From: an uncultured Erysipelotrichaceae bacterium
Lineage (GTDB): Bacteria > Bacillota_I > Bacilli_A > RFN20 > CAG-826
DNA: 64,000 bases
Assembly: GCA_902797855.1 (NCBI GenBank)
Contig: CADBUI010000017.1
Span: forward strand, 6,560 to 70,559
Reading direction: 5' to 3'
The position numbers and the translations under genes are program-made. Position 1 is the first letter of the stretch; each line of letters opens with the position of its first letter. This document shows positions 1 to 64,000 of the stretch, in pieces. The notes under the pieces are model-generated. The model was given only the letters and a program-made list of their open reading frames with translations, was not told where the DNA came from and ran no database searches.

Positions 1-411
1 TGGAACATCATCATCTGCAACTTTGATTTCATCTTCATCGATATAATCATCTAAAAGAAGATCATCATCGTTTGAATCGACATTAAAGTCGATATCATCA
101 ATTTCTGCTTCATCATCATCGTTGACGACTTTCACACCATTAGATTGGAAATAATTGATTAAACCTTGAATGTCTTCATCGGTTAAATCATATCTTTCAG
201 TTGCTTCAGCAATCTCTGATTGCTCAATGGTGTTTTCTTCTTCCTTAGCTTTCTTTAAGAGTCTTTTCTTGATTTCATCGATGGTTTCAATATCATCATC
301 GAAGTCAACATCACTTACTTTGCTCTTAACTTCCTTGGCTTTGGTTGGTTTCTTTGCTTTTTTGACGTCTTTTTCAGCCTTTTTAGCGACTTTTTTCTTA
401 CTCTCTGCCAT
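1..411 (-). CDS. rpoD: RNA polymerase sigma factor RpoD/SigA, N-terminal part (gene runs off the left edge)
   Basis: Absent from the ORF track because no stop lies in the window. The reverse complement of 409-411 is ATG. The in-frame translation MAESKKKVAKKAEKDVKK...LTDEDIQGLINYFQSNGVKVVNDDD gives a basic then acidic sigma-70 region-1.1-like N-terminus. It lies 27 nt downstream of dnaG, as in the conserved dnaG-rpoD operon. Confidence 0.65.
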   Translation of the reverse strand, partial: MAESKKKVAKKAEKDVKKAKKPTKAKEVKSKVSDVDFDDDIETIDEIKKRLLKKAKEEENTIEQSEIAEATERYDLTDEDIQGLINYFQSNGVKVVNDDDEAEIDDIDFNVDSNDDDLLLDDYIDEDEIKVADDDVP

Positions 412-437
412 TTTCCTGTCCTACTTTCTTTCTAGTT

Positions 438-2249
438 TTATTTGCCCTTCTTTTGTGAATTTGTTCGCTTGAGGTAATCATTTAGAAGACGGGCTTGTTC
501 TTCTGGAGGTTTGCCTTCAAGTGCTTTTTCAATCATTGATCGTTCGTATAGTTTTTGACGTTCTTCACTAATAACGCTCATACACTCATCCATCGCACGC
601 TTATCGTAAAGAGATTCGTTCGTGTAGCCTAACAAAGTTATCTCATTCACTAATGCGTCTTTGTTCTCATTAGAGGATGTCATTATTGAATCGATTAATG
701 ATGTTAAATCTATCTTCTCGTTATGGGACATATATTCCACAACAAAGTTAGCTATTTGTCGGTATATTTCATTATAGAAATATTTGACATTATCTTCGTA
801 ATATTTCACCGCTTCTTTATGGAAGAGCATATTGGTAAGAACCATTTGTTCTGCCATATTTAACCTGCGGAGTTCTCTTTTAATCTTTTGTTTAGTGAAT
901 CTAGTCTCACCTGTGAAGTTAATTTCATCAGCGGCTTCTTTAGAAGATTGAACGGATTTAAAATCCTCCACGAAATCTTTAATCGCGTTAGCGTCAAAGC
1001 CAGTGACTTTCGAAAGTTTATAAATATAATCATTAAATTCTAGTTTCGACTTAGCGTTCACAAGCATAGGTGCGAAATGCTTAATGACTTTCTTTCTATC
1101 TTCGATTGAGCCTAATGGAGAAGTGTGTTCGTAGAAATTAAGAGCGAAATTGAATGGATCCACGAGTGAGTTTACGTACAAACGTAAATGCTCTTCACCT
1201 TCATTTTTAAGAATCTCGTCTGAGTCCTTAAATTTCTCATCAACTTTAGATACGAGTCGATAGTTCACTCCCGCTTCGTCAAATAATGAGATAATCTTCA
1301 TCATTGCAATTTGACCAGCATTATCGTTATCTAGACAAAGTCTAATTTCAACATTAAGTCTTCTTAATTGTTCGACATTGCTCTTTGTCATCGCTGTTCC
1401 CATTAGTCCAACGACTGAATGAATGCCTATGGCATCAAGAGCGAAGACATCCATAAATCCTTCAACAAGATATAAATATCCATCATGCTTTAAGAACTGC
1501 TTGGCGTTATGCATGTTATAAAGAACATTTCCTTTGGAAAATATCTTTGTTTCTGGCGAGTTAACATATTTAGTGTCATCATTGTCCACTAGTCGTCTAG
1601 CGGAGAATCCAACAACTTGTCCACTCGCATCTTTAATTGGGAAGATTAACCTTCCGGCATTATTATCCGACATGTTTTGGGTCTTCACTAAAGCAATACC
1701 AATATCTTCGATATTCTTTAATGAGAAACCCTTCTTTTGAAGATAATCAATCGAGACTTTTCCATCTTTAGGAGCATAGCCAATTGAGAATTTCTCAATC
1801 TGCTCTTTAGAGATTTTTCTATTCTGGAGATAATCACGAGCGATTTTTCCTTCATCAGTTAATAAGGAATATTCATAGAACTTTTGTAGTTCACTTATAC
1901 ATTTGTATAGAGGCACAACATTTTCATCGACATGACGAGCATAAACCTTCTCATGAAGACGCGGATCATCAAAGTTAATCATCTCAGCGACTTTACGTAT
2001 CGCTTGCTCGTATGTGATGTGTTCGTATTTAGAGACGAATCCAAAGACATCACCACTAGTTCCACAGACGAAACATTTAAAAATGTTCTTTTCTTTATTA
2101 ATAGATAAAGATGGATTATGGTCATCATGAAATGGACAGACAGCAAAATAGTTGCGACCTTTTTTGGTCACAGAAATATAAGAGCTAATGATATCAACAA
2201 TATCAGCCCTAGACTTAATCTCTTCAACTAATTCGTGATCAAGAGCCAT
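438..2249 (-). CDS. dnaG: DNA primase
   Basis: 603-aa ORF. CHC2 zinc finger CPFHDDHNPSLSINKEKNIFKCFVCGTSGD and TOPRIM block LYLVEGFMDVFAL. Lies directly upstream of rpoD. Confidence 0.95.
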   Translation of the reverse strand: MALDHELVEEIKSRADIVDIISSYISVTKKGRNYFAVCPFHDDHNPSLSINKEKNIFKCFVCGTSGDVFGFVSKYEHITYEQAIRKVAEMINFDDPRLHEKVYARHVDENVVPLYKCISELQKFYEYSLLTDEGKIARDYLQNRKISKEQIEKFSIGYAPKDGKVSIDYLQKKGFSLKNIEDIGIALVKTQNMSDNNAGRLIFPIKDASGQVVGFSARRLVDNDDTKYVNSPETKIFSKGNVLYNMHNAKQFLKHDGYLYLVEGFMDVFALDAIGIHSVVGLMGTAMTKSNVEQLRRLNVEIRLCLDNDNAGQIAMMKIISLFDEAGVNYRLVSKVDEKFKDSDEILKNEGEEHLRLYVNSLVDPFNFALNFYEHTSPLGSIEDRKKVIKHFAPMLVNAKSKLEFNDYIYKLSKVTGFDANAIKDFVEDFKSVQSSKEAADEINFTGETRFTKQKIKRELRRLNMAEQMVLTNMLFHKEAVKYYEDNVKYFYNEIYRQIANFVVEYMSHNEKIDLTSLIDSIMTSSNENKDALVNEITLLGYTNESLYDKRAMDECMSVISEERQKLYERSMIEKALEGKPPEEQARLLNDYLKRTNSQKKGK

Positions 2250-2291
2250 TTTCTTCCCCTTATTTTCTACTAATAAACTACTAATTTCTAA

Positions 2292-3662
2292 CTATTTATA
2301 AAGTTTCTCTTCGAGATATGCTTTAACTTCAGATATTGGAATTCTTACTTGTTCCATGCTGTCGCGGTCTCTAATAGTGACAGATTTATCTTCTTTGGTA
2401 TCGAAGTCTACTGTAATACAGTATGGTGTTCCGATAGCGTCTTGACGACGATAACGTTTACCAATTGAACCAGTTTCATCATATGTCACAGAGAAATATT
2501 TATTTATCTGTGCAAGCACAGCTTTTGCCTCTTCATTAAGTTGCTTGCTTAATGGAAGTACTGCTGCTAAATATGGAGCTAAGTGATTTGCAAAATGCAT
2601 GACAATTCTTGTCTCACCTTCTTTAACAACTTCTTCATCATATGCTTCGCATGCAACCATTAAGAAGATACGTTCAACACCCATAGATGGTTCAATACAA
2701 TATGGAACATATTTCTCTTGAGTTTCTGGGTCGAGATATTCTAAAGATTCTCCACTTGCGTCCATATGACGTTTTAAGTCGTAGTCTGTTCTATCGGCTA
2801 CGCCGAGAATTTCACCCCAACCGAATGGGAATAAATATTCAACGTCACATGTAGCTTTGCTATAGAAGGCTAATTCTTCAGGTTCATGATCTCTATAACG
2901 GAGATTCTCTTGAGAAATACCAAGAGATTCAATGAACTTAAGACTATAGTCTTTCCAATAGGCAAACCACTCTAAATCAGTGTTTGGTTTGCAGAAGAAT
3001 TCCATTTCCATTTGTTCGAATTCGCGCACACGGAAAATGAAGTTCCCTGGTGTAATTTCATTACGGAATGATTTACCAATATTGCAAATACCAAAAGGAA
3101 TTTTCTTACGAGATGTTCTTTGAACATTTTTGAAGTTAACAAACATGCCTTGAGCGGTTTCTGGTCTAAGATAGACAAGCGCTGCGCTATCTTCGGTAAC
3201 GCCAATATGAGTTTTGAACATCATATTAAATTGTCTAATATCGGTGAAATTTGATTTACCGCATTTTGGACATTTAACTTTGTTAGAACGAATAAATTCC
3301 ATCATTTGATCATTAGTCATTGCATGGACATCGACGTCTGGGAATTGTTCTTCAATGAGATTATCTGCTCTACTACGAGAGTGACATTCCTTACAGTCAA
3401 TAAGTGGATCATTGAATGTTGCAACGTGACCAGTCGCTTTCCATACGCCTGGGTTCATTAAGATAGCTGCATCAATTCCAACATTAGTTGGAGATTCTCT
3501 AACAAACTTCTCCCACCAATACTTTTTAATATTGTTTTTAAGTTCAACACCAAGTGGACCAAAGTCCCAAGAATTAGATAATCCACCATAGATTTCAGAA
3601 TCTTGGTAGACAAATCCACTAGTGATTAAATGATTAACAATTGCATCAAATTTCTTTTCCAT
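2292..3662 (-). CDS. glyQS: glycine--tRNA ligase (dimeric class II GlyQS type)
   Basis: 456-aa ORF. Class-II core block [25 protein letters not shown] and anticodon-binding C-terminus [11 protein letters not shown]. Conserved recO-glyQS-dnaG order. Confidence 0.95.
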
Positions 3663-3754
3663 ATTTATATGTACCTCTTAAATACGACGTATAGATTATA
3701 TATTGAAGTTATAGCTTGTCAACCTATTATCAGTGTATTTTGCTATAAAAAAAT

Positions 3755-4474
3755 TTATGCCTTTCTAATTAAAGAAAGCGATTTGATTTCAACTTGTGTA
3801 ACTTCGTGACAGAAACTCGCTAGCTCATTTAATAGTTCAAGACACTCTTCTTTTTCAAAAGAAACTTGTCCAAATCTTTCTTTGTCTACCTTAAAAATGT
3901 AGCGAAGTATCTTAAGTTTACGAGGTGATGATTTAGCGTGATTAAGGCTATCAAAACAATTCTCACAAATAAATCCCCCATCCATATAGTTAATGGCGAC
4001 TATTTGGCTTTTTTGACCGCAAAAAACGCAACTATCAACTTCGAGTCCATAGCCAGCAACGTTAAGTACCTTAGCGAAATAGACAATAGCAACTGTATAT
4101 GGATCAAATCCACTATTGAGTAATTGTAGACTCTTTTCTAAATATCCATATAAATATGGGGCGTCATCTGACTGCACTAGTTTATTAGTGATTTCTCCAA
4201 TGAAATCTAAGACGGCTAATCGCGATAAATCTTCTTTTATGTGCTCATATGAATCTAGTAATTCACCACTTCGTAAGGAAAAACCATCCTTTCCTTTTGT
4301 GATAGCAAATCTAGAATGAGCGTAATTATTCACGCTAGAAGCATTCTTAGAGTCCATCTTGAGGGCTCCTCTAGCGAGAAAAGATCTCATCTTATCATTC
4401 GATAAGACATTGACCACTAAGTCATGTTCACGGAAAGGTGTTGTCCTTATTACAATACCTTCAAATTCAATCAT
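3755..4474 (-). CDS. recO: DNA repair protein RecO
   Basis: 239 aa. OB-fold-like N-terminus and Cys cluster CVFCG...CENC. Sits immediately downstream of era. Confidence 0.88.
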   Translation of the reverse strand: MIEFEGIVIRTTPFREHDLVVNVLSNDKMRSFLARGALKMDSKNASSVNNYAHSRFAITKGKDGFSLRSGELLDSYEHIKEDLSRLAVLDFIGEITNKLVQSDDAPYLYGYLEKSLQLLNSGFDPYTVAIVYFAKVLNVAGYGLEVDSCVFCGQKSQIVAINYMDGGFICENCFDSLNHAKSSPRKLKILRYIFKVDKERFGQVSFEKEECLELLNELASFCHEVTQVEIKSLSLIRKA

Positions 4475-4476
4475 AA

Positions 4477-5349
4477 TTATTTATATCCGAGTTCTTTAAG
4501 TAATCTAGGATTATTGAGCCAGTCTTCTTTAACTGATACGAACATTTCAAGGAAGATTCGCTTAGCGAAATATTCTTCAAGATCCACTCTCGCTTTCATT
4601 CCAATGGCTTTGAGGCGTTTGCCACCTTTACCAATTACAATGCCCTTGTGAGAGTCTTTATCAACAATAATTGTTGCGTTTATATAAACTGTATCTTTTT
4701 TATGCTTAATTTCATCCACTCTCACTGCTAAGTCGTGAGGAACTTCTTCTTTAAGGATTAAAAGAGCTTTCTCTCTAATTACCTCACTCACGAAGAAACT
4801 AGCGTCTTTATCAGAGATAGCATCCTTAGGGAAATAACGTGGACCTTCTTTAATAACTGATTTAATCTCCTTAAGGAGAAAATCTAAATTGAAGTCATCT
4901 TTGGCACTGGTTTCAATAATCTTTGCGTTTGGATAAGCTTCTTTATATTTAGCTTTGATGGCTTCAGCTTCTGGAAGCCTCACTAAATCAATTTTATTAA
5001 TTGCGATATAAAGTGGAATATCTTTTGGTAGAGCTTCCGAAATAAATTCGTCTCCCCTATCAAAATTCCTTGATGCATCTACCACTAAGATGACAGCATC
5101 AACATCCTTAGCACTATTAAGTGCTTCTTTGTTCATTTGTCTACCAAGAGCATGATAGGCTTTATGAATCCCAGGAGTGTCTACGAAGACAATCTGGTAT
5201 TCATCATCATCATATATTCCCTTGATAGCGTTTCTTGTTGTTTGGGCTTTATCAGTGACAATTGAAATCTTTCGCTCTAAAAGAGCGTTAAGAATAGTAG
5301 ATTTACCGACATTTGGTCGGCCAACAATTGCGACAAAGCCTGTTTTCAT
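4477..5349 (-). CDS. era: GTPase Era
   Basis: GRPNVGKST (G1), DTPG (G3), NKID (G4) and a C-terminal KH-like domain. 290 aa. Confidence 0.95.
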   Translation of the reverse strand: MKTGFVAIVGRPNVGKSTILNALLERKISIVTDKAQTTRNAIKGIYDDDEYQIVFVDTPGIHKAYHALGRQMNKEALNSAKDVDAVILVVDASRNFDRGDEFISEALPKDIPLYIAINKIDLVRLPEAEAIKAKYKEAYPNAKIIETSAKDDFNLDFLLKEIKSVIKEGPRYFPKDAISDKDASFFVSEVIREKALLILKEEVPHDLAVRVDEIKHKKDTVYINATIIVDKDSHKGIVIGKGGKRLKAIGMKARVDLEEYFAKRIFLEMFVSVKEDWLNNPRLLKELGYK

Positions 5350-5350
5350 T

Positions 5351-5752
5351 TTATTTTAAATCATCTTCGCTAAAAGCGAATGGGAGAAGTTCTTTGATAT
5401 TTGTTTCTTGAACTTTTCCTTTTAAGTTTGCCATGAGGATTGGAGCGTCGCTTGGAAGTAATTCACTGATAACTTGACGGCAAGCACCACAAGGTGAACA
5501 TGGTCCTTCAGTATCGGCGGCTAAAGCAAGCATTACAATATCGTCTTTCTTGATGCCATGCATATATGCATTATAGATAGCGTTTCTTTCTGCGCACATA
5601 CAAAGTGGGTATGAAGAGTTTTCAACATTTGCCCCTAAAAAGACTTCACCACTTTTAGTGAGAACGGCTGCACCGACAGCAAAGTGTGAATAAGGTGAGT
5701 AAGATAACTTACGAGCCTCTTTTGCCTTTTCAACTAATTCTAGTTTTTCCAT
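5351..5752 (-). CDS. cdd: cytidine deaminase
   Basis: 133 aa. Zinc ligand motifs CAERNA and CSPCGACRQ. Confidence 0.9.
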   Translation of the reverse strand: MEKLELVEKAKEARKLSYSPYSHFAVGAAVLTKSGEVFLGANVENSSYPLCMCAERNAIYNAYMHGIKKDDIVMLALAADTEGPCSPCGACRQVISELLPSDAPILMANLKGKVQETNIKELLPFAFSEDDLK

Positions 5753-5753
5753 T

Positions 5754-6200
5754 TTAACGACCTCCTAATATATCGTCTTGAAGTTTAAACATCTCTTTTT
5801 CGTCCTTCTCATTCATGTGATCATAACCAAGAAGATGAAGGAGACCATGAACAAATAAGAATGACATTTCTCTATTTAGAGAATGGCCATATTCTTTCGC
5901 TTGTTCTTCAGCCTTTTGATACGAAATAAGGATTTGCCCAAGTGATTTTGGAGCATCCCCTTTTACAAGGGACTCATTTTCATCGTCAAAGAAAGCGAAG
6001 CTGATGACATCAGTTGGACGATCGACACCTCTATATTCTTTGTTGATTTTGTGGATTTCTTGATTATCTATGATTGTGACATCGACAATATAATTATCTT
6101 TAATAGATAAAAATGACAATGTCTTCTTCATTAAGTCATTAAAGACTTTTTCGTAAGCACTATACTGTGCTGGTCCTAGATTCTCAAAATCAAGCTCCAT
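5754..6200 (-). CDS. ybeY: rRNA maturation endoribonuclease YbeY
   Basis: 148 aa. Metal-binding motif HGLLHLLGYDH. Confidence 0.92.
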   Translation of the reverse strand: MELDFENLGPAQYSAYEKVFNDLMKKTLSFLSIKDNYIVDVTIIDNQEIHKINKEYRGVDRPTDVISFAFFDDENESLVKGDAPKSLGQILISYQKAEEQAKEYGHSLNREMSFLFVHGLLHLLGYDHMNEKDEKEMFKLQDDILGGR

Positions 6201-6227
6201 AATTTGGGACTTAATTATAGCACACCT

Positions 6228-7424
6228 TTATTCTATTGAAATAGAAATGTTTTCGACGAAACGAGCTTTGGCTTTCAAATAGTTCACTTGTTCATCGTCA
6301 TATCCCACCGCCTTTCTCATTTGTTCAAATAAGACAAAGTAAATACCAAAGGTAAAGATGATGAAATTCGTGCTAACAACATGAGAGGCCATCATGAGTA
6401 AGACACTAACAACAAGTAGTAAGAAAGTGTATAAGCATCTTTTCACTGAGAAATTAAACCCTTTCTTATTTGCTCTATCAGAAAGGAGGAGGAGATTATC
6501 GATATAGTCTTCATCTTTATCATTACTAATGATTGAGTTCTCTATAATAGAGAGTTCTTGATCGCTCTTATCTTTCTTAGTAAAAATTTGGTCCACTATT
6601 GCGACAAGTAAAAAGAAAAGGATAGCGAAAGCATTGATAGGATTATTCAAAATTAGGACCGTAACGATAATGGCGATGAGTAAGATGTAGACTAACCCGT
6701 TACGAGGCGTATTGAAGTATCTAGTTTTGAAGTCTAAATAGGCTACATAGGCTTCTTTTCTGCTTAGCTTACTTCCTTCCATAAACCTTCTTAAATAATT
6801 GTCATCAAAATATTTTATATTTTTGATAATGTACCAATTTTCTACTAATTCAAAGATAGAAAAGGCAATGATGAAGATAAGAGGCAATATGATTAACTCA
6901 TCCTCCTTGACGAAGAAAAACCCCACTACTAAAGAGACCATTGATAGGGTGTGAAGTATCAATGACGGAAGGCTTCTAGATAGTGGCATTATCTTCATTG
7001 GTCTAGCTTCATATGGATGAATGTTATTTTTCTCGACCTCAAGATAACTTCCATCCCAGAGCTCTGCAAACTTATCTTTAGATAGAACGCACGCGCCTAT
7101 AAGTGGATCAACATAATACACCTTCTTCTTTGTGAGCTTATAGACATAGACTAGATGATTGTTGTACGCCTTTTCATCATTTAGATTAACTAGCCCAGGC
7201 GCGTTATTAACAAAAGACAAGTCTTTATCTTGATCTAGATATCCTTTTAAAGTTAAACCATGTTCATCAGCGATATTAATAATATCCTCATAGGTGTAGT
7301 TTTCCTTTTTTAAAGGTTTATCTAGATATAGATACGATTTATTTTTACCTAGATTTGCAAGAAGCATTTTAAGCGACGCAAATCCACAATCGTGATCATT
7401 ACCTTGATAGCATATATAAAGCAT
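6228..7424 (-). CDS. C39-type cysteine peptidase domain fused to a polytopic membrane domain (no ABC ATPase)
   Basis: 398 aa. N-terminal block YQGNDHDCGFASLKMLL (Cys), then NHLVYVYK (His) and YYVDP (Asp), followed by about 6 hydrophobic helices. GGAGG lies 7 nt upstream of the ATG. Confidence 0.7.
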   Translation of the reverse strand: MLYICYQGNDHDCGFASLKMLLANLGKNKSYLYLDKPLKKENYTYEDIINIADEHGLTLKGYLDQDKDLSFVNNAPGLVNLNDEKAYNNHLVYVYKLTKKKVYYVDPLIGACVLSKDKFAELWDGSYLEVEKNNIHPYEARPMKIMPLSRSLPSLILHTLSMVSLVVGFFFVKEDELIILPLIFIIAFSIFELVENWYIIKNIKYFDDNYLRRFMEGSKLSRKEAYVAYLDFKTRYFNTPRNGLVYILLIAIIVTVLILNNPINAFAILFFLLVAIVDQIFTKKDKSDQELSIIENSIISNDKDEDYIDNLLLLSDRANKKGFNFSVKRCLYTFLLLVVSVLLMMASHVVSTNFIIFTFGIYFVLFEQMRKAVGYDDEQVNYLKAKARFVENISISIE

Positions 7425-7549
7425 AATTTTACCTCCGAAAGAGAAGAAAGAAGGGCCAAACTAAGATAGATATATTGGTATGGATGAAAATGAGTTTTGG
7501 GATTGTTGATTATTTAAATGGACAATTCATTCCCTTTTTTCTTCCCTAT

Positions 7550-7634
7550 TACTTTATTGGGGTAAAGTTTCTAAAAAAGGTCCACTTTTTTGAAAAAAAT
7601 TTTTAAAATAAAAAAATGGAGACAAAGTCTCCAT
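7550..7634 (-). repeat. intergenic module, copy A (13-nt box TACTTTATTGGGG, a degenerate A/T-flanked hairpin, and the GGAGAC-AAA-GTCTCC terminator)
   Basis: The same 13-mer and the same 17-nt palindrome TGGAGACAAAGTCTCCA occur with almost identical spacing at 37904-37987. Confidence 0.55.
7605..7634 (-). terminator. rho-independent terminator downstream of rpsU
   Basis: Minus strand reads ATGGAGACTTTGTCTCCAT followed by TTTTTTTATTTT. Confidence 0.8.
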
Positions 7635-7658
7635 AATTTTGTCATAATCTTATTAATC

Positions 7659-7832
7659 TTAGTACGATTTACGACGAGCCATCTCACTTTTTAGCTTACG
7701 TTTTAAGCCTGGTTTGAGATAGAATTCTCTTTTACGTGCTTCTTGGAGAACGCCAGACTTGTTCACTTGACGTTTAAAGCGACGAAGAGCTTCGTCTAAC
7801 GATTCGTTTTCACGAACAACTGTTTTTGGCAT
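7659..7832 (-). CDS. rpsU: 30S ribosomal protein S21
   Basis: [27 protein letters not shown]... The start was moved from the ORF-track position 7898 to ATG 7832 (AAAGGAGA RBS upstream). The longer form would overlap the deoC 3' end. Confidence 0.9.
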
Positions 7833-7867
7833 GTTTTCATCTCCTTTCGTACGTATAATTTTTAGGA

Positions 7868-8512
7868 TTATAAACCTTTGACAATTTCGACACCGCAAGA
7901 TGCACCGATACGGCTTGCACCTGCTTCAACCATGGCTTTAGCTTCGCTAGCATTATGGATACCACCACTAGCTTTAACACCAAGTTTATCGCCGACTGTC
8001 TTTCTCATTAAGCTAACAGCGTGAACTGTAGCACCACCTTTTGAGAATCCGGTGGATGTCTTCACGAAATCTGCTCCAGCTCTCATTGATGCTTTACAGC
8101 ATTCAACGATTTCGTTATCGCTAAGGAGACAGGTTTCAAGAATAACCTTTAATAAACGGCCTTTGCAACCTTCTTTGACGAGTCTAATTTCGTCTTCGAC
8201 GTATTTGAAGTTTCCTTCTTTGGCCATGGAAATATTGATAACCATATCAACTTCATCTGCACCGTTATCAACGGCGAGAGTTGCTTCATAAGCTTTGCTT
8301 TCTGGAAGAGTTGCACCGAGTGGGAATCCAACAACAGTACAGACTTTAACTACGCTACCTTTTAATAACTTAGCGGCAAGTGGGACAAATCCAGGATTGA
8401 CGCAAACGCTTGCGAATTCATATTCTTTTGCTTCAGCGCAGAGCTTTTCAATTGCTGCTACAGAAGCATCAGCTTTAAGTAATGTGTGATCGATAATTCT
8501 ATTAATTTCCAT
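7868..8512 (-). CDS. deoC: deoxyribose-phosphate aldolase
   Basis: 214 aa class-I aldolase. Schiff-base lysine context [10 protein letters not shown]. Confidence 0.9.
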
Positions 8513-8568
8513 TTTTTCACCTCGTAACTTTGATTATAGCATTTTAATTATTGCTATAAAACAAATAA

Positions 8569-8757
8569 TTATTCAGCTTTTTGAGCGACTTTAACAACTT
8601 CCTTACCGTTATAATATCCACATTTTGGACAAACGTTATGAGATTTAATTGTTGCACCACAATTTGGGCATGTAATTAGACCGCTGACAGAGAGTTTGAA
8701 GTGAGTTCTTCTCATTCTTTTGCTGGTCTTACTAGTTCTTCTGAATGGGACTGCCAT
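8569..8757 (-). CDS. rpmF: 50S ribosomal protein L32
   Basis: 62 aa. [19 protein letters not shown] plus a CPNCG...CPKCG zinc ribbon. Confidence 0.92.
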
Positions 8758-8788
8758 ATTGACTTCCTCCTTTTACAAAACGCACTAA

Positions 8789-8816
8789 ATTATAGATTAT
8801 TAAAAATAATAGTCAA
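8789..8816 (-). promoter_or_regulatory. sigma-A type promoter for rpmF
   Basis: Minus strand reads TTGACT, 16 nt, TATAAT, about 30 nt upstream of the rpmF RBS AAGGAGGAAG. Confidence 0.5.
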
Positions 8817-8860
8817 TAACTTTTCATACAATGTTTAATATTTTTGTATTTTCTTACGAT

Positions 8861-10114
8861 TTATTCTACTTTTAGTTTATATATTTTTCCTATATAACTA
8901 TCAGGTAAATCGCATCCTAATTTTAAATAATTAGATGTAAAGCCATATAGCTTATGATCGTGCTTGTTTCTTTCTTCAAGAATTACTTCGAGCTCTTTTC
9001 CAACAAACTTCTCGCGGTAGTCTTTTTCAAGAATCTTAGAGAGCTCTAATAATTTCGCTACTCTACTTGCTTTAACTTCTGGAGAAATTTGATTGTCCAT
9101 TGAATAGGCTTTTGTTCCTTCTCTAGCAGAGAAAGGGAAAACATGAAGTTCAGCAAAATTAACTTTCTTAATAAAGTTATATGTTTCAAGGAATTCTTCC
9201 TCAATCTCACCTGGAAAACCTACAATAACATCTGTGGTAATAGAAATATCTGGGCGAACTTTTCTAATTCTTTCGACTTTCTTAATAAAGTCATCAACGT
9301 TATATTTTCTTCCCATGCGTTTAAGGACACTACTAGAACCACTTTGAAGTGGCATATGTAGGTGATTTGCAATATTTGGATACTTCTCTAGTAGAGAAAT
9401 GAATTTATCATCTATTTCACTTTCTTCAATAGAAGAAATTCTTAGTCGATATAGTCCAGGAAGTTTAACAATCTCCTCTACTAAATCAGAGAATGAAACA
9501 CCTTTGATATCGACTCCATAATGTGCAGTGTGAATTCCAGTTAGAACAAATTCTTTGTACCCTTTAAAAATTAGATAGTTAATCTCGGAGATAATTTCGT
9601 CTTTATCTCTTGAACGAGCAACCCCTCTAGTGATAGGAATTGTGCAGTATGTACAAAAATTGTTACATCCATCTTCGATTTTGATGTACGCTCTTGTGTG
9701 TTCAAGCATGACTGGAACACCAAAAGATTCATACTTAAAGTGTCTAGTGTCTTTATCTATTTTTACAATTTGAGTGTGACTATTTTGGAACTTTTTTACT
9801 AAATCAAAAACTTGGTTTCGATAGGATGTCCCAATGATGATGTCTGCTCCACAATTTGAGGCGACATATTCACTCGCATTTTGTGAATAGCAACCCATCA
9901 CCACAATAATTGCGTTAGGAAATTTCTTCCTATATCTTCTAATTATTTGACGTGATTTTTGATCAGCAACGCTAGTGACACTACAAGTGTTAATAATTAA
10001 AACATCTGGATTATCTTTACTAAGAGAATATCCATTTCTTAAAAAGACTTCTTTTAGGGCACCTACTTCGTAGGAATTAACTTTACAACCTAAACTAATC
10101 GTGTCTAATGTCAT
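8861..10114 (-). CDS. mtaB: radical-SAM methylthiotransferase, MtaB/YqeV type
   Basis: 417 aa. MTTase N-domain, radical-SAM CNNFCTYC and a TRAM-like C-terminus. Its position matches B. subtilis yqeV. Confidence 0.85.
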   Translation of the reverse strand: MTLDTISLGCKVNSYEVGALKEVFLRNGYSLSKDNPDVLIINTCSVTSVADQKSRQIIRRYRKKFPNAIIVVMGCYSQNASEYVASNCGADIIIGTSYRNQVFDLVKKFQNSHTQIVKIDKDTRHFKYESFGVPVMLEHTRAYIKIEDGCNNFCTYCTIPITRGVARSRDKDEIISEINYLIFKGYKEFVLTGIHTAHYGVDIKGVSFSDLVEEIVKLPGLYRLRISSIEESEIDDKFISLLEKYPNIANHLHMPLQSGSSSVLKRMGRKYNVDDFIKKVERIRKVRPDISITTDVIVGFPGEIEEEFLETYNFIKKVNFAELHVFPFSAREGTKAYSMDNQISPEVKASRVAKLLELSKILEKDYREKFVGKELEVILEERNKHDHKLYGFTSNYLKLGCDLPDSYIGKIYKLKVE

Positions 10115-10896
10115 TTTCTTTTACGGTTTTTCTTTTCGATAAAACGAGCTTCTTTACGTTTGATTTTATTAATGAGTCGCTTAGATACTAGACCATTATC
10201 AATTAAGGCGTTATAAAATCCTTCACGGTCATCATTTTTATATGCTTCAATTACTGGTTTTACTCTTTCCACAATGTGGTTTGTTGCAGGTTTATGCATA
10301 TATTTATCAAATAAGGCGATTTTCGCGTCTAAACGACCCTCTATGTTAATAACATAAAGAGATTGGAAGTCATAATGGTAGACCACCATTATTTCTTCGT
10401 CTTGATAAACATTCACAAATTTTGTGAAAAGTGAGTTATATAGTGAGAAGTTATAAGCTTCAAATAAATCGATACAACTGCTATCAAAATTTTTGATTAA
10501 GGAATTATATGGGGATTGAAGAAGTTTCCCATAATCTTTGAAATATAAAAGATTAATGGCCCTAGTGAATATAGGAACATAAATCTTGTTACTTCCGTCT
10601 TCAATATAAGGAAGATCGTTCATTTGAGAATGAATATATTCAATCGCTTCTTCAGTTTTCATCTTAGATGAAACAAAAGCGTATTCAATCGCCTTATCTA
10701 GTCTAGCTTTATTAAGTAAAGAGTGAATAACAATATTCGCTCTAATAAGTTCAAATTCATCAGATGGATTAAGTAAAAAGCGATACATTTCTAAATTGAG
10801 CAAGAGATTTCTATGCTCAAGAAAAAAATAGTAATCATCTCTTTTTTTAAAGTTATGATGCTTTTGATATTTTGAAAGATAGAAATAAGTCTTCAT
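10111..10896 (-). CDS. hypothetical protein with a basic C-terminal tail
   Basis: 261-aa ORF. Its 3' end overlaps the mtaB start by 4 nt (ATGA). No motif recognised. The C-terminus is KRKEARFIEKKNRKRK. Confidence 0.6.
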   Translation of the reverse strand: MKTYFYLSKYQKHHNFKKRDDYYFFLEHRNLLLNLEMYRFLLNPSDEFELIRANIVIHSLLNKARLDKAIEYAFVSSKMKTEEAIEYIHSQMNDLPYIEDGSNKIYVPIFTRAINLLYFKDYGKLLQSPYNSLIKNFDSSCIDLFEAYNFSLYNSLFTKFVNVYQDEEIMVVYHYDFQSLYVINIEGRLDAKIALFDKYMHKPATNHIVERVKPVIEAYKNDDREGFYNALIDNGLVSKRLINKIKRKEARFIEKKNRKRK

Positions 10897-10899
10897 CGC

Positions 10900-11619
10900 T
10901 TATTTCCTTTCTAAATAACTACCGATTACGCTTAAAGCGTAAATAGAAGCAGTTTCCGCTCTAAGAATTCTTTTTCCAAGAGAAACGCACTTATAACCTA
11001 AGTCCTCAAGGAAAGCTATTTCATCATTTTCAAATCCGCCCTCTGGACCGATAAGTATGGCAAGTTTCTTACCTTTTTCAAGTGACTTAATTCCTTCTAA
11101 GAATGACTTAGTGGTTCCTGAAACATTTTCATAAGCGACAAGCTTAATATCAGCTTTAACCTCTTTAACGCGGTCAAGAGTGACAATTCTATTAATTGTT
11201 GGAATGCGTAGACGCTTAGATTGCTCACTAGCTTCTTTAGCGATTCTACGATATCTTTCAAATTTGAAATCTTTATCGAGCTTTTTTACCTTCACGATCG
11301 TGCGATTAGTTAAAGCAAAAACAATTTCACTGACACCTAACTCAGTCGCCTTTTGAATGACATAATCAAGTTTATCTCCTTTTAGGAGAGCACATATTAA
11401 AATGATTTGATTTGGAAGTTCATGATCTTCTTTAATTAGTCCAATAACATCAATCATTACTGGTTTAATGCTTTTAATTTCGGCTTCATAAAGTCTACCA
11501 TCACTAACAACTTCAATTTTATCGCCGATTTTGCAGCGCATTACTTTGACTATATGAAAAATGTCATCTTCTTCTAAGATGACGTGTTTATCAACAATGC
11601 GACCAAAGTATCTTTGCAT
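10900..11619 (-). CDS. rsmE: 16S rRNA (uracil1498-N3)-methyltransferase RsmE
   Basis: 239 aa. PUA-like N-domain and SPOUT C-domain with GPEGGF. Its position matches B. subtilis yqeU. Confidence 0.88.
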   Translation of the reverse strand: MQRYFGRIVDKHVILEEDDIFHIVKVMRCKIGDKIEVVSDGRLYEAEIKSIKPVMIDVIGLIKEDHELPNQIILICALLKGDKLDYVIQKATELGVSEIVFALTNRTIVKVKKLDKDFKFERYRRIAKEASEQSKRLRIPTINRIVTLDRVKEVKADIKLVAYENVSGTTKSFLEGIKSLEKGKKLAILIGPEGGFENDEIAFLEDLGYKCVSLGKRILRAETASIYALSVIGSYLERK

Positions 11620-12053
11620 TATCTTAAGAATTCTCCATCTGCGTCCACTAAATCATGTCTAAATAGATATGATAAACCTGCAAAAATCATGACAAGTTCA
11701 ATAGCAAAATAAAATACAAGATAGGCGAGTGGAGATTGCCATGCAGTAAAGAATATGGCCGATCCAACTCCACCAATAAGAACTAAACTCACTAAGATAG
11801 CGATAAGTCCTCTTCTTTTATGGCCTAAATAAAAATCAGCGACTCCAAAAACACCTAAGAAAATATAAAGTAAGCAAGCAGTTATTTTTTTGCGATGTTT
11901 AACAACATCATCTTCCTTAATTGCACTGAAAGCTTTCGTTAAATCTTCAGTAGAATTATCCACTCCTTCAAGTGGTTTTAGTCCACCACAAAATGGACAG
12001 ACATCTTTATCAAGTCGAGAAATTAATTCATCACAATATTTACATCTAGGCAT
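11619..12053 (-). CDS. zinc-ribbon / TM2-domain membrane protein
   Basis: N-terminal CKYC...CPFCG ribbon. TM2-type block GVFGVADFYLGHKRRG followed by further helices. Confidence 0.7.
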   Translation of the reverse strand: MPRCKYCDELISRLDKDVCPFCGGLKPLEGVDNSTEDLTKAFSAIKEDDVVKHRKKITACLLYIFLGVFGVADFYLGHKRRGLIAILVSLVLIGGVGSAIFFTAWQSPLAYLVFYFAIELVMIFAGLSYLFRHDLVDADGEFLR

Positions 12054-12119
12054 AGTTTTTACCTAATAAAGTATAGCACGACTAATCACATTTACAATGT
12101 AATTATTAGATAAAATTCA

Positions 12120-12148
12120 AAAGAAAAAGAGCCTTGAAACCAAGACTC
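12120..12148 (-). terminator. rho-independent terminator after the deaminase gene
   Basis: Minus strand reads GAGTCTTGGTTTCAAGGCTC (one mismatch) followed by TTTTTCTTTT. Confidence 0.65.
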
Positions 12149-12161
12149 TAATCTAAACTAA

Positions 12162-12620
12162 TTAATAAGCTGTTTTATCCTTGATGGATTTATATTCTGC
12201 GTATAACTTTAAGCAAGCTTTACGGTCAAGTTCTTTAACCATTTCATTTCTTTCTTCTTCAGTCATATCGTAGAACTTTTTATCTCTAAATCCGATATCT
12301 TCAGTATCAACAATATTACATCCGTAATATACTTTGTCGATATTTGCCCAAAGGATTGCGGCCATACACATTGGACAAGGTTCGCCAGTCGTGTAGAGTT
12401 CACAACCACTTAAATCAAATGTTCCAAGTGTCTTGCATGCTTTATGAATCGCCATCATTTCTCCATGGCAGGTTGGATCATTATTTTTCACAACTTGGTT
12501 ATGACCTTTTCCAACAACTACACCATCTTTAACGATGACTGCACCAAAAGGACCACCATGACCAGCTCTAATACCTTTACGAGCTTCGTGGATAGCCATT
12601 TTCATATATTTATTCATCAT
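12162..12620 (-). CDS. guaD: CDA-fold deaminase, guanine deaminase (GuaD)-like
   Basis: 152 aa. GGPFGAVIVKDG, CHGEMMAI, EPCPMCMAAILWA and a GFRDKKFY C-terminal block resemble B. subtilis GuaD more than TadA. Confidence 0.7.
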   Translation of the reverse strand: MMNKYMKMAIHEARKGIRAGHGGPFGAVIVKDGVVVGKGHNQVVKNNDPTCHGEMMAIHKACKTLGTFDLSGCELYTTGEPCPMCMAAILWANIDKVYYGCNIVDTEDIGFRDKKFYDMTEEERNEMVKELDRKACLKLYAEYKSIKDKTAY

Positions 12621-12677
12621 AATTATGCCCTCGGATAAATTGTATCACTTTAGTGAAATTAATTTAATTAATAACTT

Positions 12678-12706
12678 AACAAAAGAAAAGACCGACAAAG
12701 TCGGTC
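12678..12706 (-). terminator. rho-independent terminator after dnaJ
   Basis: Minus strand reads GACCGACTTTGTCGGTC followed by TTTTCTTTT. Confidence 0.8.
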
Positions 12707-12712
12707 AATCTT

Positions 12713-13849
12713 CTATAATTTGAATTTCTTTTTGAATTTATCAAATAGTGATTCGCCTTTCTTTTCGGTCTGGCGGTATTTTTCAAGAAGTTCTTTTTGC
12801 TCTTTAGTGAGCTTGCTTGGAGTTTCAATCTTAACGTGGATATATTCATCTCCAGGAGTGCCCTTACGCATATCTTTAATGCCGCGTCCTTTAAGTCTAA
12901 GAAGAGCGTTTGGTTGAGTTCCTTCAGGAATCTTAACTTCCACTTCTCCATAAACAGTAGGAACATCGATGGTAACACCTAAACAGGCATCCACAAATGA
13001 AATTGGTATTTCGATATGAATATCGTTTCCATCACGCTTAAAGTGTTCATGAGGTGAAATAACAATCTCGACATATAAGTCGCCGTTTTCTCCACCTAGT
13101 CTACCTCTTCCACCTTTTCCTTTAAGGCGAATTTGTTGACCAGCGTTAATACCAGCAGGGACATTAACTTCAACATCACGTTTAACGTGTTTGTAGCCTT
13201 TTCCACCGCATTCTGGACATTTATCAGTGACGACTTTACCAGTTCCACCACACTCTGGACAGACAGATTGATTTTCCATCATTCCAAAGAGTGTTCTTTG
13301 TTGAGTGCGAATATACCCTGTTCCTCCACAACGTGAACATGTATGGACATCGTTTGGAGTCTTCGCTCCTGTGCCATGACACTTTTCACAAGTTTCATCA
13401 TAGCTAACTGGAATCGTAATCTTTTTACCAAGGATAGCGTCCATAAATCCGATGCGTACTCTCATAAGAGAGTCGTCTCCTCTTTGTGGACCACTTGATT
13501 GTCTTTGACGAGGACCTCCACCAAAGAAAGAAGAGAAGATATCGTTTAGATTTATATCTCCAAAACCTTGGCCAGAGAAACCACTGCCACTGAATGGATT
13601 TCCTGCTCCACCAGTGGATGCACCTTGTTCAAAGGCTGCCATACCAAATTGATCATACATTTGGCGTTTATTATCATCAAAAAGGACATCATAGGCTTCT
13701 TGGACTTCTTTAAATTTTTCTTCAGCGCCTGGTTCTTTATTGATATCTGGGTGATATTTTTTTGCTAATTTACGATAAGCTGACTTAATATCATCTTTAG
13801 ATGCGCCCTTTTTTAGTCCAAGGACTTCATAATAATCTCGTTTGGCCAT
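12713..13849 (-). CDS. dnaJ: chaperone DnaJ
   Basis: J-domain HPD (KKYHPDINK), a G/F-rich linker and four CxxCxGxG repeats. Confidence 0.97.
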
Positions 13850-13910
13850 ATTTCTCCTTTCTTTAGTTAAAGTGAGGGGGCAAAATGCCCCTTCACTACC
13901 ATATAATTAA

Positions 13911-15728
<1,818 letters not shown>

Positions 15729-15745
15729 TTATTTTCTCCTTTTAT

Positions 15746-16282
15746 TTATGCGTCCTTATTAGGTACGTTGTTTTCTTCTTTTTTAGGTTTGCCGCTTACA
15801 ACGACAATCGCTGGGCGAATTAAGTGTTCGTGAAGTTTATAGCCTTTAACTTTAACTTCAAGAACTGTGTTATCTTTTTGCTCGCTTTCTCTTGTTTCAA
15901 TCGCTTGCATGAATAATGGATCAAATAGGTCGCCCACCTTTGGTGAATATTCTTGTACACCCTCATTTTCAAGCACGCTTACAAGATTACGATAGATGTA
16001 TTCGAAGCCAACTAGGAAGTTTTTCATTTCTTCAGATTTAGCTTCATTTTGAAGAGCGAAGTGGAAGCTATCTAAGATTGGGATAAGTTCTTCAACGAAT
16101 CCTTCTACACGATACTTAATGGCTTCTTTATGATCTTTCTCCACTGCTTTACGGAGATTTTGCATATCCGCATAAGCACGGTAGTATTCATTTTTCCAAT
16201 GTTCTAAATCAGCTTTAAGTTTCTCAGTCTCGTTAACTTCAACTTTGTTTTCACTTTCAACTTTGTTTTTCTTTTCTTTCAC
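15746..16282 (-). CDS. grpE: nucleotide exchange factor GrpE
   Basis: Lies between hrcA and dnaK. GrpE-like coiled coil (LEHWKNEYYRAYADMQNLRK) plus a beta domain. The ORF-track start at 16339 falls inside hrcA. GTG at 16282, preceded by AAGGA, is the likelier start. The exact start remains uncertain. Confidence 0.85.
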   Translation of the reverse strand: MKEKKNKVESENKVEVNETEKLKADLEHWKNEYYRAYADMQNLRKAVEKDHKEAIKYRVEGFVEELIPILDSFHFALQNEAKSEEMKNFLVGFEYIYRNLVSVLENEGVQEYSPKVGDLFDPLFMQAIETRESEQKDNTVLEVKVKGYKLHEHLIRPAIVVVSGKPKKEENNVPNKDA

Positions 16283-17321
16283 TACTATGATCCTTATCCT
16301 TTCTTTCAGTTTTACTGAAGTATTTCTCAAGTTCCTCAATTAGATACTCCATATTTGAGACAACTCTATCGTAGTCCATACGTTTAGGACCAACGATAGC
16401 GATGCTTCCTTCTTTGCGTCCTGGAACACTGATTTTAGCAGTGACAATTGAGACATCTTCATCGTTAGATGATTCTCCACCGATATGAACGGCGATATCA
16501 TCATCGACATCATGAGTGTCTTCTTCGAGGACTTCTCTGAAGGTTGTTGGTGAATCAAATAATTCGAGGAGCTTTTTAATTTTTTCAGCATCGTGAGCGA
16601 ACTCAGGTTGTTCGAAGAGTTCACCTTGACCATAGGTCGAGAGTCTATCTTTAGCGAATCCGATGAATGCTTCCATCATCGCTTGATAGACGACATCATG
16701 ATCAACGATGTATTCAGAGAGGAGAGGTTTAATCGCTTGCATCTTTGGAACAAGTTCCGAGATGGATGTACCTTTAAGTCTTTCGTTTAAGAGTTTGACA
16801 CAACCTTCGATATCTTCAGGTTTATGTTTTTCATCTAAGACAAATGTCTTATTTTCAACATATCCTTGGTTAGTGACAAATACGCATGTCGCAGAGTTTT
16901 CACTGATAGGAACAATTTGAACACTGACGAGCTTTTCTTCTGATGCGTTTGGACCTAAGACGATACTAGCTAAATTAGTCATCTCAGAAAGAATTTCACA
17001 GGATTGCTTAATTACTTCATCAATGGATTGAATCTTTTCTTGAAGAATATTGGTAACACGGTATTTAAATTCTTCATCAACACTTCTTTCGCGTAGGTGT
17101 TCAATATAATATCGATAACCTTTACTAGAAGGAACACGTCCACTTGAAGTATGTGTTTTCTCAAGAAGTCCATCTTGCTCAAGAGCGTTCATTTCAGAAC
17201 GAATTGTCGCAGAAGAATAATCTAGACCATATTCATCGATGAGCGTCTGAGAACCAACAGGTTCAGCATGCTTAATGAAGTATTCAACAATGAGTTTTAG
17301 TACTTTATCACGGCGATTCAT
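16257..17321 (-). CDS. hrcA: heat-inducible transcription repressor HrcA
   Basis: N-terminal winged helix (RRDKVLKLIVEYFIKHAEPVGSQTL) and first gene of hrcA-grpE-dnaK-dnaJ. The start was set to ATG 17321 (GGAGG 5 nt upstream). The longer ORF would read through the CIRCE operator. Confidence 0.92.
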   Translation of the reverse strand: MNRRDKVLKLIVEYFIKHAEPVGSQTLIDEYGLDYSSATIRSEMNALEQDGLLEKTHTSSGRVPSSKGYRYYIEHLRERSVDEEFKYRVTNILQEKIQSIDEVIKQSCEILSEMTNLASIVLGPNASEEKLVSVQIVPISENSATCVFVTNQGYVENKTFVLDEKHKPEDIEGCVKLLNERLKGTSISELVPKMQAIKPLLSEYIVDHDVVYQAMMEAFIGFAKDRLSTYGQGELFEQPEFAHDAEKIKKLLELFDSPTTFREVLEEDTHDVDDDIAVHIGGESSNDEDVSIVTAKISVPGRKEGSIAIVGPKRMDYDRVVSNMEYLIEELEKYFSKTERKDKDHSSERKEKQS

Positions 17322-17334
17322 ATTAACCTCCTTT

Positions 17335-17361
17335 TTGGCACTCACTTTTAAGGAGTGCTAA
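17335..17361 (-). promoter_or_regulatory. CIRCE operator (proximal) of the hrcA operon
   Basis: TTGGCACTC-N9-GAGTGCTAA compared with the consensus TTAGCACTC-N9-GAGTGCTAA. Confidence 0.9.
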
Positions 17362-17365
17362 CATT

Positions 17366-17393
17366 ATTATAAATTCATTTTTGGCACTGTCAA
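17366..17393 (-). promoter_or_regulatory. sigma-A type promoter of the hrcA operon
   Basis: Minus strand reads TTGACA (17393-17388), 16 nt, TATAAT (17371-17366). The -35 box lies inside the distal CIRCE-like repeat. Confidence 0.75.
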
Positions 17394-17407
17394 CACTTAA
17401 GTGCTAA
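17381..17407 (-). promoter_or_regulatory. CIRCE-like operator (distal) of the hrcA operon
   Basis: TTGGCACTG-N9-AAGTGCTAA inverted repeat. Confidence 0.75.
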
Positions 17408-17438
17408 AAAATAAAATAAAAAACACCCGAAAGTGTTT
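17408..17438 (-). terminator. rho-independent terminator after the sugar transferase gene
   Basis: Minus strand reads AAACACTTTCGGGTGTTT followed by TTTATTTTATTTTTT. Confidence 0.7.
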
Positions 17439-17471
17439 AATATTTATTTTAGTTCAAAGAACTAGTTTATT

Positions 17472-18092
17472 TTATTGTGCTCCTTTTCGAGAGAAGACAA
17501 CACCGATAGTTTTGAAGAAAATTTTGATGTCTAATCCAATGGATGCGTGCTCAACATAGTAAACTTCAAGCTTGACACGTTCATCGTAATCTGTGACTTC
17601 ACTACGACCATTAACAGCCCAATATCCAGTGAGTCCTGGTTTAACGCTTGTGACAACATCTTTTTGATCTTTGAACTTCTCAAGTTCTTCCTTAATAACT
17701 GGACGCGGACCAATAAAGGACATTTGACCGATGAAAATATTAAAGAGCTGTGGAAGTTCGTCCAAAGATGTTTTACGCAAGAATTTGCCGAATTTAGTGA
17801 GTCTAGGGTCATTTGTGACCTTGTAGGTCGCTAGATATTCTTCGTATTGTTCCTTAGTTAGTTGTTCTTTGATTGGACGCTTATCCATTTTCATTGAACG
17901 GAATTTAATCATGTTAAATATCTTTTGGTTCTTTCCAACTCTTTTATGGAGATAGAAAATTGGGAAACCTGACATAATCACTTGAATAATTCCAATGATG
18001 ATAAAAACAGGAATAAGGAAACCAATTCCTAAAAAGGAAAAGATGATATCAAACATTCTTTTAAAGAAATAATAGCCTCTTTTCTTTTTCAT
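17472..18092 (-). CDS. polyprenyl-phosphate sugar phosphotransferase (bacterial sugar transferase family)
   Basis: 206 aa. One N-terminal TM helix, then SLDELPQLFNIFIGQMSFIGPRP. Confidence 0.85.
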   Translation of the reverse strand: MKKKRGYYFFKRMFDIIFSFLGIGFLIPVFIIIGIIQVIMSGFPIFYLHKRVGKNQKIFNMIKFRSMKMDKRPIKEQLTKEQYEEYLATYKVTNDPRLTKFGKFLRKTSLDELPQLFNIFIGQMSFIGPRPVIKEELEKFKDQKDVVTSVKPGLTGYWAVNGRSEVTDYDERVKLEVYYVEHASIGLDIKIFFKTIGVVFSRKGAQ

Positions 18093-18095
18093 TTT

Positions 18096-20828
18096 TTACC
18101 TCTTTTTCTTAATGATTAAGAAATAGACAAGGAGGAAGCCTCCTGCAAAGACCGCTGTTCCAAAGATGACAATAAGAAGAATTGGCATCACTTGTCCTGC
18201 TCCACTACCATTAGTGCCATTATTGATATCAATGTTACTATCTTGATTTGTGTCATTTCCTGGACCAACAGGAGTATCTGGAGAGGATGGATTCACGACA
18301 TGAATAACAAAGCTTGATGTTAATCCATGATTAGAAACTGTGACTGATACATCTCCAACACTGTTAAAGACATAATTAGCGATATCACTAACCTGGCTAC
18401 CACCGATATAGAAAGTTAAATCACTAGCAGTTAAATCAACGCTTGTTGAATCTGAATAATATAATTTTGCACTAACTTTAGACAAATCTAATTTGCCACC
18501 TTTAAGGATATTATCACCTGAATAAGTTGCAACTAAACTTGTTGCAATGACAGGTGCTTCTCCAACAGTGATTTCGCATGTTGCGGATACACCCGCATCA
18601 TAGCTAGCAGTTAAAGTAGCAGTTCCTTCTTTAATAGCGTTAACTGTGACTGATTTATCTTCAATATCATCTAGTTGAATAACTGTCTCATCACTGATGC
18701 TCCAAGAAACAACGCCATCACCAAGAAGTGTGGTTGCTTCGATAGATTCGGATTGTCCATTAACTAAAGTTAACACGGTTTTATCTAAACCAATCTTAGG
18801 ATCTCCAGCTACACTTTGACTTGCCTTAAATAAGGTAATTGGTTGTTGGCCGGAACTATAGTATCTAAATAGACCACCACTAGCGGTGTTGTATCTAAGC
18901 ACCTTTCCATTATGAGTTATTGTAGCTGAACCATCACTAACAGAAATAGTTGTCTCTAATGGAGATTCGCTTGTAGTTAAGGTGTTACTTGAACCACTAC
19001 CAATATACATATCATTTGTGCCTTTAATCGCGTAATTTGAACCAGATTTGACTATGTCAAAATATTTATTTTCAGTATGTTCAATCTTTCCACTACTAAC
19101 TGAAGCAGTAAAGTGATTTGATGAGGCTGGACCTGGATTACTTCCATCTAAAACTGTCGCGCTTGTTTCACTCGCATTTGTAATTAAGTATCTTCCTGAA
19201 AAATCAGTTAGATTACTTGTAACTTTTTCGAATGTTGTAGATGAACCACCTTCATAGACTTGAACAGTTAATGATGTGGATGCTTTAAGGACACTACCTT
19301 GATAGGCTTTAACAGTGATACTTGTACTTCCTGCTGCTATTGCAGAAACTGTTCCTTCAGTATCGACTGTAGCAATACTTGGGTTACCTGATTCATATGT
19401 ATAAGTTGGATGAGGATACGCATTAGATGGAACAATTGAACTTATAGTTACACTTGCACTACCATCTTTAGCTATAAGAGCAGGTGAAATGGATGCGTTA
19501 ATAGCTGTTACATCAACGTTTGTAGGTTCACCTACAATGACAGCACATGAACCAGAAACACTTGTGTCATAAGTACTTGTAGCAGTTATCGTTGCTGTTC
19601 CCACTCCAACAGCGGTAACTAAACCTGTGCTAGAAACAGTAGCAACACTTGGGTTTGAAGAGCTCCAATTAACTGTTTGAGCTGCACCACCAGAAACACT
19701 AACTGTAGCGGTTAATTGCTCAGTTGAAGCGAGTGTTAAATTTAAAACATCTGGAGAAACAGTTACTGAATCAACTGTTGGACTAGTGCTACCTTTGCCC
19801 CATGTATATTCTGTTCCACCCCAAATCTTATTCGCCCAACCTGGGTGATCGATAAATGGGTTTCTATTCTTTTGCTTGGAAGCGTACACAGCGTTATTTC
19901 TATCAATTTCTTTTTGTGAAACTGGGTCTTGATTAGACCACTTTGTTAATAAATTAACATAGTAAGGTTTCATAGTGGAAACACCACCACTATAAGTGAA
20001 ACAATACTGAGCATCACCATCTTGCGTTAAATTCCAGTTATAATAAGCAACCGCCATATACATTTGTGCACGAGCAAAGTCACCTTTATAGGCGTCATCT
20101 GGCTCATATACAACAGCGCTCATTCCGCTTGTGGAGCTTGGTCCAAGTTTTCCAAATGGAGTAGCTTTTGCTCCTTGTATTCCTTTTGTCCAAGATTGGT
20201 TTGGTGAAGATACTTCGCCAAAAGCATAGTTGCTGCGTAATCCATTTACTTTCCCATCTGTGTTAAATAAGTGGTTTGGATCTGTTCCAGGAATAGTATT
20301 AGCATTAGAATCGCCAAACCAAGATTTTGGGAAAGAGTGCTCGCGATTGTATTTGTCTCCAACATATGTATAATTTCCGGCTCTATCGCCAGGAGAATTC
20401 CAATTTTTATTAGAATACATATCCCATAGTTTTCCACGCTTAGACTCATTATCTGTGGTTGGATATGCATTTCCGGTTAATGAATCTACGCCATTATAAT
20501 CATTTGGATAACAGTCATGCTCTTCATTAAATGTCCAAATATTTGAGTAACCAAAGGCAGTAGATGGTTTAATAAGATCATTCAACTTTTCTAATAAAGT
20601 AGTTCCACCAGCACTAACAGCGGAATCGCCAACGTTAGAAGCATTGTAATAATCACCAGAATAATATTTATACTCGTCACTTTTGTAACCATTATTGGTC
20701 CATGTGTCACTATCAGCTTTTACTTCAAATGATTTTGTAGTAGCACCATTGGTAAACAAAGATGCCCCAGTAGCGAAAATCATCCCAAGGGATGCAAAAA
20801 TACTAGTTAACAAAAATCTTTTTTTCAT
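18096..20828 (-). CDS. surface-anchored endonuclease I family nuclease with Big_2-like repeats and a C-terminal TM anchor
   Basis: 910 aa with a signal/TM N-terminus. Endonuclease-I motifs NREHSFPKSWF, DPNHLFNTDGKVNGLRSNYAFG, KGDFARAQMYMAVAY and NRNPFIDHP. Three Ig-like repeats (for example TATITATSTYDTSVSGSCAVIV) and a C-terminal helix ILLIVIFGTAVFAGGFLLVYFLIIKKKR. Confidence 0.85.
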   Translation of the reverse strand: MKKRFLLTSIFASLGMIFATGASLFTNGATTKSFEVKADSDTWTNNGYKSDEYKYYSGDYYNASNVGDSAVSAGGTTLLEKLNDLIKPSTAFGYSNIWTFNEEHDCYPNDYNGVDSLTGNAYPTTDNESKRGKLWDMYSNKNWNSPGDRAGNYTYVGDKYNREHSFPKSWFGDSNANTIPGTDPNHLFNTDGKVNGLRSNYAFGEVSSPNQSWTKGIQGAKATPFGKLGPSSTSGMSAVVYEPDDAYKGDFARAQMYMAVAYYNWNLTQDGDAQYCFTYSGGVSTMKPYYVNLLTKWSNQDPVSQKEIDRNNAVYASKQKNRNPFIDHPGWANKIWGGTEYTWGKGSTSPTVDSVTVSPDVLNLTLASTEQLTATVSVSGGAAQTVNWSSSNPSVATVSSTGLVTAVGVGTATITATSTYDTSVSGSCAVIVGEPTNVDVTAINASISPALIAKDGSASVTISSIVPSNAYPHPTYTYESGNPSIATVDTEGTVSAIAAGSTSITVKAYQGSVLKASTSLTVQVYEGGSSTTFEKVTSNLTDFSGRYLITNASETSATVLDGSNPGPASSNHFTASVSSGKIEHTENKYFDIVKSGSNYAIKGTNDMYIGSGSSNTLTTSESPLETTISVSDGSATITHNGKVLRYNTASGGLFRYYSSGQQPITLFKASQSVAGDPKIGLDKTVLTLVNGQSESIEATTLLGDGVVSWSISDETVIQLDDIEDKSVTVNAIKEGTATLTASYDAGVSATCEITVGEAPVIATSLVATYSGDNILKGGKLDLSKVSAKLYYSDSTSVDLTASDLTFYIGGSQVSDIANYVFNSVGDVSVTVSNHGLTSSFVIHVVNPSSPDTPVGPGNDTNQDSNIDINNGTNGSGAGQVMPILLIVIFGTAVFAGGFLLVYFLIIKKKR

Positions 20829-20830
20829 TT

Positions 20831-21934
20831 TTATTTACCTTCTAATTTTCTTTTTCTTCTTGATAAGAAGATGACTAGGAATACCGCTAATCCGATAGCG
20901 ATAACTGAGCCAGCAACAATTAAAGCAATTGCCCAAACTGGGAATGAACTTTCTTGGCTAGGATCAACGCTTGGATTATCTCCTGGATCATCTGGGTCAG
21001 GTTGGCCTGGTTCAGGAAGTGGTTTTGGATATGTTGTATTACATAAATTTTTCACTGACGCAGAGACTTTTTCACCAAAGATATGACAAGCATATTCTGG
21101 GTGGTCAACGAATGGATTACGGTTCTTTTGAACCGATGTCTTTTCAGCGTATTCGTTACGATGACCTTCTAATGCATCTGGTTTATCAGCAATATGCCAT
21201 TTAAGCATTGTGTCAAAACTCTCAAATACATTTGTGAGCTGCGGAAGCTTGCTACCATACTCTTCGTGATAAGCAGTCCAAACATACATGCAAATACGGG
21301 CAACATCACCTTTGGATGCCTCTAAAGGCATAAAAGTAGAACCGTTGTCGTATCCATAATCCATTCCATCGTATGTTTTCTTATATGAAGTACTGACGGT
21401 ACCATATTTATGGTTTCCACGAGTGGAATTAGTTGTTTCATAAACTGGACGGATATGAAGCAAGTCACTACCACCACGAGTTGTACCCCAGCAACCACCA
21501 GAGAGATTTTGAGGCCATACATGTTCTCTATTCCAGTTAGAGGCACTTTGTGACCAGCGTTTAGTGTACGAGTTTCTGGTATATAAAAGCACCATGTTCG
21601 CACTATTAGTAGGATCTTCATCCGCGTATTGGAGAACTTCGGAAAGCGCGCCTTTTACATCACTTCCATATTGAGGAACTGATTTTGGGTTGGATAACTT
21701 TGTTAATTCACTTCTAAGTGTGCCATTTAATCCATCGGTTAAAGAAGAATCAATGACAACTTTTTTGGAGTTTTGAGAATAATAAGTTCCACTATAAGTA
21801 AAATCAGCATAGTTTCCAGCATGTTGAGTAGCGTTAACTTCAATAGCTTTATCTTTGATAATAAATCCACTTAAGGTCGCTAAAGACATTGCAGACAACG
21901 CAAAAAGTGGGAAGATAATATTTTTAGTTTTCAC
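20831..21934 (-). CDS. membrane-anchored endonuclease I family nuclease (short paralogue)
   Basis: NREHVWPQNL, DLLHIRPVYETTNSTRGNHKYG, KGDVARICMYVWTAY and NRNPFVDHP, plus a Pro/Asp-rich stalk and a C-terminal TM helix. The ORF-track start at 21961 is a TTG inside the RDD gene. GTG at 21934, 10 nt after GGAGG, is preferred. Confidence 0.85.
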   Translation of the reverse strand: MKTKNIIFPLFALSAMSLATLSGFIIKDKAIEVNATQHAGNYADFTYSGTYYSQNSKKVVIDSSLTDGLNGTLRSELTKLSNPKSVPQYGSDVKGALSEVLQYADEDPTNSANMVLLYTRNSYTKRWSQSASNWNREHVWPQNLSGGCWGTTRGGSDLLHIRPVYETTNSTRGNHKYGTVSTSYKKTYDGMDYGYDNGSTFMPLEASKGDVARICMYVWTAYHEEYGSKLPQLTNVFESFDTMLKWHIADKPDALEGHRNEYAEKTSVQKNRNPFVDHPEYACHIFGEKVSASVKNLCNTTYPKPLPEPGQPDPDDPGDNPSVDPSQESSFPVWAIALIVAGSVIAIGLAVFLVIFLSRRKRKLEGK

Positions 21935-22364
21935 GATTACGATGCCTCCAATCCACTGCAATTGTGTCAGTTAATCTATCACTGACACTTTTTTCAGTAT
22001 GAACGATGAGTATGTAAAATAAGTTAATGATAATCATGATAAGTAAACCATGAACAGCGCTTATACATAAACAATCCTTAAAGGATAGGTGTCTATTATC
22101 AGCGTGAATAATCTTAATTCCAAGTAAAGCATTTCCGAATGTTCGACCATTAAAGATGAACATGATTAATGTTGATAAAAATGTATATATTATCCATTGG
22201 ATAAGTAGCCCACCAATAAGCATAAAATACCATGGTGTAGCGTAGTTATATTCCATGTTTATAAAATAAAAAAGCCAAATTAGCCCCGCTACAATTGGAG
22301 CGGATATAATCACAATATCAATTAAGTAAGCGATAACTCGTTTATGTAATTTAGCAGTATTCAT
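21924..22364 (-). CDS. RDD-family-like small membrane protein
   Basis: 146 aa. N-terminus RVIAYLIDIVIISAP followed by 3-4 TM helices. Overlaps the hemW 3' end by 14 nt. Confidence 0.6.
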   Translation of the reverse strand: MNTAKLHKRVIAYLIDIVIISAPIVAGLIWLFYFINMEYNYATPWYFMLIGGLLIQWIIYTFLSTLIMFIFNGRTFGNALLGIKIIHADNRHLSFKDCLCISAVHGLLIMIIINLFYILIVHTEKSVSDRLTDTIAVDWRHRNREN

Positions 22365-23457
22365 AGAGTTTTACTAATACGAAATCTAATAAAATTAGAC
22401 CTTCATCGCTTAACATTATACTATCTTTTGAGATAGAAAAGAGAGAATTTTTGTTTAGCGAAGTAATTACCTCTTTGAATTTCATTTCAAAATCCACTCC
22501 GAATCGCTTTTTAAAATCTTCCTTTTTGAAACCTTTTTCAAGCCTTAGATTTGTGAGTAGATAATCTTCCATTTCACTAGTTGGAGTTACCTCTTCTTTT
22601 GTATCGATAAATTCTTTAGCTAAATATTTCTTTAAACTGGAGGTATTTTTGTATCTAACTTTGTTAAGATATCCGCTCGCTCCTAGTCCTAGTCCATAAT
22701 ATTCTTCGTCTTTCCAGTAGGTTAAATTATGTCTAGAATATCTCTTATTTTTAGCAAAGTTAGATATCTCATAACGTTCATAACCGGCTTCTCTAAGCTT
22801 AGAGACAATTAGTTCATAAAATTCCCTACTTGTATTCTCATCTTGTTCTTTAATTCCCATATTAAAAAACATCGATCCTTTTTCAACAATGAGTGAATAA
22901 ATAGAGATATGAGGGACATCTAAAGATAAAATGTTATCTAAATCGGTTTTTAAATCTTCAAGACTTTGTCCTGGTAAACCATAAATTAAATCGACGTTGA
23001 TATTATCAAAGCCTTTTTCTTTTGTGAGGCTTACTACTGAAACAGCATCTTTAAATGTGTGATGACGATTGATGCTTTGTAGCATCTTATCTGAAGTTGA
23101 TTCCACTCCAATGGAGATGCGGTTCACTCCACATTCTTTAAAGATATCTAGTTTATTAGCATCTAGATTTTCAACGTTTGCTTCAACTGTAAATTCTCCA
23201 CCATCATTTAGATGAGGTTTTAAAGCAAGAAGAATTCGTTTTAAATCAGAATCTTTTAATGATGTTGGGGTGCCACCACCAACGTAGATAGTGTCAACTT
23301 TACCAATATGGTAAGAATCTAATTCATAAAGTAAAACATCCACATATTTTTTGGCGAACTCTTCATTGTAGATGAGTTTTGTGAAGTCACAATATTTACA
23401 TATATGTGCACAAAAAGGTATGTGGATGTATAAAGATTTTGGTGATGGTTTATTCAT
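22351..23457 (-). CDS. hemW: radical-SAM heme chaperone HemW (HemN-like, YqeR position)
   Basis: LYIHIPFCAHICKYC radical-SAM cluster motif and a HemN_C-like C-terminus. The start was set to ATG 23457 (MNKPSP...), which overlaps the upstream stop within ATGAATAA. Confidence 0.88.
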   Translation of the reverse strand: MNKPSPKSLYIHIPFCAHICKYCDFTKLIYNEEFAKKYVDVLLYELDSYHIGKVDTIYVGGGTPTSLKDSDLKRILLALKPHLNDGGEFTVEANVENLDANKLDIFKECGVNRISIGVESTSDKMLQSINRHHTFKDAVSVVSLTKEKGFDNINVDLIYGLPGQSLEDLKTDLDNILSLDVPHISIYSLIVEKGSMFFNMGIKEQDENTSREFYELIVSKLREAGYERYEISNFAKNKRYSRHNLTYWKDEEYYGLGLGASGYLNKVRYKNTSSLKKYLAKEFIDTKEEVTPTSEMEDYLLTNLRLEKGFKKEDFKKRFGVDFEMKFKEVITSLNKNSLFSISKDSIMLSDEGLILLDFVLVKLYEYC

Positions 23458-23704
23458 CTTTAGATGGATCATGAGCTTCATTGTCCATCATTTGTTTTTT
23501 AACTTCCTCGTCTTCAATAGGCACTAAGATGCGGTCAAGTTCCTCTTGAATTGCTTCTTCTTCAGTGAGGTCATCTTTTTTAATTTGAAGAGGAGCAACG
23601 TGTCTTTTAACAATAATAATTATAATAATAATTAAACCGAAGAATCCGAGTAGACCAAGGATTATCCAAAGTGGTAATAAATCGTTTCCTGCTAGAAAGT
23701 ACAT
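23450..23704 (-). CDS. small single-pass membrane protein with an acidic tail
   Basis: 84 aa. One strong TM helix (LWIILGLLGFFGLIIIIIIIV) followed by an acidic C-terminus. Translationally coupled to hemW. Confidence 0.55.
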   Translation of the reverse strand: MYFLAGNDLLPLWIILGLLGFFGLIIIIIIIVKRHVAPLQIKKDDLTEEEAIQEELDRILVPIEDEEVKKQMMDNEAHDPSKDE

Positions 23705-23715
23705 ACTCTTCCTCC

Positions 23716-25188
23716 TTAATCAAGTTTTACTGGGGTATAAACAAACTTGTTTTTGACTTGTTCGCGTTTATAATATCCCTTTTTCGCTAAATTATCCATA
23801 CTTGTACGCGCAGTTTCATAAACAACGCCTTCAGCTTTCTTATATTGCTGAATCGTGTAGAACTTACCTAACGTGCAGTGTCTAACATAGAAGTGCGCTT
23901 GATGCGAACGAAGTTCTGGATCACTTTCAAGCATGTCTTCTTCCATTTGTTTAAAGTTTTTATCTTCACTGACAACTGATACTGGTTTAGCAAGTATCGT
24001 TGGTTCGCTTTTAACTTTGTTAACTTTTGGTGTTGGAGTTACTTCAACCTTTTGAACAGGCTTTTCTTCCACGACTGGAGCGACTGGTTCAACAGGTTTT
24101 ACTTCTTCCACGACTGGTTCTTCTTTAATAGGTTCACTAACTTCTAAAGAAGACTTAGGCATATCAAAACCGAATTCTTCTTTAAATGAAACTGGATCAT
24201 CTCCACGATAGTAATCGTTTTGAACTTCAGTAATTTCAAGTCTATTAATAATATTAATGGAGTTATCAATGATACGGATAACTTCTGCATTAGTATAAGA
24301 AAGGATATAAGTGAGGTCTCTAGATTTTTGAACTTCTTTAGAAAGAGCTCTAAATTTATCAAAATTATCAGCGAGCAAACTCTCTAATGGAAGGATACTA
24401 GTAGATGAAACATTATGGCGAACAAGCATAGCTTTAACCATAAGTATCGCCATAAGTTCATTGTATTTTTCAAATGGTTTAATGTAATCCATCATGTATA
24501 AAATGGCAGCAATCTTCACTCCAACTTCAGTGGATTCATCTTTGATGAAATCAAGGAGGTTTTCCATAAGTTCTTCGATTAAACGAACAGGCGCTCCCAT
24601 GTACTCACGATTGATTAAAGCGCGTTGAGAATAAACATCAAAGTCATTAACGCGGTAGAAAGAAATAAGTTCTTCTGAACCACATAACATTTGATATAGC
24701 TTAGCTAACATCTCTTCATCAATGTTTCCGTAGATGTCTCTTTCAACATATTGAAGAGCCTTATAATAATTCACAATTAAATCATATTGACCATCAACTG
24801 GACGATTATTGATGATGTTGCTTATAGCAACTTCGTTAAGAGCAGTTTTTAAAATCTTTCCCGCTGCGTATAATTCCGACTTTCTTTGACGATGAAGAAT
24901 ATTAATTCTTTCAAGTGAGTCATTATCAAACTTATTATATAAGTCAGAAAGTTGACTGAGTTTATTTGCTAGCTCGTCGACCTTAGTAGATATAGAAGAA
25001 AGATAGGTGATTTGATATCTAGCTTTTGAAATATCACTAAGTGATGTGGCACGAGCATAGTTACGACGATAGATTAAAATATTGTTCCAAATACCATCGA
25101 TTAAATTTGTTCCAAGTGCTTTAGCGACTTCACTACGTGTTGAGTAGCTTTCTTCACTGAAACGAATAGAGAGTTGATCGTTATCCAT
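23716..25188 (-). CDS. Fic-fold-like protein with a degenerate active-site motif, a Pro/Val/Glu-rich linker and a C-terminal winged-helix-like domain
   Basis: 490 aa. The segment YIKPFEKYNELMAIL sits where Fic proteins carry HPFxxGNGRxxR. Linker EPIKEEPVVEEVKPVEPVAPVVEEKPVQK. The assignment is tentative. Confidence 0.45.
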   Translation of the reverse strand: MDNDQLSIRFSEESYSTRSEVAKALGTNLIDGIWNNILIYRRNYARATSLSDISKARYQITYLSSISTKVDELANKLSQLSDLYNKFDNDSLERINILHRQRKSELYAAGKILKTALNEVAISNIINNRPVDGQYDLIVNYYKALQYVERDIYGNIDEEMLAKLYQMLCGSEELISFYRVNDFDVYSQRALINREYMGAPVRLIEELMENLLDFIKDESTEVGVKIAAILYMMDYIKPFEKYNELMAILMVKAMLVRHNVSSTSILPLESLLADNFDKFRALSKEVQKSRDLTYILSYTNAEVIRIIDNSINIINRLEITEVQNDYYRGDDPVSFKEEFGFDMPKSSLEVSEPIKEEPVVEEVKPVEPVAPVVEEKPVQKVEVTPTPKVNKVKSEPTILAKPVSVVSEDKNFKQMEEDMLESDPELRSHQAHFYVRHCTLGKFYTIQQYKKAEGVVYETARTSMDNLAKKGYYKREQVKNKFVYTPVKLD

Positions 25189-25280
25189 AATAAAATCCTC
25201 GCTTACAAGCTAATTATAAACGAGGAAATCATCTATTACAATAGAAACTACTAATTTGATACTAAATAATGACTAGATAT

Positions 25281-27092
25281 CTACTCTTCATCATCAATTG
25301 ATAATACTGTCATGAAGGCTTCTTGTGGAACTTCAACACTACCGATAGCCTTCATGCGTTTCTTACCTTCTTTTTGCTTTTCAAGCAATTTACGTTTTCT
25401 GGTGATATCTCCACCATAGCATTTGGCTAAGACATCTTTACGAACAGCTTTAATATCTGCTCTAGCGATGACTTTGCCATTTATGGCAGCCTGAACAGGA
25501 ACTTCGAATTGTTGCCTTGGAATAATCTCTTTAAGTTTACGGACTACAATCGATCCTCTTTCATAAGCGTTCCCACGATAAACAATTGTGCTTAAAGCAT
25601 CGATTGGTTCTCCATTAAGGAGAATATCCATCTTCGATAAATTTCCAGCGTGATATCCACTATATTCATAATCGAATGAAGCATATCCCTTCGTGTAACT
25701 TTTTAGTTTATCAAAGAAATTGTAAACAATTTCGCTGAGAGGTAATTCGTAAGAAATAATCATTCTGGTATCATCAAAATACTCAAGGTCGATATATATG
25801 CCTCTTTTCTTTTGGCAGAGGTCCATAACTGGACCTACATATTCTTTTGGAGTCATGATACTCGCTTTAACGAATGGCTCTTGAATTTCTCGAATTGTTG
25901 TTAAGTCTGGAAGCTTTGATGGGTTATCAAGTTCTATCATTTCACCTTTGGTGAGATAGACGTGATAGATAACACTTGGTGCGGTTAAAATTAGATCTAA
26001 ACCATATTCTCTTTCCAGTCTTTCTTGGACAACATCCATATGAAGTAATCCAAGGAAGCCGCATCTAAAACCAAAGCCTAAGGCTTGGCTAGTTTCAGCT
26101 TCAAAGGTTAAGGAAGCATCGTTTAGAGATAATTTCTCTAAAGCATCTTTTAAATCTAGGTATTTCTTTGAGTCTACTGGATATAGTCCACAAAACACCA
26201 TTGGGTTCATGCGTTTATATCCTGGGAGAGCTTCTTTAGCTGGATTAGTCGCTAAAGTGACGGTTTCACCAGGGAATACATCTTTGATGTCTTTGATTTG
26301 AGCGGCGATATAGCCAACTTCCCCTGCGGACAACTCGTTCTTCTTTAACTCCTTTGGAGTTCTTATTCCAACTTCAGTCACTAAATAGTCATGATTAGCG
26401 GCCATAAGTCTAATTGTGTCCCCCACTTTAACTGAACCATTTTTAATTCTCACTAAGATAATTACTCCACGATACGAATCATAATAAGAATCGAAGATAA
26501 GGGCCTGTAAAGGGGCATTATAATCGCCGTTTGGGGCAGGGATATCTCTTACTACCATCTCAAGAACTTCGTCCACTCCTTGGCCTGTTTTCGCGCTTAC
26601 TTCACAAGCGTTAGCGCAGCTGATACCAATTCTCTTTTCAATTTCATCTTTGACAAGTTCAGGCATTGCTGAAGGTAAATCAACTTTGTTGATAATTGGG
26701 ATTATTTCGAGATTATTGTCCACTGCTAAATATACATTAGCGAGGGTTTGAGCTTCCACGCCTTGGGTTGCATCCACGACAAGTAAACAACCTTCACACG
26801 CTGCGAGTGAACGTGATACTTCGTAAGAAAAGTCGACATGCCCTGGAGTGTCAATTAGATTAAACATATAATCATGACCATCTTTCGCATGGTACTTTAA
26901 AGTAACTGCGTTAAGCTTAATCGTAATTCCTCTTTCTCTTTCTAAGTCCATTGAGTCGAGGATTTGATCTTTCATTTCTCTTTTAGAAATGGTTTCGGTT
27001 AATTCTAAAATACGATCCGCTAGAGTGGATTTCCCGTGGTCGATATGAGCAATTATTGAGAAATTGCGGATGTATTTTTGGTCGATTTCCAT
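25281..27092 (-). CDS. lepA: elongation factor 4 (LepA)
   Basis: [17 protein letters not shown] and NKVD. 603 aa with a LepA-type C-terminal domain. Confidence 0.97.
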
Positions 27093-27118
27093 ACTTTCAA
27101 AATTATATCAAAGATATA

Positions 27119-29455
27119 TTACTTGTCACTTTTTTTCCAAAATCTAGAGGCGACATCTTTGATGTCTTCTTTAGAAGTCACAACGTGATAGTTGCTCCAA
27201 GAGTAATTAAATAAATCATGATATCTATCGCTTAAATAGCGATCATCAATAAGTAAAGCAACACCTCTATCATTCTCACTTCTAATCACTCTACCCACAG
27301 CCTGAAGGACTTTGTTGATACCTGGATCAACATAGGCATAATCAAATCCTTTTTTGTCTTTTTTATCAAAGTAATCTTTGATTAAATCTCTTTCAAAACA
27401 AATCTGAGGTAGCCCTACTCCAATAACAATAACTCCTATAAGGCGGTCACTAACAAGGTCGATACCTTCTCCAAAGGCTCCTCCAACCACTGCTAGTCCA
27501 ATTGTAGTATGTTGAGGTTTTTCTTTAAATAAAGAAAGGAACTGAGTTTTAGCGACATCATTCATATCTTTTTCTTGGACGAGAAGTTCAAAAGATTCAT
27601 CATTTAAAAATGATTCAAGTTGATAAAGGTATTCATAACTTGGAACATAGATAAAATAGTTCCCCACTTTAGTGGATACGAGTTCTTTAATATATTCACT
27701 AACCTCTTTAATCGTTGAATTTCTATTTTTATACTTAATAGAAATATGAGGAGCGACCATTAAACAAAGATTATCTTTTTTAAATGGAGATGGAAGCATA
27801 AGCATTGGATCATTTTTCACTCCACCGATTAAATCGATATAGTAATCAGTTGGTTGAAGTGTCGCTGAGAAGATGACTTTTCCTTTGATTCTATTCATTG
27901 AATTACGTAGTAAATCAGATGGATCAAGGCAGAAAAGATTAAGTGAGATATATTTTCCATCCTTATGAACGTATAAAGAGAATGTATCGTCATAATAATC
28001 AAGAAGCTTATAGAATTTGTTAAGTTCAAAGAAGAAATTCATAAAATCTTCATTGGCGTATTCGTGATGGTGTTTATTAACATCTGTCGCAGCGAGTAGA
28101 TAAGCGTTGATAGCGTTTAAATCTTTTTGACTAATACCTTCTAAAATAGTGTCACCATCTTGAAACTCTTCAAATGAGCTAAATATCTTTGATATTCGTT
28201 TCATTGCATTTTTAATCTTTTTATGTTCAAGATGCTTCACCGCTTTCTTAGCTTGCTTAAAGGAAAGGTTATTAATTGAGGCACTATACATTGATCTACC
28301 ACGTTCAACAAGGTTATGAGCCTCATCAACAAGGATTGATGTCACAAATCTATTATCATCAAAGAATCGTCTAAGATAGACCATTGGATCAAAGAAATAA
28401 TTGTAGTCACAGATGATAACATCACTATAAAGTGATAAATCTAAGGAAAGTTCAAATGGACACATCGCTTCATGAGTGGCAATCCTAGTGATTGTCTTTT
28501 CATCAAAGGATGTTTCACTAATAAGTGCATTATTAATTACTTTTCTAAGTTTTGTGTAATAGCCTTTCGCAAGTGGGCAATCATCCGGATTACATCCTTT
28601 ATCTGGATAAGGGCAAATTTTATCTTTTGCTGTAATTACAAGTTGAGTAACTTTTAATCCATTTTCTTTAAGTAATTCTATAGAATTATAAGCAACTTCT
28701 TTACCAGGATTTTTCGCTGTTAAATAGAAGAGTTTATCAATTGAGTTATCGCTATAAGACTTCACGAAAGGGTATATTGTGGACATCGTTTTACCAATGC
28801 CTGTTGGAGCTTCCACAAATAAGACTCCACCATTTTTAGCTATTCCATAGGAATATTTAGCGAGTTCTCTTTGACCTTTTCTAAATTTCTCAAATGGGAA
28901 TTCAAGATGCTTTGCGCTTTCGTTTCTCTTATTTATTCTCTTCTCAATTAGATGATAAAAGTCGAGATATTCTCTTATGAGAGAAGTGATATCTTCTTCA
29001 AGTTCACTAGTGAGAAAATCATACGACTTAATCATCGTTGATTTATCAATTTGATGGATATAGGTAAGTTGCACACCAACTTTGGAAAGCTTATATGTGT
29101 GAGCAATCATAAGTGCATAGCATTTCGCTTGCCCTAAATGCCACGCTTCATTTTCTTCATGGAATTCTTTTAAAGGTGCGACAGTTGATTTGATTTCATC
29201 AACGATCACTCCATCAGGGTTAAAAATTACTCCATCTGCCCTACCATCAAGAGTGACTTCATAACCATCAACTTCAAAAGTTTCTTTTAAATACATTTCA
29301 GAAACATAGTTTCTTGATTGTTTACCTTGATGATATAAATGTAATCTTGTTCCTTCACTCATCGTGGATTGGTTAAAAACACGGTCATCAATATCACCTT
29401 GTCTAAGTAGAAAGTCCACGAGTTCATGAACGCTAAGATTTAGAATCTTCGACAT
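27119..29455 (-). CDS. PD-(D/E)XK nuclease domain fused to an XPD/DinG-family Fe-S DNA helicase
   Basis: 778 aa. N-terminus: GRADGV...VDEIKS...QAKCYAL (RecB/Cas4-like D...ExK...QxxxY). Helicase: EAPTGIGKT (Walker A), VDEAHN (DEAH), QAVGRVIRS (motif VI). Cys cluster CPYPDKGCNPDDCP...CPFE lies between motifs I and II. Confidence 0.8.
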   Translation of the reverse strand: MSKILNLSVHELVDFLLRQGDIDDRVFNQSTMSEGTRLHLYHQGKQSRNYVSEMYLKETFEVDGYEVTLDGRADGVIFNPDGVIVDEIKSTVAPLKEFHEENEAWHLGQAKCYALMIAHTYKLSKVGVQLTYIHQIDKSTMIKSYDFLTSELEEDITSLIREYLDFYHLIEKRINKRNESAKHLEFPFEKFRKGQRELAKYSYGIAKNGGVLFVEAPTGIGKTMSTIYPFVKSYSDNSIDKLFYLTAKNPGKEVAYNSIELLKENGLKVTQLVITAKDKICPYPDKGCNPDDCPLAKGYYTKLRKVINNALISETSFDEKTITRIATHEAMCPFELSLDLSLYSDVIICDYNYFFDPMVYLRRFFDDNRFVTSILVDEAHNLVERGRSMYSASINNLSFKQAKKAVKHLEHKKIKNAMKRISKIFSSFEEFQDGDTILEGISQKDLNAINAYLLAATDVNKHHHEYANEDFMNFFFELNKFYKLLDYYDDTFSLYVHKDGKYISLNLFCLDPSDLLRNSMNRIKGKVIFSATLQPTDYYIDLIGGVKNDPMLMLPSPFKKDNLCLMVAPHISIKYKNRNSTIKEVSEYIKELVSTKVGNYFIYVPSYEYLYQLESFLNDESFELLVQEKDMNDVAKTQFLSLFKEKPQHTTIGLAVVGGAFGEGIDLVSDRLIGVIVIGVGLPQICFERDLIKDYFDKKDKKGFDYAYVDPGINKVLQAVGRVIRSENDRGVALLIDDRYLSDRYHDLFNYSWSNYHVVTSKEDIKDVASRFWKKSDK

Positions 29456-29499
29456 ATCTATATTCTAGCAAGACTAGTGATACTAGTCATTAAAGAAAA

Positions 29500-29526
29500 C
29501 AAAAAAACAGCGGCAATCGCCACTGT
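29500..29526 (-). terminator. rho-independent terminator after the 29544-30188 membrane protein gene
   Basis: Minus strand reads ACAGTGGCGATTGCCGCTGT (one mismatch) followed by TTTTTTTG. Confidence 0.7.
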
Positions 29527-29543
29527 TTGAAATTTGCTAAATG

Positions 29544-30188
29544 TTATTCAGCTTTTTCAGATTTGGCAACGACGACAGTAATGCCTGGGATTTTAACAAA
29601 TGTTAAAGCAATCATTAAAAGGGCATATAAAGCGACGAGAATGCCAAAGATGATAAGTTGGACATTTGATGGGATGACTGGTTCGTTATCACCTAAAGAC
29701 ATGCAAAGGAAGCCAATGACGACTGAGGCAACACCAACAAGGATTCCACCAATAACGGCTGGAAGTGCACTATTAACAGTTTTTGCGCGAATAGCTCTTA
29801 CTAAAGTAATTACTGCATCAGCAACGATAACTAAACCAACTGCAACCAAAAGGAATGGAACAACAGTAAGTAAGATCCAGATGAATGTTGCGGCGTATTT
29901 TGCGACGACTAAGGAAACACCTAAGCCAACGATAACGCCACCGAGTAATCCAACAGCAAGAAGAGACTTCTTAGCCATAATTACTGCAAAAATTGCTACG
30001 CAAAGGGATAATCCACCAATGACAATTAAGATGATACCTAAAATTAGGGAAATAGCATCTAAAGAGTCTTTAGCTGCACCCCAATCATTTCCACCCATGG
30101 TTGCACCAGCAACGATGCAAAGAATACCGATGGTAAGAACGATAAGAGCACTAATCCATTTGCCAATATTTCTTTTTACAAAATCCAT
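29544..30188 (-). CDS. Gly/Ala/Val/Ile-rich polytopic membrane protein, unknown function
   Basis: 214 aa with about 6 TM helices. GAAAGGAGA RBS lies before the ATG and a terminator follows. A full-length antisense ORF (29527-30228 +) is judged a shadow. Confidence 0.7.
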   Translation of the reverse strand: MDFVKRNIGKWISALIVLTIGILCIVAGATMGGNDWGAAKDSLDAISLILGIILIVIGGLSLCVAIFAVIMAKKSLLAVGLLGGVIVGLGVSLVVAKYAATFIWILLTVVPFLLVAVGLVIVADAVITLVRAIRAKTVNSALPAVIGGILVGVASVVIGFLCMSLGDNEPVIPSNVQLIIFGILVALYALLMIALTFVKIPGITVVVAKSEKAE

Positions 30189-30273
30189 ATTATCTCCTTT
30201 CTTAAAATCAACATATTATTATAAATAAAATTCACGAGAATAAAATAAAAAAGTTGCAATTTAATGCAACTGT

Positions 30274-31206
30274 TTACTTAGCGATTACTCCATCAAGGTT
30301 ATGGTTTCCGTTCGCAAAGGATTTATCATCCATTCTCTTTTTACCTTCAAGTTGGAGTTCTTTTAATTCTAGCGTTCCATCTCGTAGAGAGAGGAAAACA
30401 CCTTTTTTAATAGTGATTTTCCCAAGCTCTTCATGAGAATCACTTACTTTAGATACGCGGTATATTTTAAGCTTCTTATCGTCCACTAGAATGTATCCAC
30501 CAGGTTCATTAGATAATCCACGAACATAATTAATGAAGCGTTCACAAGAATAATCTAAACTTAGTTTTTCTTCTTCTGGAGTAATTTTATCAGCGAATGT
30601 AACTTCTTCTTCGTTTTGAATTTCGCCTGGTAATTTACCTTCTAAATAATCTAAAAGATTATCTTTTACGATTTTAGTTGCAGCGATTGCTAATTTATCA
30701 CATAAAGATGAATAGTTATCTTCGCATAAAATAGTAACTTCTTCTTTAGCGTACATTCTTCCTGCATCCATCTTATCAATCATTTCCATAAGGGTGATGC
30801 CAGTCTTCTTTTCTCCATTCATGATGGCGCGTTGAATAGGCGCTGCGCCACGATATTTAGGAAGAAGAGATCCATGGAGATTTAAACATCCATATTTAGG
30901 GATGTCGATTAAACCTTGCGGGATAATTTGGCCATAGGCCATAGTGAGTATCAAATCAGGTTTAAGTTCGTTAGCGAATTCGTATTCTTTTCTAATTTTG
31001 TGAGGTTGATAAACTGGGATATTATATCTAAGTGCAACTTCCTTAGTAGGAACTGGCTCTAAGATATGTTTTCTACCAACTGGTTTATCTTCTTGGGCGA
31101 TTAGTCCAACAAAACAAAAACCATCTTTGATAAGTTCTTCAAAGACTTTTGCGGCAATTTTAGGTGTGCCCATGAAGATGATTCTATATTCACTTTTATC
31201 TCTCAT
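30274..31206 (-). CDS. fmt: methionyl-tRNA formyltransferase
   Basis: 310 aa. HGSLLPKYRGAAPIQ motif. Confidence 0.93.
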   Translation of the reverse strand: MRDKSEYRIIFMGTPKIAAKVFEELIKDGFCFVGLIAQEDKPVGRKHILEPVPTKEVALRYNIPVYQPHKIRKEYEFANELKPDLILTMAYGQIIPQGLIDIPKYGCLNLHGSLLPKYRGAAPIQRAIMNGEKKTGITLMEMIDKMDAGRMYAKEEVTILCEDNYSSLCDKLAIAATKIVKDNLLDYLEGKLPGEIQNEEEVTFADKITPEEEKLSLDYSCERFINYVRGLSNEPGGYILVDDKKLKIYRVSKVSDSHEELGKITIKKGVFLSLRDGTLELKELQLEGKKRMDDKSFANGNHNLDGVIAK

Positions 31207-31280
31207 AACGAAGTAATTGTATCATATTGTTTGCGTTTTTGATTTGAAATAATTATTATTATTCCAGATTTTAGATAACT

Positions 31281-31763
31281 ATGGAAAAAAGAGAAAAGTA
31301 TTATCAATCCATAAAAAGACGAGATCCCGCCGCAAGAAACTCGTGGCAAATCTTTTGGCTTTACCCATCAGTGATATGCCTTAGATGGTATAAAGTCGCT
31401 AAATTCTTCTATAAGATTCATTGGAAGTTTTTAGCGGAAACTATCATGCACATTGCAAGAAAGAAAACTGGTATTGAAATTCATCCAGCCGCCAAGATTG
31501 GAAGAAACCTCTTCATCGATCATGGCATGGGTGTTGTCATTGGTGAAACCACCATCATTGGTGATAATGTCACCTTATATCAAGGTGTCACTCTTGGAGG
31601 AACCTCCTTTAAAAAAGCTCCTCGCCATCCTATTGTCGGCGATAATGTCATCATTGGAGCAGGCACTAAAATTATCGGTAGAGTTACTATCGGAAGTAAC
31701 GCTAAAATCGGTCCAAACAAAGTAATTAGAGAGGATGTTCCTGAAGGTGCTGTTATAAAATAA
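31281..31763 (+). CDS. cysE: serine O-acetyltransferase (short CysE type, hexapeptide repeat)
   Basis: 160 aa. An RDPAARN segment, then left-handed beta-helix repeats IGDNVTLYQGVTLGG and IVGDNVIIGAGTKIIG. Confidence 0.8.
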   Translation: MEKREKYYQSIKRRDPAARNSWQIFWLYPSVICLRWYKVAKFFYKIHWKFLAETIMHIARKKTGIEIHPAAKIGRNLFIDHGMGVVIGETTIIGDNVTLYQGVTLGGTSFKKAPRHPIVGDNVIIGAGTKIIGRVTIGSNAKIGPNKVIREDVPEGAVIK

Positions 31764-31835
31764 CAGTCATCTTTTTTCTATACTTTGCTTTTTACATAAT
31801 GTAAAATGAACTCATTCCCAAAAGGAGAATAATAA

Positions 31836-33836
31836 ATGTATCCAGAATATCAAAAAGTAAGAGCGTTTTTCAAAAGCGCTGAAGATTTACTTAAGACCGC
31901 TAACACGATGCAAGACATCTTCTTAGCAGCCACCCATAAGAAACATAAAAGAGATGCCGCTATTACCTATTTAAACGAAAAAGGTAAACCAACATCCATT
32001 AAATATAAAGAATATAGAAATAAGGCCTTTGAATACGCTAGTAGACTTTCTCAAGCATTAAAGGAAATTCCACAAAACGGTATCATTGCTTTAAAAGTTA
32101 AAAACTCACCAGAATGGCCATTCATTTTCTGGGGTATTTTAATGTGTGGAAGAGTTCCACTACTAATCGATGCTAAGCTTCCAAAAGAAAACACTGAACA
32201 TCTTCTTGAACAAGCTAAGGCTCAAGGTATTATCACTGGAGAAATCTTCTCATATCCAAAGTACACAACTGTTAATTATCTTTCTTTGAAAGATATCAAG
32301 GTTAACTATAAGTTTGCAGAAAGCTGGGCAAACGAAGTCATCTTCTGTTCAAGTGGCACAACTGGAAACGTTAAACTCATGGTCTTTAATGGTAAAAACC
32401 TCTGCCACCAAGTTGCGGCGGCTTTAGATATGCCTGAGACCACAGGTGACATCATGTACCCAGGCGAAATTAACATCCTCGCCTTCGTACCATTCCACCA
32501 CATCTTCGGATTTGTGGCTGTCTTCCTTTGGTACACATTCTTTGGTAAAAATATTGTCTTTATCAAAGATAATTCACCAAAAGAAATTATGTCTACATCT
32601 CAAAAATGTGGAGTCACTCACGTCTATAGCGTTCCTCTTTTCTGGGATAACATCGCTCAAACAGTTGTTAGAAAAGCTGAACTTGAAGGTGAAAAGAAAG
32701 CAACCATCCTTTCTAAGATGATCGCTTATAACACTCACAAGATTTCTAAAGATGAAGCAGGTATCGCTGGTAGTAGCGTTGCTCTTAAAACAGTTCAAGA
32801 TCAACTTCTTGGTCATAAAGTTCGCTTCTGTATCTCTGGTGGAGGCTATATCTCAAACGAAACCATGAACATCATCAATGGTATCGGATATCCATTATAC
32901 GATGGATATGGTATGACCGAAGCTGGTGTTACTTCCGTTGAACTTTCTCATAAAGTTGAATATCGTCTTAAAGGAAGTATTGGTCGTCCACTATTTGGAG
33001 TGGAATATAAACTCGCTGATACAACTAAACTTCATCCAGATACTGGTGAATTATTAATTAAGTCCCCTATCACTCACGTTAGAGAAATCATTAACGGGGT
33101 TGAACAAACCGCTTCACTTGAAGATGGTTGGCTTAGAACTGGTGATATCGCTAGTGTTGATGAAAAAGGATTCTATTTCATTAAAGGTAGAATTAAAGAT
33201 GTCATCATCAACGAAAATGGTGAGAACATTTATCCTGATGAAATCGAGGGTTATTTCAAAGAAATACCTCACATCGTTCAAATCTGCGTTATCGGTGTTA
33301 AAAAAGGTCGTTCACAACATGAAACAATTACATGTGTCTTCGAACTTAATAATGATGTCGATGACGATACACTTGAAGAAATTAAAGTTAAATGTAAAGA
33401 GATTAACGATACCCTTCCTCTTGAAAAGAAAGTTGGAGAATTCCTTATTAGTAAAGATAAACTCCCACTTACTGCTTCAATGAAGGTCAAACGCTTCTCA
33501 GTTAAAGAACTCATCAAGATTAAACCAAGCTCTTTCATTACCTTTAATGAAAAGAAAGAAGTTAAAACATTTGAAGGATTCTCTAAAGAAGAAGTTGAAC
33601 CAGTCGTTAACGAAGTACGTAAATTATTCGGTAAGACACTTCTTCTTCCAACCGTTAGAATTGGTGACTCTGATCACTGGATTAACGACTTAGGTGGCGA
33701 CTCAATGTCTTACATTGAACTTGTCAGTGGAATCAACGAAGCCTTTGGAATTGAAATTCCACAAGAGAAATATGGTGTCTTAGCGAGTGTGAATGACTTC
33801 GCTGAAGAAATATTAATCCTTAAAAAAGGCAAATAA
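31836..33836 (+). CDS. acyl-AMP/CoA ligase (ANL family) fused to a C-terminal carrier-protein domain
   Basis: 666 aa. SSGTTGNVKLMV (A3), YGMTE, GWLRTGDIASVDEKGFYFIKGRIKDVIINENGENIYPDEIE (A7/A8) and a late Lys (SMKVKR). C-terminal DLGGDSMSYIELV resembles a phosphopantetheine attachment site. Confidence 0.8.
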   Translation: MYPEYQKVRAFFKSAEDLLKTANTMQDIFLAATHKKHKRDAAITYLNEKGKPTSIKYKEYRNKAFEYASRLSQALKEIPQNGIIALKVKNSPEWPFIFWGILMCGRVPLLIDAKLPKENTEHLLEQAKAQGIITGEIFSYPKYTTVNYLSLKDIKVNYKFAESWANEVIFCSSGTTGNVKLMVFNGKNLCHQVAAALDMPETTGDIMYPGEINILAFVPFHHIFGFVAVFLWYTFFGKNIVFIKDNSPKEIMSTSQKCGVTHVYSVPLFWDNIAQTVVRKAELEGEKKATILSKMIAYNTHKISKDEAGIAGSSVALKTVQDQLLGHKVRFCISGGGYISNETMNIINGIGYPLYDGYGMTEAGVTSVELSHKVEYRLKGSIGRPLFGVEYKLADTTKLHPDTGELLIKSPITHVREIINGVEQTASLEDGWLRTGDIASVDEKGFYFIKGRIKDVIINENGENIYPDEIEGYFKEIPHIVQICVIGVKKGRSQHETITCVFELNNDVDDDTLEEIKVKCKEINDTLPLEKKVGEFLISKDKLPLTASMKVKRFSVKELIKIKPSSFITFNEKKEVKTFEGFSKEEVEPVVNEVRKLFGKTLLLPTVRIGDSDHWINDLGGDSMSYIELVSGINEAFGIEIPQEKYGVLASVNDFAEEILILKKGK

Positions 33837-33899
33837 AGATTGTTAATATTTATTAAGTTTGATAAACTTATACGCGTTAGATTATCGAGGTAAAGAAAA

Positions 33900-34166
33900 A
33901 TGGCACAAATCAAATCACAAATGAAGAGAATCGAAACTAATGAAAAAGCCAGACAACGTAACGTTGCAGTTCGTTCAAGAATCGCTACCGAATCCAAAAA
34001 GGTTCGCGTTGCTGTTGAAGCAAAAGATTTAGCTAAAGCCGAAGAAGCTCTTAAAGTCGCTCTTAAATTAATTGACAAGAGTGTCACTGATGGAGTTTAT
34101 TCACGCAATACAGCTGCACGTAAAAAATCTTCACTTTCAAAATTAGTTAATTCTTTAAAGAAATAA
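33900..34166 (+). CDS. rpsT: 30S ribosomal protein S20
   Basis: 88 aa. MAQIKSQMKRIETNEKARQRN... Confidence 0.92.
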   Translation: MAQIKSQMKRIETNEKARQRNVAVRSRIATESKKVRVAVEAKDLAKAEEALKVALKLIDKSVTDGVYSRNTAARKKSSLSKLVNSLKK

Positions 34167-34169
34167 ATC

Positions 34170-35117
34170 TTAGTTAGGAAAATTAATTAAGAATAATTCA
34201 AATCCATAAAAGCGGTCGATCTGGCCGCTTTTTGTTTGATAATCTAAAAGATATAAATCATCTAAAGCGTGGGCAATTTGTCTTTTAGACAAATATTTGG
34301 AATTCTTAAGGGCGAACTTAACTCTAAATTCATTAGCAGAAAGCTCACTAGCGATTTCACTAGTGGATAGTCCTTTTGAAGAAAGAAATCTCACTTCATT
34401 AATGAATCTAAACTGTGAGGCAAGCATTGGAATAAGTGTATCAGTGGCTTTAGGACCAAGGAGTCGAAGTCCACGGTATATTTCAATAGCCGCTCCATTA
34501 TCGCCCCTAAAAAGGGCATTAGATATTTGAAATACATCATCTTCAATTGGTTTAGAAACCATTAAGGTAACATCGATTAAAGTGATGTGATCTTTATATA
34601 GAATTAATTTATTAGCCTCGTTCATGAATAAATTTAAATCACCTTGAACGCGGTTATTGAGTTCATTTATAGCGTCTTTATCAATGCTTACTCCCCTATC
34701 GGAGAAGTATTTCTTTATGAATAAAGGCCATTCTTCTTTCGATATTTCTTTAAAGCCTACAATTTGACCTTCAGTGTTTATTTTATTTACGAGTTCACTT
34801 TTATCATTAAGTGCAGAGCTTCTCACGATGAAAACAATATCGATAAAATCATCATTTACGATTGAATTAGTGAATTTTTCTAATATCTTTTTATCGCCAT
34901 CTTTTGCTAAAAAAGAAGCGTTATCGATAACAATTACTTTACGGTCATATCCTAAAGGAAGAAGAGACGTATCAGCGATTATTTCATCGATATCATCTTC
35001 ACTCGCGTCAAATTTAGTCACGTTAAATTCATCGACTTCGCCAAGACGTTCACTAAGAATCTTCTTTAAGTGATGACGGATACGTGGATATTGTTCGCCA
35101 TAAAGAATGTAATTCAT
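34170..35117 (-). CDS. holA: DNA polymerase III delta subunit (HolA/YqeN)
   Basis: 315 aa. Position between comEC and rpsT as in B. subtilis. N-terminus MNYILYGEQY... and overall length fit HolA. Motif-level evidence is weak. Confidence 0.72.
   Translation of the reverse strand: MNYILYGEQYPRIRHHLKKILSERLGEVDEFNVTKFDASEDDIDEIIADTSLLPLGYDRKVIVIDNASFLAKDGDKKILEKFTNSIVNDDFIDIVFIVRSSALNDKSELVNKINTEGQIVGFKEISKEEWPLFIKKYFSDRGVSIDKDAINELNNRVQGDLNLFMNEANKLILYKDHITLIDVTLMVSKPIEDDVFQISNALFRGDNGAAIEIYRGLRLLGPKATDTLIPMLASQFRFINEVRFLSSKGLSTSEIASELSANEFRVKFALKNSKYLSKRQIAHALDDLYLLDYQTKSGQIDRFYGFELFLINFPN
34209..34237 (+). terminator. rho-independent terminator of rpsT, embedded in the 3' end of convergent holA
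   Basis: AGCGGTCGATCTGGCCGCT followed by TTTTGTTT. Confidence 0.7.
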
Positions 35118-35135
35118 AATTTGAATTATAGCATA

Positions 35136-37154
35136 TTATGTAAAATAATTCACAAATGATATAGTTCCTTCATAATCGGTTCTTCTAACCTCAATTTTAT
35201 ATTTATTTAAAGTGTCGATTACTTCTTTATTTGGATGACCATATTTATTGTTTGCCCCACAAGAAATAATCGCTATATCAGGACTAACCCTTTTAATAAA
35301 TTCATCGCACGAAGAAGTCTTAGAACCATGGTGACCAAGTTTAATAATGTCGCAGTCTAAATCTGGGTAATCAAGAAGCATCTGTCTTTCCACACTAATT
35401 GATGCATCACCCATAAGTAACCACTTTTTATTCATGAACTCTAAATTGAACACTAAAGAGGAATCGTTTGGATCGCTTGCAGAATAATTATTTAGATTTT
35501 CTAAATAAATGTCCCCTACCTTATAAGGAAATTCTTCTTTTTGAGTTAGATAAGTTTTAACTGGAAAATGTTTTATAAGTGAACTAGCTGCACCAGAATG
35601 ATCCAAGTCACTATGAGTGGTAATTAAAGCATCAATTTTGTAAATCTGACGCTTATGCAAAAATGGAATGAGAGTTTCTTTTGCCATATCAAACGATAAA
35701 TTACCACCCGTATCAATCATCACCGCGTGACCTCTATTTTGAATAAGAATTGAATCTCCTTGTCCAACATTTATAAAATAAATACCATTCACTAAATATG
35801 TTCTAATTGGTAAAAAGGAAACGAGCATAAATATAGAAAGAACACTACTAGCCTTAATTAGATGAATTCTTCGCCTCGATTCAAATAGATAAAGGCAATA
35901 AATATAAAGAATGTAATAAATTAAGATATAAAAATCACCGAAATATCCAAGAGGTAAAACAATATCGATATTTCCTAAAAAAGAATAATAATTCCTAAGA
36001 ATGTCGCCCATAAACTTTAAGACATGAGTGAATGGAGTGATATATAAAGACACTAGTGAAGTGATAAAAAATATCTCATTAATAGGGATGCTTATCACTT
36101 GAAAGAGTAAAGAAAAAACGTGAAAGGAATAATGAGATATAGATGCGACTGGAATCAAAAATAGATAGACAAAAACACGCATCATAATCTTAGATTTTAT
36201 TCTTTTAAATCTCGATAAACTTTCACCTAAAAAATAGATGAAAGCACTTAAAGAAAAGCCAATATAATAACCAGCTTGATAGGCGTATGTTGGGTTAATC
36301 ACTAACATAGTTAGTGCAACAAAAGAAATGATCTTTAAATGGGAAAACCTTTTGTTTAAAAAATTCTCGTTGATGTATTTAAAAATATAGACGCTAAAAA
36401 CTCTTATCACCCCCACTTTTGGAAACACAAAAACAAAAAATGGAGTGAGCAGTATAAGTGGAATAATATCCGCTAATTTTTCATGAAGAATTAATCTAAA
36501 TATTCTTTTTAATCCATTTAAGATAAATGAGAGATAAATCCCACTAACAGAGAATAGAAACAATAATCCAACTTCATTTGCGATCATAATTGTTTCATTA
36601 CTCGTATCCGCTCTAGCAAATAAAAACGCACTAATTAATGCTTTCGTGTCTTCATCAAAAGAATTAAGAAATTTATCTTTTGCTTTTTTAATTCTAATTG
36701 GACTAGAAAACTTCGTTTCACTTTTATAAATTGATAAAGAATATTCTACTCCCTTATCTTTTAGATAAGAATTGAAATCAAACCTCGATTCATAGCTAAC
36801 AAAATTAATCTCTTCAGGTTCATCAATAATATAGATAAAATCTCCAAATTGTCGGTCGTTTTCTTTTTCATAGACATAGAAGCGATATATCCCACTTTGA
36901 AAGATAAAATAATTCTCACTAGACTCCACCACCATTCCAAAATACTCTTTTGAATTAGGCTTGGTAAAATGGATGACTGCGCTAGTAGATATTCCTAAAG
37001 AAAAAGCGAATAGAAAAATAGGCAATCTTTTTAGTCCAACTTTAAAAACTAAAAAGGCTATAAAAAGAACGCTAATAACGATAATTATTGGCCAGTTATT
37101 TCTAAAGAAATATAAACCGATTATATAAGAGATGACTAAAAGGAAAATAGTCAT
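35136..37154 (-). CDS. comEC: DNA internalisation competence protein ComEC/Rec2
   Basis: 672 aa. Polytopic competence domain plus a C-terminal metallo-beta-lactamase block (THSDLDHSGA...GHHGS). Confidence 0.9.
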   Translation of the reverse strand: MTIFLLVISYIIGLYFFRNNWPIIIVISVLFIAFLVFKVGLKRLPIFLFAFSLGISTSAVIHFTKPNSKEYFGMVVESSENYFIFQSGIYRFYVYEKENDRQFGDFIYIIDEPEEINFVSYESRFDFNSYLKDKGVEYSLSIYKSETKFSSPIRIKKAKDKFLNSFDEDTKALISAFLFARADTSNETIMIANEVGLLFLFSVSGIYLSFILNGLKRIFRLILHEKLADIIPLILLTPFFVFVFPKVGVIRVFSVYIFKYINENFLNKRFSHLKIISFVALTMLVINPTYAYQAGYYIGFSLSAFIYFLGESLSRFKRIKSKIMMRVFVYLFLIPVASISHYSFHVFSLLFQVISIPINEIFFITSLVSLYITPFTHVLKFMGDILRNYYSFLGNIDIVLPLGYFGDFYILIYYILYIYCLYLFESRRRIHLIKASSVLSIFMLVSFLPIRTYLVNGIYFINVGQGDSILIQNRGHAVMIDTGGNLSFDMAKETLIPFLHKRQIYKIDALITTHSDLDHSGAASSLIKHFPVKTYLTQKEEFPYKVGDIYLENLNNYSASDPNDSSLVFNLEFMNKKWLLMGDASISVERQMLLDYPDLDCDIIKLGHHGSKTSSCDEFIKRVSPDIAIISCGANNKYGHPNKEVIDTLNKYKIEVRRTDYEGTISFVNYFT

Positions 37155-37155
37155 A

Positions 37156-37689
37156 TTATCTTAGCGTTATATAATTCTTTATCTTTTCAAAAGTTGCATT
37201 ACCAATTCCTGAAACATTTTTAACGTCCTCGATTCGGTAAAACTTACCATTTGTGGTTCGATAATTCACAATCTGATTTGCGACAGTTGAACCAATTCCA
37301 GAAATAGTTTGTAGTTGCTCAGCGGAATCGTTATTGATGTTAACTTTAACAATTGGTGACATTGAACAAACATCGTTATTATCAAATTTTGGAGCGATAT
37401 AAAAACTGAGTGAATCGGCAAGTAAATAGCTTGTATCATACGCTAATTCATCAGCGTTATTTGTCACTCCCCCAGCCACACTAATTAAGTCCACTAAATA
37501 GGTATTTGGTTCCATTAAATACGTACCTGGTTTAGAGACTTCTCCAGAGATAGAAACACTTATAGTGTTTGTGTCACTCACTAATGTCGTTTGTTCTCCA
37601 CCACTTGTGTCCACACTTGGGTCAATAACTTGAAAGACAACGATAAGAGCAATTGTGACAACTAAAACCGCAATAAAAACTTTAACCAT
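37156..37689 (-). CDS. comEA: competence protein ComEA (DNA receptor)
   Basis: N-terminal TM helix and two helix-hairpin-helix motifs (ISGIGSTVANQIV, VSGIGNATFEKI). The start was set to ATG 37689 (AAAGGAG RBS upstream). Confidence 0.88.
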   Translation of the reverse strand: MVKVFIAVLVVTIALIVVFQVIDPSVDTSGGEQTTLVSDTNTISVSISGEVSKPGTYLMEPNTYLVDLISVAGGVTNNADELAYDTSYLLADSLSFYIAPKFDNNDVCSMSPIVKVNINNDSAEQLQTISGIGSTVANQIVNYRTTNGKFYRIEDVKNVSGIGNATFEKIKNYITLR

Positions 37690-37924
37690 CTTTACTCCTT
37701 TCTTTGTTTTTAGGCACCATTGCAACTATTTAGAAAGCGATTTACAATGTTATTGGCTTAGGGAGCTAGGTAAATCATCTAGCTCATCTTATTTATTAAA
37801 AGATAAGTAAGATCAATAGCACTGTAGCGGTTTCCACTACTAAGCCTCCCTTATAGATGCTAAGGGCCCTAAAAACTTGGAGCATCTCTTTAGATCCTCC
37901 TAATACTTTATTGGGGGAAAAAGA

Positions 37925-37957
37925 GAAAAAAGTGTTCAAAAACTGAGCACTTTTTTT
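37925..37957. terminator. bidirectional hairpin terminator (second terminator after valS)
   Basis: AGTGTTCA-AAAAC-TGAGCACT forms an 8-bp stem, flanked by an A-run upstream and TTTTTTT downstream. Confidence 0.7.
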
Positions 37958-37961
37958 CATT

Positions 37962-37987
37962 AAAAGAAAATGGAGACAAAGTCTCCA
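37962..37987 (-). terminator. rho-independent terminator immediately after valS
   Basis: Minus strand reads TGGAGACTTTGTCTCCA followed by TTTTCTTTT. Confidence 0.8.
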
Positions 37988-37996
37988 AATTCTATA

Positions 37997-40549
37997 TTAT
38001 CCGATTAATTCTTTTAATTTAGCTTTATAATCTTCGAGTTTATTTCTTTCAGCTTCAACTTTTTCTTTTGGAGCCTTATTTACAAAGTTTGGATTAGATA
38101 GCATCTTTTCACATCTATCAATCTCTGATTTATATAAGGCGATATCTTTAGCTTTCTTAGCTTCTTTTTCTTCACTAGAAATATCATCTTCAATAAACAT
38201 TGAGGCATTTTTATAGATATATTTAATTCCGCTTGAAGAAATATTATTTGAAATAGTTAACTCTTTAGCAAAGCTAAATCTTTCTAAATATGGTTTAAGT
38301 TCATTAAATGAATCATCACTTGTTTCAAGTTTAATAATAAGCTTTGCGTTAGGTGCAAGTTTATTAGTGACTTTATAATTACGAACGTCTTGAATCATCT
38401 TATACATATCTGTAACATTCACTAAATCAACTTTTGCATACTTTTTAGCTTCTGGATAAGTTTCAAGCATAATTGATTCTTTATGGCTTGGTAGCGCTAA
38501 ATAAAGTTCTTCACTTATAAATGGAGCGTATGGATGAATCATAATGATTATATTCTTAAGAATATAAACAAGAACATTCTTGATTTGATTACGATATTTT
38601 TCATCGCTATTTAAAAGGCTAACTTTACTCATTTCTAGGTATGATGAACAGAAATCATCATAGACGAAATTATATAAATAGGAGCTCGCTAAAGAATAAT
38701 CTAGCTTATCCATATAATTAGTGACATTTTTAATGGTGTTATTTAGTTTAACTAAGATATCTTGTTCAACTTTATGAAGTTTATCAAAGTTAATTTCTTC
38801 ACTTGTGAAGTCTTCACCTAAAGACTCGAGGACATAGCGAGCACTATTCCAAATCTTATTTAAATAATTTGAACTAGCGATAACCTTTTCTTCCATATAG
38901 CGAATATCTTGTCCAGGTGCGCTTCCGGTTGTGAGGAAATATCTAAGAGCGTCCACACCATATTTATCAATAACATCGATTGGATCAATTCCGTTTCCGA
39001 GAGTCTTAGACATCTTTCGACCTTGTGAGTCACGAATTAATCCATGGATTAAACATTTCTTAAATGGTGACTTCTTCGTAAATTCAAGAGAATCAAAAAT
39101 CATTCTCGAAACCCAGAAGAAAATGATGTCATAGGCAGTGACAAGTAAATCATTTGGGAAATAACGTTTAAAGTCACTAGTTTCCTCTGGCCAACCTAAG
39201 GTTGAAAATGGCCATAAGGCACTTGAAAACCAAGTATCAAGGACATCTTCATCTTGATGGAAATGAGGATCGTTTATTGGAGTTTCACTAACGATAACTT
39301 CACCAGTTTCATCGTTATAGTAAGCTGGAATACGGTGTCCCCACCAAAGTTGACGAGAGATGCACCAATCATCAACGTTTTCCATCCATTGACGGAAAGT
39401 ATGATTGAATCTTTCAGGAACAAATTCCACTGTAGATTTCTTTAATGCTTGCTCAGCAAGAGGACGCATCTTAACAAACCATTGTTTAGATAAAGTAGGT
39501 TCAACAACGCATCCACTTCTTTCAGAGTGACCAACTTGGTGAACGATGTCTTCGATCTTAATTAAGTTTCCATCTTTTCTAATTTGTTCAACAAGTTTTT
39601 CACGGCATTCATATCTATCCATGCCTTGATAGATGCCTGCGTTTTCATTCATCTTCGCATCTAAATCCATACATTTGATGCGTTTCATATTATATTTTTC
39701 GCTTAAAGCGAAGTCATTTGGGTCATGAGCAGGTGTGCATTTCATCGCTCCAGTACCAAATTCAATATCAACATATTCATCTGCCATTAATGGAAGAGGT
39801 TCATTATTGGCAGGGTTAATGACATTTTTACCAATGAGGTGTTTATATCTTTCATCACTTGGATTAACAAAGACAGCGGTATCACCAAACATTGTTTCTG
39901 GACGAGTTGTGGCAACCACTAAAAATTCATTCGAGCCTTCTACTTTATATTTAAAGTAATAAAACTTACCAGGATCATTTTCATAGATAACTTCAACATT
40001 ACTTAAAGCTGTCTTAAGTTCTGGGTCATAGTTAATAATTCTTTCTCCACGATAGATAAGTCCTTTATCATAAAGCGTTTTAAAGACGTGATTTACGGCT
40101 TTGTTAAGTCCTTCATCAAGAGTGAATCTTTCGCGGCTATAATCAAGCGCTAAACCCATTTTAGCCCATTGTTTATGAATGTTATCCGCGTATTCTTCTT
40201 TCCATTCCCAGGCTTTTTTAAGGAATCCTTCTCTACCAAGGTCATATCTAGAGATACCTTCACTTCTAAGTTTTTGTTCAACTTTTGCTTGAGTAGCAAT
40301 ACCAGCGTGGTCCATACCTGCTAGCCAAAGAACATCATATCCTTTAAGTTTTTTATATCTTGCGGTGATGTCTTGAATCGTTGTGTTCCAAGCATGACCT
40401 AAATGTAATTTACCAGTAACATTTGGAGGAGGAATAACCATTGTGAAAGCTTGTTTAGATGTATCACCCGCAGTGAAATATCCTTTTTTCTTCCAAGTTT
40501 CATATTTTCCTTCTTCAACTTTTTTATGATCGTAACGTTTATCAAGCAT
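37997..40549 (-). CDS. valS: valine--tRNA ligase
   Basis: 850 aa. PPPNVTGKLHLGH (HIGH), KMSKT and a C-terminal coiled coil. Confidence 0.97.
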   Translation of the reverse strand: MLDKRYDHKKVEEGKYETWKKKGYFTAGDTSKQAFTMVIPPPNVTGKLHLGHAWNTTIQDITARYKKLKGYDVLWLAGMDHAGIATQAKVEQKLRSEGISRYDLGREGFLKKAWEWKEEYADNIHKQWAKMGLALDYSRERFTLDEGLNKAVNHVFKTLYDKGLIYRGERIINYDPELKTALSNVEVIYENDPGKFYYFKYKVEGSNEFLVVATTRPETMFGDTAVFVNPSDERYKHLIGKNVINPANNEPLPLMADEYVDIEFGTGAMKCTPAHDPNDFALSEKYNMKRIKCMDLDAKMNENAGIYQGMDRYECREKLVEQIRKDGNLIKIEDIVHQVGHSERSGCVVEPTLSKQWFVKMRPLAEQALKKSTVEFVPERFNHTFRQWMENVDDWCISRQLWWGHRIPAYYNDETGEVIVSETPINDPHFHQDEDVLDTWFSSALWPFSTLGWPEETSDFKRYFPNDLLVTAYDIIFFWVSRMIFDSLEFTKKSPFKKCLIHGLIRDSQGRKMSKTLGNGIDPIDVIDKYGVDALRYFLTTGSAPGQDIRYMEEKVIASSNYLNKIWNSARYVLESLGEDFTSEEINFDKLHKVEQDILVKLNNTIKNVTNYMDKLDYSLASSYLYNFVYDDFCSSYLEMSKVSLLNSDEKYRNQIKNVLVYILKNIIIMIHPYAPFISEELYLALPSHKESIMLETYPEAKKYAKVDLVNVTDMYKMIQDVRNYKVTNKLAPNAKLIIKLETSDDSFNELKPYLERFSFAKELTISNNISSSGIKYIYKNASMFIEDDISSEEKEAKKAKDIALYKSEIDRCEKMLSNPNFVNKAPKEKVEAERNKLEDYKAKLKELIG

Positions 40550-40561
40550 AAGTTACCTCCT

Positions 40562-40745
40562 TAAAATAAAAGCGTCCTAATTTAAGGACGCATTATACGT
40601 GGTACCACCTTAATTCATATCTATAATTAGATATGCACTCATTCGTTCATTAACGCTGAACTAACGAAATGTTCCCATTTAGCCTCGTAAGCGACATCAT
40701 TAGTGACTAACGTAGTGCTTCCACCATCCACTACTCTCTAATGTT
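40562..40745 (-). promoter_or_regulatory. T-box riboswitch leader (valine specifier) controlling valS
   Basis: On the minus strand, stem I base CATTAG...CTAATG encloses AGAGAG. The specifier loop GTTAGTCA carries GUC (40707-40705) followed by A. The T-box sequence AAGGTGGTACCACG lies at 40611-40598. The terminator GCGTCCTTAAATTAGGACGC plus TTTTATTTT (40591-40562) precedes the valS RBS. Confidence 0.85.
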
Positions 40746-40803
40746 AGTTTTACTAATGACCTCTTAGTCATCGGCGAGTTTTATTTTAGCAAGAGACATT
40801 AAA

Positions 40804-41373
40804 CTATACAAGTTTAGAGATGATAGTTCTTAATTCATCAAGAGATTTGTTATTTAGCGTATTAACAAGTACGAATTCTCCATGAACTAATTCTTGTCCT
40901 CTTTTAATAGCTTTAGATTTCTCCGATTGATTAAGCTTGTCACTTTTAGTCATGACAGTGACAAACTTAATATTCTTTTCTACGATAAAATCGTAGAAGT
41001 CAATATCGTTTTCTCCTAAAGAATGTCTAGAATCCACTAGGAAGATAACTCCTTTAAGTTTTGGATTATCAAAGTAGTCTTCCATCATTTTTCCAAAACT
41101 ATCTAAATGCTTACTTCCACTTCGGGTATATCCATATCCAGGAGCGTCCACTAAATAGAATTTATCATCAACTAAATAATAATTTAGTAACTTAGTGTGT
41201 CCTGGTTTAGAGGAAGTAAAAGCGAGATTCTTCTTTTTTGTTAAAGCGTTTATTAAAGATGACTTCCCAACATTTGATTTCCCCACAAAGAGAATTTCAG
41301 GAAGATTATCTAAAGGTGCCTCATCTAAAGATGGGGCACTTTTAATAAATTTAGCATTAACAAAATCAATCAT
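40804..41373 (-). CDS. engB: ribosome biogenesis GTPase EngB/YsxC
   Basis: GKSNVGKSS P-loop, DAPGYG and TKSD. Lies downstream of lon as in B. subtilis. Confidence 0.92.
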   Translation of the reverse strand: MIDFVNAKFIKSAPSLDEAPLDNLPEILFVGKSNVGKSSLINALTKKKNLAFTSSKPGHTKLLNYYLVDDKFYLVDAPGYGYTRSGSKHLDSFGKMMEDYFDNPKLKGVIFLVDSRHSLGENDIDFYDFIVEKNIKFVTVMTKSDKLNQSEKSKAIKRGQELVHGEFVLVNTLNNKSLDELRTIISKLV

Positions 41374-41375
41374 TA

Positions 41376-43703
41376 TTAATCCTTAATTGCGACTCTAACA
41401 GCGTCATCAACATTGTTCATATAAACAATATTTAGACCTTTCTTAGATTCATCTGGGAGCTCATCGACATCGCGTTTATTATCGCTTGGGACAATGATGG
41501 TTTTAATACCTGCACGAAGTGCACCAAGGGATTTTTCACGAAGTCCACCGATAGGTAGAGCTTGTCCACGAAGAGTAACTTCACCAGTCATAGCGACATC
41601 GCAGTTAACTTTACGATTGCTTAAGCAGGAGATTAAGGCTGTGGCAATCGCTACCCCTGCAGATGGTCCATCTTTTGGAACAGCGCCTTCTGGGAAATGA
41701 ATATGAATATCGTTTTCAGCAAAAATCTTTTCATCTATTCCATATTTCTTCGCATTTGCTTTGACATAGTCAAGAGCAATAGATGAAGATTCTTTCATGA
41801 CATCACCGAGTTTTCCGGTTAAGACAAGACCGCCTTTACCTTTAAAATAGGTAACTTCAATTGGAAGAATATCTCCACCAAACTGAGTGTAGGCTAAGCC
41901 GGTGACAACTCCAACAGTATCCACTTTTTCTTTCTTTGTGTTTTCAAATAGAGGTTTACCAAGGTATTCACCAATCTTACTAACAGTCACATTAACTTTC
42001 TTAACATCTTTATTAGTTAAGATTTCAACAGCGGCTTTTCTCATTGTAGTTGCAATAAGTCTTTGTAGTTCACGAACACCAGCTTCGCGGGTGTATTTTT
42101 GAATTAAGAGCATAATTGCGTCTTTATCAATAGAATATTGATCACTGGTAAGACCGTTATTGTTAAGTTCTTTTCTAACAAGCCAATTCTCAGCGATTTG
42201 AAGCTTTTCAAATTCGGTATAAGAGTTGACTTCGATAAGTTCAAGACGATCTCTTAAAGGCGCTGGAACATTTTCAAGATAGTTCGCAGTGCATATGAAT
42301 AAGACGTTGCTTAAATCATATGGTTCTTCAAGATAGTTATCGTTAAACTGTGTATTTTGAGATGGATCAAGAACTTCAAGTAATGCACTGGCTGGGTCTC
42401 CTTTATAGGAGCTAGCGAGTTTATCAACTTCATCAAGTAGGAAGACTGGGTTAGAAACCCCTACTCGCTTCATACCAGCAATAATTCTTCCTGGCATTGA
42501 CCCAACATATGTACGGCGGTGTCCGCGAATTTCAGCTTCATCAGAAATACCACCAAGTGATGCTTTGAAGAATTTTCTTCCAAGTGCGCGAGCAATGCTA
42601 GCGCCTAAAGAAGTCTTACCGCATCCTGGAGGTCCATAGAAACAGAGAATTGGAGCTTTTAAATTACCAGTCATTTTCTTGACAGCAAGATATTCAACAA
42701 TTCTTTCTTTGACTTTCTTAAGACCAAAATGGTCTTCGTCTAAGATTTTACGGACATTATCTAAATCATCATTATCAGTTGTGGTTTGATACCAAGGTAC
42801 ATCCATTAAGATTTGGATATATGACATGATAAGAGATGATTCAAGTGATGCTGGTGGCATCATTTCATATTTTTTAAGTTCAGCATTTACTTTATTTTTG
42901 ACATGCTCTGGATATGGATTTTCGTTGAGGCGTTTTCTAATGGCGTCAACATCTTTTTCTCCACCAGGTTCTTCACCAAGTTCTTTTTTGACCGCTTTAA
43001 GACGTTCATGAAGGATATAGTCTCTTTGAGCTTTCTCAGTCGATTCAGAAATATTTTTATTTATCGCTGCGTCAACTTCAGCTTCAATTTTCTTTAAATC
43101 GAGTCTAGTTACAATAAATTGTAATTTTTCTGATACATCAAGGATTTCTAAGTAAGCTTGACGGTCAGAGTTTTCCATCACAAGGTTACTAGCAAGAACA
43201 TCACTAAAATCAGAGGCACTTAGTCCTTTAGTGGTAATTGTGTCAATTACTGAACGAGGGACTCCTTTAAGTGCATCTGGATTTTTCTCAACATAAGAGA
43301 CGATGTTTTTTAAAGTAGCAACATCTTTTTCGTGGTCACTTTCAATAGTGTTAAGCATTTCACCTTCTGCAACATAGTAATTGTTTTGGTCATAGGCGAC
43401 TTTAAGAAGTTTAACTCTACTTAATCCAACAATTCTAATGCGAAGGTAGTTTTTAGATTCACTAGAAGAAACAATACGGCAAAGTGTACCAACTTCGTAA
43501 AGATCTTTTTCAGTTGGCATTTCAATATTTGCGCTTCTTTGTGAGACAACTAAAATAAGCGAATCATTATGATCCAAACTTGTCTTCACCGCATTTACCG
43601 TAAATTCACGAGCGACATCAAGTCTAAGTTCCTTTTCGCTAGGAATAATAGACATCGCTTTAGTAACAAGTAAAGGGAGAACGATTTTTTCAGTATTTTC
43701 CAT
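41376..43703 (-). CDS. lon: ATP-dependent Lon protease
   Basis: 775 aa. LON N-domain, Walker A GPPGCGKTS and catalytic Ser context PKDGPSAGVA. Confidence 0.97.
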   Translation of the reverse strand: MENTEKIVLPLLVTKAMSIIPSEKELRLDVAREFTVNAVKTSLDHNDSLILVVSQRSANIEMPTEKDLYEVGTLCRIVSSSESKNYLRIRIVGLSRVKLLKVAYDQNNYYVAEGEMLNTIESDHEKDVATLKNIVSYVEKNPDALKGVPRSVIDTITTKGLSASDFSDVLASNLVMENSDRQAYLEILDVSEKLQFIVTRLDLKKIEAEVDAAINKNISESTEKAQRDYILHERLKAVKKELGEEPGGEKDVDAIRKRLNENPYPEHVKNKVNAELKKYEMMPPASLESSLIMSYIQILMDVPWYQTTTDNDDLDNVRKILDEDHFGLKKVKERIVEYLAVKKMTGNLKAPILCFYGPPGCGKTSLGASIARALGRKFFKASLGGISDEAEIRGHRRTYVGSMPGRIIAGMKRVGVSNPVFLLDEVDKLASSYKGDPASALLEVLDPSQNTQFNDNYLEEPYDLSNVLFICTANYLENVPAPLRDRLELIEVNSYTEFEKLQIAENWLVRKELNNNGLTSDQYSIDKDAIMLLIQKYTREAGVRELQRLIATTMRKAAVEILTNKDVKKVNVTVSKIGEYLGKPLFENTKKEKVDTVGVVTGLAYTQFGGDILPIEVTYFKGKGGLVLTGKLGDVMKESSSIALDYVKANAKKYGIDEKIFAENDIHIHFPEGAVPKDGPSAGVAIATALISCLSNRKVNCDVAMTGEVTLRGQALPIGGLREKSLGALRAGIKTIIVPSDNKRDVDELPDESKKGLNIVYMNNVDDAVRVAIKD

Positions 43704-43722
43704 ACGTGATTCCTCCTTTATT

Positions 43723-43749
43723 TTGGCACTCTAAAACGTGGAGTGCTAA
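43723..43749 (-). promoter_or_regulatory. CIRCE operator (proximal) upstream of lon
   Basis: TTGGCACTC-N9-GAGTGCTAA, with half-sites identical to those of the hrcA copy. Confidence 0.9.
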
Positions 43750-43753
43750 CACT

Positions 43754-43781
43754 ATTATAAAGATAATTTTGGCACTGTCAA
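43754..43781 (-). promoter_or_regulatory. sigma-A type promoter of lon
   Basis: Minus strand reads TTGACA (43781-43776), 16 nt, TATAAT (43759-43754), nested between the two CIRCE repeats exactly as at hrcA. Confidence 0.75.
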
Positions 43782-43795
43782 CTTGTAAGTGCTAA
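43769..43795 (-). promoter_or_regulatory. CIRCE-like operator (distal) upstream of lon
   Basis: TTGGCACTG-N9-AAGTGCTAA. Confidence 0.75.
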
Positions 43796-43808
43796 ATGTA
43801 GTTCTTTA

Positions 43809-45179
43809 TTATTTCTTGGCTGCTTCTTTTTTGGCAGCAGGTTTTTTAGCTGGAGCTTTCTTTTCTTCAGCTGGTTTTTCTTCACTCTTCTTTGAAGAGG
43901 ATTTCTTAACGTTATTATCAAAGATGAAATCTTGAAGCTTTCTTTGACGGAGTTCAGCTTTGAAGTTTGCTAAATTGGCAGCGAGGATTTCTTTAACTTT
44001 TCCTTCTTCCATATTGTATTGTTTAGCGATCTTAGAGATTTCTTCATCAACTTCTTTATCACCAACAACAATATTTTCTGCTTTAGCGATGGCTTCCATC
44101 ACAAACATAACCTTGAGGTTCTTTTCGGCATCAACTCTAAGAGTCTTATTGAAGTCATCATTAGATTGACCTGTGAGTTCAAGATAATGTTCTAAGGTGA
44201 GACCTTGTTGAGCCATACGGTCAGACATTTGTTTTCTCATACCTTCGACTTCGTCGTTAATAATTTCATCAACGATTTCGACTTTGGTTTCTGCAAGAAT
44301 CTTATCAACAATCTTATTTAACGTTTCCGCTCTTGCGTGTTCTTTTTTATGTTCAAGTAAGTGAGCTTTTTCGTGTTCACGTAATTCTTCAACAGTCTTA
44401 ACTCCTTCAATATTTAAATCTTTGATGAGTTCTTCATCGAGTTCTGGAATTACTTTTTCTTTCACTTCGTGAATGGTAACGGCAAAGACTGCATCTTTAC
44501 CAGCGAGTTCAGCAACATATTGTTTTGGGAAAGTAACTTTAACTTCAACCTTTTCACCACTCTTTTTACCAACGAGTTGTTCTTCGAAACCTGGAATGAA
44601 TTGATGTGAACCAAGTTCAAGGGAATAGTTTTCAGCTTTTCCTCCATCAAATGGCACTCCATTAACGCTTCCTAAGAAGTCAATAACAACGGTGTCACCA
44701 AGTTTAGAAACACGGTCAACACTTGTAAGTGTCGCGTTTTGTTCGACTAAGCGTTTAATTGCTTCATCGAGTTCAGCTTTACTAACTTCTGGTTTAACTT
44801 CTTCAACGTTATGACCTTTATATTTTCCTAATGTAACATCTGGTGCGGTGATAATAAGGAACTTAACTTGAAGTTCTTTATCACTTACTTTAGTAACATC
44901 GACACTTGGACGTGCGACTGGAAGAATCTTTTCTTCCTTAAGTACTTCATCAAAGGTTGGTTGAAGAATTGAATTAATTGCTTCATTGAAGACATCTGCT
45001 TGAGGAATGTGCTTTTTAGCCATTTCTAGTGGGACTTTACCTGGACGGAAGCCATCAAGCTTTAAGTTTTTAGCGAGTTTTGCGAATGCTTTTTCTTGAG
45101 CTTCTTTCCATACTTTTTCGTCTAAATCACAGACTACTTCATACTTTGAATTGAGTAATTTATTTACGACTCTTTTCAT
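43809..45179 (-). CDS. tig: trigger factor
   Basis: 456 aa. Ribosome-binding N-domain (GFRPGKVP), an FKBP-type middle domain, and a C-terminal arm followed by a Lys/Ala-rich tail. Confidence 0.93.
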   Translation of the reverse strand: MKRVVNKLLNSKYEVVCDLDEKVWKEAQEKAFAKLAKNLKLDGFRPGKVPLEMAKKHIPQADVFNEAINSILQPTFDEVLKEEKILPVARPSVDVTKVSDKELQVKFLIITAPDVTLGKYKGHNVEEVKPEVSKAELDEAIKRLVEQNATLTSVDRVSKLGDTVVIDFLGSVNGVPFDGGKAENYSLELGSHQFIPGFEEQLVGKKSGEKVEVKVTFPKQYVAELAGKDAVFAVTIHEVKEKVIPELDEELIKDLNIEGVKTVEELREHEKAHLLEHKKEHARAETLNKIVDKILAETKVEIVDEIINDEVEGMRKQMSDRMAQQGLTLEHYLELTGQSNDDFNKTLRVDAEKNLKVMFVMEAIAKAENIVVGDKEVDEEISKIAKQYNMEEGKVKEILAANLANFKAELRQRKLQDFIFDNNVKKSSSKKSEEKPAEEKKAPAKKPAAKKEAAKK

Positions 45180-45220
45180 GTAACTATAATCTCCTTTTCG
45201 TAATTACTTTGTAAAGTATA

Positions 45221-45254
45221 CAAAAAGAGTGTCCCTCTATCAAGAGAAACACTC
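45221..45254 (-). terminator. rho-independent terminator between the 45277-46185 gene and tig
   Basis: Minus strand reads GAGTGTTTCTCTTGATAGAGGGACACTC followed by TTTTTG. Confidence 0.65.
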
Positions 45255-45276
45255 AATATTTCATTAAAATGAATTT

Positions 45277-46185
45277 TTATAGCTCCAAAGATGGAGTCGA
45301 ATCGATTATTTTCCTAATCTCTTCTTTCTTATCTAAGATAACTTTATCGGTGCAGTCATCTTTTTCGTTTATGTAATCTTTCGCTAATAAGATAAGAGCG
45401 CTTGAAACAAGTTCAGGATCTTCTTTATTAATATCAACTGGATAAATATCCATTGAATAATAATTTAAGAGTTGGAAAGCTGTTGCTTCAAGGGTGACAT
45501 TTTGTTTACTTTTAGTGTTAATTAATTTAACAATCTTTTCAAAGACTTCTCCTTTAAATGGAGGATTAATTTCACTAGGTACAAGAGTGATAATTTTATC
45601 TTTAGATAAAAATGATACTGGATGAGCATATTTATTATCCACTAAAACGATAAGAGCATATGTCCTTAAAGAAGGATGAATATCTTTCTTAATTAAGACA
45701 TTAAGCAAGGAAGAAACATAGCTATTAAAGTTATAGTTTTGAAGTGAGAATAAAACATTTGATAACTCAGCGTTTTTCGTGCTTGTTTCTAAGATTTCAC
45801 ACACTTCATCAATACTTAAATTATTTTTAATAACTGGATGCTCTTCTTTTTCAATTCGTTCGTGCATATCTCTCATAAATTCTTCAGCTTCTTGAGAGAT
45901 GTATGGTTTAGCTTCATACACTCTTAAAGCTTCTTTTGCGTCATTAAAAAGACGATTCTTAAGAAGAACTTCAAAATGCACTCTCATGAGTTTAAGAGGA
46001 TATTTAGAATAAAGAATATCAAAGTTCTCTTTAATATAATTAAGTGCATCGAGTTCTTTAGAAAGAAGGAGCAAAGCACTTAATCCCATAAGTTTAACTT
46101 CTGGATCAAGAGATTCTTTAGAATATTTGACCACTAAGTCGTATTGCTTAGTATCAAATAAGGTTTTAATCATTTTCTTATTCAT
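45277..46185 (-). CDS. all-helical hypothetical protein (possibly DUF3196/MPN330-like)
   Basis: 302 aa with no catalytic motif. The family guess rests only on its length, its helical character, and a position next to tig-lon that recalls mycoplasma genomes. Confidence 0.5.
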   Translation of the reverse strand: MNKKMIKTLFDTKQYDLVVKYSKESLDPEVKLMGLSALLLLSKELDALNYIKENFDILYSKYPLKLMRVHFEVLLKNRLFNDAKEALRVYEAKPYISQEAEEFMRDMHERIEKEEHPVIKNNLSIDEVCEILETSTKNAELSNVLFSLQNYNFNSYVSSLLNVLIKKDIHPSLRTYALIVLVDNKYAHPVSFLSKDKIITLVPSEINPPFKGEVFEKIVKLINTKSKQNVTLEATAFQLLNYYSMDIYPVDINKEDPELVSSALILLAKDYINEKDDCTDKVILDKKEEIRKIIDSTPSLEL

Positions 46186-46208
46186 GACACAAAGTATACA
46201 AAATTCTC

Positions 46209-47624
46209 TTATTTGATTCCATATTTCTCGCCATAGTTAGCGATAACATAATCCAAATCTTTATCTCCTCTACCCGATAAATTCACAAGAATTGAACCAT
46301 GATGCATCTTTTTCGCAAGTTTAATTGCGTATGCCACCGCATGTGCACTTTCTAAAGCTGGAATAATTCCTTCAAGTCTACATAGCTTGAAGAAAGCATC
46401 AATTGCTTCATCATCAGTGACACTATCATAAGTAACACGGTTTAAATCGTGTAGGAAAGCATGTTCAGGTCCAACAGCTGGATAATCTAGCCCACTAGCG
46501 ACACTATATACAGGCGCTGGATTACCATTTTCATCTTGAAGCATAAGCGAATTAAATCCATGCATAATTCCTTCTTTACCAAAGGTAACTGATGCAGCAT
46601 TTTGACCCACTGCTGTACCTTTGCCCATTGGTTCAACTCCAATGATTTTAACTGGATCAGCTAAAAATGGTGCGAACATTCCAATAGAGTTAGAACCTCC
46701 ACCAACACAAGCAACTACCACATCTGGAAGTTCGCCAGTCATTTCTAGGAATTGTTCTCTAGCCTCAATACCGATAATAGATTGGAAATCTCTAATCATA
46801 AGAGGGAAAGGATGAGGACCAACCGCACTACCAATGCAATATAAAGCAGTCTTATATTCTTTTAAGTAGGCACTAAAGGCAGCGTCAACCGCTTCCTTAA
46901 GGGTCCCCGCTCCTTCCTTAACCGGAATAACGTGGGCACCAAGAATCTTCATTCTAGCAACATTAGGTGCTTGCTTTTTGATATCGGTTTCACCCATATA
47001 AATATCGCATTCAAGTCCATAATAGGCTGCAGCAGTTGCAACCGCTGTTCCATGGCTTCCTGCACCAGTTTCAGCGATGAGTTTTTTCTTACCTAAATAC
47101 TTAGCGAGTAAACCCTCACCCATCGTATGATTTGGTTTATGTGAACCGGTATAGTTTAAATCTTCTCTTTTTAAATAAATTTGAACTTTACCAAGGGATT
47201 CGGATAGTCTACGGCAATAATAAATTGGAGTAGGACGTCCTTGATAATATTTACGAATTCTTCTTAAATCAGAAATGAAATCACTTGATTTACATATCGT
47301 TAGATATGCATCATATATTTCTTGGAAAGCCTTCTCAAGCTCTTTAGGTAGATAGGCTCCACCATATTTACCAAAATATCCTTTTTCATTGGGATAACGT
47401 TTTAGATATGTTTTAAAATCAACATTTGCAGTTTCTTCAGCTTCAACTTCATCAAATTGATATGTATTTCTAGCGTCACTAGGTTTGGAAGCATTTTCAG
47501 GGATTAACCAACTCTTTGAAACCTTGATCGCTCCTTTAATTCTTCCTTCGACTAAAAGTGAACGCACACGACGTTCAGAGATGTTCCATTTTTTGGAAAC
47601 TTCACTAACAGATAAATATTTCAT
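46209..47624 (-). CDS. trpB: tryptophan synthase beta chain with an N-terminal helix-turn-helix domain
   Basis: 471 aa. Residues 1 to about 50, [42 protein letters not shown], form an excisionase/MerR-like HTH. The remainder is TrpB: [15 protein letters not shown]-Lys context TGSHKPN, and [24 protein letters not shown]. Confidence 0.88.
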
Positions 47625-47755
47625 ATTTGACCTCCGCTTAATTATTCTATTCCGTTATCGGTATGTTGTAAACACTTTTTATTATTTTTTTATTCCTTAT
47701 TAATATATAGGTATTATTTATAGATTTTTAAATTAAAAAGGACTATATTAGTGGT

Positions 47756-48394
47756 ATGAAACTTCGTAAAGACATTGATTCATTTTTATCCACTATTCCT
47801 AATGATGTTACTTTAGTAGCTGCTACTAAATACGTTAATGGTGATGTCTTAAAAGATTTACTTAAACATGGAGTGAATAATTTTGGAGAAAACCGCGTTG
47901 ATGCCTTTTTAGAAAAATACTATGAACTAAGTGATCAAGATATTGTTTGGCATTTCATTGGCCATCTTCAAAGAAACAAAGCCAAAGAAGTAATCAATAA
48001 AATTGATTATCTTCATTCTCTAGATTCTCTTAAACTAGCAGATATCATTGAAAAAGAAAGAACTTCACCACTTAATGTTTTCGTGGAAATAAGTATTAAT
48101 CTTGAAGAGAGTAAAAACGGAGTGCCTTATTACGAAGCTATCGAATTCATAAGTAAACTAAAAGAATATAAAAATATCAATCTTGTTGGACTTATGATGA
48201 TGTCAGTTAAAGCCTCTAGTAAGGAAAGCTACTTAGAGCAGTTTAAAAAGTTAAAAGACTTAAGAAACGAATTAGAAAAGAAATGCAATATATCAATTCC
48301 ATATCTATCAATGGGCATGAGTGATGATTATATATACGCTCTTAAAGAGGGCGCGACTCATATAAGGCTTGGCCGTATCTTATTCGAGGAATAA
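47756..48394 (+). CDS. yggS: PLP homeostasis protein YggS/YlmE family
   Basis: 212 aa. VAATKY lysine context, HFIGHLQRNK and MGMSDD. Confidence 0.88.
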   Translation: MKLRKDIDSFLSTIPNDVTLVAATKYVNGDVLKDLLKHGVNNFGENRVDAFLEKYYELSDQDIVWHFIGHLQRNKAKEVINKIDYLHSLDSLKLADIIEKERTSPLNVFVEISINLEESKNGVPYYEAIEFISKLKEYKNINLVGLMMMSVKASSKESYLEQFKKLKDLRNELEKKCNISIPYLSMGMSDDYIYALKEGATHIRLGRILFEE

Positions 48395-48397
48395 ATA

Positions 48398-48970
48398 TTA
48401 TATTGTTTGACAAGCGATTAGATACTGATTTTCTAAACTATTTTTAATATCTTCCGATAATACAAAACTTTCATCATTTGTATATAAAGAGAAATAATTG
48501 ATATCTTTATCGCTCGAAGACAAAACAAATTCTCTTGAAAAATCAATATTTAAAGGAGAAACAAATATATAATTAACATTTTCTCTTTCTTTCCATACTA
48601 AGTTATTTACAGAATCAATTTTTATTTCATTAATATCCAAAAAAGTATTTACAAATGATAAACAATAGTGCATTGAAGATTTTTCATTATCAACCAAAAA
48701 TGCTCGTAAATATAATTGCTTATAATCATTAGTTTGACATCTAAATCCAGTAAGATGATAACTCTTATTTGAATCGCTAATAATGTTTGCATCAAAAGGT
48801 ACACGGTATTCTGGTACTGATAACGAATTATCAAAATCAATCATTTCGTGTAAAGAAGAGAATGAAAAATAATCTTGTATAGTTACACATCCATAATTAT
48901 CATTTGGAGAATTGTGACAAGAAACTAAAAAAACAAAAGAAAGTATATAAATAAACTTAAATTTATTCAT
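48398..48970 (-). CDS. lipoprotein, unknown function
   Basis: MNKFKFIYILSFVFLVSC has a signal peptide with lipobox LVSC. The start was set to ATG 48970, which overlaps the upstream stop within ATGAATAA. Confidence 0.7.
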   Translation of the reverse strand: MNKFKFIYILSFVFLVSCHNSPNDNYGCVTIQDYFSFSSLHEMIDFDNSLSVPEYRVPFDANIISDSNKSYHLTGFRCQTNDYKQLYLRAFLVDNEKSSMHYCLSFVNTFLDINEIKIDSVNNLVWKERENVNYIFVSPLNIDFSREFVLSSSDKDINYFSLYTNDESFVLSEDIKNSLENQYLIACQTI

Positions 48971-50621
48971 AATATTGTATCTCCAAATCACCAATTGATA
49001 ATCGCCCTTTATTTCTATCTCCGACAGCTTGATTCTGGAGAAAGAATTTTATGCCATAATAATCGTCATCAGTGGGCAAATCGAAAATGAATTTACTTCG
49101 ATTTGATCTACTGGTGTTCAATAAAAGAGAATGCAAATCAACAAAATTTAATATCCAGTTTCCAAACGAGTCCTTGCAAAAAATCCTCGCAACACCATCT
49201 GTTTGGTATTCATATTGACTCCACCATGCCAAATCAACAGACAATCTTTTGATCGGTTTATTGAAAGAAATTTCGAAATATGCATTTCCAGCGCCTTGCC
49301 TTCTTGGGGATAGATTAACAACTTCATCTTCTATATATCCAGTTCGAAGTCTATTTGTTGTGACATATAACTCGTTTTGCGAAAAATCTACTCGCTTGTT
49401 ATAGAAAAAATATTGAGATTGAAACCCCCAATCCGATGGTGTCATAAAAAATGTTTTGGAAGTTAATTGACCGCAGCCACAATAACAAGTATTGCTTGGT
49501 TGATGAACATAATTATCAGAATGTACATGAGGAACATAGTCAAAACAATAATCTAAACAATAACCACCATCGTTAAAAATGTTTTTTGGACATTTCGCAG
49601 TCGCGTGAGTGCCCAAATCACAGTAAAAACAATCATTATCATAACCGAAAATCACAACAGCGTGATTCCTTGCGCCTGCTATTACAGGTCTACCGTTATC
49701 TATTGCATATTCTATTGTATGGGTAACGTTATTGCCACAATTGTTAAAAAAACTATTAATATAATATGGACTTAATGCATTTTCTAAATAATTATTTAGA
49801 AGTTGCCTTGTATTATTTGCGGTTAATCCATTAGTGCGAGGGTCTATATATATTTCATTGATTGATTTTTGAATTAAGAAATTTTTAAACGAATCATTAT
49901 TGATTAGACCAATATGAGGAGAAGGATAAAATAAACTAAAGTCGTTGCTTGCGCTATTTCCAACCGACTTAATTTCCGCTTCTTCAGGGATAATGTTGTC
50001 GTTATAAAAAGTATCCCAATAATCTAAATAAATTTCCGAAGCGATTAGAGTACAAACATTTTCTTCTGGAGAAGCAAAACTATAATTTCCTCGCAAATGC
50101 TTGAAGAAAAAAACATTACCTATGGCATTTGAAATAGAATCAAATTGATGATTATAGAAAGTTCGATATGGAAAATCGCCTAAAAGATTCCATTCATCGA
50201 AAAGTGATGAAAATTGAACAATCGGAGTGTCTAGACAAACAAAAGAATAATTATTTGTATCGCAATAAAAATGATGACCATTATGGTATAGCAGATAATC
50301 TTCGTTTAAATAATATGAAAAAACATTATTATTATTCGAACCAAATTCTTCGACACTATATGTTGCTTTATTCAATAAAACAAATGAATCATCTGAAAAA
50401 ACGTACAGCCCGTATTGGTTACTTCCCTCGGGAGAATAAACATCTTTACTGATGATGGCGTCAGAAAGAACAAAATCATCATATCCAAAATCTATATTTT
50501 CATTTTCGATAAGTTGTTCACAAGAATTAGCAAAAATCATAGCATCTTCATAATATCCAGCAAGATTTGTTGATGCGCCTGGATAGAAGAGGGAGATAGC
50601 AGACAAAAACATTGTTAGCAT
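48963..50621 (-). CDS. putative secreted papain-fold (C39-like/C10-like) cysteine peptidase with a Cys-rich module and a C-terminal beta-rich domain
   Basis: 552 aa. Candidate nucleophile context ENVCTLIASEIYLDYW and candidate His context GARNHAVVIFGYDND. Cys-rich stretch CDLGTHATAKCP...YCLDYC...CYCGCG. The N-terminus is hydrophobic but lacks a basic n-region, and no clear RBS is present. Confidence 0.55.
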   Translation of the reverse strand: MLTMFLSAISLFYPGASTNLAGYYEDAMIFANSCEQLIENENIDFGYDDFVLSDAIISKDVYSPEGSNQYGLYVFSDDSFVLLNKATYSVEEFGSNNNNVFSYYLNEDYLLYHNGHHFYCDTNNYSFVCLDTPIVQFSSLFDEWNLLGDFPYRTFYNHQFDSISNAIGNVFFFKHLRGNYSFASPEENVCTLIASEIYLDYWDTFYNDNIIPEEAEIKSVGNSASNDFSLFYPSPHIGLINNDSFKNFLIQKSINEIYIDPRTNGLTANNTRQLLNNYLENALSPYYINSFFNNCGNNVTHTIEYAIDNGRPVIAGARNHAVVIFGYDNDCFYCDLGTHATAKCPKNIFNDGGYCLDYCFDYVPHVHSDNYVHQPSNTCYCGCGQLTSKTFFMTPSDWGFQSQYFFYNKRVDFSQNELYVTTNRLRTGYIEDEVVNLSPRRQGAGNAYFEISFNKPIKRLSVDLAWWSQYEYQTDGVARIFCKDSFGNWILNFVDLHSLLLNTSRSNRSKFIFDLPTDDDYYGIKFFLQNQAVGDRNKGRLSIGDLEIQYYE

Positions 50622-50660
50622 ATTTTCATTTTAAGCATCATATCATCGCTTTGCAAGCAA

Positions 50661-50954
50661 CTACTTAACGGCAAGTTTTTCATTTATAAGTGTTAAGGCA
50701 ACATCTCTAGTGCGATTTAGCGCATCTAAATCTTCACCGGGATCATTTATTCTTTTATGAGCGGCTATCGCTTCATTTAAAGCATAACCAAAGCCATAAT
50801 CAATTTTTCCTAAAGAAAGAAGCCTATTAACCATATTTTCGATTTGGTTAACATTTTGATAGCCATTATATGTTGATGTAACAGTGTTATAGTATTTCAC
50901 AAACACTGTCCAAGTTCGATCAAAATATGTTGCTAAAGTAGATTTATCAATCAT
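50661..50954 (-). CDS. hypothetical 97-aa protein
   Basis: The ORF overlaps the upstream stop by 8 nt (ATGATTGA). No motif recognised. Confidence 0.5.
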   Translation of the reverse strand: MIDKSTLATYFDRTWTVFVKYYNTVTSTYNGYQNVNQIENMVNRLLSLGKIDYGFGYALNEAIAAHKRINDPGEDLDALNRTRDVALTLINEKLAVK

Positions 50955-51528
50955 TGCTTTCTTTCTCCTTTTCTTCTATAGAAGAATTATTTGCTTCAAG
51001 GGCTTCTTTTTCTTGAGCTTCCTTTTCTAGTCTTTCCTCTTCTTGTTCTTTTCTTACTTCTGCTTCAAGTTTAAGGAATTCTGGAATTGGATAGAAATAG
51101 TGATAAATACCTTCGAAGGTATAATCAATAGCGATATAGATAAAGACGATGATAATTCCATATTTAAACCAACTATAAGCTTCAATGCCTAAATAGTAAT
51201 CAGCGTTCCAATTCACAAGTGAAATAATGTCATAGGTAAGTAGATATATTCCAATTGGAAGATGGATACATTTATCTAAATAGCAAGTTCTACTTCTTCT
51301 TTTCTTAGAAAGCGTTGCCCAAAGAAAATCACCAATAATAAGTAGTCCACCAGCAAGGGTAACAAAGTTAAAGATGGTTGATTTGATAAAATTATCGCTT
51401 CTAAGAACATCAGTGAACTTTAATATGATTAAAACGATGAAAACAATGGCAATCAAAAGAAATTCGCCAGAATAGACAAGCTTAGCTTTTTTAACTGGAT
51501 CCATCTTTTCTTTTTTTGCTTTTGCCAT
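50947..51528 (-). CDS. 4-TM membrane protein with an acidic coiled-coil tail
   Basis: 193 aa. Its start shares one base with the stop of the upstream PII-like gene (TAATG). The tail is EAEVRKEQEEERLEKEAQEKEALE. Confidence 0.6.
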   Translation of the reverse strand: MAKAKKEKMDPVKKAKLVYSGEFLLIAIVFIVLIILKFTDVLRSDNFIKSTIFNFVTLAGGLLIIGDFLWATLSKKRRSRTCYLDKCIHLPIGIYLLTYDIISLVNWNADYYLGIEAYSWFKYGIIIVFIYIAIDYTFEGIYHYFYPIPEFLKLEAEVRKEQEEERLEKEAQEKEALEANNSSIEEKEKESND

Positions 51529-51866
51529 TATTTATTTTCCTCACTTGTGCCTTGCTCAAATTTTAGTCCAGTAACGGATTCAACAGGTAAAGAGAAGGCT
51601 ATGCCTTGTCCATCTGTTCCTAGTCCAGCAGCTTTATAAATCGCTGACATAACTTTATCGCGAATCTTAACGTTAACTAAAATCATGACCATTTCTTTAT
51701 TTGGAGTAATTACAATTCCAAATTTCTTTTCCATTTCTTTAGTGCCTGTTCCACGAGCGTGGATGATTGTCCCACCTCGTGCACCTTCTTCACGAGCAGC
51801 GTCCATCACGACTTCAGAGAAGCCTTGATTAACAAGTGCGATAATTAATTCAAAATTATTTGCCAT
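51528..51866 (-). CDS. PII-family (GlnB-like fold) signal transduction protein
   Basis: 112 aa. ELIIALVNQGFSEVVMDAAREEGARGGTIIHARGTG...MVMILV...GIAFSLPVESV follows a beta-alpha-beta ferredoxin-like PII pattern. Confidence 0.7.
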   Translation of the reverse strand: MANNFELIIALVNQGFSEVVMDAAREEGARGGTIIHARGTGTKEMEKKFGIVITPNKEMVMILVNVKIRDKVMSAIYKAAGLGTDGQGIAFSLPVESVTGLKFEQGTSEENK

Positions 51867-51876
51867 AAGTTAACTC

Positions 51877-52287
51877 CTATTCTTGAGAATTACTCAAAAA
51901 TTCATATAGTCTCACTCCAATAAGTGAGGTTAAAGGAATGGAAAATCCGATTCCGCGAATTGATTTATTAAGGTTAAAGAAGTTATCAAGTTCTTTAGTA
52001 ACTTCGTTAACTATCTCTTTTCTAATAAGAGAAAGAACAACTTCTTTTTCATTATCTTCGATACCAAGAATTTCTCTTATTTCTTTAACGGCTGTTCCTT
52101 CACCCATTTGAACAAATTGAGCAGATGCTCCCATCTTTTCAAATAGACGAATAACTGGTTGAGAAAATCCTCTATCTACGATAGTGATATAAAGTGAAAG
52201 CTTTTTAATATCATGCTTTTCTTCATATTTAGGTTGAAGTTTTGTTTTTACTTCTTCGTTTTTCTTTTTTCTAGAAAATAATCCCAT
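51877..52287 (-). CDS. divergent PII-like protein (paralogue of 51528-51866)
   Basis: 136 aa. LSLYITIVDRGFSQPVIRLFEKMGASAQFVQMGEGT aligns by eye with the neighbouring PII-like protein. Confidence 0.55.
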   Translation of the reverse strand: MGLFSRKKKNEEVKTKLQPKYEEKHDIKKLSLYITIVDRGFSQPVIRLFEKMGASAQFVQMGEGTAVKEIREILGIEDNEKEVVLSLIRKEIVNEVTKELDNFFNLNKSIRGIGFSIPLTSLIGVRLYEFLSNSQE

Positions 52288-52298
52288 TTACCTAACTC

Positions 52299-53870
52299 CT
52301 AAAAATGAATGATTTGAGCGTCTTCCTTAGAGTAAGAGATAGTGCGCATTGAAGAAGATGCGACGTATGTCTTGATCTTTTGGCTCACTCCAAGAAGTTG
52401 AATAGCAATAACAGGAGTTAAAGCAATTAAAGCAATAACCCCAAATGATTGATTATAGTAATCTGCACTTGCTCCAAAAGCAGTTGAGGTTATACCCACT
52501 ACCATTGGAAGAACAAATGAAGAGGCCATTGGACCTGAGGCTGTTCCTCCTGAGTCAAAGGCCATTGCAGTAAATATATCTGGACAGATAAACATAAGTC
52601 CAAGAGAGATAATATATCCAGGAATCATGTAATACATGATTGAGAAATTAAATAATGTTCTAATGACCGCTAAAGCGATTGCAACACCTACTCCTAAAGA
52701 AAGAGTTAATAAAACCGTAATCTTTTTAACTGAACCATCGCTGATTTTTTCCATTTGAATAGTTAAAACATGTACTGCTGGTTCACAAAGAATAGTGACT
52801 AAACCAATCACAAAAGCAATGATAATAATTAACCAATTAGATTGTTGCCCAAGCATTGAGCCAACATAATATCCTAGTGGAGTCATCGCTGCACTTGTGC
52901 CACATAGGAAAATAGTTAATCCAATATAGGCATATAAGAAACCAAATAATAAAGATTTAATCTTTTTAATTGGTAGATGCATAAAGATGAAATTATAGAT
53001 TAAGAAAATCACTAAAGTTGGAGCGATAGCAATAATAACTTCTATAGAAGTTCCAAGTGTAAACCCTCCATTATTCGTGTTAGGAATAAGGGCATTCATA
53101 AATGTCATGAAAATATTACTTGTGGCCTCTTCCATCGAGGTATATTGAGGAATATAGTTTCCATCAACCGGAGCAATGGCAAGAAGGATTGCAACTGTTA
53201 AAATAGGTCCAATTGAGGCCATACCCACTAAACCAAAGCTATCATTTTGAGATGATTTACCACCACGCACGATAGCGATACCCGCGCCTAAAGAAAGAAT
53301 AAATGGAACAGTCGCGCTTCCAGTGGTGACTCCTCCACTATCAAAGATAAATGGTAAAAAACTAGCTTTTAAAGGATCCATAACAATGAATGTTAAAAGC
53401 ATAAATGTTAAAGCGTAGAAAAGTAGATACCAAAGTTTAAGTGAGCGATGGAAGATAATTCTAAGAACACCAATAACAACAAATAAGCCTACTCCAAGAG
53501 CAATTCCACCAACAAGTAAGACACCATTAATATTAACTTGTTTAGAAACAATCATGATTGATGGTTCTGCTACTGTAATAAGAGCGCCTAAAGCAAACGC
53601 AAATAAACAAACGATAAATAAATTCTTTTGTTTAGAAAGTGATGATCCCATATATTCACCTACTTTAGTAAGTGAACGAGATGCACCAATTTGGAAGATA
53701 GTTAATCCAGCGATTAAAACAATCATTCCAATCAATAATAAAAGATAATCACCACGGTTAAAATTTAGCGGAGCGAGTCCTACTAATGAAAGTATAATAA
53801 CAATCGCTATTATTGGAGCGATTGATAAGGTTGATGTGATTAATGCTTGAACGTGTCTATTTTTAAGCAT
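52299..53870 (-). CDS. polytopic membrane protein, DUF1538-type (putative transporter partnered with PII-like proteins)
   Basis: 523 aa with 12 or more TM helices and two internally similar halves (FDSGGVTTGSATVPF and FDSGGTASGPMASSF). The family name is recalled from this motif and gene context and is not verified. Confidence 0.6.
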   Translation of the reverse strand: MLKNRHVQALITSTLSIAPIIAIVIILSLVGLAPLNFNRGDYLLLLIGMIVLIAGLTIFQIGASRSLTKVGEYMGSSLSKQKNLFIVCLFAFALGALITVAEPSIMIVSKQVNINGVLLVGGIALGVGLFVVIGVLRIIFHRSLKLWYLLFYALTFMLLTFIVMDPLKASFLPFIFDSGGVTTGSATVPFILSLGAGIAIVRGGKSSQNDSFGLVGMASIGPILTVAILLAIAPVDGNYIPQYTSMEEATSNIFMTFMNALIPNTNNGGFTLGTSIEVIIAIAPTLVIFLIYNFIFMHLPIKKIKSLLFGFLYAYIGLTIFLCGTSAAMTPLGYYVGSMLGQQSNWLIIIIAFVIGLVTILCEPAVHVLTIQMEKISDGSVKKITVLLTLSLGVGVAIALAVIRTLFNFSIMYYMIPGYIISLGLMFICPDIFTAMAFDSGGTASGPMASSFVLPMVVGITSTAFGASADYYNQSFGVIALIALTPVIAIQLLGVSQKIKTYVASSSMRTISYSKEDAQIIHF

Positions 53871-54007
53871 GCTACAATTATAGTTTAATTGATAGATTAA
53901 TTGTAATCTATTTTTTAAAAAGTAATAAAATCACAATTTTGAAAGCATATTTCTTGATATATTTTTTTATTGTTTGCTAATATAAGCGTGACAAAGGGGG
54001 TAAAACA

Positions 54008-54481
54008 ATGTCAATTTATGATTTTGAAGTAAAAGACTACACTGGTAAAGTAGTTAAACTAGAAGAGTATAAAGGCAAGGTTCTTCTTATCGTTAACACT
54101 GCCACTAAATGCGGATTTACAAAGCAATATGATGCTTTAGAAGCAATGTATGCCAAATTTAAAGATAGAGGCTTTGAAATCTTAGATTTCCCATGCAACC
54201 AATTCTTTAAGCAAGCGCCAGGAAGCGCTGAAGAAATCCATAGTGCATGTGTCCTTAGATTTGCAATTGCTTTCCCACAATTTGATAAGATTGATGTAAA
54301 TGGAAAAAATGAGCATCCATTATATCGCTACTTAAAAGATAACTGCGAAGTTAAAAAAGGTAAAAATATCAAATGGAATTTCACTAAATTCTTAGTTGAT
54401 AGAGAAGGCAATATCGTTAATAGATTTGAGCCTGCTGAAAAGCCAGAAGACTTCGAAAAGAAAGTCGAAGAAATTCTCTAA
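54008..54481 (+). CDS. glutathione peroxidase family protein (Cys type)
   Basis: 157 aa. LIVNTATKCGFT, FPCNQF and WNFTKFLV. Confidence 0.92.
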   Translation: MSIYDFEVKDYTGKVVKLEEYKGKVLLIVNTATKCGFTKQYDALEAMYAKFKDRGFEILDFPCNQFFKQAPGSAEEIHSACVLRFAIAFPQFDKIDVNGKNEHPLYRYLKDNCEVKKGKNIKWNFTKFLVDREGNIVNRFEPAEKPEDFEKKVEEIL

Positions 54482-54525
54482 AAAAAGAAAAAGAGGACCT
54501 ACACAAATGTGTAGGCCCTTTTCTT
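54481..54525. terminator. bidirectional terminator between the peroxidase gene and the lipoprotein gene
   Basis: GGACCTACACA-AA-TGTGTAGGCCC (one mismatch), flanked by an A-run and TTTTCTT. Confidence 0.75.
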
Positions 54526-54536
54526 ATATTTAGATA

Positions 54537-55766
54537 TTATGGATAAAGGACTTCTCCAGGTTTTCCAGCTGAACCAGTAGCACTGCTAGAAGATTCGCCT
54601 TCCCCAGGATTAGGTACGCCTGCAGAAAATAGATAATCTTTATATTTTGCTAAATCATTGGCAACCATATATTCAAACGACATTGCGTTTCCACCATAGT
54701 GTTTTGTCCATAAAGTTGAATATCCTCCTTTTCCACCATCACCAGCGCGCACTCCAAGAGACTTATATATACCTGCGACACGAGTGTCTTTACTAAATGG
54801 GTAGTTACCCATCATACCATCATTAACATCTTTTGCGTTTGCTCCTGCTCCACCAATAAGAGCTACTTTTCCTAGCGACATACTATCTACGGAGATGGTA
54901 TTTAGAATAAAGTTGGCTTCAATAGCAAATTTACTTGATTCATCGATGACTGAAGGTCTATTTAAATCAGTTTCTCCTCCACTACCAGCTTGAATACTAA
55001 CACCACCGTTAGTGTCACTAACGAAGATAACATTTTTCATCCTTGCTAATGCTGGACAAGATTTTCCTGCATAAAGCGAAGAATGTCTAGATAAATGGAA
55101 GAAACAATTAAAATTAGCTTTTCCTAAATAATTAAACACTGGTGCAAATGAAGAATAATCATCCGTCTTAATATATGAATTAAAATAACTTGCGTCTAAA
55201 TAGATATGAAGATCTTCAATTCTATTAGCGATATCAAATGTATATCCATCATAATTCCAGTTGTTAAATCTTACTTCATCAGTGTCTCTACTGATTTGGT
55301 AGTGATATACATCTTTAGCGTCCTCACTCTTTTTATAAAAATCATCATGAGTGATTACTTTTGGATTGTCTTTTGTGACAGGTTTTTCTATCTTAGTTAC
55401 TTCACTTGTTTTAAGTAACGATGCTTCACTCATATCCGTGAGACTAGAGGCGTTATAGTATTTAATAACAACATTATCAAGAAGATAATCACTTGTGTTA
55501 ACTTTCACAAAGTTATCTCTAGATAAATCTGACACGAAGTGTTCACTTGTGCCATCATTATTAAGTTTATCTCCTTCAATAATGTAGGCATTTGAAGTAT
55601 CAAATATATCCCATGTTAGATAATCTCCAACCTGCATGATTTCAGTGTTTGCTTTTCCACTAGTGAATAATAATCCTGGATCAAAATTAAATAGTGAGAC
55701 TCCACAGCTAGTTAAAAGAAATGGAGTAACAACTAATAATGAGGTTTTAACAAATATCTTTTTCAT
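54537..55766 (-). CDS. lipoprotein with a Gly-rich C-terminal region (third gene of the TIR operon)
   Basis: MKKIFVKTSLLVVTPFLLTSC has lipobox LTSC. The C-terminus includes GGAGANAKD...GDGGKGGYSTLW...GEGESSSSATGSAGKPG. The start lies 5 nt after the TIR gene stop. Confidence 0.7.
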   Translation of the reverse strand: MKKIFVKTSLLVVTPFLLTSCGVSLFNFDPGLLFTSGKANTEIMQVGDYLTWDIFDTSNAYIIEGDKLNNDGTSEHFVSDLSRDNFVKVNTSDYLLDNVVIKYYNASSLTDMSEASLLKTSEVTKIEKPVTKDNPKVITHDDFYKKSEDAKDVYHYQISRDTDEVRFNNWNYDGYTFDIANRIEDLHIYLDASYFNSYIKTDDYSSFAPVFNYLGKANFNCFFHLSRHSSLYAGKSCPALARMKNVIFVSDTNGGVSIQAGSGGETDLNRPSVIDESSKFAIEANFILNTISVDSMSLGKVALIGGAGANAKDVNDGMMGNYPFSKDTRVAGIYKSLGVRAGDGGKGGYSTLWTKHYGGNAMSFEYMVANDLAKYKDYLFSAGVPNPGEGESSSSATGSAGKPGEVLYP

Positions 55767-55771
55767 AATTA

Positions 55772-58700
55772 CTACTCCTCTTTGCTAATATTTAGTCCAA
55801 TTAAAACAGAAATAAGGACAGGTATACCTGCTGCAATTACAATGCAAACTAAACAAGCCATAAACGAAAGTGGCAAGATAAAGTATTTATCTTTGAACAC
55901 TTCATAATTGATTAAACAAATTCTAAGTAAGGCCATACCAATTAAGAATCCAACAATTGAGCCACCTTCAGTTAGAAATAATAGTCTATAGGTTTTGATG
56001 CGGCTTCTAAAAAACATCGCAACTACTTGAGCAATGAGTCCAAGGACACATCCTATAACTGACATAACTGCGATTTCACCATGTTCATCAGTGCCTTCAA
56101 ATGTGAAGACATCATTAAGAATGAAATATCCAAATACAAAGGCCACAGCAAATAAGATTGGCATTAGATAGTTAATTACTCCTGCGAATAATTTTTGCTT
56201 TTTAAAATGAGTGAACTGGAAGTCTCTAAAGAGAATGAAATTCACTAAGATAAGAAGCCCAAAAATACCCGCTACTATTAAGGCAGCATAAAGTGCTTCA
56301 AAGAAGAAAGCGATAATAGGTACGCCTAGCGTAATAATAACCATATACACGATTGGTATTACATTCGCGAGAACAAGAGACGCTGAATGTGAACTTCTAG
56401 CGGACAAAGAATGATTTCGACCGTGTCTTTTGCTTCTAACTCTTTTAGATGTGCTTTCGGATAAATAAACTCCACTAGAAAGATTAGCTAAAACTTGTTC
56501 TATGGAATCATCTTCTGGTAGATCAGCATCAAGAAGTTCTTTGTTTCGTTCTTTAAATACTGAGGCAAATCTTTTATATTGTTTTCCGTTTTTAATATTA
56601 TTAATCGCGGTGTAAAACTTAAGATAAACGTTTTCAGGAAGAGCGTTTCCTTCTTTTTCTTTAAGCGCGTAATATTTATTAAGTAAAACCTTGAAACTAG
56701 AAAGATCTCCAATGCTACCTTTATAGAAAAGTAGGCTATAGTTAGTTGGAGACTTGGCTTCACATTTTGTAAGTCCCCATCTAGCTTCTAAGTTATCTTC
56801 ATCATTCGCGAGGATTTCATTAAAGTATTTACTTGCTTCTTCGTAGTCTTTTTCAATTAAGAAACGATTACCGCTCTTAAGAAGTAAATTTAGATAATCT
56901 TCATGAGAGATTTTTGCACTTCCACTCATCTCAATGAGTGTCTTAATAATTAGTTTAGCGAGGCCAATCTTTTTAGGGTTATTGACCATAATAAGAGCGC
57001 TTTTTAGTAAGAGGGTGAATTTATTATCTTCACTACTAAGATTAAATTTCGCACCTCCAGAGATAAGTTTAACGATAATATAGTAAATATTATCTTCATT
57101 TCCTTCTAAAGAAGGAATGTTATTTAAATCAAATGTTCTAAAGTGCTTGATAGTTAACTTATCTGCTAAAGCGAAACTATTATCATCTCCACCATGACGA
57201 ATGATGAATTCACTCCAAAGAGCTTCTTTATTATATTCATCAATACCTAGGATGACTTTGTTAAGTCTAGAGGCAAATTTAAATAGATATGCGGAGAGAT
57301 ATCTTCTTGATACTCTGTTATATAGTTTAATGATTAATCTCGCGCCTTCTTCTTCGTAGTTAGAATAAAAACGCTTAAATACTTTTAAAAGTATAGTTTC
57401 AATATCTTTATCATCTAAACAGTTTGGTCTTTTAGCGAGTTTTCTATCAACTTGGTCAATAAATGGTTCTTCAAATAATTTAATCTTTTCAAGCATGACT
57501 TCTTTATCATTAAATGAAGACATCACTGATAAAAAGAAATCATTTTTATCGTTAAGAATTTTAAGGAAGACTCTTGGCTTTTGACTTAGTGATTTCACTA
57601 AAAGCTCAGTCATAATATTAGATAATTCAAGAGCATCTTCTTTTTTAGCAACAACGATAGTGTTATAGAAATCTTGAGAGATTCTATCGATATTATATGG
57701 ATTTAATTCAGCATCCATTAAAGATGATTTCCAAGGCAAAAATAAATCACATTTTAGCTTTGCTAAGTTAGCGTTATAGTTATGTGGATTTGTCTCAGTA
57801 ATCTTACTTAATCGCTCATATGCTTTAGCGTATGATTTAAGAGTATTAGTCTCCATATCGCTAGTGGCGACTTCAAATTCAATCTTCTCAGAATAATCAA
57901 GATCGGTTTCCTTAAATCCTTTAAATGATTGAGTGGAAATATTTTCCGCGGTGGTTTTAAGTTTTTTAATTGATGTATCAAGAGTGACGTTTTGGAACTG
58001 TGAACGTTTCTCAACGCGGATAATATTTTTAAATCTCGCATTAGTGATTTGATAGAATTCTTCATTTAATGGAAGAGCTTCAAATTTCTTTAACGCAGTT
58101 GGAAGTCTATCAACTTTAAATCCACCTTCTAAAACAGGGATAAGAAGGAGTTTTTCTTTAGAGGTTTCCACTCTTTTTTTGAATCTCATCCATTCAGATT
58201 TTACCCAAGGGGAATTGAGGTATTCTTTATTTGGAGAAGCACACACTAAAATAAATATTTTAGCGGACATAAGTGCGCTATAAATAATAGGTTCAAAAGC
58301 TTCACCAAATCTTTCTTCGTGGAGAGTTTTTTGAGCAAGGAAACATTTTAGTCCCCAGCTTGTAAATTTATCGTATAGTCTACGAGCGACTTCACTATCA
58401 TTTGTAGGGACACCATTATCTTGTCTTTTATAAGAGATAAAGACATCATAAGGTTCCTCTTCTTTCATTAAATCGATAGCCTCCATTCTGAGTTTATCGA
58501 TTTGAGTGAGAGACTGATTATAGTATTCAAGTGTTTCTGGATTATCTTTTAAGATTTCACATAGTGTCTTGTAATAATGCTTATCAAAGATAGATTCATC
58601 ATGAACTAAGTTTAAAATTGGAACTTCTCTAGTGGTGTTTCCATCTTCATCCACAAAAGAAATACCATATTCACATAAAAGAAGTTGATAATAGGCTTGA

Positions 58701-58942
58701 GCGTTCTCTTTATCTTTAGAGATAACATCTTCAAGGATAATTGCAGCTTGTTCAAAATCACAAGCATTTCTTAGTTCAATTGCTTCGTTTAGTTTTTCTT
58801 GATATTTACTGGTGTATAAGTCTTTTGATAATTCTTTAACTGAAATATCTTTATGACAATATTTACATTTAACAATATCGTCATTTTGTGAAAAGAGAAG
58901 TTCTCCACCACAAAATGGACAAGCGTGAGTTAATTTCGCCAT
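55772..58942 (-). CDS. zinc-ribbon / TPR-like / TIR-domain protein with a long helical region and a C-terminal ~6-TM membrane domain
   Basis: Start set to ATG 58942 (MAKLTHACPFCGG..., with a GGGGG RBS). Zinc ribbon CPFCG...CKYC. TIR-like block YDVFISYKRQD...KIFILVCASPNKEYLNSPWVKSEWMRFKK (about 58058-58453). The C-terminal ~215 aa form multiple hydrophobic helices. Confidence 0.8.
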   Translation of the reverse strand: MAKLTHACPFCGGELLFSQNDDIVKCKYCHKDISVKELSKDLYTSKYQEKLNEAIELRNACDFEQAAIILEDVISKDKENAQAYYQLLLCEYGISFVDEDGNTTREVPILNLVHDESIFDKHYYKTLCEILKDNPETLEYYNQSLTQIDKLRMEAIDLMKEEEPYDVFISYKRQDNGVPTNDSEVARRLYDKFTSWGLKCFLAQKTLHEERFGEAFEPIIYSALMSAKIFILVCASPNKEYLNSPWVKSEWMRFKKRVETSKEKLLLIPVLEGGFKVDRLPTALKKFEALPLNEEFYQITNARFKNIIRVEKRSQFQNVTLDTSIKKLKTTAENISTQSFKGFKETDLDYSEKIEFEVATSDMETNTLKSYAKAYERLSKITETNPHNYNANLAKLKCDLFLPWKSSLMDAELNPYNIDRISQDFYNTIVVAKKEDALELSNIMTELLVKSLSQKPRVFLKILNDKNDFFLSVMSSFNDKEVMLEKIKLFEEPFIDQVDRKLAKRPNCLDDKDIETILLKVFKRFYSNYEEEGARLIIKLYNRVSRRYLSAYLFKFASRLNKVILGIDEYNKEALWSEFIIRHGGDDNSFALADKLTIKHFRTFDLNNIPSLEGNEDNIYYIIVKLISGGAKFNLSSEDNKFTLLLKSALIMVNNPKKIGLAKLIIKTLIEMSGSAKISHEDYLNLLLKSGNRFLIEKDYEEASKYFNEILANDEDNLEARWGLTKCEAKSPTNYSLLFYKGSIGDLSSFKVLLNKYYALKEKEGNALPENVYLKFYTAINNIKNGKQYKRFASVFKERNKELLDADLPEDDSIEQVLANLSSGVYLSESTSKRVRSKRHGRNHSLSARSSHSASLVLANVIPIVYMVIITLGVPIIAFFFEALYAALIVAGIFGLLILVNFILFRDFQFTHFKKQKLFAGVINYLMPILFAVAFVFGYFILNDVFTFEGTDEHGEIAVMSVIGCVLGLIAQVVAMFFRSRIKTYRLLFLTEGGSIVGFLIGMALLRICLINYEVFKDKYFILPLSFMACLVCIVIAAGIPVLISVLIGLNISKEE

Positions 58943-58996
58943 AATTTTCCCCCTGATAATAGAAAGATTCACCTTAAAGTGAATCAATCTAGAAAA

Positions 58997-60109
58997 TTAA
59001 AGTTCTTTACCGCAGTGTGGGCAGTATTTTCCTTTGGTTTTAATTGTCTTACCACAGTGTGGGCAAGATCTTTCTAATTCTTCAAGTTGGGCTCCACAGA
59101 CTGAGCAGAATGTTTGACCGTTTTCGATTGGTGCGCCACATTTTGGACAAAACGCTGCGCTTTTCTTAGTGTCTTCTTTCTTGTCAGCTTTTTCCCATCC
59201 AAGGATTTTAACGACTTCAAGATACTTATCGTAATCTTCACGTTTTAAACCGATGAGATATTTTTGTCTCTCCCAATTCTTATCATCAAGACGTTCAAGT
59301 TCACTTGCGATTTCTTTCGCGTCTTTTTTGAACTTCTCTTCATCTCTATTATCTTTAAGATATTGTTCAATTTCTTTACGTTTTTCTTCATCAATGAAGA
59401 ATTCTTCAATCGCAAATAATGGGACAAATAATCCATATTGTTCATTTAGCATTTCTGAAATGGTTGGTTGAATTCTTTCAGCGATTTCAAGTTCGTGAAG
59501 AGGAATATCAATATAACCGAGGTGAAGTTCATGAAGAACTTTTACGAATTCGTTCTTAATTACTTGTAAGACGAAGGAATTAACTCTTTCGAGTAGTTTA
59601 TCCATTGAGAAATCACGGTCACTACCAACAAGTCTTTCATGGAATTTAGCAACATCAGCGATTCTAATATCGTATTTACCTCTACCCTTAATATCGACAG
59701 GTATTTGAGTTTCTGGATCACGATATGGAATTGGTGAAGATGTTCCCCAGAATCCTTCATATGTTAGTGATGGGTTATAAACAATAACATCCACCACAAC
59801 AGCTTCTTTGAGTTTAGCTTTACCAAATAAGCCTTTAGAGATGTCTCCTTTTTCATAGATATCATATTTACCAGCGGAAAGAACTCCGCTAGAAATACCA
59901 TCTTTAATGATGACGGCTTTGTTTGGGCCGGAGATGATAATTTGAGCATCTGGTTCTCTAATATCACCATACACACGATAGAACAATCTATCGTTAGAGT
60001 TTTCAAGTCTAATCTTCCTAACGTTTTCAGGAAGTCTTAAAACATCATCCTTTCCCATCGATTTAGGATCAACGAGAAAAGTTTCAACAGGTTTATTTTT
60101 CTTAAACAT
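58997..60109 (-). CDS. SPFH-like (YdjI/COG4260-type) protein with C-terminal double zinc ribbons
   Basis: Start set to ATG 60109 (MFKKNKPVETF..., with an AAGGGGG RBS). The N-terminal ~250 aa resemble the YdjI-type SPFH-like fold. The C-terminus carries CPKCG...CSVCG and CPHCG...CPHCG. Confidence 0.65.
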   Translation of the reverse strand: MFKKNKPVETFLVDPKSMGKDDVLRLPENVRKIRLENSNDRLFYRVYGDIREPDAQIIISGPNKAVIIKDGISSGVLSAGKYDIYEKGDISKGLFGKAKLKEAVVVDVIVYNPSLTYEGFWGTSSPIPYRDPETQIPVDIKGRGKYDIRIADVAKFHERLVGSDRDFSMDKLLERVNSFVLQVIKNEFVKVLHELHLGYIDIPLHELEIAERIQPTISEMLNEQYGLFVPLFAIEEFFIDEEKRKEIEQYLKDNRDEEKFKKDAKEIASELERLDDKNWERQKYLIGLKREDYDKYLEVVKILGWEKADKKEDTKKSAAFCPKCGAPIENGQTFCSVCGAQLEELERSCPHCGKTIKTKGKYCPHCGKEL

Positions 60110-60134
60110 ATTTGCCCCCTTGTTTGATAAATAC

Positions 60135-60163
60135 ATTATATAGGCGCATATGCGATATTTCAA
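60135..60163 (-). promoter_or_regulatory. near-consensus sigma-A promoter of the SPFH-TIR-lipoprotein operon with a palindrome in the spacer
   Basis: Minus strand reads TTGAAA (60163-60158), 17 nt, TATAAT (60140-60135). The spacer contains the perfect 10-bp palindrome CGCATATGCG (60145-60154). Confidence 0.65.
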
Positions 60164-60300
60164 CGTGTAAAAATCTTAATTTTTTAACGGTAATGAAATA
60201 TACCGATTAAGTCGGTATTATATTTTTATGTTTCGTAAAGTTGTTGAATTACTAGTGGTTTATGAATACACTAAAAGCGTAATTAAAGGGGGCACTAATA

Positions 60301-60723
60301 ATGGCTATAATGTTTAGAATTATTGGTTGTGTTGATATGCTTGCCGTAAGCGCAGCGAGTATCTACACGATTATTGATTTTGCTAAGAAAGGACCACTAA
60401 GCGGATTATTCCCACTTTGGCTTGGCATTATCTTACTTATCGTATTTTTTATCACTGGTATTGCACTTGGATTATTATTTATCTCTCACGCGAAGAAACT
60501 TGATGATGAATGGAGAAACGCGACTAGAGAAAAAGAAAACTATTATACAGGCGAACATCTCCGTGAAATTAATGAAGGAGACAAAGTTGTCTTAACTTAT
60601 AAATATCCTGATTTAGAAATTGGAGAAGTTGGTAAGGTAGTTTCTATTAGAAGCTTGACCGCTGCAGTTGAATTTAAATCAGGGGTAGTTGAAGTAAGTA
60701 AATCCCACATTAAAAGAGCATAA
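60301..60723 (+). CDS. small membrane protein with a cytoplasmic beta-rich C-terminal domain
   Basis: 140 aa. Two TM helices, then GDKVVLTYKYPDLEIGEVGKVVSIRSLTAAVEF. AAAGGGGG RBS upstream. Confidence 0.6.
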   Translation: MAIMFRIIGCVDMLAVSAASIYTIIDFAKKGPLSGLFPLWLGIILLIVFFITGIALGLLFISHAKKLDDEWRNATREKENYYTGEHLREINEGDKVVLTYKYPDLEIGEVGKVVSIRSLTAAVEFKSGVVEVSKSHIKRA

Positions 60724-60735
60724 ATTATCTATAAG

Positions 60736-60766
60736 ATAAAGTTGGCATCGCTGCCAACTTTTTTCT
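60736..60766 (+). terminator. rho-independent terminator
   Basis: AAGTTGGCATCGCTGCCAACTT followed by TTTTCT. Confidence 0.8.
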
Positions 60767-60779
60767 ATTTTGCTTTGTT

Positions 60780-61625
60780 TTAATTCCAGAAGACTGGCCA
60801 GAATGAATCTTTACCATAATCTATCTCATTTAGTTTAATGAGTTTAATCATGTCTTCTTCACTTATTTCAAAGTCTAGTTTTGCGTTATCTTCAATATGT
60901 TCTTTACTACTTGCTTTAGGAATAGAAACGGTATCAAGTTGTAACGTATATTTAATACATAACTGAGCGACACTAACACGATATTTTTCTGCCATCTTGA
61001 TGATGGTTTCGTTTTTTAAGGCCGCTCCATGAGCGATTGGAGAATATGATTCGATGACTATGTCATGTTCTTGACAGAACTTGATAACATCCATAGGAGT
61101 GTTACCAATATGACATAAGACTTGGTTTACCATTGGTTTAACTCTACAGTCTTCTAAGATATTCTCAAGATCATCCACTAAGAAGTTAGATACTCCAATA
61201 GCTTTTACTTTCCCTTCGAAGTAGGCATCTTCAAGAGCTTTCCAGACTTCTTTATTTTGTTCAAAATAGCGTCTTTTTGAACGGAAGAAGGCCCAAGGTT
61301 GAGGACAATGAATAAGAATTAGATCAACATAATCTAAACCTAACTTTTTAAGAGATTCATCTATAGATGCCTTAGCTTTCTTATATGATTTATATTCGGC
61401 TTGTACTTTAGTTGTTATATATAGTTCATTACGAGAAAGACCACTATTTCTGATGCCTTCTCCTACACCTTCTTCATTTCCATATGCTTGAGCGGTATCA
61501 ATATGTCGATATCCAGCGTTAAGAGCGAGTTCAACACATTTCGCAACGTCTTTATTTTTAATTAGCCATGTTCCATAGGCTAAATTTGGAATCTTATTTC
61601 CATTATTAAGCGTTAATTCTTTCAT
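60780..61625 (-). CDS. aldo/keto reductase
   Basis: 281 aa. GYRHIDTAQAYGNE, LYITTK, DLILIHCP and SNF motifs of the AKR family. Confidence 0.92.
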   Translation of the reverse strand: MKELTLNNGNKIPNLAYGTWLIKNKDVAKCVELALNAGYRHIDTAQAYGNEEGVGEGIRNSGLSRNELYITTKVQAEYKSYKKAKASIDESLKKLGLDYVDLILIHCPQPWAFFRSKRRYFEQNKEVWKALEDAYFEGKVKAIGVSNFLVDDLENILEDCRVKPMVNQVLCHIGNTPMDVIKFCQEHDIVIESYSPIAHGAALKNETIIKMAEKYRVSVAQLCIKYTLQLDTVSIPKASSKEHIEDNAKLDFEISEEDMIKLIKLNEIDYGKDSFWPVFWN

Positions 61626-61627
61626 GA

Positions 61628-62086
61628 TTATTCCTCAAGTTCTCTAATGATTGTCTTCCTTTTTTGTATCTTACGAGAAAATACAACACTTCTTACCACA
61701 AAGCAGGCAACGCCCATAGCAACAAAGAAAATAAATAAGCCTAATCCAAATGAGAACATCATATAACCTGCCACCCAATTTGGATTAACCTCCCCATAAG
61801 AATATGTATTAACGTGATAGACTTCTTCGTTAGAAAATTTAATAATTCCAAAGACCATTAAAACTATAAATCCAACAGCGATAGCAAAGCTAACGATACC
61901 AAAAACAAGCATCATTCTTTGTCTAGCTTCTAAGACTTTTATTTCTTCTTCAAGTTCACTAACACTATATCTTTCCTTTAATATAGCGTTTCTTGATTTA
62001 GCTTCTTCTTTGATGAGTTTTTCACCACAGTTTGGACAGAATTTAGATTCTTCTTTAAGTTCCGCTCCACATTTTGGACAATTCAT
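61628..62086 (-). CDS. zinc-ribbon membrane protein
   Basis: MNCPKCGAELKEESKFCPNCGEKL followed by two TM helices. 152 aa. Confidence 0.65.
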   Translation of the reverse strand: MNCPKCGAELKEESKFCPNCGEKLIKEEAKSRNAILKERYSVSELEEEIKVLEARQRMMLVFGIVSFAIAVGFIVLMVFGIIKFSNEEVYHVNTYSYGEVNPNWVAGYMMFSFGLGLFIFFVAMGVACFVVRSVVFSRKIQKRKTIIRELEE

Positions 62087-62167
62087 AATTAGTACCTCTT
62101 TTCTATATTATACATAAAGAACTATTAGTATATTTATTAAGTGCATCTGATAATTCAATTATTTAAA

Positions 62168-62198
62168 TTGATTTTGTGTATAAAAATGATATTATAAT
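62168..62198 (+). promoter_or_regulatory. candidate promoter of tRNA-Arg
   Basis: TTGATT (62168-62173) and TATAAT (62193-62198, 19-nt spacer). The -10 box ends 10 nt before the mature tRNA 5' end. Confidence 0.45.
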
Positions 62199-62208
62199 AC
62201 TCGTTGCT

Positions 62209-62285
62209 GCCCTCATAGCTCAGCTGGATAGAGCATCTGCCTTCTAAGCAGAGGGTCGAACGTTCGAGTCGTTTTGAGGGCGCCA
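62209..62285 (+). tRNA. tRNA-Arg (anticodon UCU), CCA encoded
   Basis: Acceptor stem GCCCTCA/TGAGGGC and D-arm TAGCTCAGCTGGATAGAGC. Anticodon stem TCTGC/GCAGA with loop CTTCTAA (anticodon TCT). T-arm GTCGAACGTTCGAGTCG... and 3' GCCA. Confidence 0.92.
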
Positions 62286-62291
62286 CTACTG

Positions 62292-62324
62292 AAAAAATTG
62301 AGTCTTGCAAAGACTCTTTTTTTT
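62292..62324. terminator. bidirectional terminator after tRNA-Arg and after the NERD gene
   Basis: GAGTCTT-GCA-AAGACTC flanked by AAAAAA and TTTTTTTT. Confidence 0.8.
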
Positions 62325-63042
62325 ACATTTTGACGAACTTAATATATTTACATGTTGGATAGTTTGGACATAAATATATCACACCATTTGGCCTATCGCT
62401 GCTTAACAATTTAGCTCCACAATATGGGCAAACATCATTAACTTTTGATTTCTTATACTCTCTAATATTTTTAATATGTTCGACATCTGAAAGATCACTA
62501 TTATATGATTCAATCACATCTGCAACATTATTGATTTCTTCACTTGTTAATATTACTCCATTATCAAAATTGTCTAGGTACTCTTTTAAGTCTCTAACGT
62601 TTATAACGTTACTACTTGCAATGCTCGCCGCATTATCATTCGCCATAACAATAATTGAATTAACATTATAACGATCGCCTAAAATATTTCTAAGTATTCG
62701 GCAATGAGCCTCATTTTGCTTAATAGGATTAAAATGTTGATAAATCTCGCCATCAGATAATATTTGCGTCCATTTGAAGCTGTTCTGATCACCAATTATA
62801 GTTCCTTTCAAACTTTTGGTTTCAATACAAAATATTCCGTTTTTTCTGATTTCTACGTGATCAATTTGGTGACTATGTCCGTTCTTATCAATAATAATCA
62901 AGTTGTTAATTGTGCGATGGACAAGTTTTTTATCAGGATCATAATTAAGTACAACACGAACTTTCGCTTCACCTATAGTACCGTGTCTCCTGGCGCGATA
63001 TGGTCTAGTAGCAGTTTTGATAACTCTTCTTAAGATCCTCAT
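62323..63042 (-). CDS. NERD (nuclease-related domain) protein with a C-terminal topoisomerase-type zinc ribbon
   Basis: 239 aa. GTIGEAKV...QIDHVEIRKNGIFCIETKSLKGTI...FNPIKQNEAH fits the NERD pattern. The C-terminus is CPYCGAKL...CPNYPTCKY. Confidence 0.8.
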   Translation of the reverse strand: MRILRRVIKTATRPYRARRHGTIGEAKVRVVLNYDPDKKLVHRTINNLIIIDKNGHSHQIDHVEIRKNGIFCIETKSLKGTIIGDQNSFKWTQILSDGEIYQHFNPIKQNEAHCRILRNILGDRYNVNSIIVMANDNAASIASSNVINVRDLKEYLDNFDNGVILTSEEINNVADVIESYNSDLSDVEHIKNIREYKKSKVNDVCPYCGAKLLSSDRPNGVIYLCPNYPTCKYIKFVKM

Positions 63043-63106
63043 ACTTTTTATTATAAAAATTTAGTTAATAATCCCAAATAGAAATATTAAATGTTATGCT
63101 AATAAT

Positions 63107-63988
63107 ATGGATATAATCAGGATAATTCATTACGTATCAAGCAATAGTAACGACACAGTTTTATATGCGTTACTTGGCATATTCTTCATTGCGCCTGCTG
63201 TCTTATCGATAATCGCCTTGATTATAGTTTTAATCATCTATATTCCTTTTAAAAAATATAGAGAATTTGTTTTGAATCATAGTATAGCTATCAAAAATCT
63301 CACAAAACTTAATTCAAAATACAAATTTGGTCATGCGCCTTGGAAAGAATACACCAAGGCTTACGATAACCAGGATTTTTACAACGATATTTCAACTCTA
63401 GACTATTTAATCTATCAACTTCAATATGATCAAAAAGAGATAAAAGCATCTATCCAAAAAGCGTTAAACAATAAAACGCTTTATGCTGCCTACATGAAAG
63501 ATGTAAAAGAGATTAATAAATTAGGAGAGTATGATGCGCCCATAGAAAAGCTAAACAGAGAAAAACTAATAAAAGTAGAAAATAAGCAATTCGATAGATT
63601 GATCAAGACACCTGATATAGATTTTAAAGTGAAAGTAGTTTTGGTTTTAACCAAAATCAATGATGCATACGTTACTTCAAAAACACATAGTTATTCTCCA
63701 GAAGAAATATCTGAAATAATCAAAAGACTCAACCAAAAAAGAGGAAATTATTACTTAAATAAAGAAATTTGGGACGCAATATGTAGAGTGGAAAGAGGCA
63801 AAGTCACTAATAAACTAAGATTTTACATTTACAATCGAGACCACAACCGATGTAGATACTGCGGTAGTACAAGAAATCTTGAAGTTGATCATATTATTCC
63901 TATATCTAAAGGTGGCAAAAGTACTCCCGACAATTTACAAACTCTCTGCCATAAATGTAACGTTAAAAAGGGAACTGATATATATTGA
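63107..63988 (+). CDS. membrane-anchored HNH endonuclease
   Basis: 293 aa. N-terminal TM helix (LLGIFFIAPAVLSIIALIIVLIIYIPF). C-terminal HNH: NRDHNRCRYCGSTRNLEVDHIIPISKGGKSTPDNLQTLCHKCNVKKG. Confidence 0.85.
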   Translation: MDIIRIIHYVSSNSNDTVLYALLGIFFIAPAVLSIIALIIVLIIYIPFKKYREFVLNHSIAIKNLTKLNSKYKFGHAPWKEYTKAYDNQDFYNDISTLDYLIYQLQYDQKEIKASIQKALNNKTLYAAYMKDVKEINKLGEYDAPIEKLNREKLIKVENKQFDRLIKTPDIDFKVKVVLVLTKINDAYVTSKTHSYSPEEISEIIKRLNQKRGNYYLNKEIWDAICRVERGKVTNKLRFYIYNRDHNRCRYCGSTRNLEVDHIIPISKGGKSTPDNLQTLCHKCNVKKGTDIY

Positions 63989-64000
63989 TAATCTATATAT

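Follow-up and report, generated by a model that had tools for sequence, protein, structure and literature searches.

A membrane-anchored TIR protein encoded with an SPFH protein and a lipoprotein in an uncultured Erysipelotrichaceae bacterium: a candidate envelope-linked module

Introduction

What could a bacterium use a TIR domain for, when that domain is part of a large membrane protein and is encoded next to a protein of the SPFH class? The question arises from three genes in a stretch of 64,000 nucleotides, which we call the window (GenBank assembly GCA_902797855.1, contig CADBUI010000017.1, positions 6,560 to 70,559 of the forward strand). An initial annotation, made by reading the sequence, proposed that the three genes form a distinct TIR system with a role in membrane sensing or abortive infection. 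Here we examine the proteins, how the genes travel together in other genomes, and how the operon compares with systems already described. Judging from its sequence, the operon probably encodes a module of immunity or stress response that is linked to the envelope.

The operon and its expression signals

The operon has the following parts:

58997..60109, minus strand: g1, soluble SPFH (Band_7_1) protein of 370 aa, whose coiled-coil linker leads to a double zinc ribbon at the C-terminus
55772..58942, minus strand: g2, 1056 aa from its ATG, with a zinc ribbon, a helical region, a TIR domain, a TPR solenoid and 6 TM helices
54537..55766, minus strand: g3, 409-aa lipoprotein, with two domains, an FN3-like sandwich and one that is Gly-rich and beta-solenoid-like
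60135..60163, minus strand: promoter-like site TTGAAA-17-TATAAT upstream of g1 (consensus match only)
54494..54519, minus strand: bidirectional intrinsic-terminator-like hairpin 3′ of g3, with 11 pairs, 6 of them GC, and a T-run

The three open reading frames are co-directional, in the order g1-g2-g3, with gaps of 54 nt (g1/g2) and 5 nt (g2/g3). The frame of g1 extends over 58997-60163 if it is begun at a TTG; its true start codon is the ATG at 60109, preceded by a Shine-Dalgarno sequence (AAGGGGG) and, further upstream, by the promoter-like site. This site matches the consensus at 11 of 12 positions and is the top-scoring one of the region. The total number of promoter-like sites shows no excess (29 vs. 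25.7 in shuffled sequences), and thus only the position and the quality of this one count. At the other end, the terminator-like hairpin also scores on the plus strand (54498-54515), between g3 and a convergent GSHPx gene. The gene layout, the near-consensus promoter and the two-way terminator had all been annotated from the sequence, and all are recovered here.

The three proteins

In a Pfam profile search, residues 54-250 of g1 match Band_7_1 (E=2.9e-16), as expected from its description as SPFH-like, and the four CxxC pairs noted earlier form a double zinc ribbon:

59000..59152, minus strand: g1 double zinc ribbon, residues 320-370, four CxxC pairs (DZR E=1e-10; also Zn_Ribbon_1)

A hydropathy scan of g1 finds no TM helix or hydrophobic segment. 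An SPFH domain without a TM helix, followed by a C-terminal zinc finger, is the build of YdjI/SamI, a protein that the membrane proteins YdjG/H recruit to form a sensor of membrane stress (PMC8581546; bioRxiv 10.64898/2026.02.06.704340), and we take g1 to be a predicted soluble SPFH protein of this type, with a double zinc ribbon at its C-terminus. Separately, distant relatives of g1 are followed by genes for three proteins with coiled coils and for an AAA+ ATPase of the classic type that matches Vps4_C, a set that hints at an ESCRT-III/PspA-like repair module; a Snf7 match in these surroundings is faint (E=0.48).

The giant protein g2 is divided as follows:

58856..58921, minus strand: N-terminal zinc ribbon, residues 8-29, CPFCG..CKYC (C8, C11, C26, C29)
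58070..58444, minus strand: TIR domain, residues 167-291, by profile match to Pfam TIR_2 (PF13676)
58193..58195, minus strand: codon of the putative catalytic Glu250 in the motif W246-x3-E250 (58178-58210 translates as PWVKSEWMRFK)
56762..56890, minus strand: TPR unit, residues 685-727 (TPR_19 E=1.8e-7, match at residues 695-727)
55778..56389, minus strand: C-terminal six-helix membrane domain, residues 852-1055, by hydropathy and AF2 helices

The TIR-like block seen in g2 is substantiated both by profile (E=1.1e-10, 42.5 bits vs. a cut-off of 28) and by fold. In the AF2 model the TIR region has a pLDDT of about 80-90, and Foldseek matches it to the SARM1 TIR (9mw1_B) with probability 1.0, a target TM of 0.65, and an rmsd of 4.1 over 158 columns; further matches are to the SPARTA TIR and to 8qlp_E and 8isy_B. 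The best PDB match by sequence is the TIR-STING 6wt6 (E=1e-6). Glu250, at the codon where the annotation had placed the catalytic glutamate of an S-x-W-x(3)-E motif, lines up with the Glu in TIR-STING and in the TLR SxWxxxE motif. In two alignments (A1 and A2) of 26 homologs collected independently of the W-x3-E motif, W246, E250 and W251 are invariant (26/26), as are all four zinc-ribbon cysteines. The TIR, which is the most conserved region of g2, retains the W-x3-E catalytic signature of NAD-cleaving TIRs and is a putative NADase.

The TPR-like helices and six C-terminal TM helices previously proposed for g2 are also present. Residues from about 350 to 830 fold in the AF2 model as an all-helical solenoid (pLDDT mostly >85), with Foldseek matches to TPR superhelices such as Ski3, IFT-A and OGT. 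The membrane domain is predicted, from loop charges read in the sequence, to be N-in and C-in. g2 is a cytoplasm-facing protein of zinc ribbon, TIR and TPR parts, anchored by six TM helices. The anchor is the least conserved part of the protein (8-15% identity in distant relatives), which fits an anchor or a sensor better than a gated effector.

As for g3, its annotation as a Gly-rich lipoprotein stands: it has an LLTSC lipobox with Cys21 (codon 55704-55706), invariant among homologs, and Gly-rich motifs. It has no family match in Pfam, NCBIfam or PADLOC, and only 7 relatives among 1.84 billion representatives. The AF2 model (pLDDT 79, pTM 0.82) is all-beta, with weak fold matches only (a pectate lyase at E=1.9e-3; FN3). 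Those homologs whose context was read lie directly 3′ of TIR giants. It is a near-orphan, fast-evolving surface lipoprotein.

Conservation of the SPFH-TIR pair

The g2 subfamily comprises ten lineages (the window and the loci that we label L093, L091, L003, L089, L094, L101, L090, L006 and L099). In all ten the SPFH gene neighbors the TIR gene on the same strand, with g1 identities of 51-61%, and g3 lies downstream in 8/10. In five of the ten a further gene is inserted directly after the SPFH gene, encoding a cytoplasmic, Zn-ribbon-tagged, trypsin/HtrA-like protease (Trypsin_2), which is absent from the window operon. The comparison of L091 with the window is instructive: identity is 98% in the g2 TIR, 87% in g1, 54% in g3, and 35% in the g2 membrane domain. 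The evolutionary rate increases outwards, toward the envelope-facing parts.

Outside the subfamily, a wide family was fished with the motif WVK[NS]EW, and the conservation of the Glu in it is partly by construction; ORF and TM calls in these loci are crude in-house calls. We count as a member any locus in which an SPFH+DZR gene lies on the same strand as, and no more than about 3 kb from, a gene for the N-terminal zinc ribbon/helical/TIR module, as in the window, where the gap is 54 nt. Cultured hosts with a family member include Anaerotignum sp. MSJ-24 (L043) and Ruminococcaceae bacterium YRB3002 (L046). Among 70 distant GTDB loci with a called Zn-ribbon-TIR ORF, 50 have a co-directional SPFH gene (median gap 737 nt, same strand in 50/50), and 43 have, between the SPFH and TIR genes, a gene that we call C2, which encodes about 233 aa with 4 TM helices and the motifs RYSDP and RNxxCK. 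Neither the window nor any g2-subfamily locus that was read contains C2, and we rejected homology between C2 and the g2 membrane domain (hhalign probability 6%). Searching in reverse from g1 homologs, a Zn-ribbon-TIR gene appears in two of the three contexts read (L101 and L100); the sequence of the third, L102, ends too early.

The SPFH-TIR pair is thus conserved across a very large operon family. The annotation had expected the three genes to be co-conserved, and this holds for the pair alone, which is universal; g3 is an accessory limited to the g2 subfamily, and the protease is a frequent fourth component.

Relatives with ectodomains

What do the TIR proteins of the wide family carry where g2 has its six helices? 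Of 99 such proteins, 48 have a single TM helix followed by 200-650 aa. Lys+Arg residues are more numerous before the helix than after it in all 48 (6.9 vs. 1.75), and these relatives are predicted to be N-in with an extracellular C-terminal part, which is the topology of a Toll-like receptor. When 69 C-terminal parts were scanned (the 48 post-TM parts plus 21 from TM-less proteins), DUF6273 was found in 36, LRR_5 in 7 and RCC1 in 7; Flg_new ectodomains also occur. DUF6273 has a C-type lectin fold that gut phages use as a variable receptor-binding domain (PMC10743442, PMC11792537). In some relatives 2-4 TIR paralogs stand in tandem, their ectodomains swapped.

Genomic context

The annotation also raised the possibility of other defence genes nearby, and this is true of some relatives. 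Around L094 lie SoFic (1.9e-28), a dGTPase (1.5e-26) and an NsnB/AriA-like ATPase (9e-49), and the L100 operon has an IetA-like AAA+ gene (4e-37) and BrxL (1.4e-174) between its SPFH and TIR genes. Genes for SIR2_2 (in 5 related loci), DUF2971 and HEPN-like proteins are embedded in other members, and the protease is similar to the protease modules of retron type XI and Lamassu. Most neighbors, on the other hand, are housekeeping genes: in 142 flanking genes of the wide family, largely housekeeping or metabolic, the only standouts are 3 integrases and 2 Fic genes. Core genes surround the operon in the window, L003 and L006, and a 92% relative has the locus in synteny, a setting that one would sooner expect of a chromosomal resident than of a mobile defence island. 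No matches were found on sequenced plasmids or phages.

Comparison with known systems

No model of PADLOC-DB v2.0.0 (including 2TM-1TM-TIR, CBASS, Pycsar, SpbK and the PDC/HEC candidates) matches g1, g2 or g3, the best scores being LmuB for the g1 coiled coil (E=1.2e-3) and PDC-S66 for g2 (4.7e-3), with none for g3. Domain searches of the operon likewise agree with the earlier reading that partners of the ThsA-type SIR2/SLOG, cyclase or STING kind are missing. A literature search for SPFH with TIR or anti-phage function found no such bacterial system, and in a 2025 systematic survey of TIRs the terms SPFH, flotillin, stomatin and zinc are all absent. The operon keeps its distinctness from the named PADLOC systems, but it is not a one-off.

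With the NAD-cleaving TIR effectors SARM1, SPARTA (TIR-APAZ) and TIR-STING, g2 shares the TIR fold and the Trp-x3-Glu motif, a likeness known from sequence and predicted fold. In contrast to them, g2 has no Argonaute, STING or ARM/SAM partner; it joins its TIR in one chain with a zinc ribbon at the N-terminus, a TPR solenoid of roughly 500 aa and six TM helices, and it is paired with an SPFH protein.

In architecture, the SPFH side of the operon resembles the PspA-YdjGHI/SamGHI membrane stress complex of B. subtilis. Not only does g1 have the YdjI/SamI build (PMC8581546), its gene also adjoins one for a membrane protein whose N-terminus is a zinc ribbon, a feature shared with YdjG. The operon could then be a non-immune complex for envelope stress or homeostasis, a lineage-specific elaboration of the SamGHI/YdjGHI-type sensor, in which the TIR is an oligomerization or NAD-linked regulatory domain that tunes dormancy or envelope repair instead of killing infected cells. 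The mostly housekeeping flanks, the synteny, and the coiled-coil and Vps4_C AAA+ genes after distant g1 relatives all suit this reading. We consider it unlikely, since the strictly conserved WxxxE signature typifies immune TIRs that are active as enzymes, divergence is very rapid in the outward-facing parts, relatives have tandem TIR paralogs with swapped ectodomains, and some co-occur with BrxL, IetA-like, SIR2, SoFic and dGTPase genes. Nor is this an operon of PspA with a YdjG/H-type protein: the Pfam search of g1-g3 gives no PspA_IM30 match, and the membrane partner of g1 is g2, with its TIR and TPR solenoid.

SPFH genes are also paired with proteases, as in HflK/C-FtsH and stomatin-NfeD, and the serine protease gene directly after SPFH in 5/10 lineages recalls this arrangement. 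The relatives' protease is Trypsin_2 and not NfeD/ClpP or FtsH, the window lacks it, and g2 and g3 have no NfeD family; we rejected an SPFH-NfeD operon.

With Thoeris types I-VIII (a ThsB sensor plus a ThsA-type effector), the common ground is that a short operon encodes a bacterial TIR protein, and the best NCBIfam similarity of g2 is to the type III ThcB4. Many TIRs of bacteria generate signals (bioRxiv 10.64898/2025.12.03.692087), and the g2 TIR could make a cADPR-type signal rather than deplete NAD+, acting on the g2 membrane domain as a pore or on a protein encoded elsewhere, such as C2 or the SIR2 of five related loci. This seems distinctly improbable to us: the ThcB4 match covers the TIR core only and reaches 33 bits against a cut-off of 220, so that g2 is not an equivalog of this ThsB family; g1, g2 and g3 have no SLOG, Macro, STING or CARF-like signal-binding domain; the poorly conserved membrane domain does not look like a gated effector; and C2 and SIR2 are both absent from the window. 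The operon has no co-operonic ThsA-type effector, no PADLOC Thoeris model matches, and we rejected a Thoeris assignment.

Finally, animal Toll-like receptors share with g2 relatives an LRR or lectin-fold ectodomain, one TM helix and a cytoplasmic TIR, but in the relatives the TIR is at the N-terminus, the reverse of the animal polarity, the window g2 has no ectodomain, and the resemblance is presumably one of independent domain assembly and not of common descent. That the proteins are surface receptors for non-viral ligands (host or neighbor glycans, mucus, other bacteria), with the TIR for intracellular signalling and the SPFH protein organizing nanodomains of receptors in the way that HIR proteins of plants organize receptor kinases (PMC13534476), would suit the lectin-fold, LRR, RCC1 and Flg_new ectodomains, a Lectin_C domain in one g3 homolog, the polysaccharide-synthesis genes that adjoin in L099, and the gut or rumen origin of all members, but we find it very improbable, given operons with no conserved downstream transcription factor or kinase, a window g2 without ectodomain, and defence-type genes embedded in several members.

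Discussion

We favor, with a probability of roughly 0.45, a module for defence, or for surveillance of the envelope, in which a putative TIR NADase is coupled to the membrane and organized by the SPFH protein. In such a module, g1, having no membrane anchor of its own, would be recruited to the membrane by g2, in parallel to the recruitment of YdjI by YdjG/H in Bacillus subtilis, perhaps through the zinc ribbons common to g1, g2 and the optional protease. This docking idea draws on the shared presence of the ribbons only; the SIR2, DUF2971 and HEPN-like neighbors have none. There, g1 would assemble g2 into an oligomeric SPFH platform with the TIR domains held apart or inactive. A disturbance of the envelope (phage adsorption, DNA injection or membrane damage are possible triggers) would be sensed by the rapidly diverging membrane domain together with the g3 lipoprotein, and in the wide family by the lectin, LRR or RCC1 ectodomains. 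The platform would rearrange, the TIR domains would self-associate and hydrolyze NAD+, as in SARM1, SPARTA and TIR-STING, and the cell would arrest or die, as in abortive infection. The NADase activity, the trigger and the outcome may be as described, and the TIR signature and the defence-gene neighbors of some relatives suggest that the role may be one of defence.

Whatever that role, the window operon belongs, as a divergent branch, to a very large and apparently unnamed family of SPFH, 4-TM and Zn-ribbon-TIR operons in gut Bacillota. It is a reduced form of the family plan, with neither the 4-TM gene nor the protease, and in it g3 would supply the ectodomain in trans.

Layout of the operon

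The feature described in the initial annotation is real and was accurately placed. Three minus-strand genes, a promoter-like site and a terminator-like hairpin are all found again as it describes them, with gaps of 54 nt (g1/g2) and 5 nt (g2/g3):

60163..60135, minus strand: promoter-like site TTGAAA-17-TATAAT, 11/12 matches, the best of the region, called by consensus match alone
58997-60109, minus strand: g1, soluble SPFH protein, starting at the ATG at 60109 (a longer TTG-initiated ORF overlaps the promoter)
55772-58942, minus strand: g2, Zn-ribbon-TIR-TPR-6TM protein, 1056 aa
54537-55766, minus strand: g3, lipoprotein, 409 aa
54494-54519: strong terminator-like hairpin with T-runs on both strands, called by consensus match alone

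The promoter-like site is followed by a Shine-Dalgarno sequence and then the g1 ATG, and promoter-like sites overall show no excess over shuffled sequence. The hairpin lies between g3 and a convergent glutathione-peroxidase gene.

The window comes from a rumen metagenome, has a low G+C content of ~34% and uses genetic code 11. Like these traits, a T-box leader (40581-40780, minus; Rfam RF00230, 104 bits) upstream of an 850-aa ORF (37997-40549) is consistent with a Bacillota-type genome. At 51528-53870 (minus) lie genes for a DUF1538 membrane protein of 523 aa with 13 hydrophobic segments, then for a 136-aa protein and one of the P-II family, an arrangement kept in L093 (L-codes denote loci or lineages holding relatives of the operon genes). 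L093 (92%, otherwise syntenic) lacks a 552-aa ORF (48963-50621, minus), rich in Asn, Tyr and Cys and without a Pfam family, between the same flanking genes, so this ORF is a strain-variable insertion.

The three proteins

Pfam profile search places a Band_7_1 domain (PF13421, E=2.9e-16) at residues 54-250 of g1. Beyond a charged coiled-coil stretch, residues 320-370 hold two zinc ribbons (DZR and Zn_Ribbon_1) with four CxxC pairs. Hydropathy reveals no hydrophobic segment in g1, and sequence search returns no solved structure for it.

For g2, the zinc ribbon, the TIR block, the six C-terminal TM helices and the retained Glu that had been read from the sequence are borne out by Pfam, by AlphaFold and Foldseek, and by alignments. 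An N-terminal four-Cys zinc ribbon and a helical region precede TIR_2 (residues 167-291, E=1.1e-10, exceeding the Pfam cut-off); then come a long all-helical solenoid, in which a TPR is recognisable at residues 685-727, and the six TM helices (residues 852-1055). The AlphaFold model (mean pLDDT 78) matches TPR superhelices in Foldseek, and its TIR part matches the SARM1 TIR (probability 1.0, target TM 0.65) and the SPARTA TIR. The closest solved structure by sequence is an oyster TIR-STING fusion (E=1e-6), and its alignment places Glu250 (codon 58193-58195) at the conserved Glu position of the S-x-W-x3-E helix. Read from the sequence itself, the loop charges and a Lys/Arg-rich stretch preceding the first TM helix indicate a predicted topology with both termini inside and only short loops outside.

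The lipoprotein g3 shows a lipobox, its cysteine being Cys21, as well as Gly-rich motifs. It matches no family in Pfam, NCBIfam or PADLOC, and HMMER finds only 7 relatives among 1.84 billion representative proteins. Its AlphaFold model is all-beta (pLDDT 79, pTM 0.82), an FN3-like sandwich plus a solenoid-like domain. Despite this confident model, the Foldseek matches (pectate-lyase, FN3) are weak, and we dropped the assignment of a function from the fold.

Conservation and gene order

A word-based search of 5.8 billion proteins yields about 12 full-length g2 relatives (31-92% identity); the remaining matches have the N-terminal 250-400 residues in common and nothing more. The four zinc-ribbon Cys, W246, E250 and W251 are invariant, both in the alignment of the 12 full-length proteins and in that of all 26 matches. 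We examined the gene contexts of this subfamily in ten lineages.

Gene order in ten lineages of the g2 subfamily
Window, L093, L091: SPFH, TIR, g3
L003, L089, L094, L101: SPFH, trypsin-like protease, TIR, g3-like
L099: SPFH, TIR, g3-like fused to a C-type lectin domain
L090: SPFH, TIR, unrelated gene
L006: SPFH, protease, TIR

The initial annotation had treated the three genes as one unit. Conservation across lineages holds for the SPFH-TIR pair (10/10) and in part for g3, which is present in 8/10 and missing in two; the protease occurs in 5/10. These cytoplasmic proteases retain the His/Asp/Ser triad and carry an N-terminal zinc ribbon (CPxCG...CxxC) like that of g2.

Evolutionary rate is higher towards the cell exterior. 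Identities to L091 are 98% for the g2 TIR, 87% for g1, 54% for g3 and 35% for the g2 TM domain, and in distant lineages the TIR keeps 52-60% identity versus 8-15% for the TM domain.

Searching in reverse from g1, we examined three distant homologs with their context. L101 (51% identity to g1) has an SPFH, protease, TIR and g3-like operon. In L100 (36%), the SPFH gene is followed by genes for three coiled-coil proteins, for an AAA+ ATPase and BrxL, and finally for a Zn-ribbon-TIR protein. In L102 (31%), three coiled-coil proteins again come after SPFH, here with a double AAA+ ATPase, beyond which the contig ends. The coiled-coil proteins (L100 8162-12591, L102 8039-11578) are ~110-200 aa long, and the ATPase is a classic AAA+, with a Vps4_C match in L102 and an IetA/TRIP13-like one in PADLOC. 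These genes may form an ESCRT-III/Vps4-like module tied to the SPFH-TIR pair. The identification of the coiled-coil proteins themselves as ESCRT-III or PspA is kept as a lead, their sole match being a faint Snf7 (E=0.48).

A wider family of SPFH and TIR operons

The same Zn-ribbon, helical and TIR module is encoded in at least 591 stretches (pattern scan, one genome per GTDB species). The taxa among the matches listed are mainly Clostridia and Bacilli, with a few Bacteroidota, Coriobacteriaceae and Sphaerochaetaceae. From the matches listed we retained 80 loci, called and clustered their ORFs, and obtained 70 with a called TIR ORF; ORF and TM calls here are simple in-house ones. The motif used for retrieval includes the catalytic Glu, whose conservation in this set is therefore not independent.

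An SPFH+DZR gene of the g1 cluster is found in 50/70 loci (16 of the 22 whose flanks extend 5 kb or more each way), always co-directional (50/50) and at a median distance of 737 nt. Such frequent adjacency of one SPFH subfamily by chance is, we infer, implausible. A second partner, which we call C2, occurs in 43/70 loci; it is a conserved protein of ~233 aa that has four TM helices, carries the motifs RYSDP and RNxxCK and belongs to no Pfam family. The commonest arrangement starts with SPFH, continues with C2 and ends with the TIR gene or genes, and 22 loci hold 2-4 tandem TIR paralogs.

Among the 99 TIR proteins, 48 carry a single TM helix around residues 500-600 with 200-650 residues after it, 23 have several TM helices and 23 none. 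All 48 single-TM proteins follow the positive-inside rule (Lys+Arg 6.9 before the helix versus 1.75 after); therefore the TIR is cytoplasmic and the C-terminal part outside in these relatives. Scanning 69 C-terminal parts (48 post-TM and 21 from TM-less proteins), we find DUF6273 in 36, BspA-type LRR in 7 and RCC1 repeats in 7; FNIP, Flg_new or RHS repeats occur too. Gut phages are known to use DUF6273, which adopts a C-type lectin fold, as the variable domain for receptor binding in their DGR-diversified proteins (PMC10743442, PMC11792537).

Unlike this majority form, the window subfamily has neither the C2 gene nor an ectodomain; it has a six-helix TM domain and g3. Since one g3 homolog carries a lectin domain and the subfamily itself is without an ectodomain, we propose that g3 provides the outside part in trans. 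The six-TM domain as a fused copy of C2 is rejected (hhalign probability 6%).

Several further observations concern these loci. Tandem arrays of 2-4 Zn-ribbon-TIR paralogs in L010-L088 (e.g. L011 4143-12501, L039 1724-13783, L048 7986-17446, L086 7980-14106) have a common N-terminal 300 aa and differing C-terminal ectodomains, and L017, L037, L040 and L069 encode a tyrosine recombinase of 280 aa immediately upstream of SPFH; recombinases and arrays could reflect mobility or shufflon-like ectodomain variation. Longer multi-TM proteins replace or supplement C2 (L053 2429-3937, L023 8494-9807, L033 6552-7940). The one in L053 has a multi-TM N-terminus that is C2-like by eye and a C-terminal DUF6273 lectin-fold domain, so the ectodomain may also reside on the C2 partner. 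Some operons encode TIR-less proteins that combine the same N-terminal zinc ribbon (MKQLxCEMCG...CQSCG) with TPR-like helices (L023 7893-8477, L025 4493-5548, L069 3333-4664, L070 7043-7936, L077 7059-7967); these may regulate the Zn-ribbon-TIR proteins or serve as decoys for them. The idea that the zinc ribbon is an adaptor shared by all embedded effectors holds only in part: it is present on trypsin-like, TIR and TIR-less TPR proteins, and SIR2, DUF2971 and HEPN-like proteins are without it.

Defence or housekeeping

General defence-island context for the wide family is rejected: in a Pfam census of 142 flanking genes, metabolic and housekeeping families dominate. The defence argument therefore depends on embedded genes and single loci. 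One is L094, where SoFic (1.9e-28), an NsnB/AriA-like ATPase (9e-49) and a dGTPase (1.5e-26) flank the operon at one end, with a PDC-S09 nucleotidyltransferase at its opposite end; we note there (192-7646 and 14592-16094) a defence island, its AAA_15 NsnB/AriA-like ATPase having a 350-aa partner and its dGTPase-like protein being an HD protein. Inside the L100 operon lie an IetA-like AAA+ (4e-37) and BrxL (1.4e-174). Other loci embed SIR2_2 (5 loci), DUF2971 (4) or a weak HEPN-like gene (3), the tyrosine recombinases directly upstream in 4 loci count for defence as well, and the subfamily protease resembles retron type XI and Lamassu protease modules. The TIR catalytic signature, tandem paralogs with swapped ectodomains and fast-diverging outer parts also count for defence.

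Against defence, the neighbours of the window, L003 and L006 loci are core genes (e.g. EF-P, topoisomerase IV, FtsZ, RuvB, RNase HII), and a 92% relative shows synteny at the operon locus. The idea of a plasmid- or phage-borne module is rejected: tblastn (E<=1e-8) finds no match among 72,556 plasmids or among 50,697 phages, and 2.9 million IMG/VR contigs yield only 3. Near the operon, a tRNA gene has two neighbours with weak similarity to defence models, which may form with it a small mobile or defence islet (62209-63988):

62209-62285: tRNA-Arg(TCT)
62323-63042, minus strand: NERD plus topoisomerase-type zinc-ribbon protein (PADLOC PglW N-terminus, 1.4e-6, weak)
63107-63988, plus strand: HNH endonuclease with a TM N-terminus (PADLOC PtuB/REase HNH, ~1e-6 to 1e-7, weak)

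Relation to known systems

By domain family, g2 belongs to TIR_2 and g1 to Band_7_1. PADLOC v2 has nothing significant for g1-g3, and none of its systems is matched. In agreement with the reported absence of the partner genes typical of known TIR systems, there is no ThsA-type effector, and NCBIfam ThcB4 reaches 33 bits against a cut-off of 220, far under it; for these reasons the operon is not a member of Thoeris. A Thoeris-like signal generator acting through some further effector is quite unlikely.

YdjI/SamI of Bacillus subtilis combines an SPFH domain with a C-terminal zinc finger and lacks a TM helix; the membrane proteins YdjG/H recruit it into a stress-sensing complex (PMC8581546; bioRxiv 10.64898/2026.02.06.704340). 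Our operon differs from the PspA-YdjGHI operon because the PspA gene is absent, and it is not an SPFH-NfeD pair. A 152-aa window protein (61628-62086, minus), 1.5 kb upstream of the operon, pairs an N-terminal Zn_Ribbon_1 (E=6.6e-9) with two TM helices, a zinc-ribbon-plus-membrane theme that YdjG shows too; no such gene is seen beside the operon in the other lineages.

Full-text searches, with much subscription literature outside their coverage, find no bacterial SPFH-TIR link, and the words SPFH, flotillin, stomatin and zinc are absent from a 2025 systematic TIR survey. The SPFH scaffold is a distinguishing and apparently undescribed partner among TIR-based conflict or surveillance systems. 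The nearest conceptual parallel is the plant SPFH protein HIR2, which organises plasma-membrane receptor signalling (PMC13534476).

Proposed mechanism

Starting from the domain identities, conserved catalytic residues, gene linkage, topology and rate gradient, we propose the following. Like YdjI/SamI, g1 would be unable to bind the membrane alone and would depend on g2 for recruitment, with the zinc ribbons that g1, g2 and the protease all have as candidate contacts. The SPFH oligomer would keep the TIR proteins in an inactive arrangement. A perturbation of the bilayer or on the outside, sensed via the TM domain and g3 (ectodomains in relatives), would let the TIRs self-associate, cleave NAD+ and stop growth. 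This working would be similar to that of oligomerisation-activated TIR NADases and of SPFH client-scaffold pairs. We give this whole mechanism, SPFH-recruited and envelope-triggered NAD+ cleavage with growth arrest, a tentative probability of roughly 0.45.

A non-immune, SamGHI-like stress module, to be weighed between the YdjI/SamI-like build of g1 and the housekeeping-dominated census on one side and the embedded defence genes on the other, is somewhat unlikely. A receptor for non-viral ligands, which the lectin-fold and LRR ectodomains could serve as well, is very unlikely. The membrane-linked TIR module of the initial annotation was broadly right in kind; its scope was too narrow for what is a large family, and the defence function is still a proposal.

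Significance

To our knowledge, known bacterial TIR systems sense infection in the cytoplasm and use soluble or simple membrane effectors. An SPFH-scaffolded TIR with lectin- or LRR-bearing relatives would let bacterial immunity sense at the membrane or outside the cell as well, and the poorly understood Band_7_1 SPFH proteins would gain a concrete client. It would also offer a prokaryotic parallel to plant SPFH-organised immune receptors and to the ectodomain-TM-TIR layout of Toll-like receptors.

More speculatively, and with little probability, these operons could be a widespread unnamed class that joins an outside sensor (lectin-fold, LRR or RCC1; g3 in trans here), a TM segment, a cytoplasmic putative NADase TIR and an SPFH scaffold, and that detects threats at the outer face (e.g. 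phages adsorbing or injecting) ahead of any cytoplasmic cue or irrespective of it. If true, bacteria would have an outside-in innate immune receptor with Toll-like-receptor logic, and SPFH proteins would be immune-receptor platforms, as suggested for plant HIR proteins. If the role is housekeeping envelope surveillance instead, NAD metabolism would be linked to SPFH and ESCRT-like membrane repair. Through the operon, a large gut-bacterial family of transmembrane TIR proteins comes into view. This family is common in gut and rumen Bacillota and may therefore shape phage-host dynamics in microbiomes.
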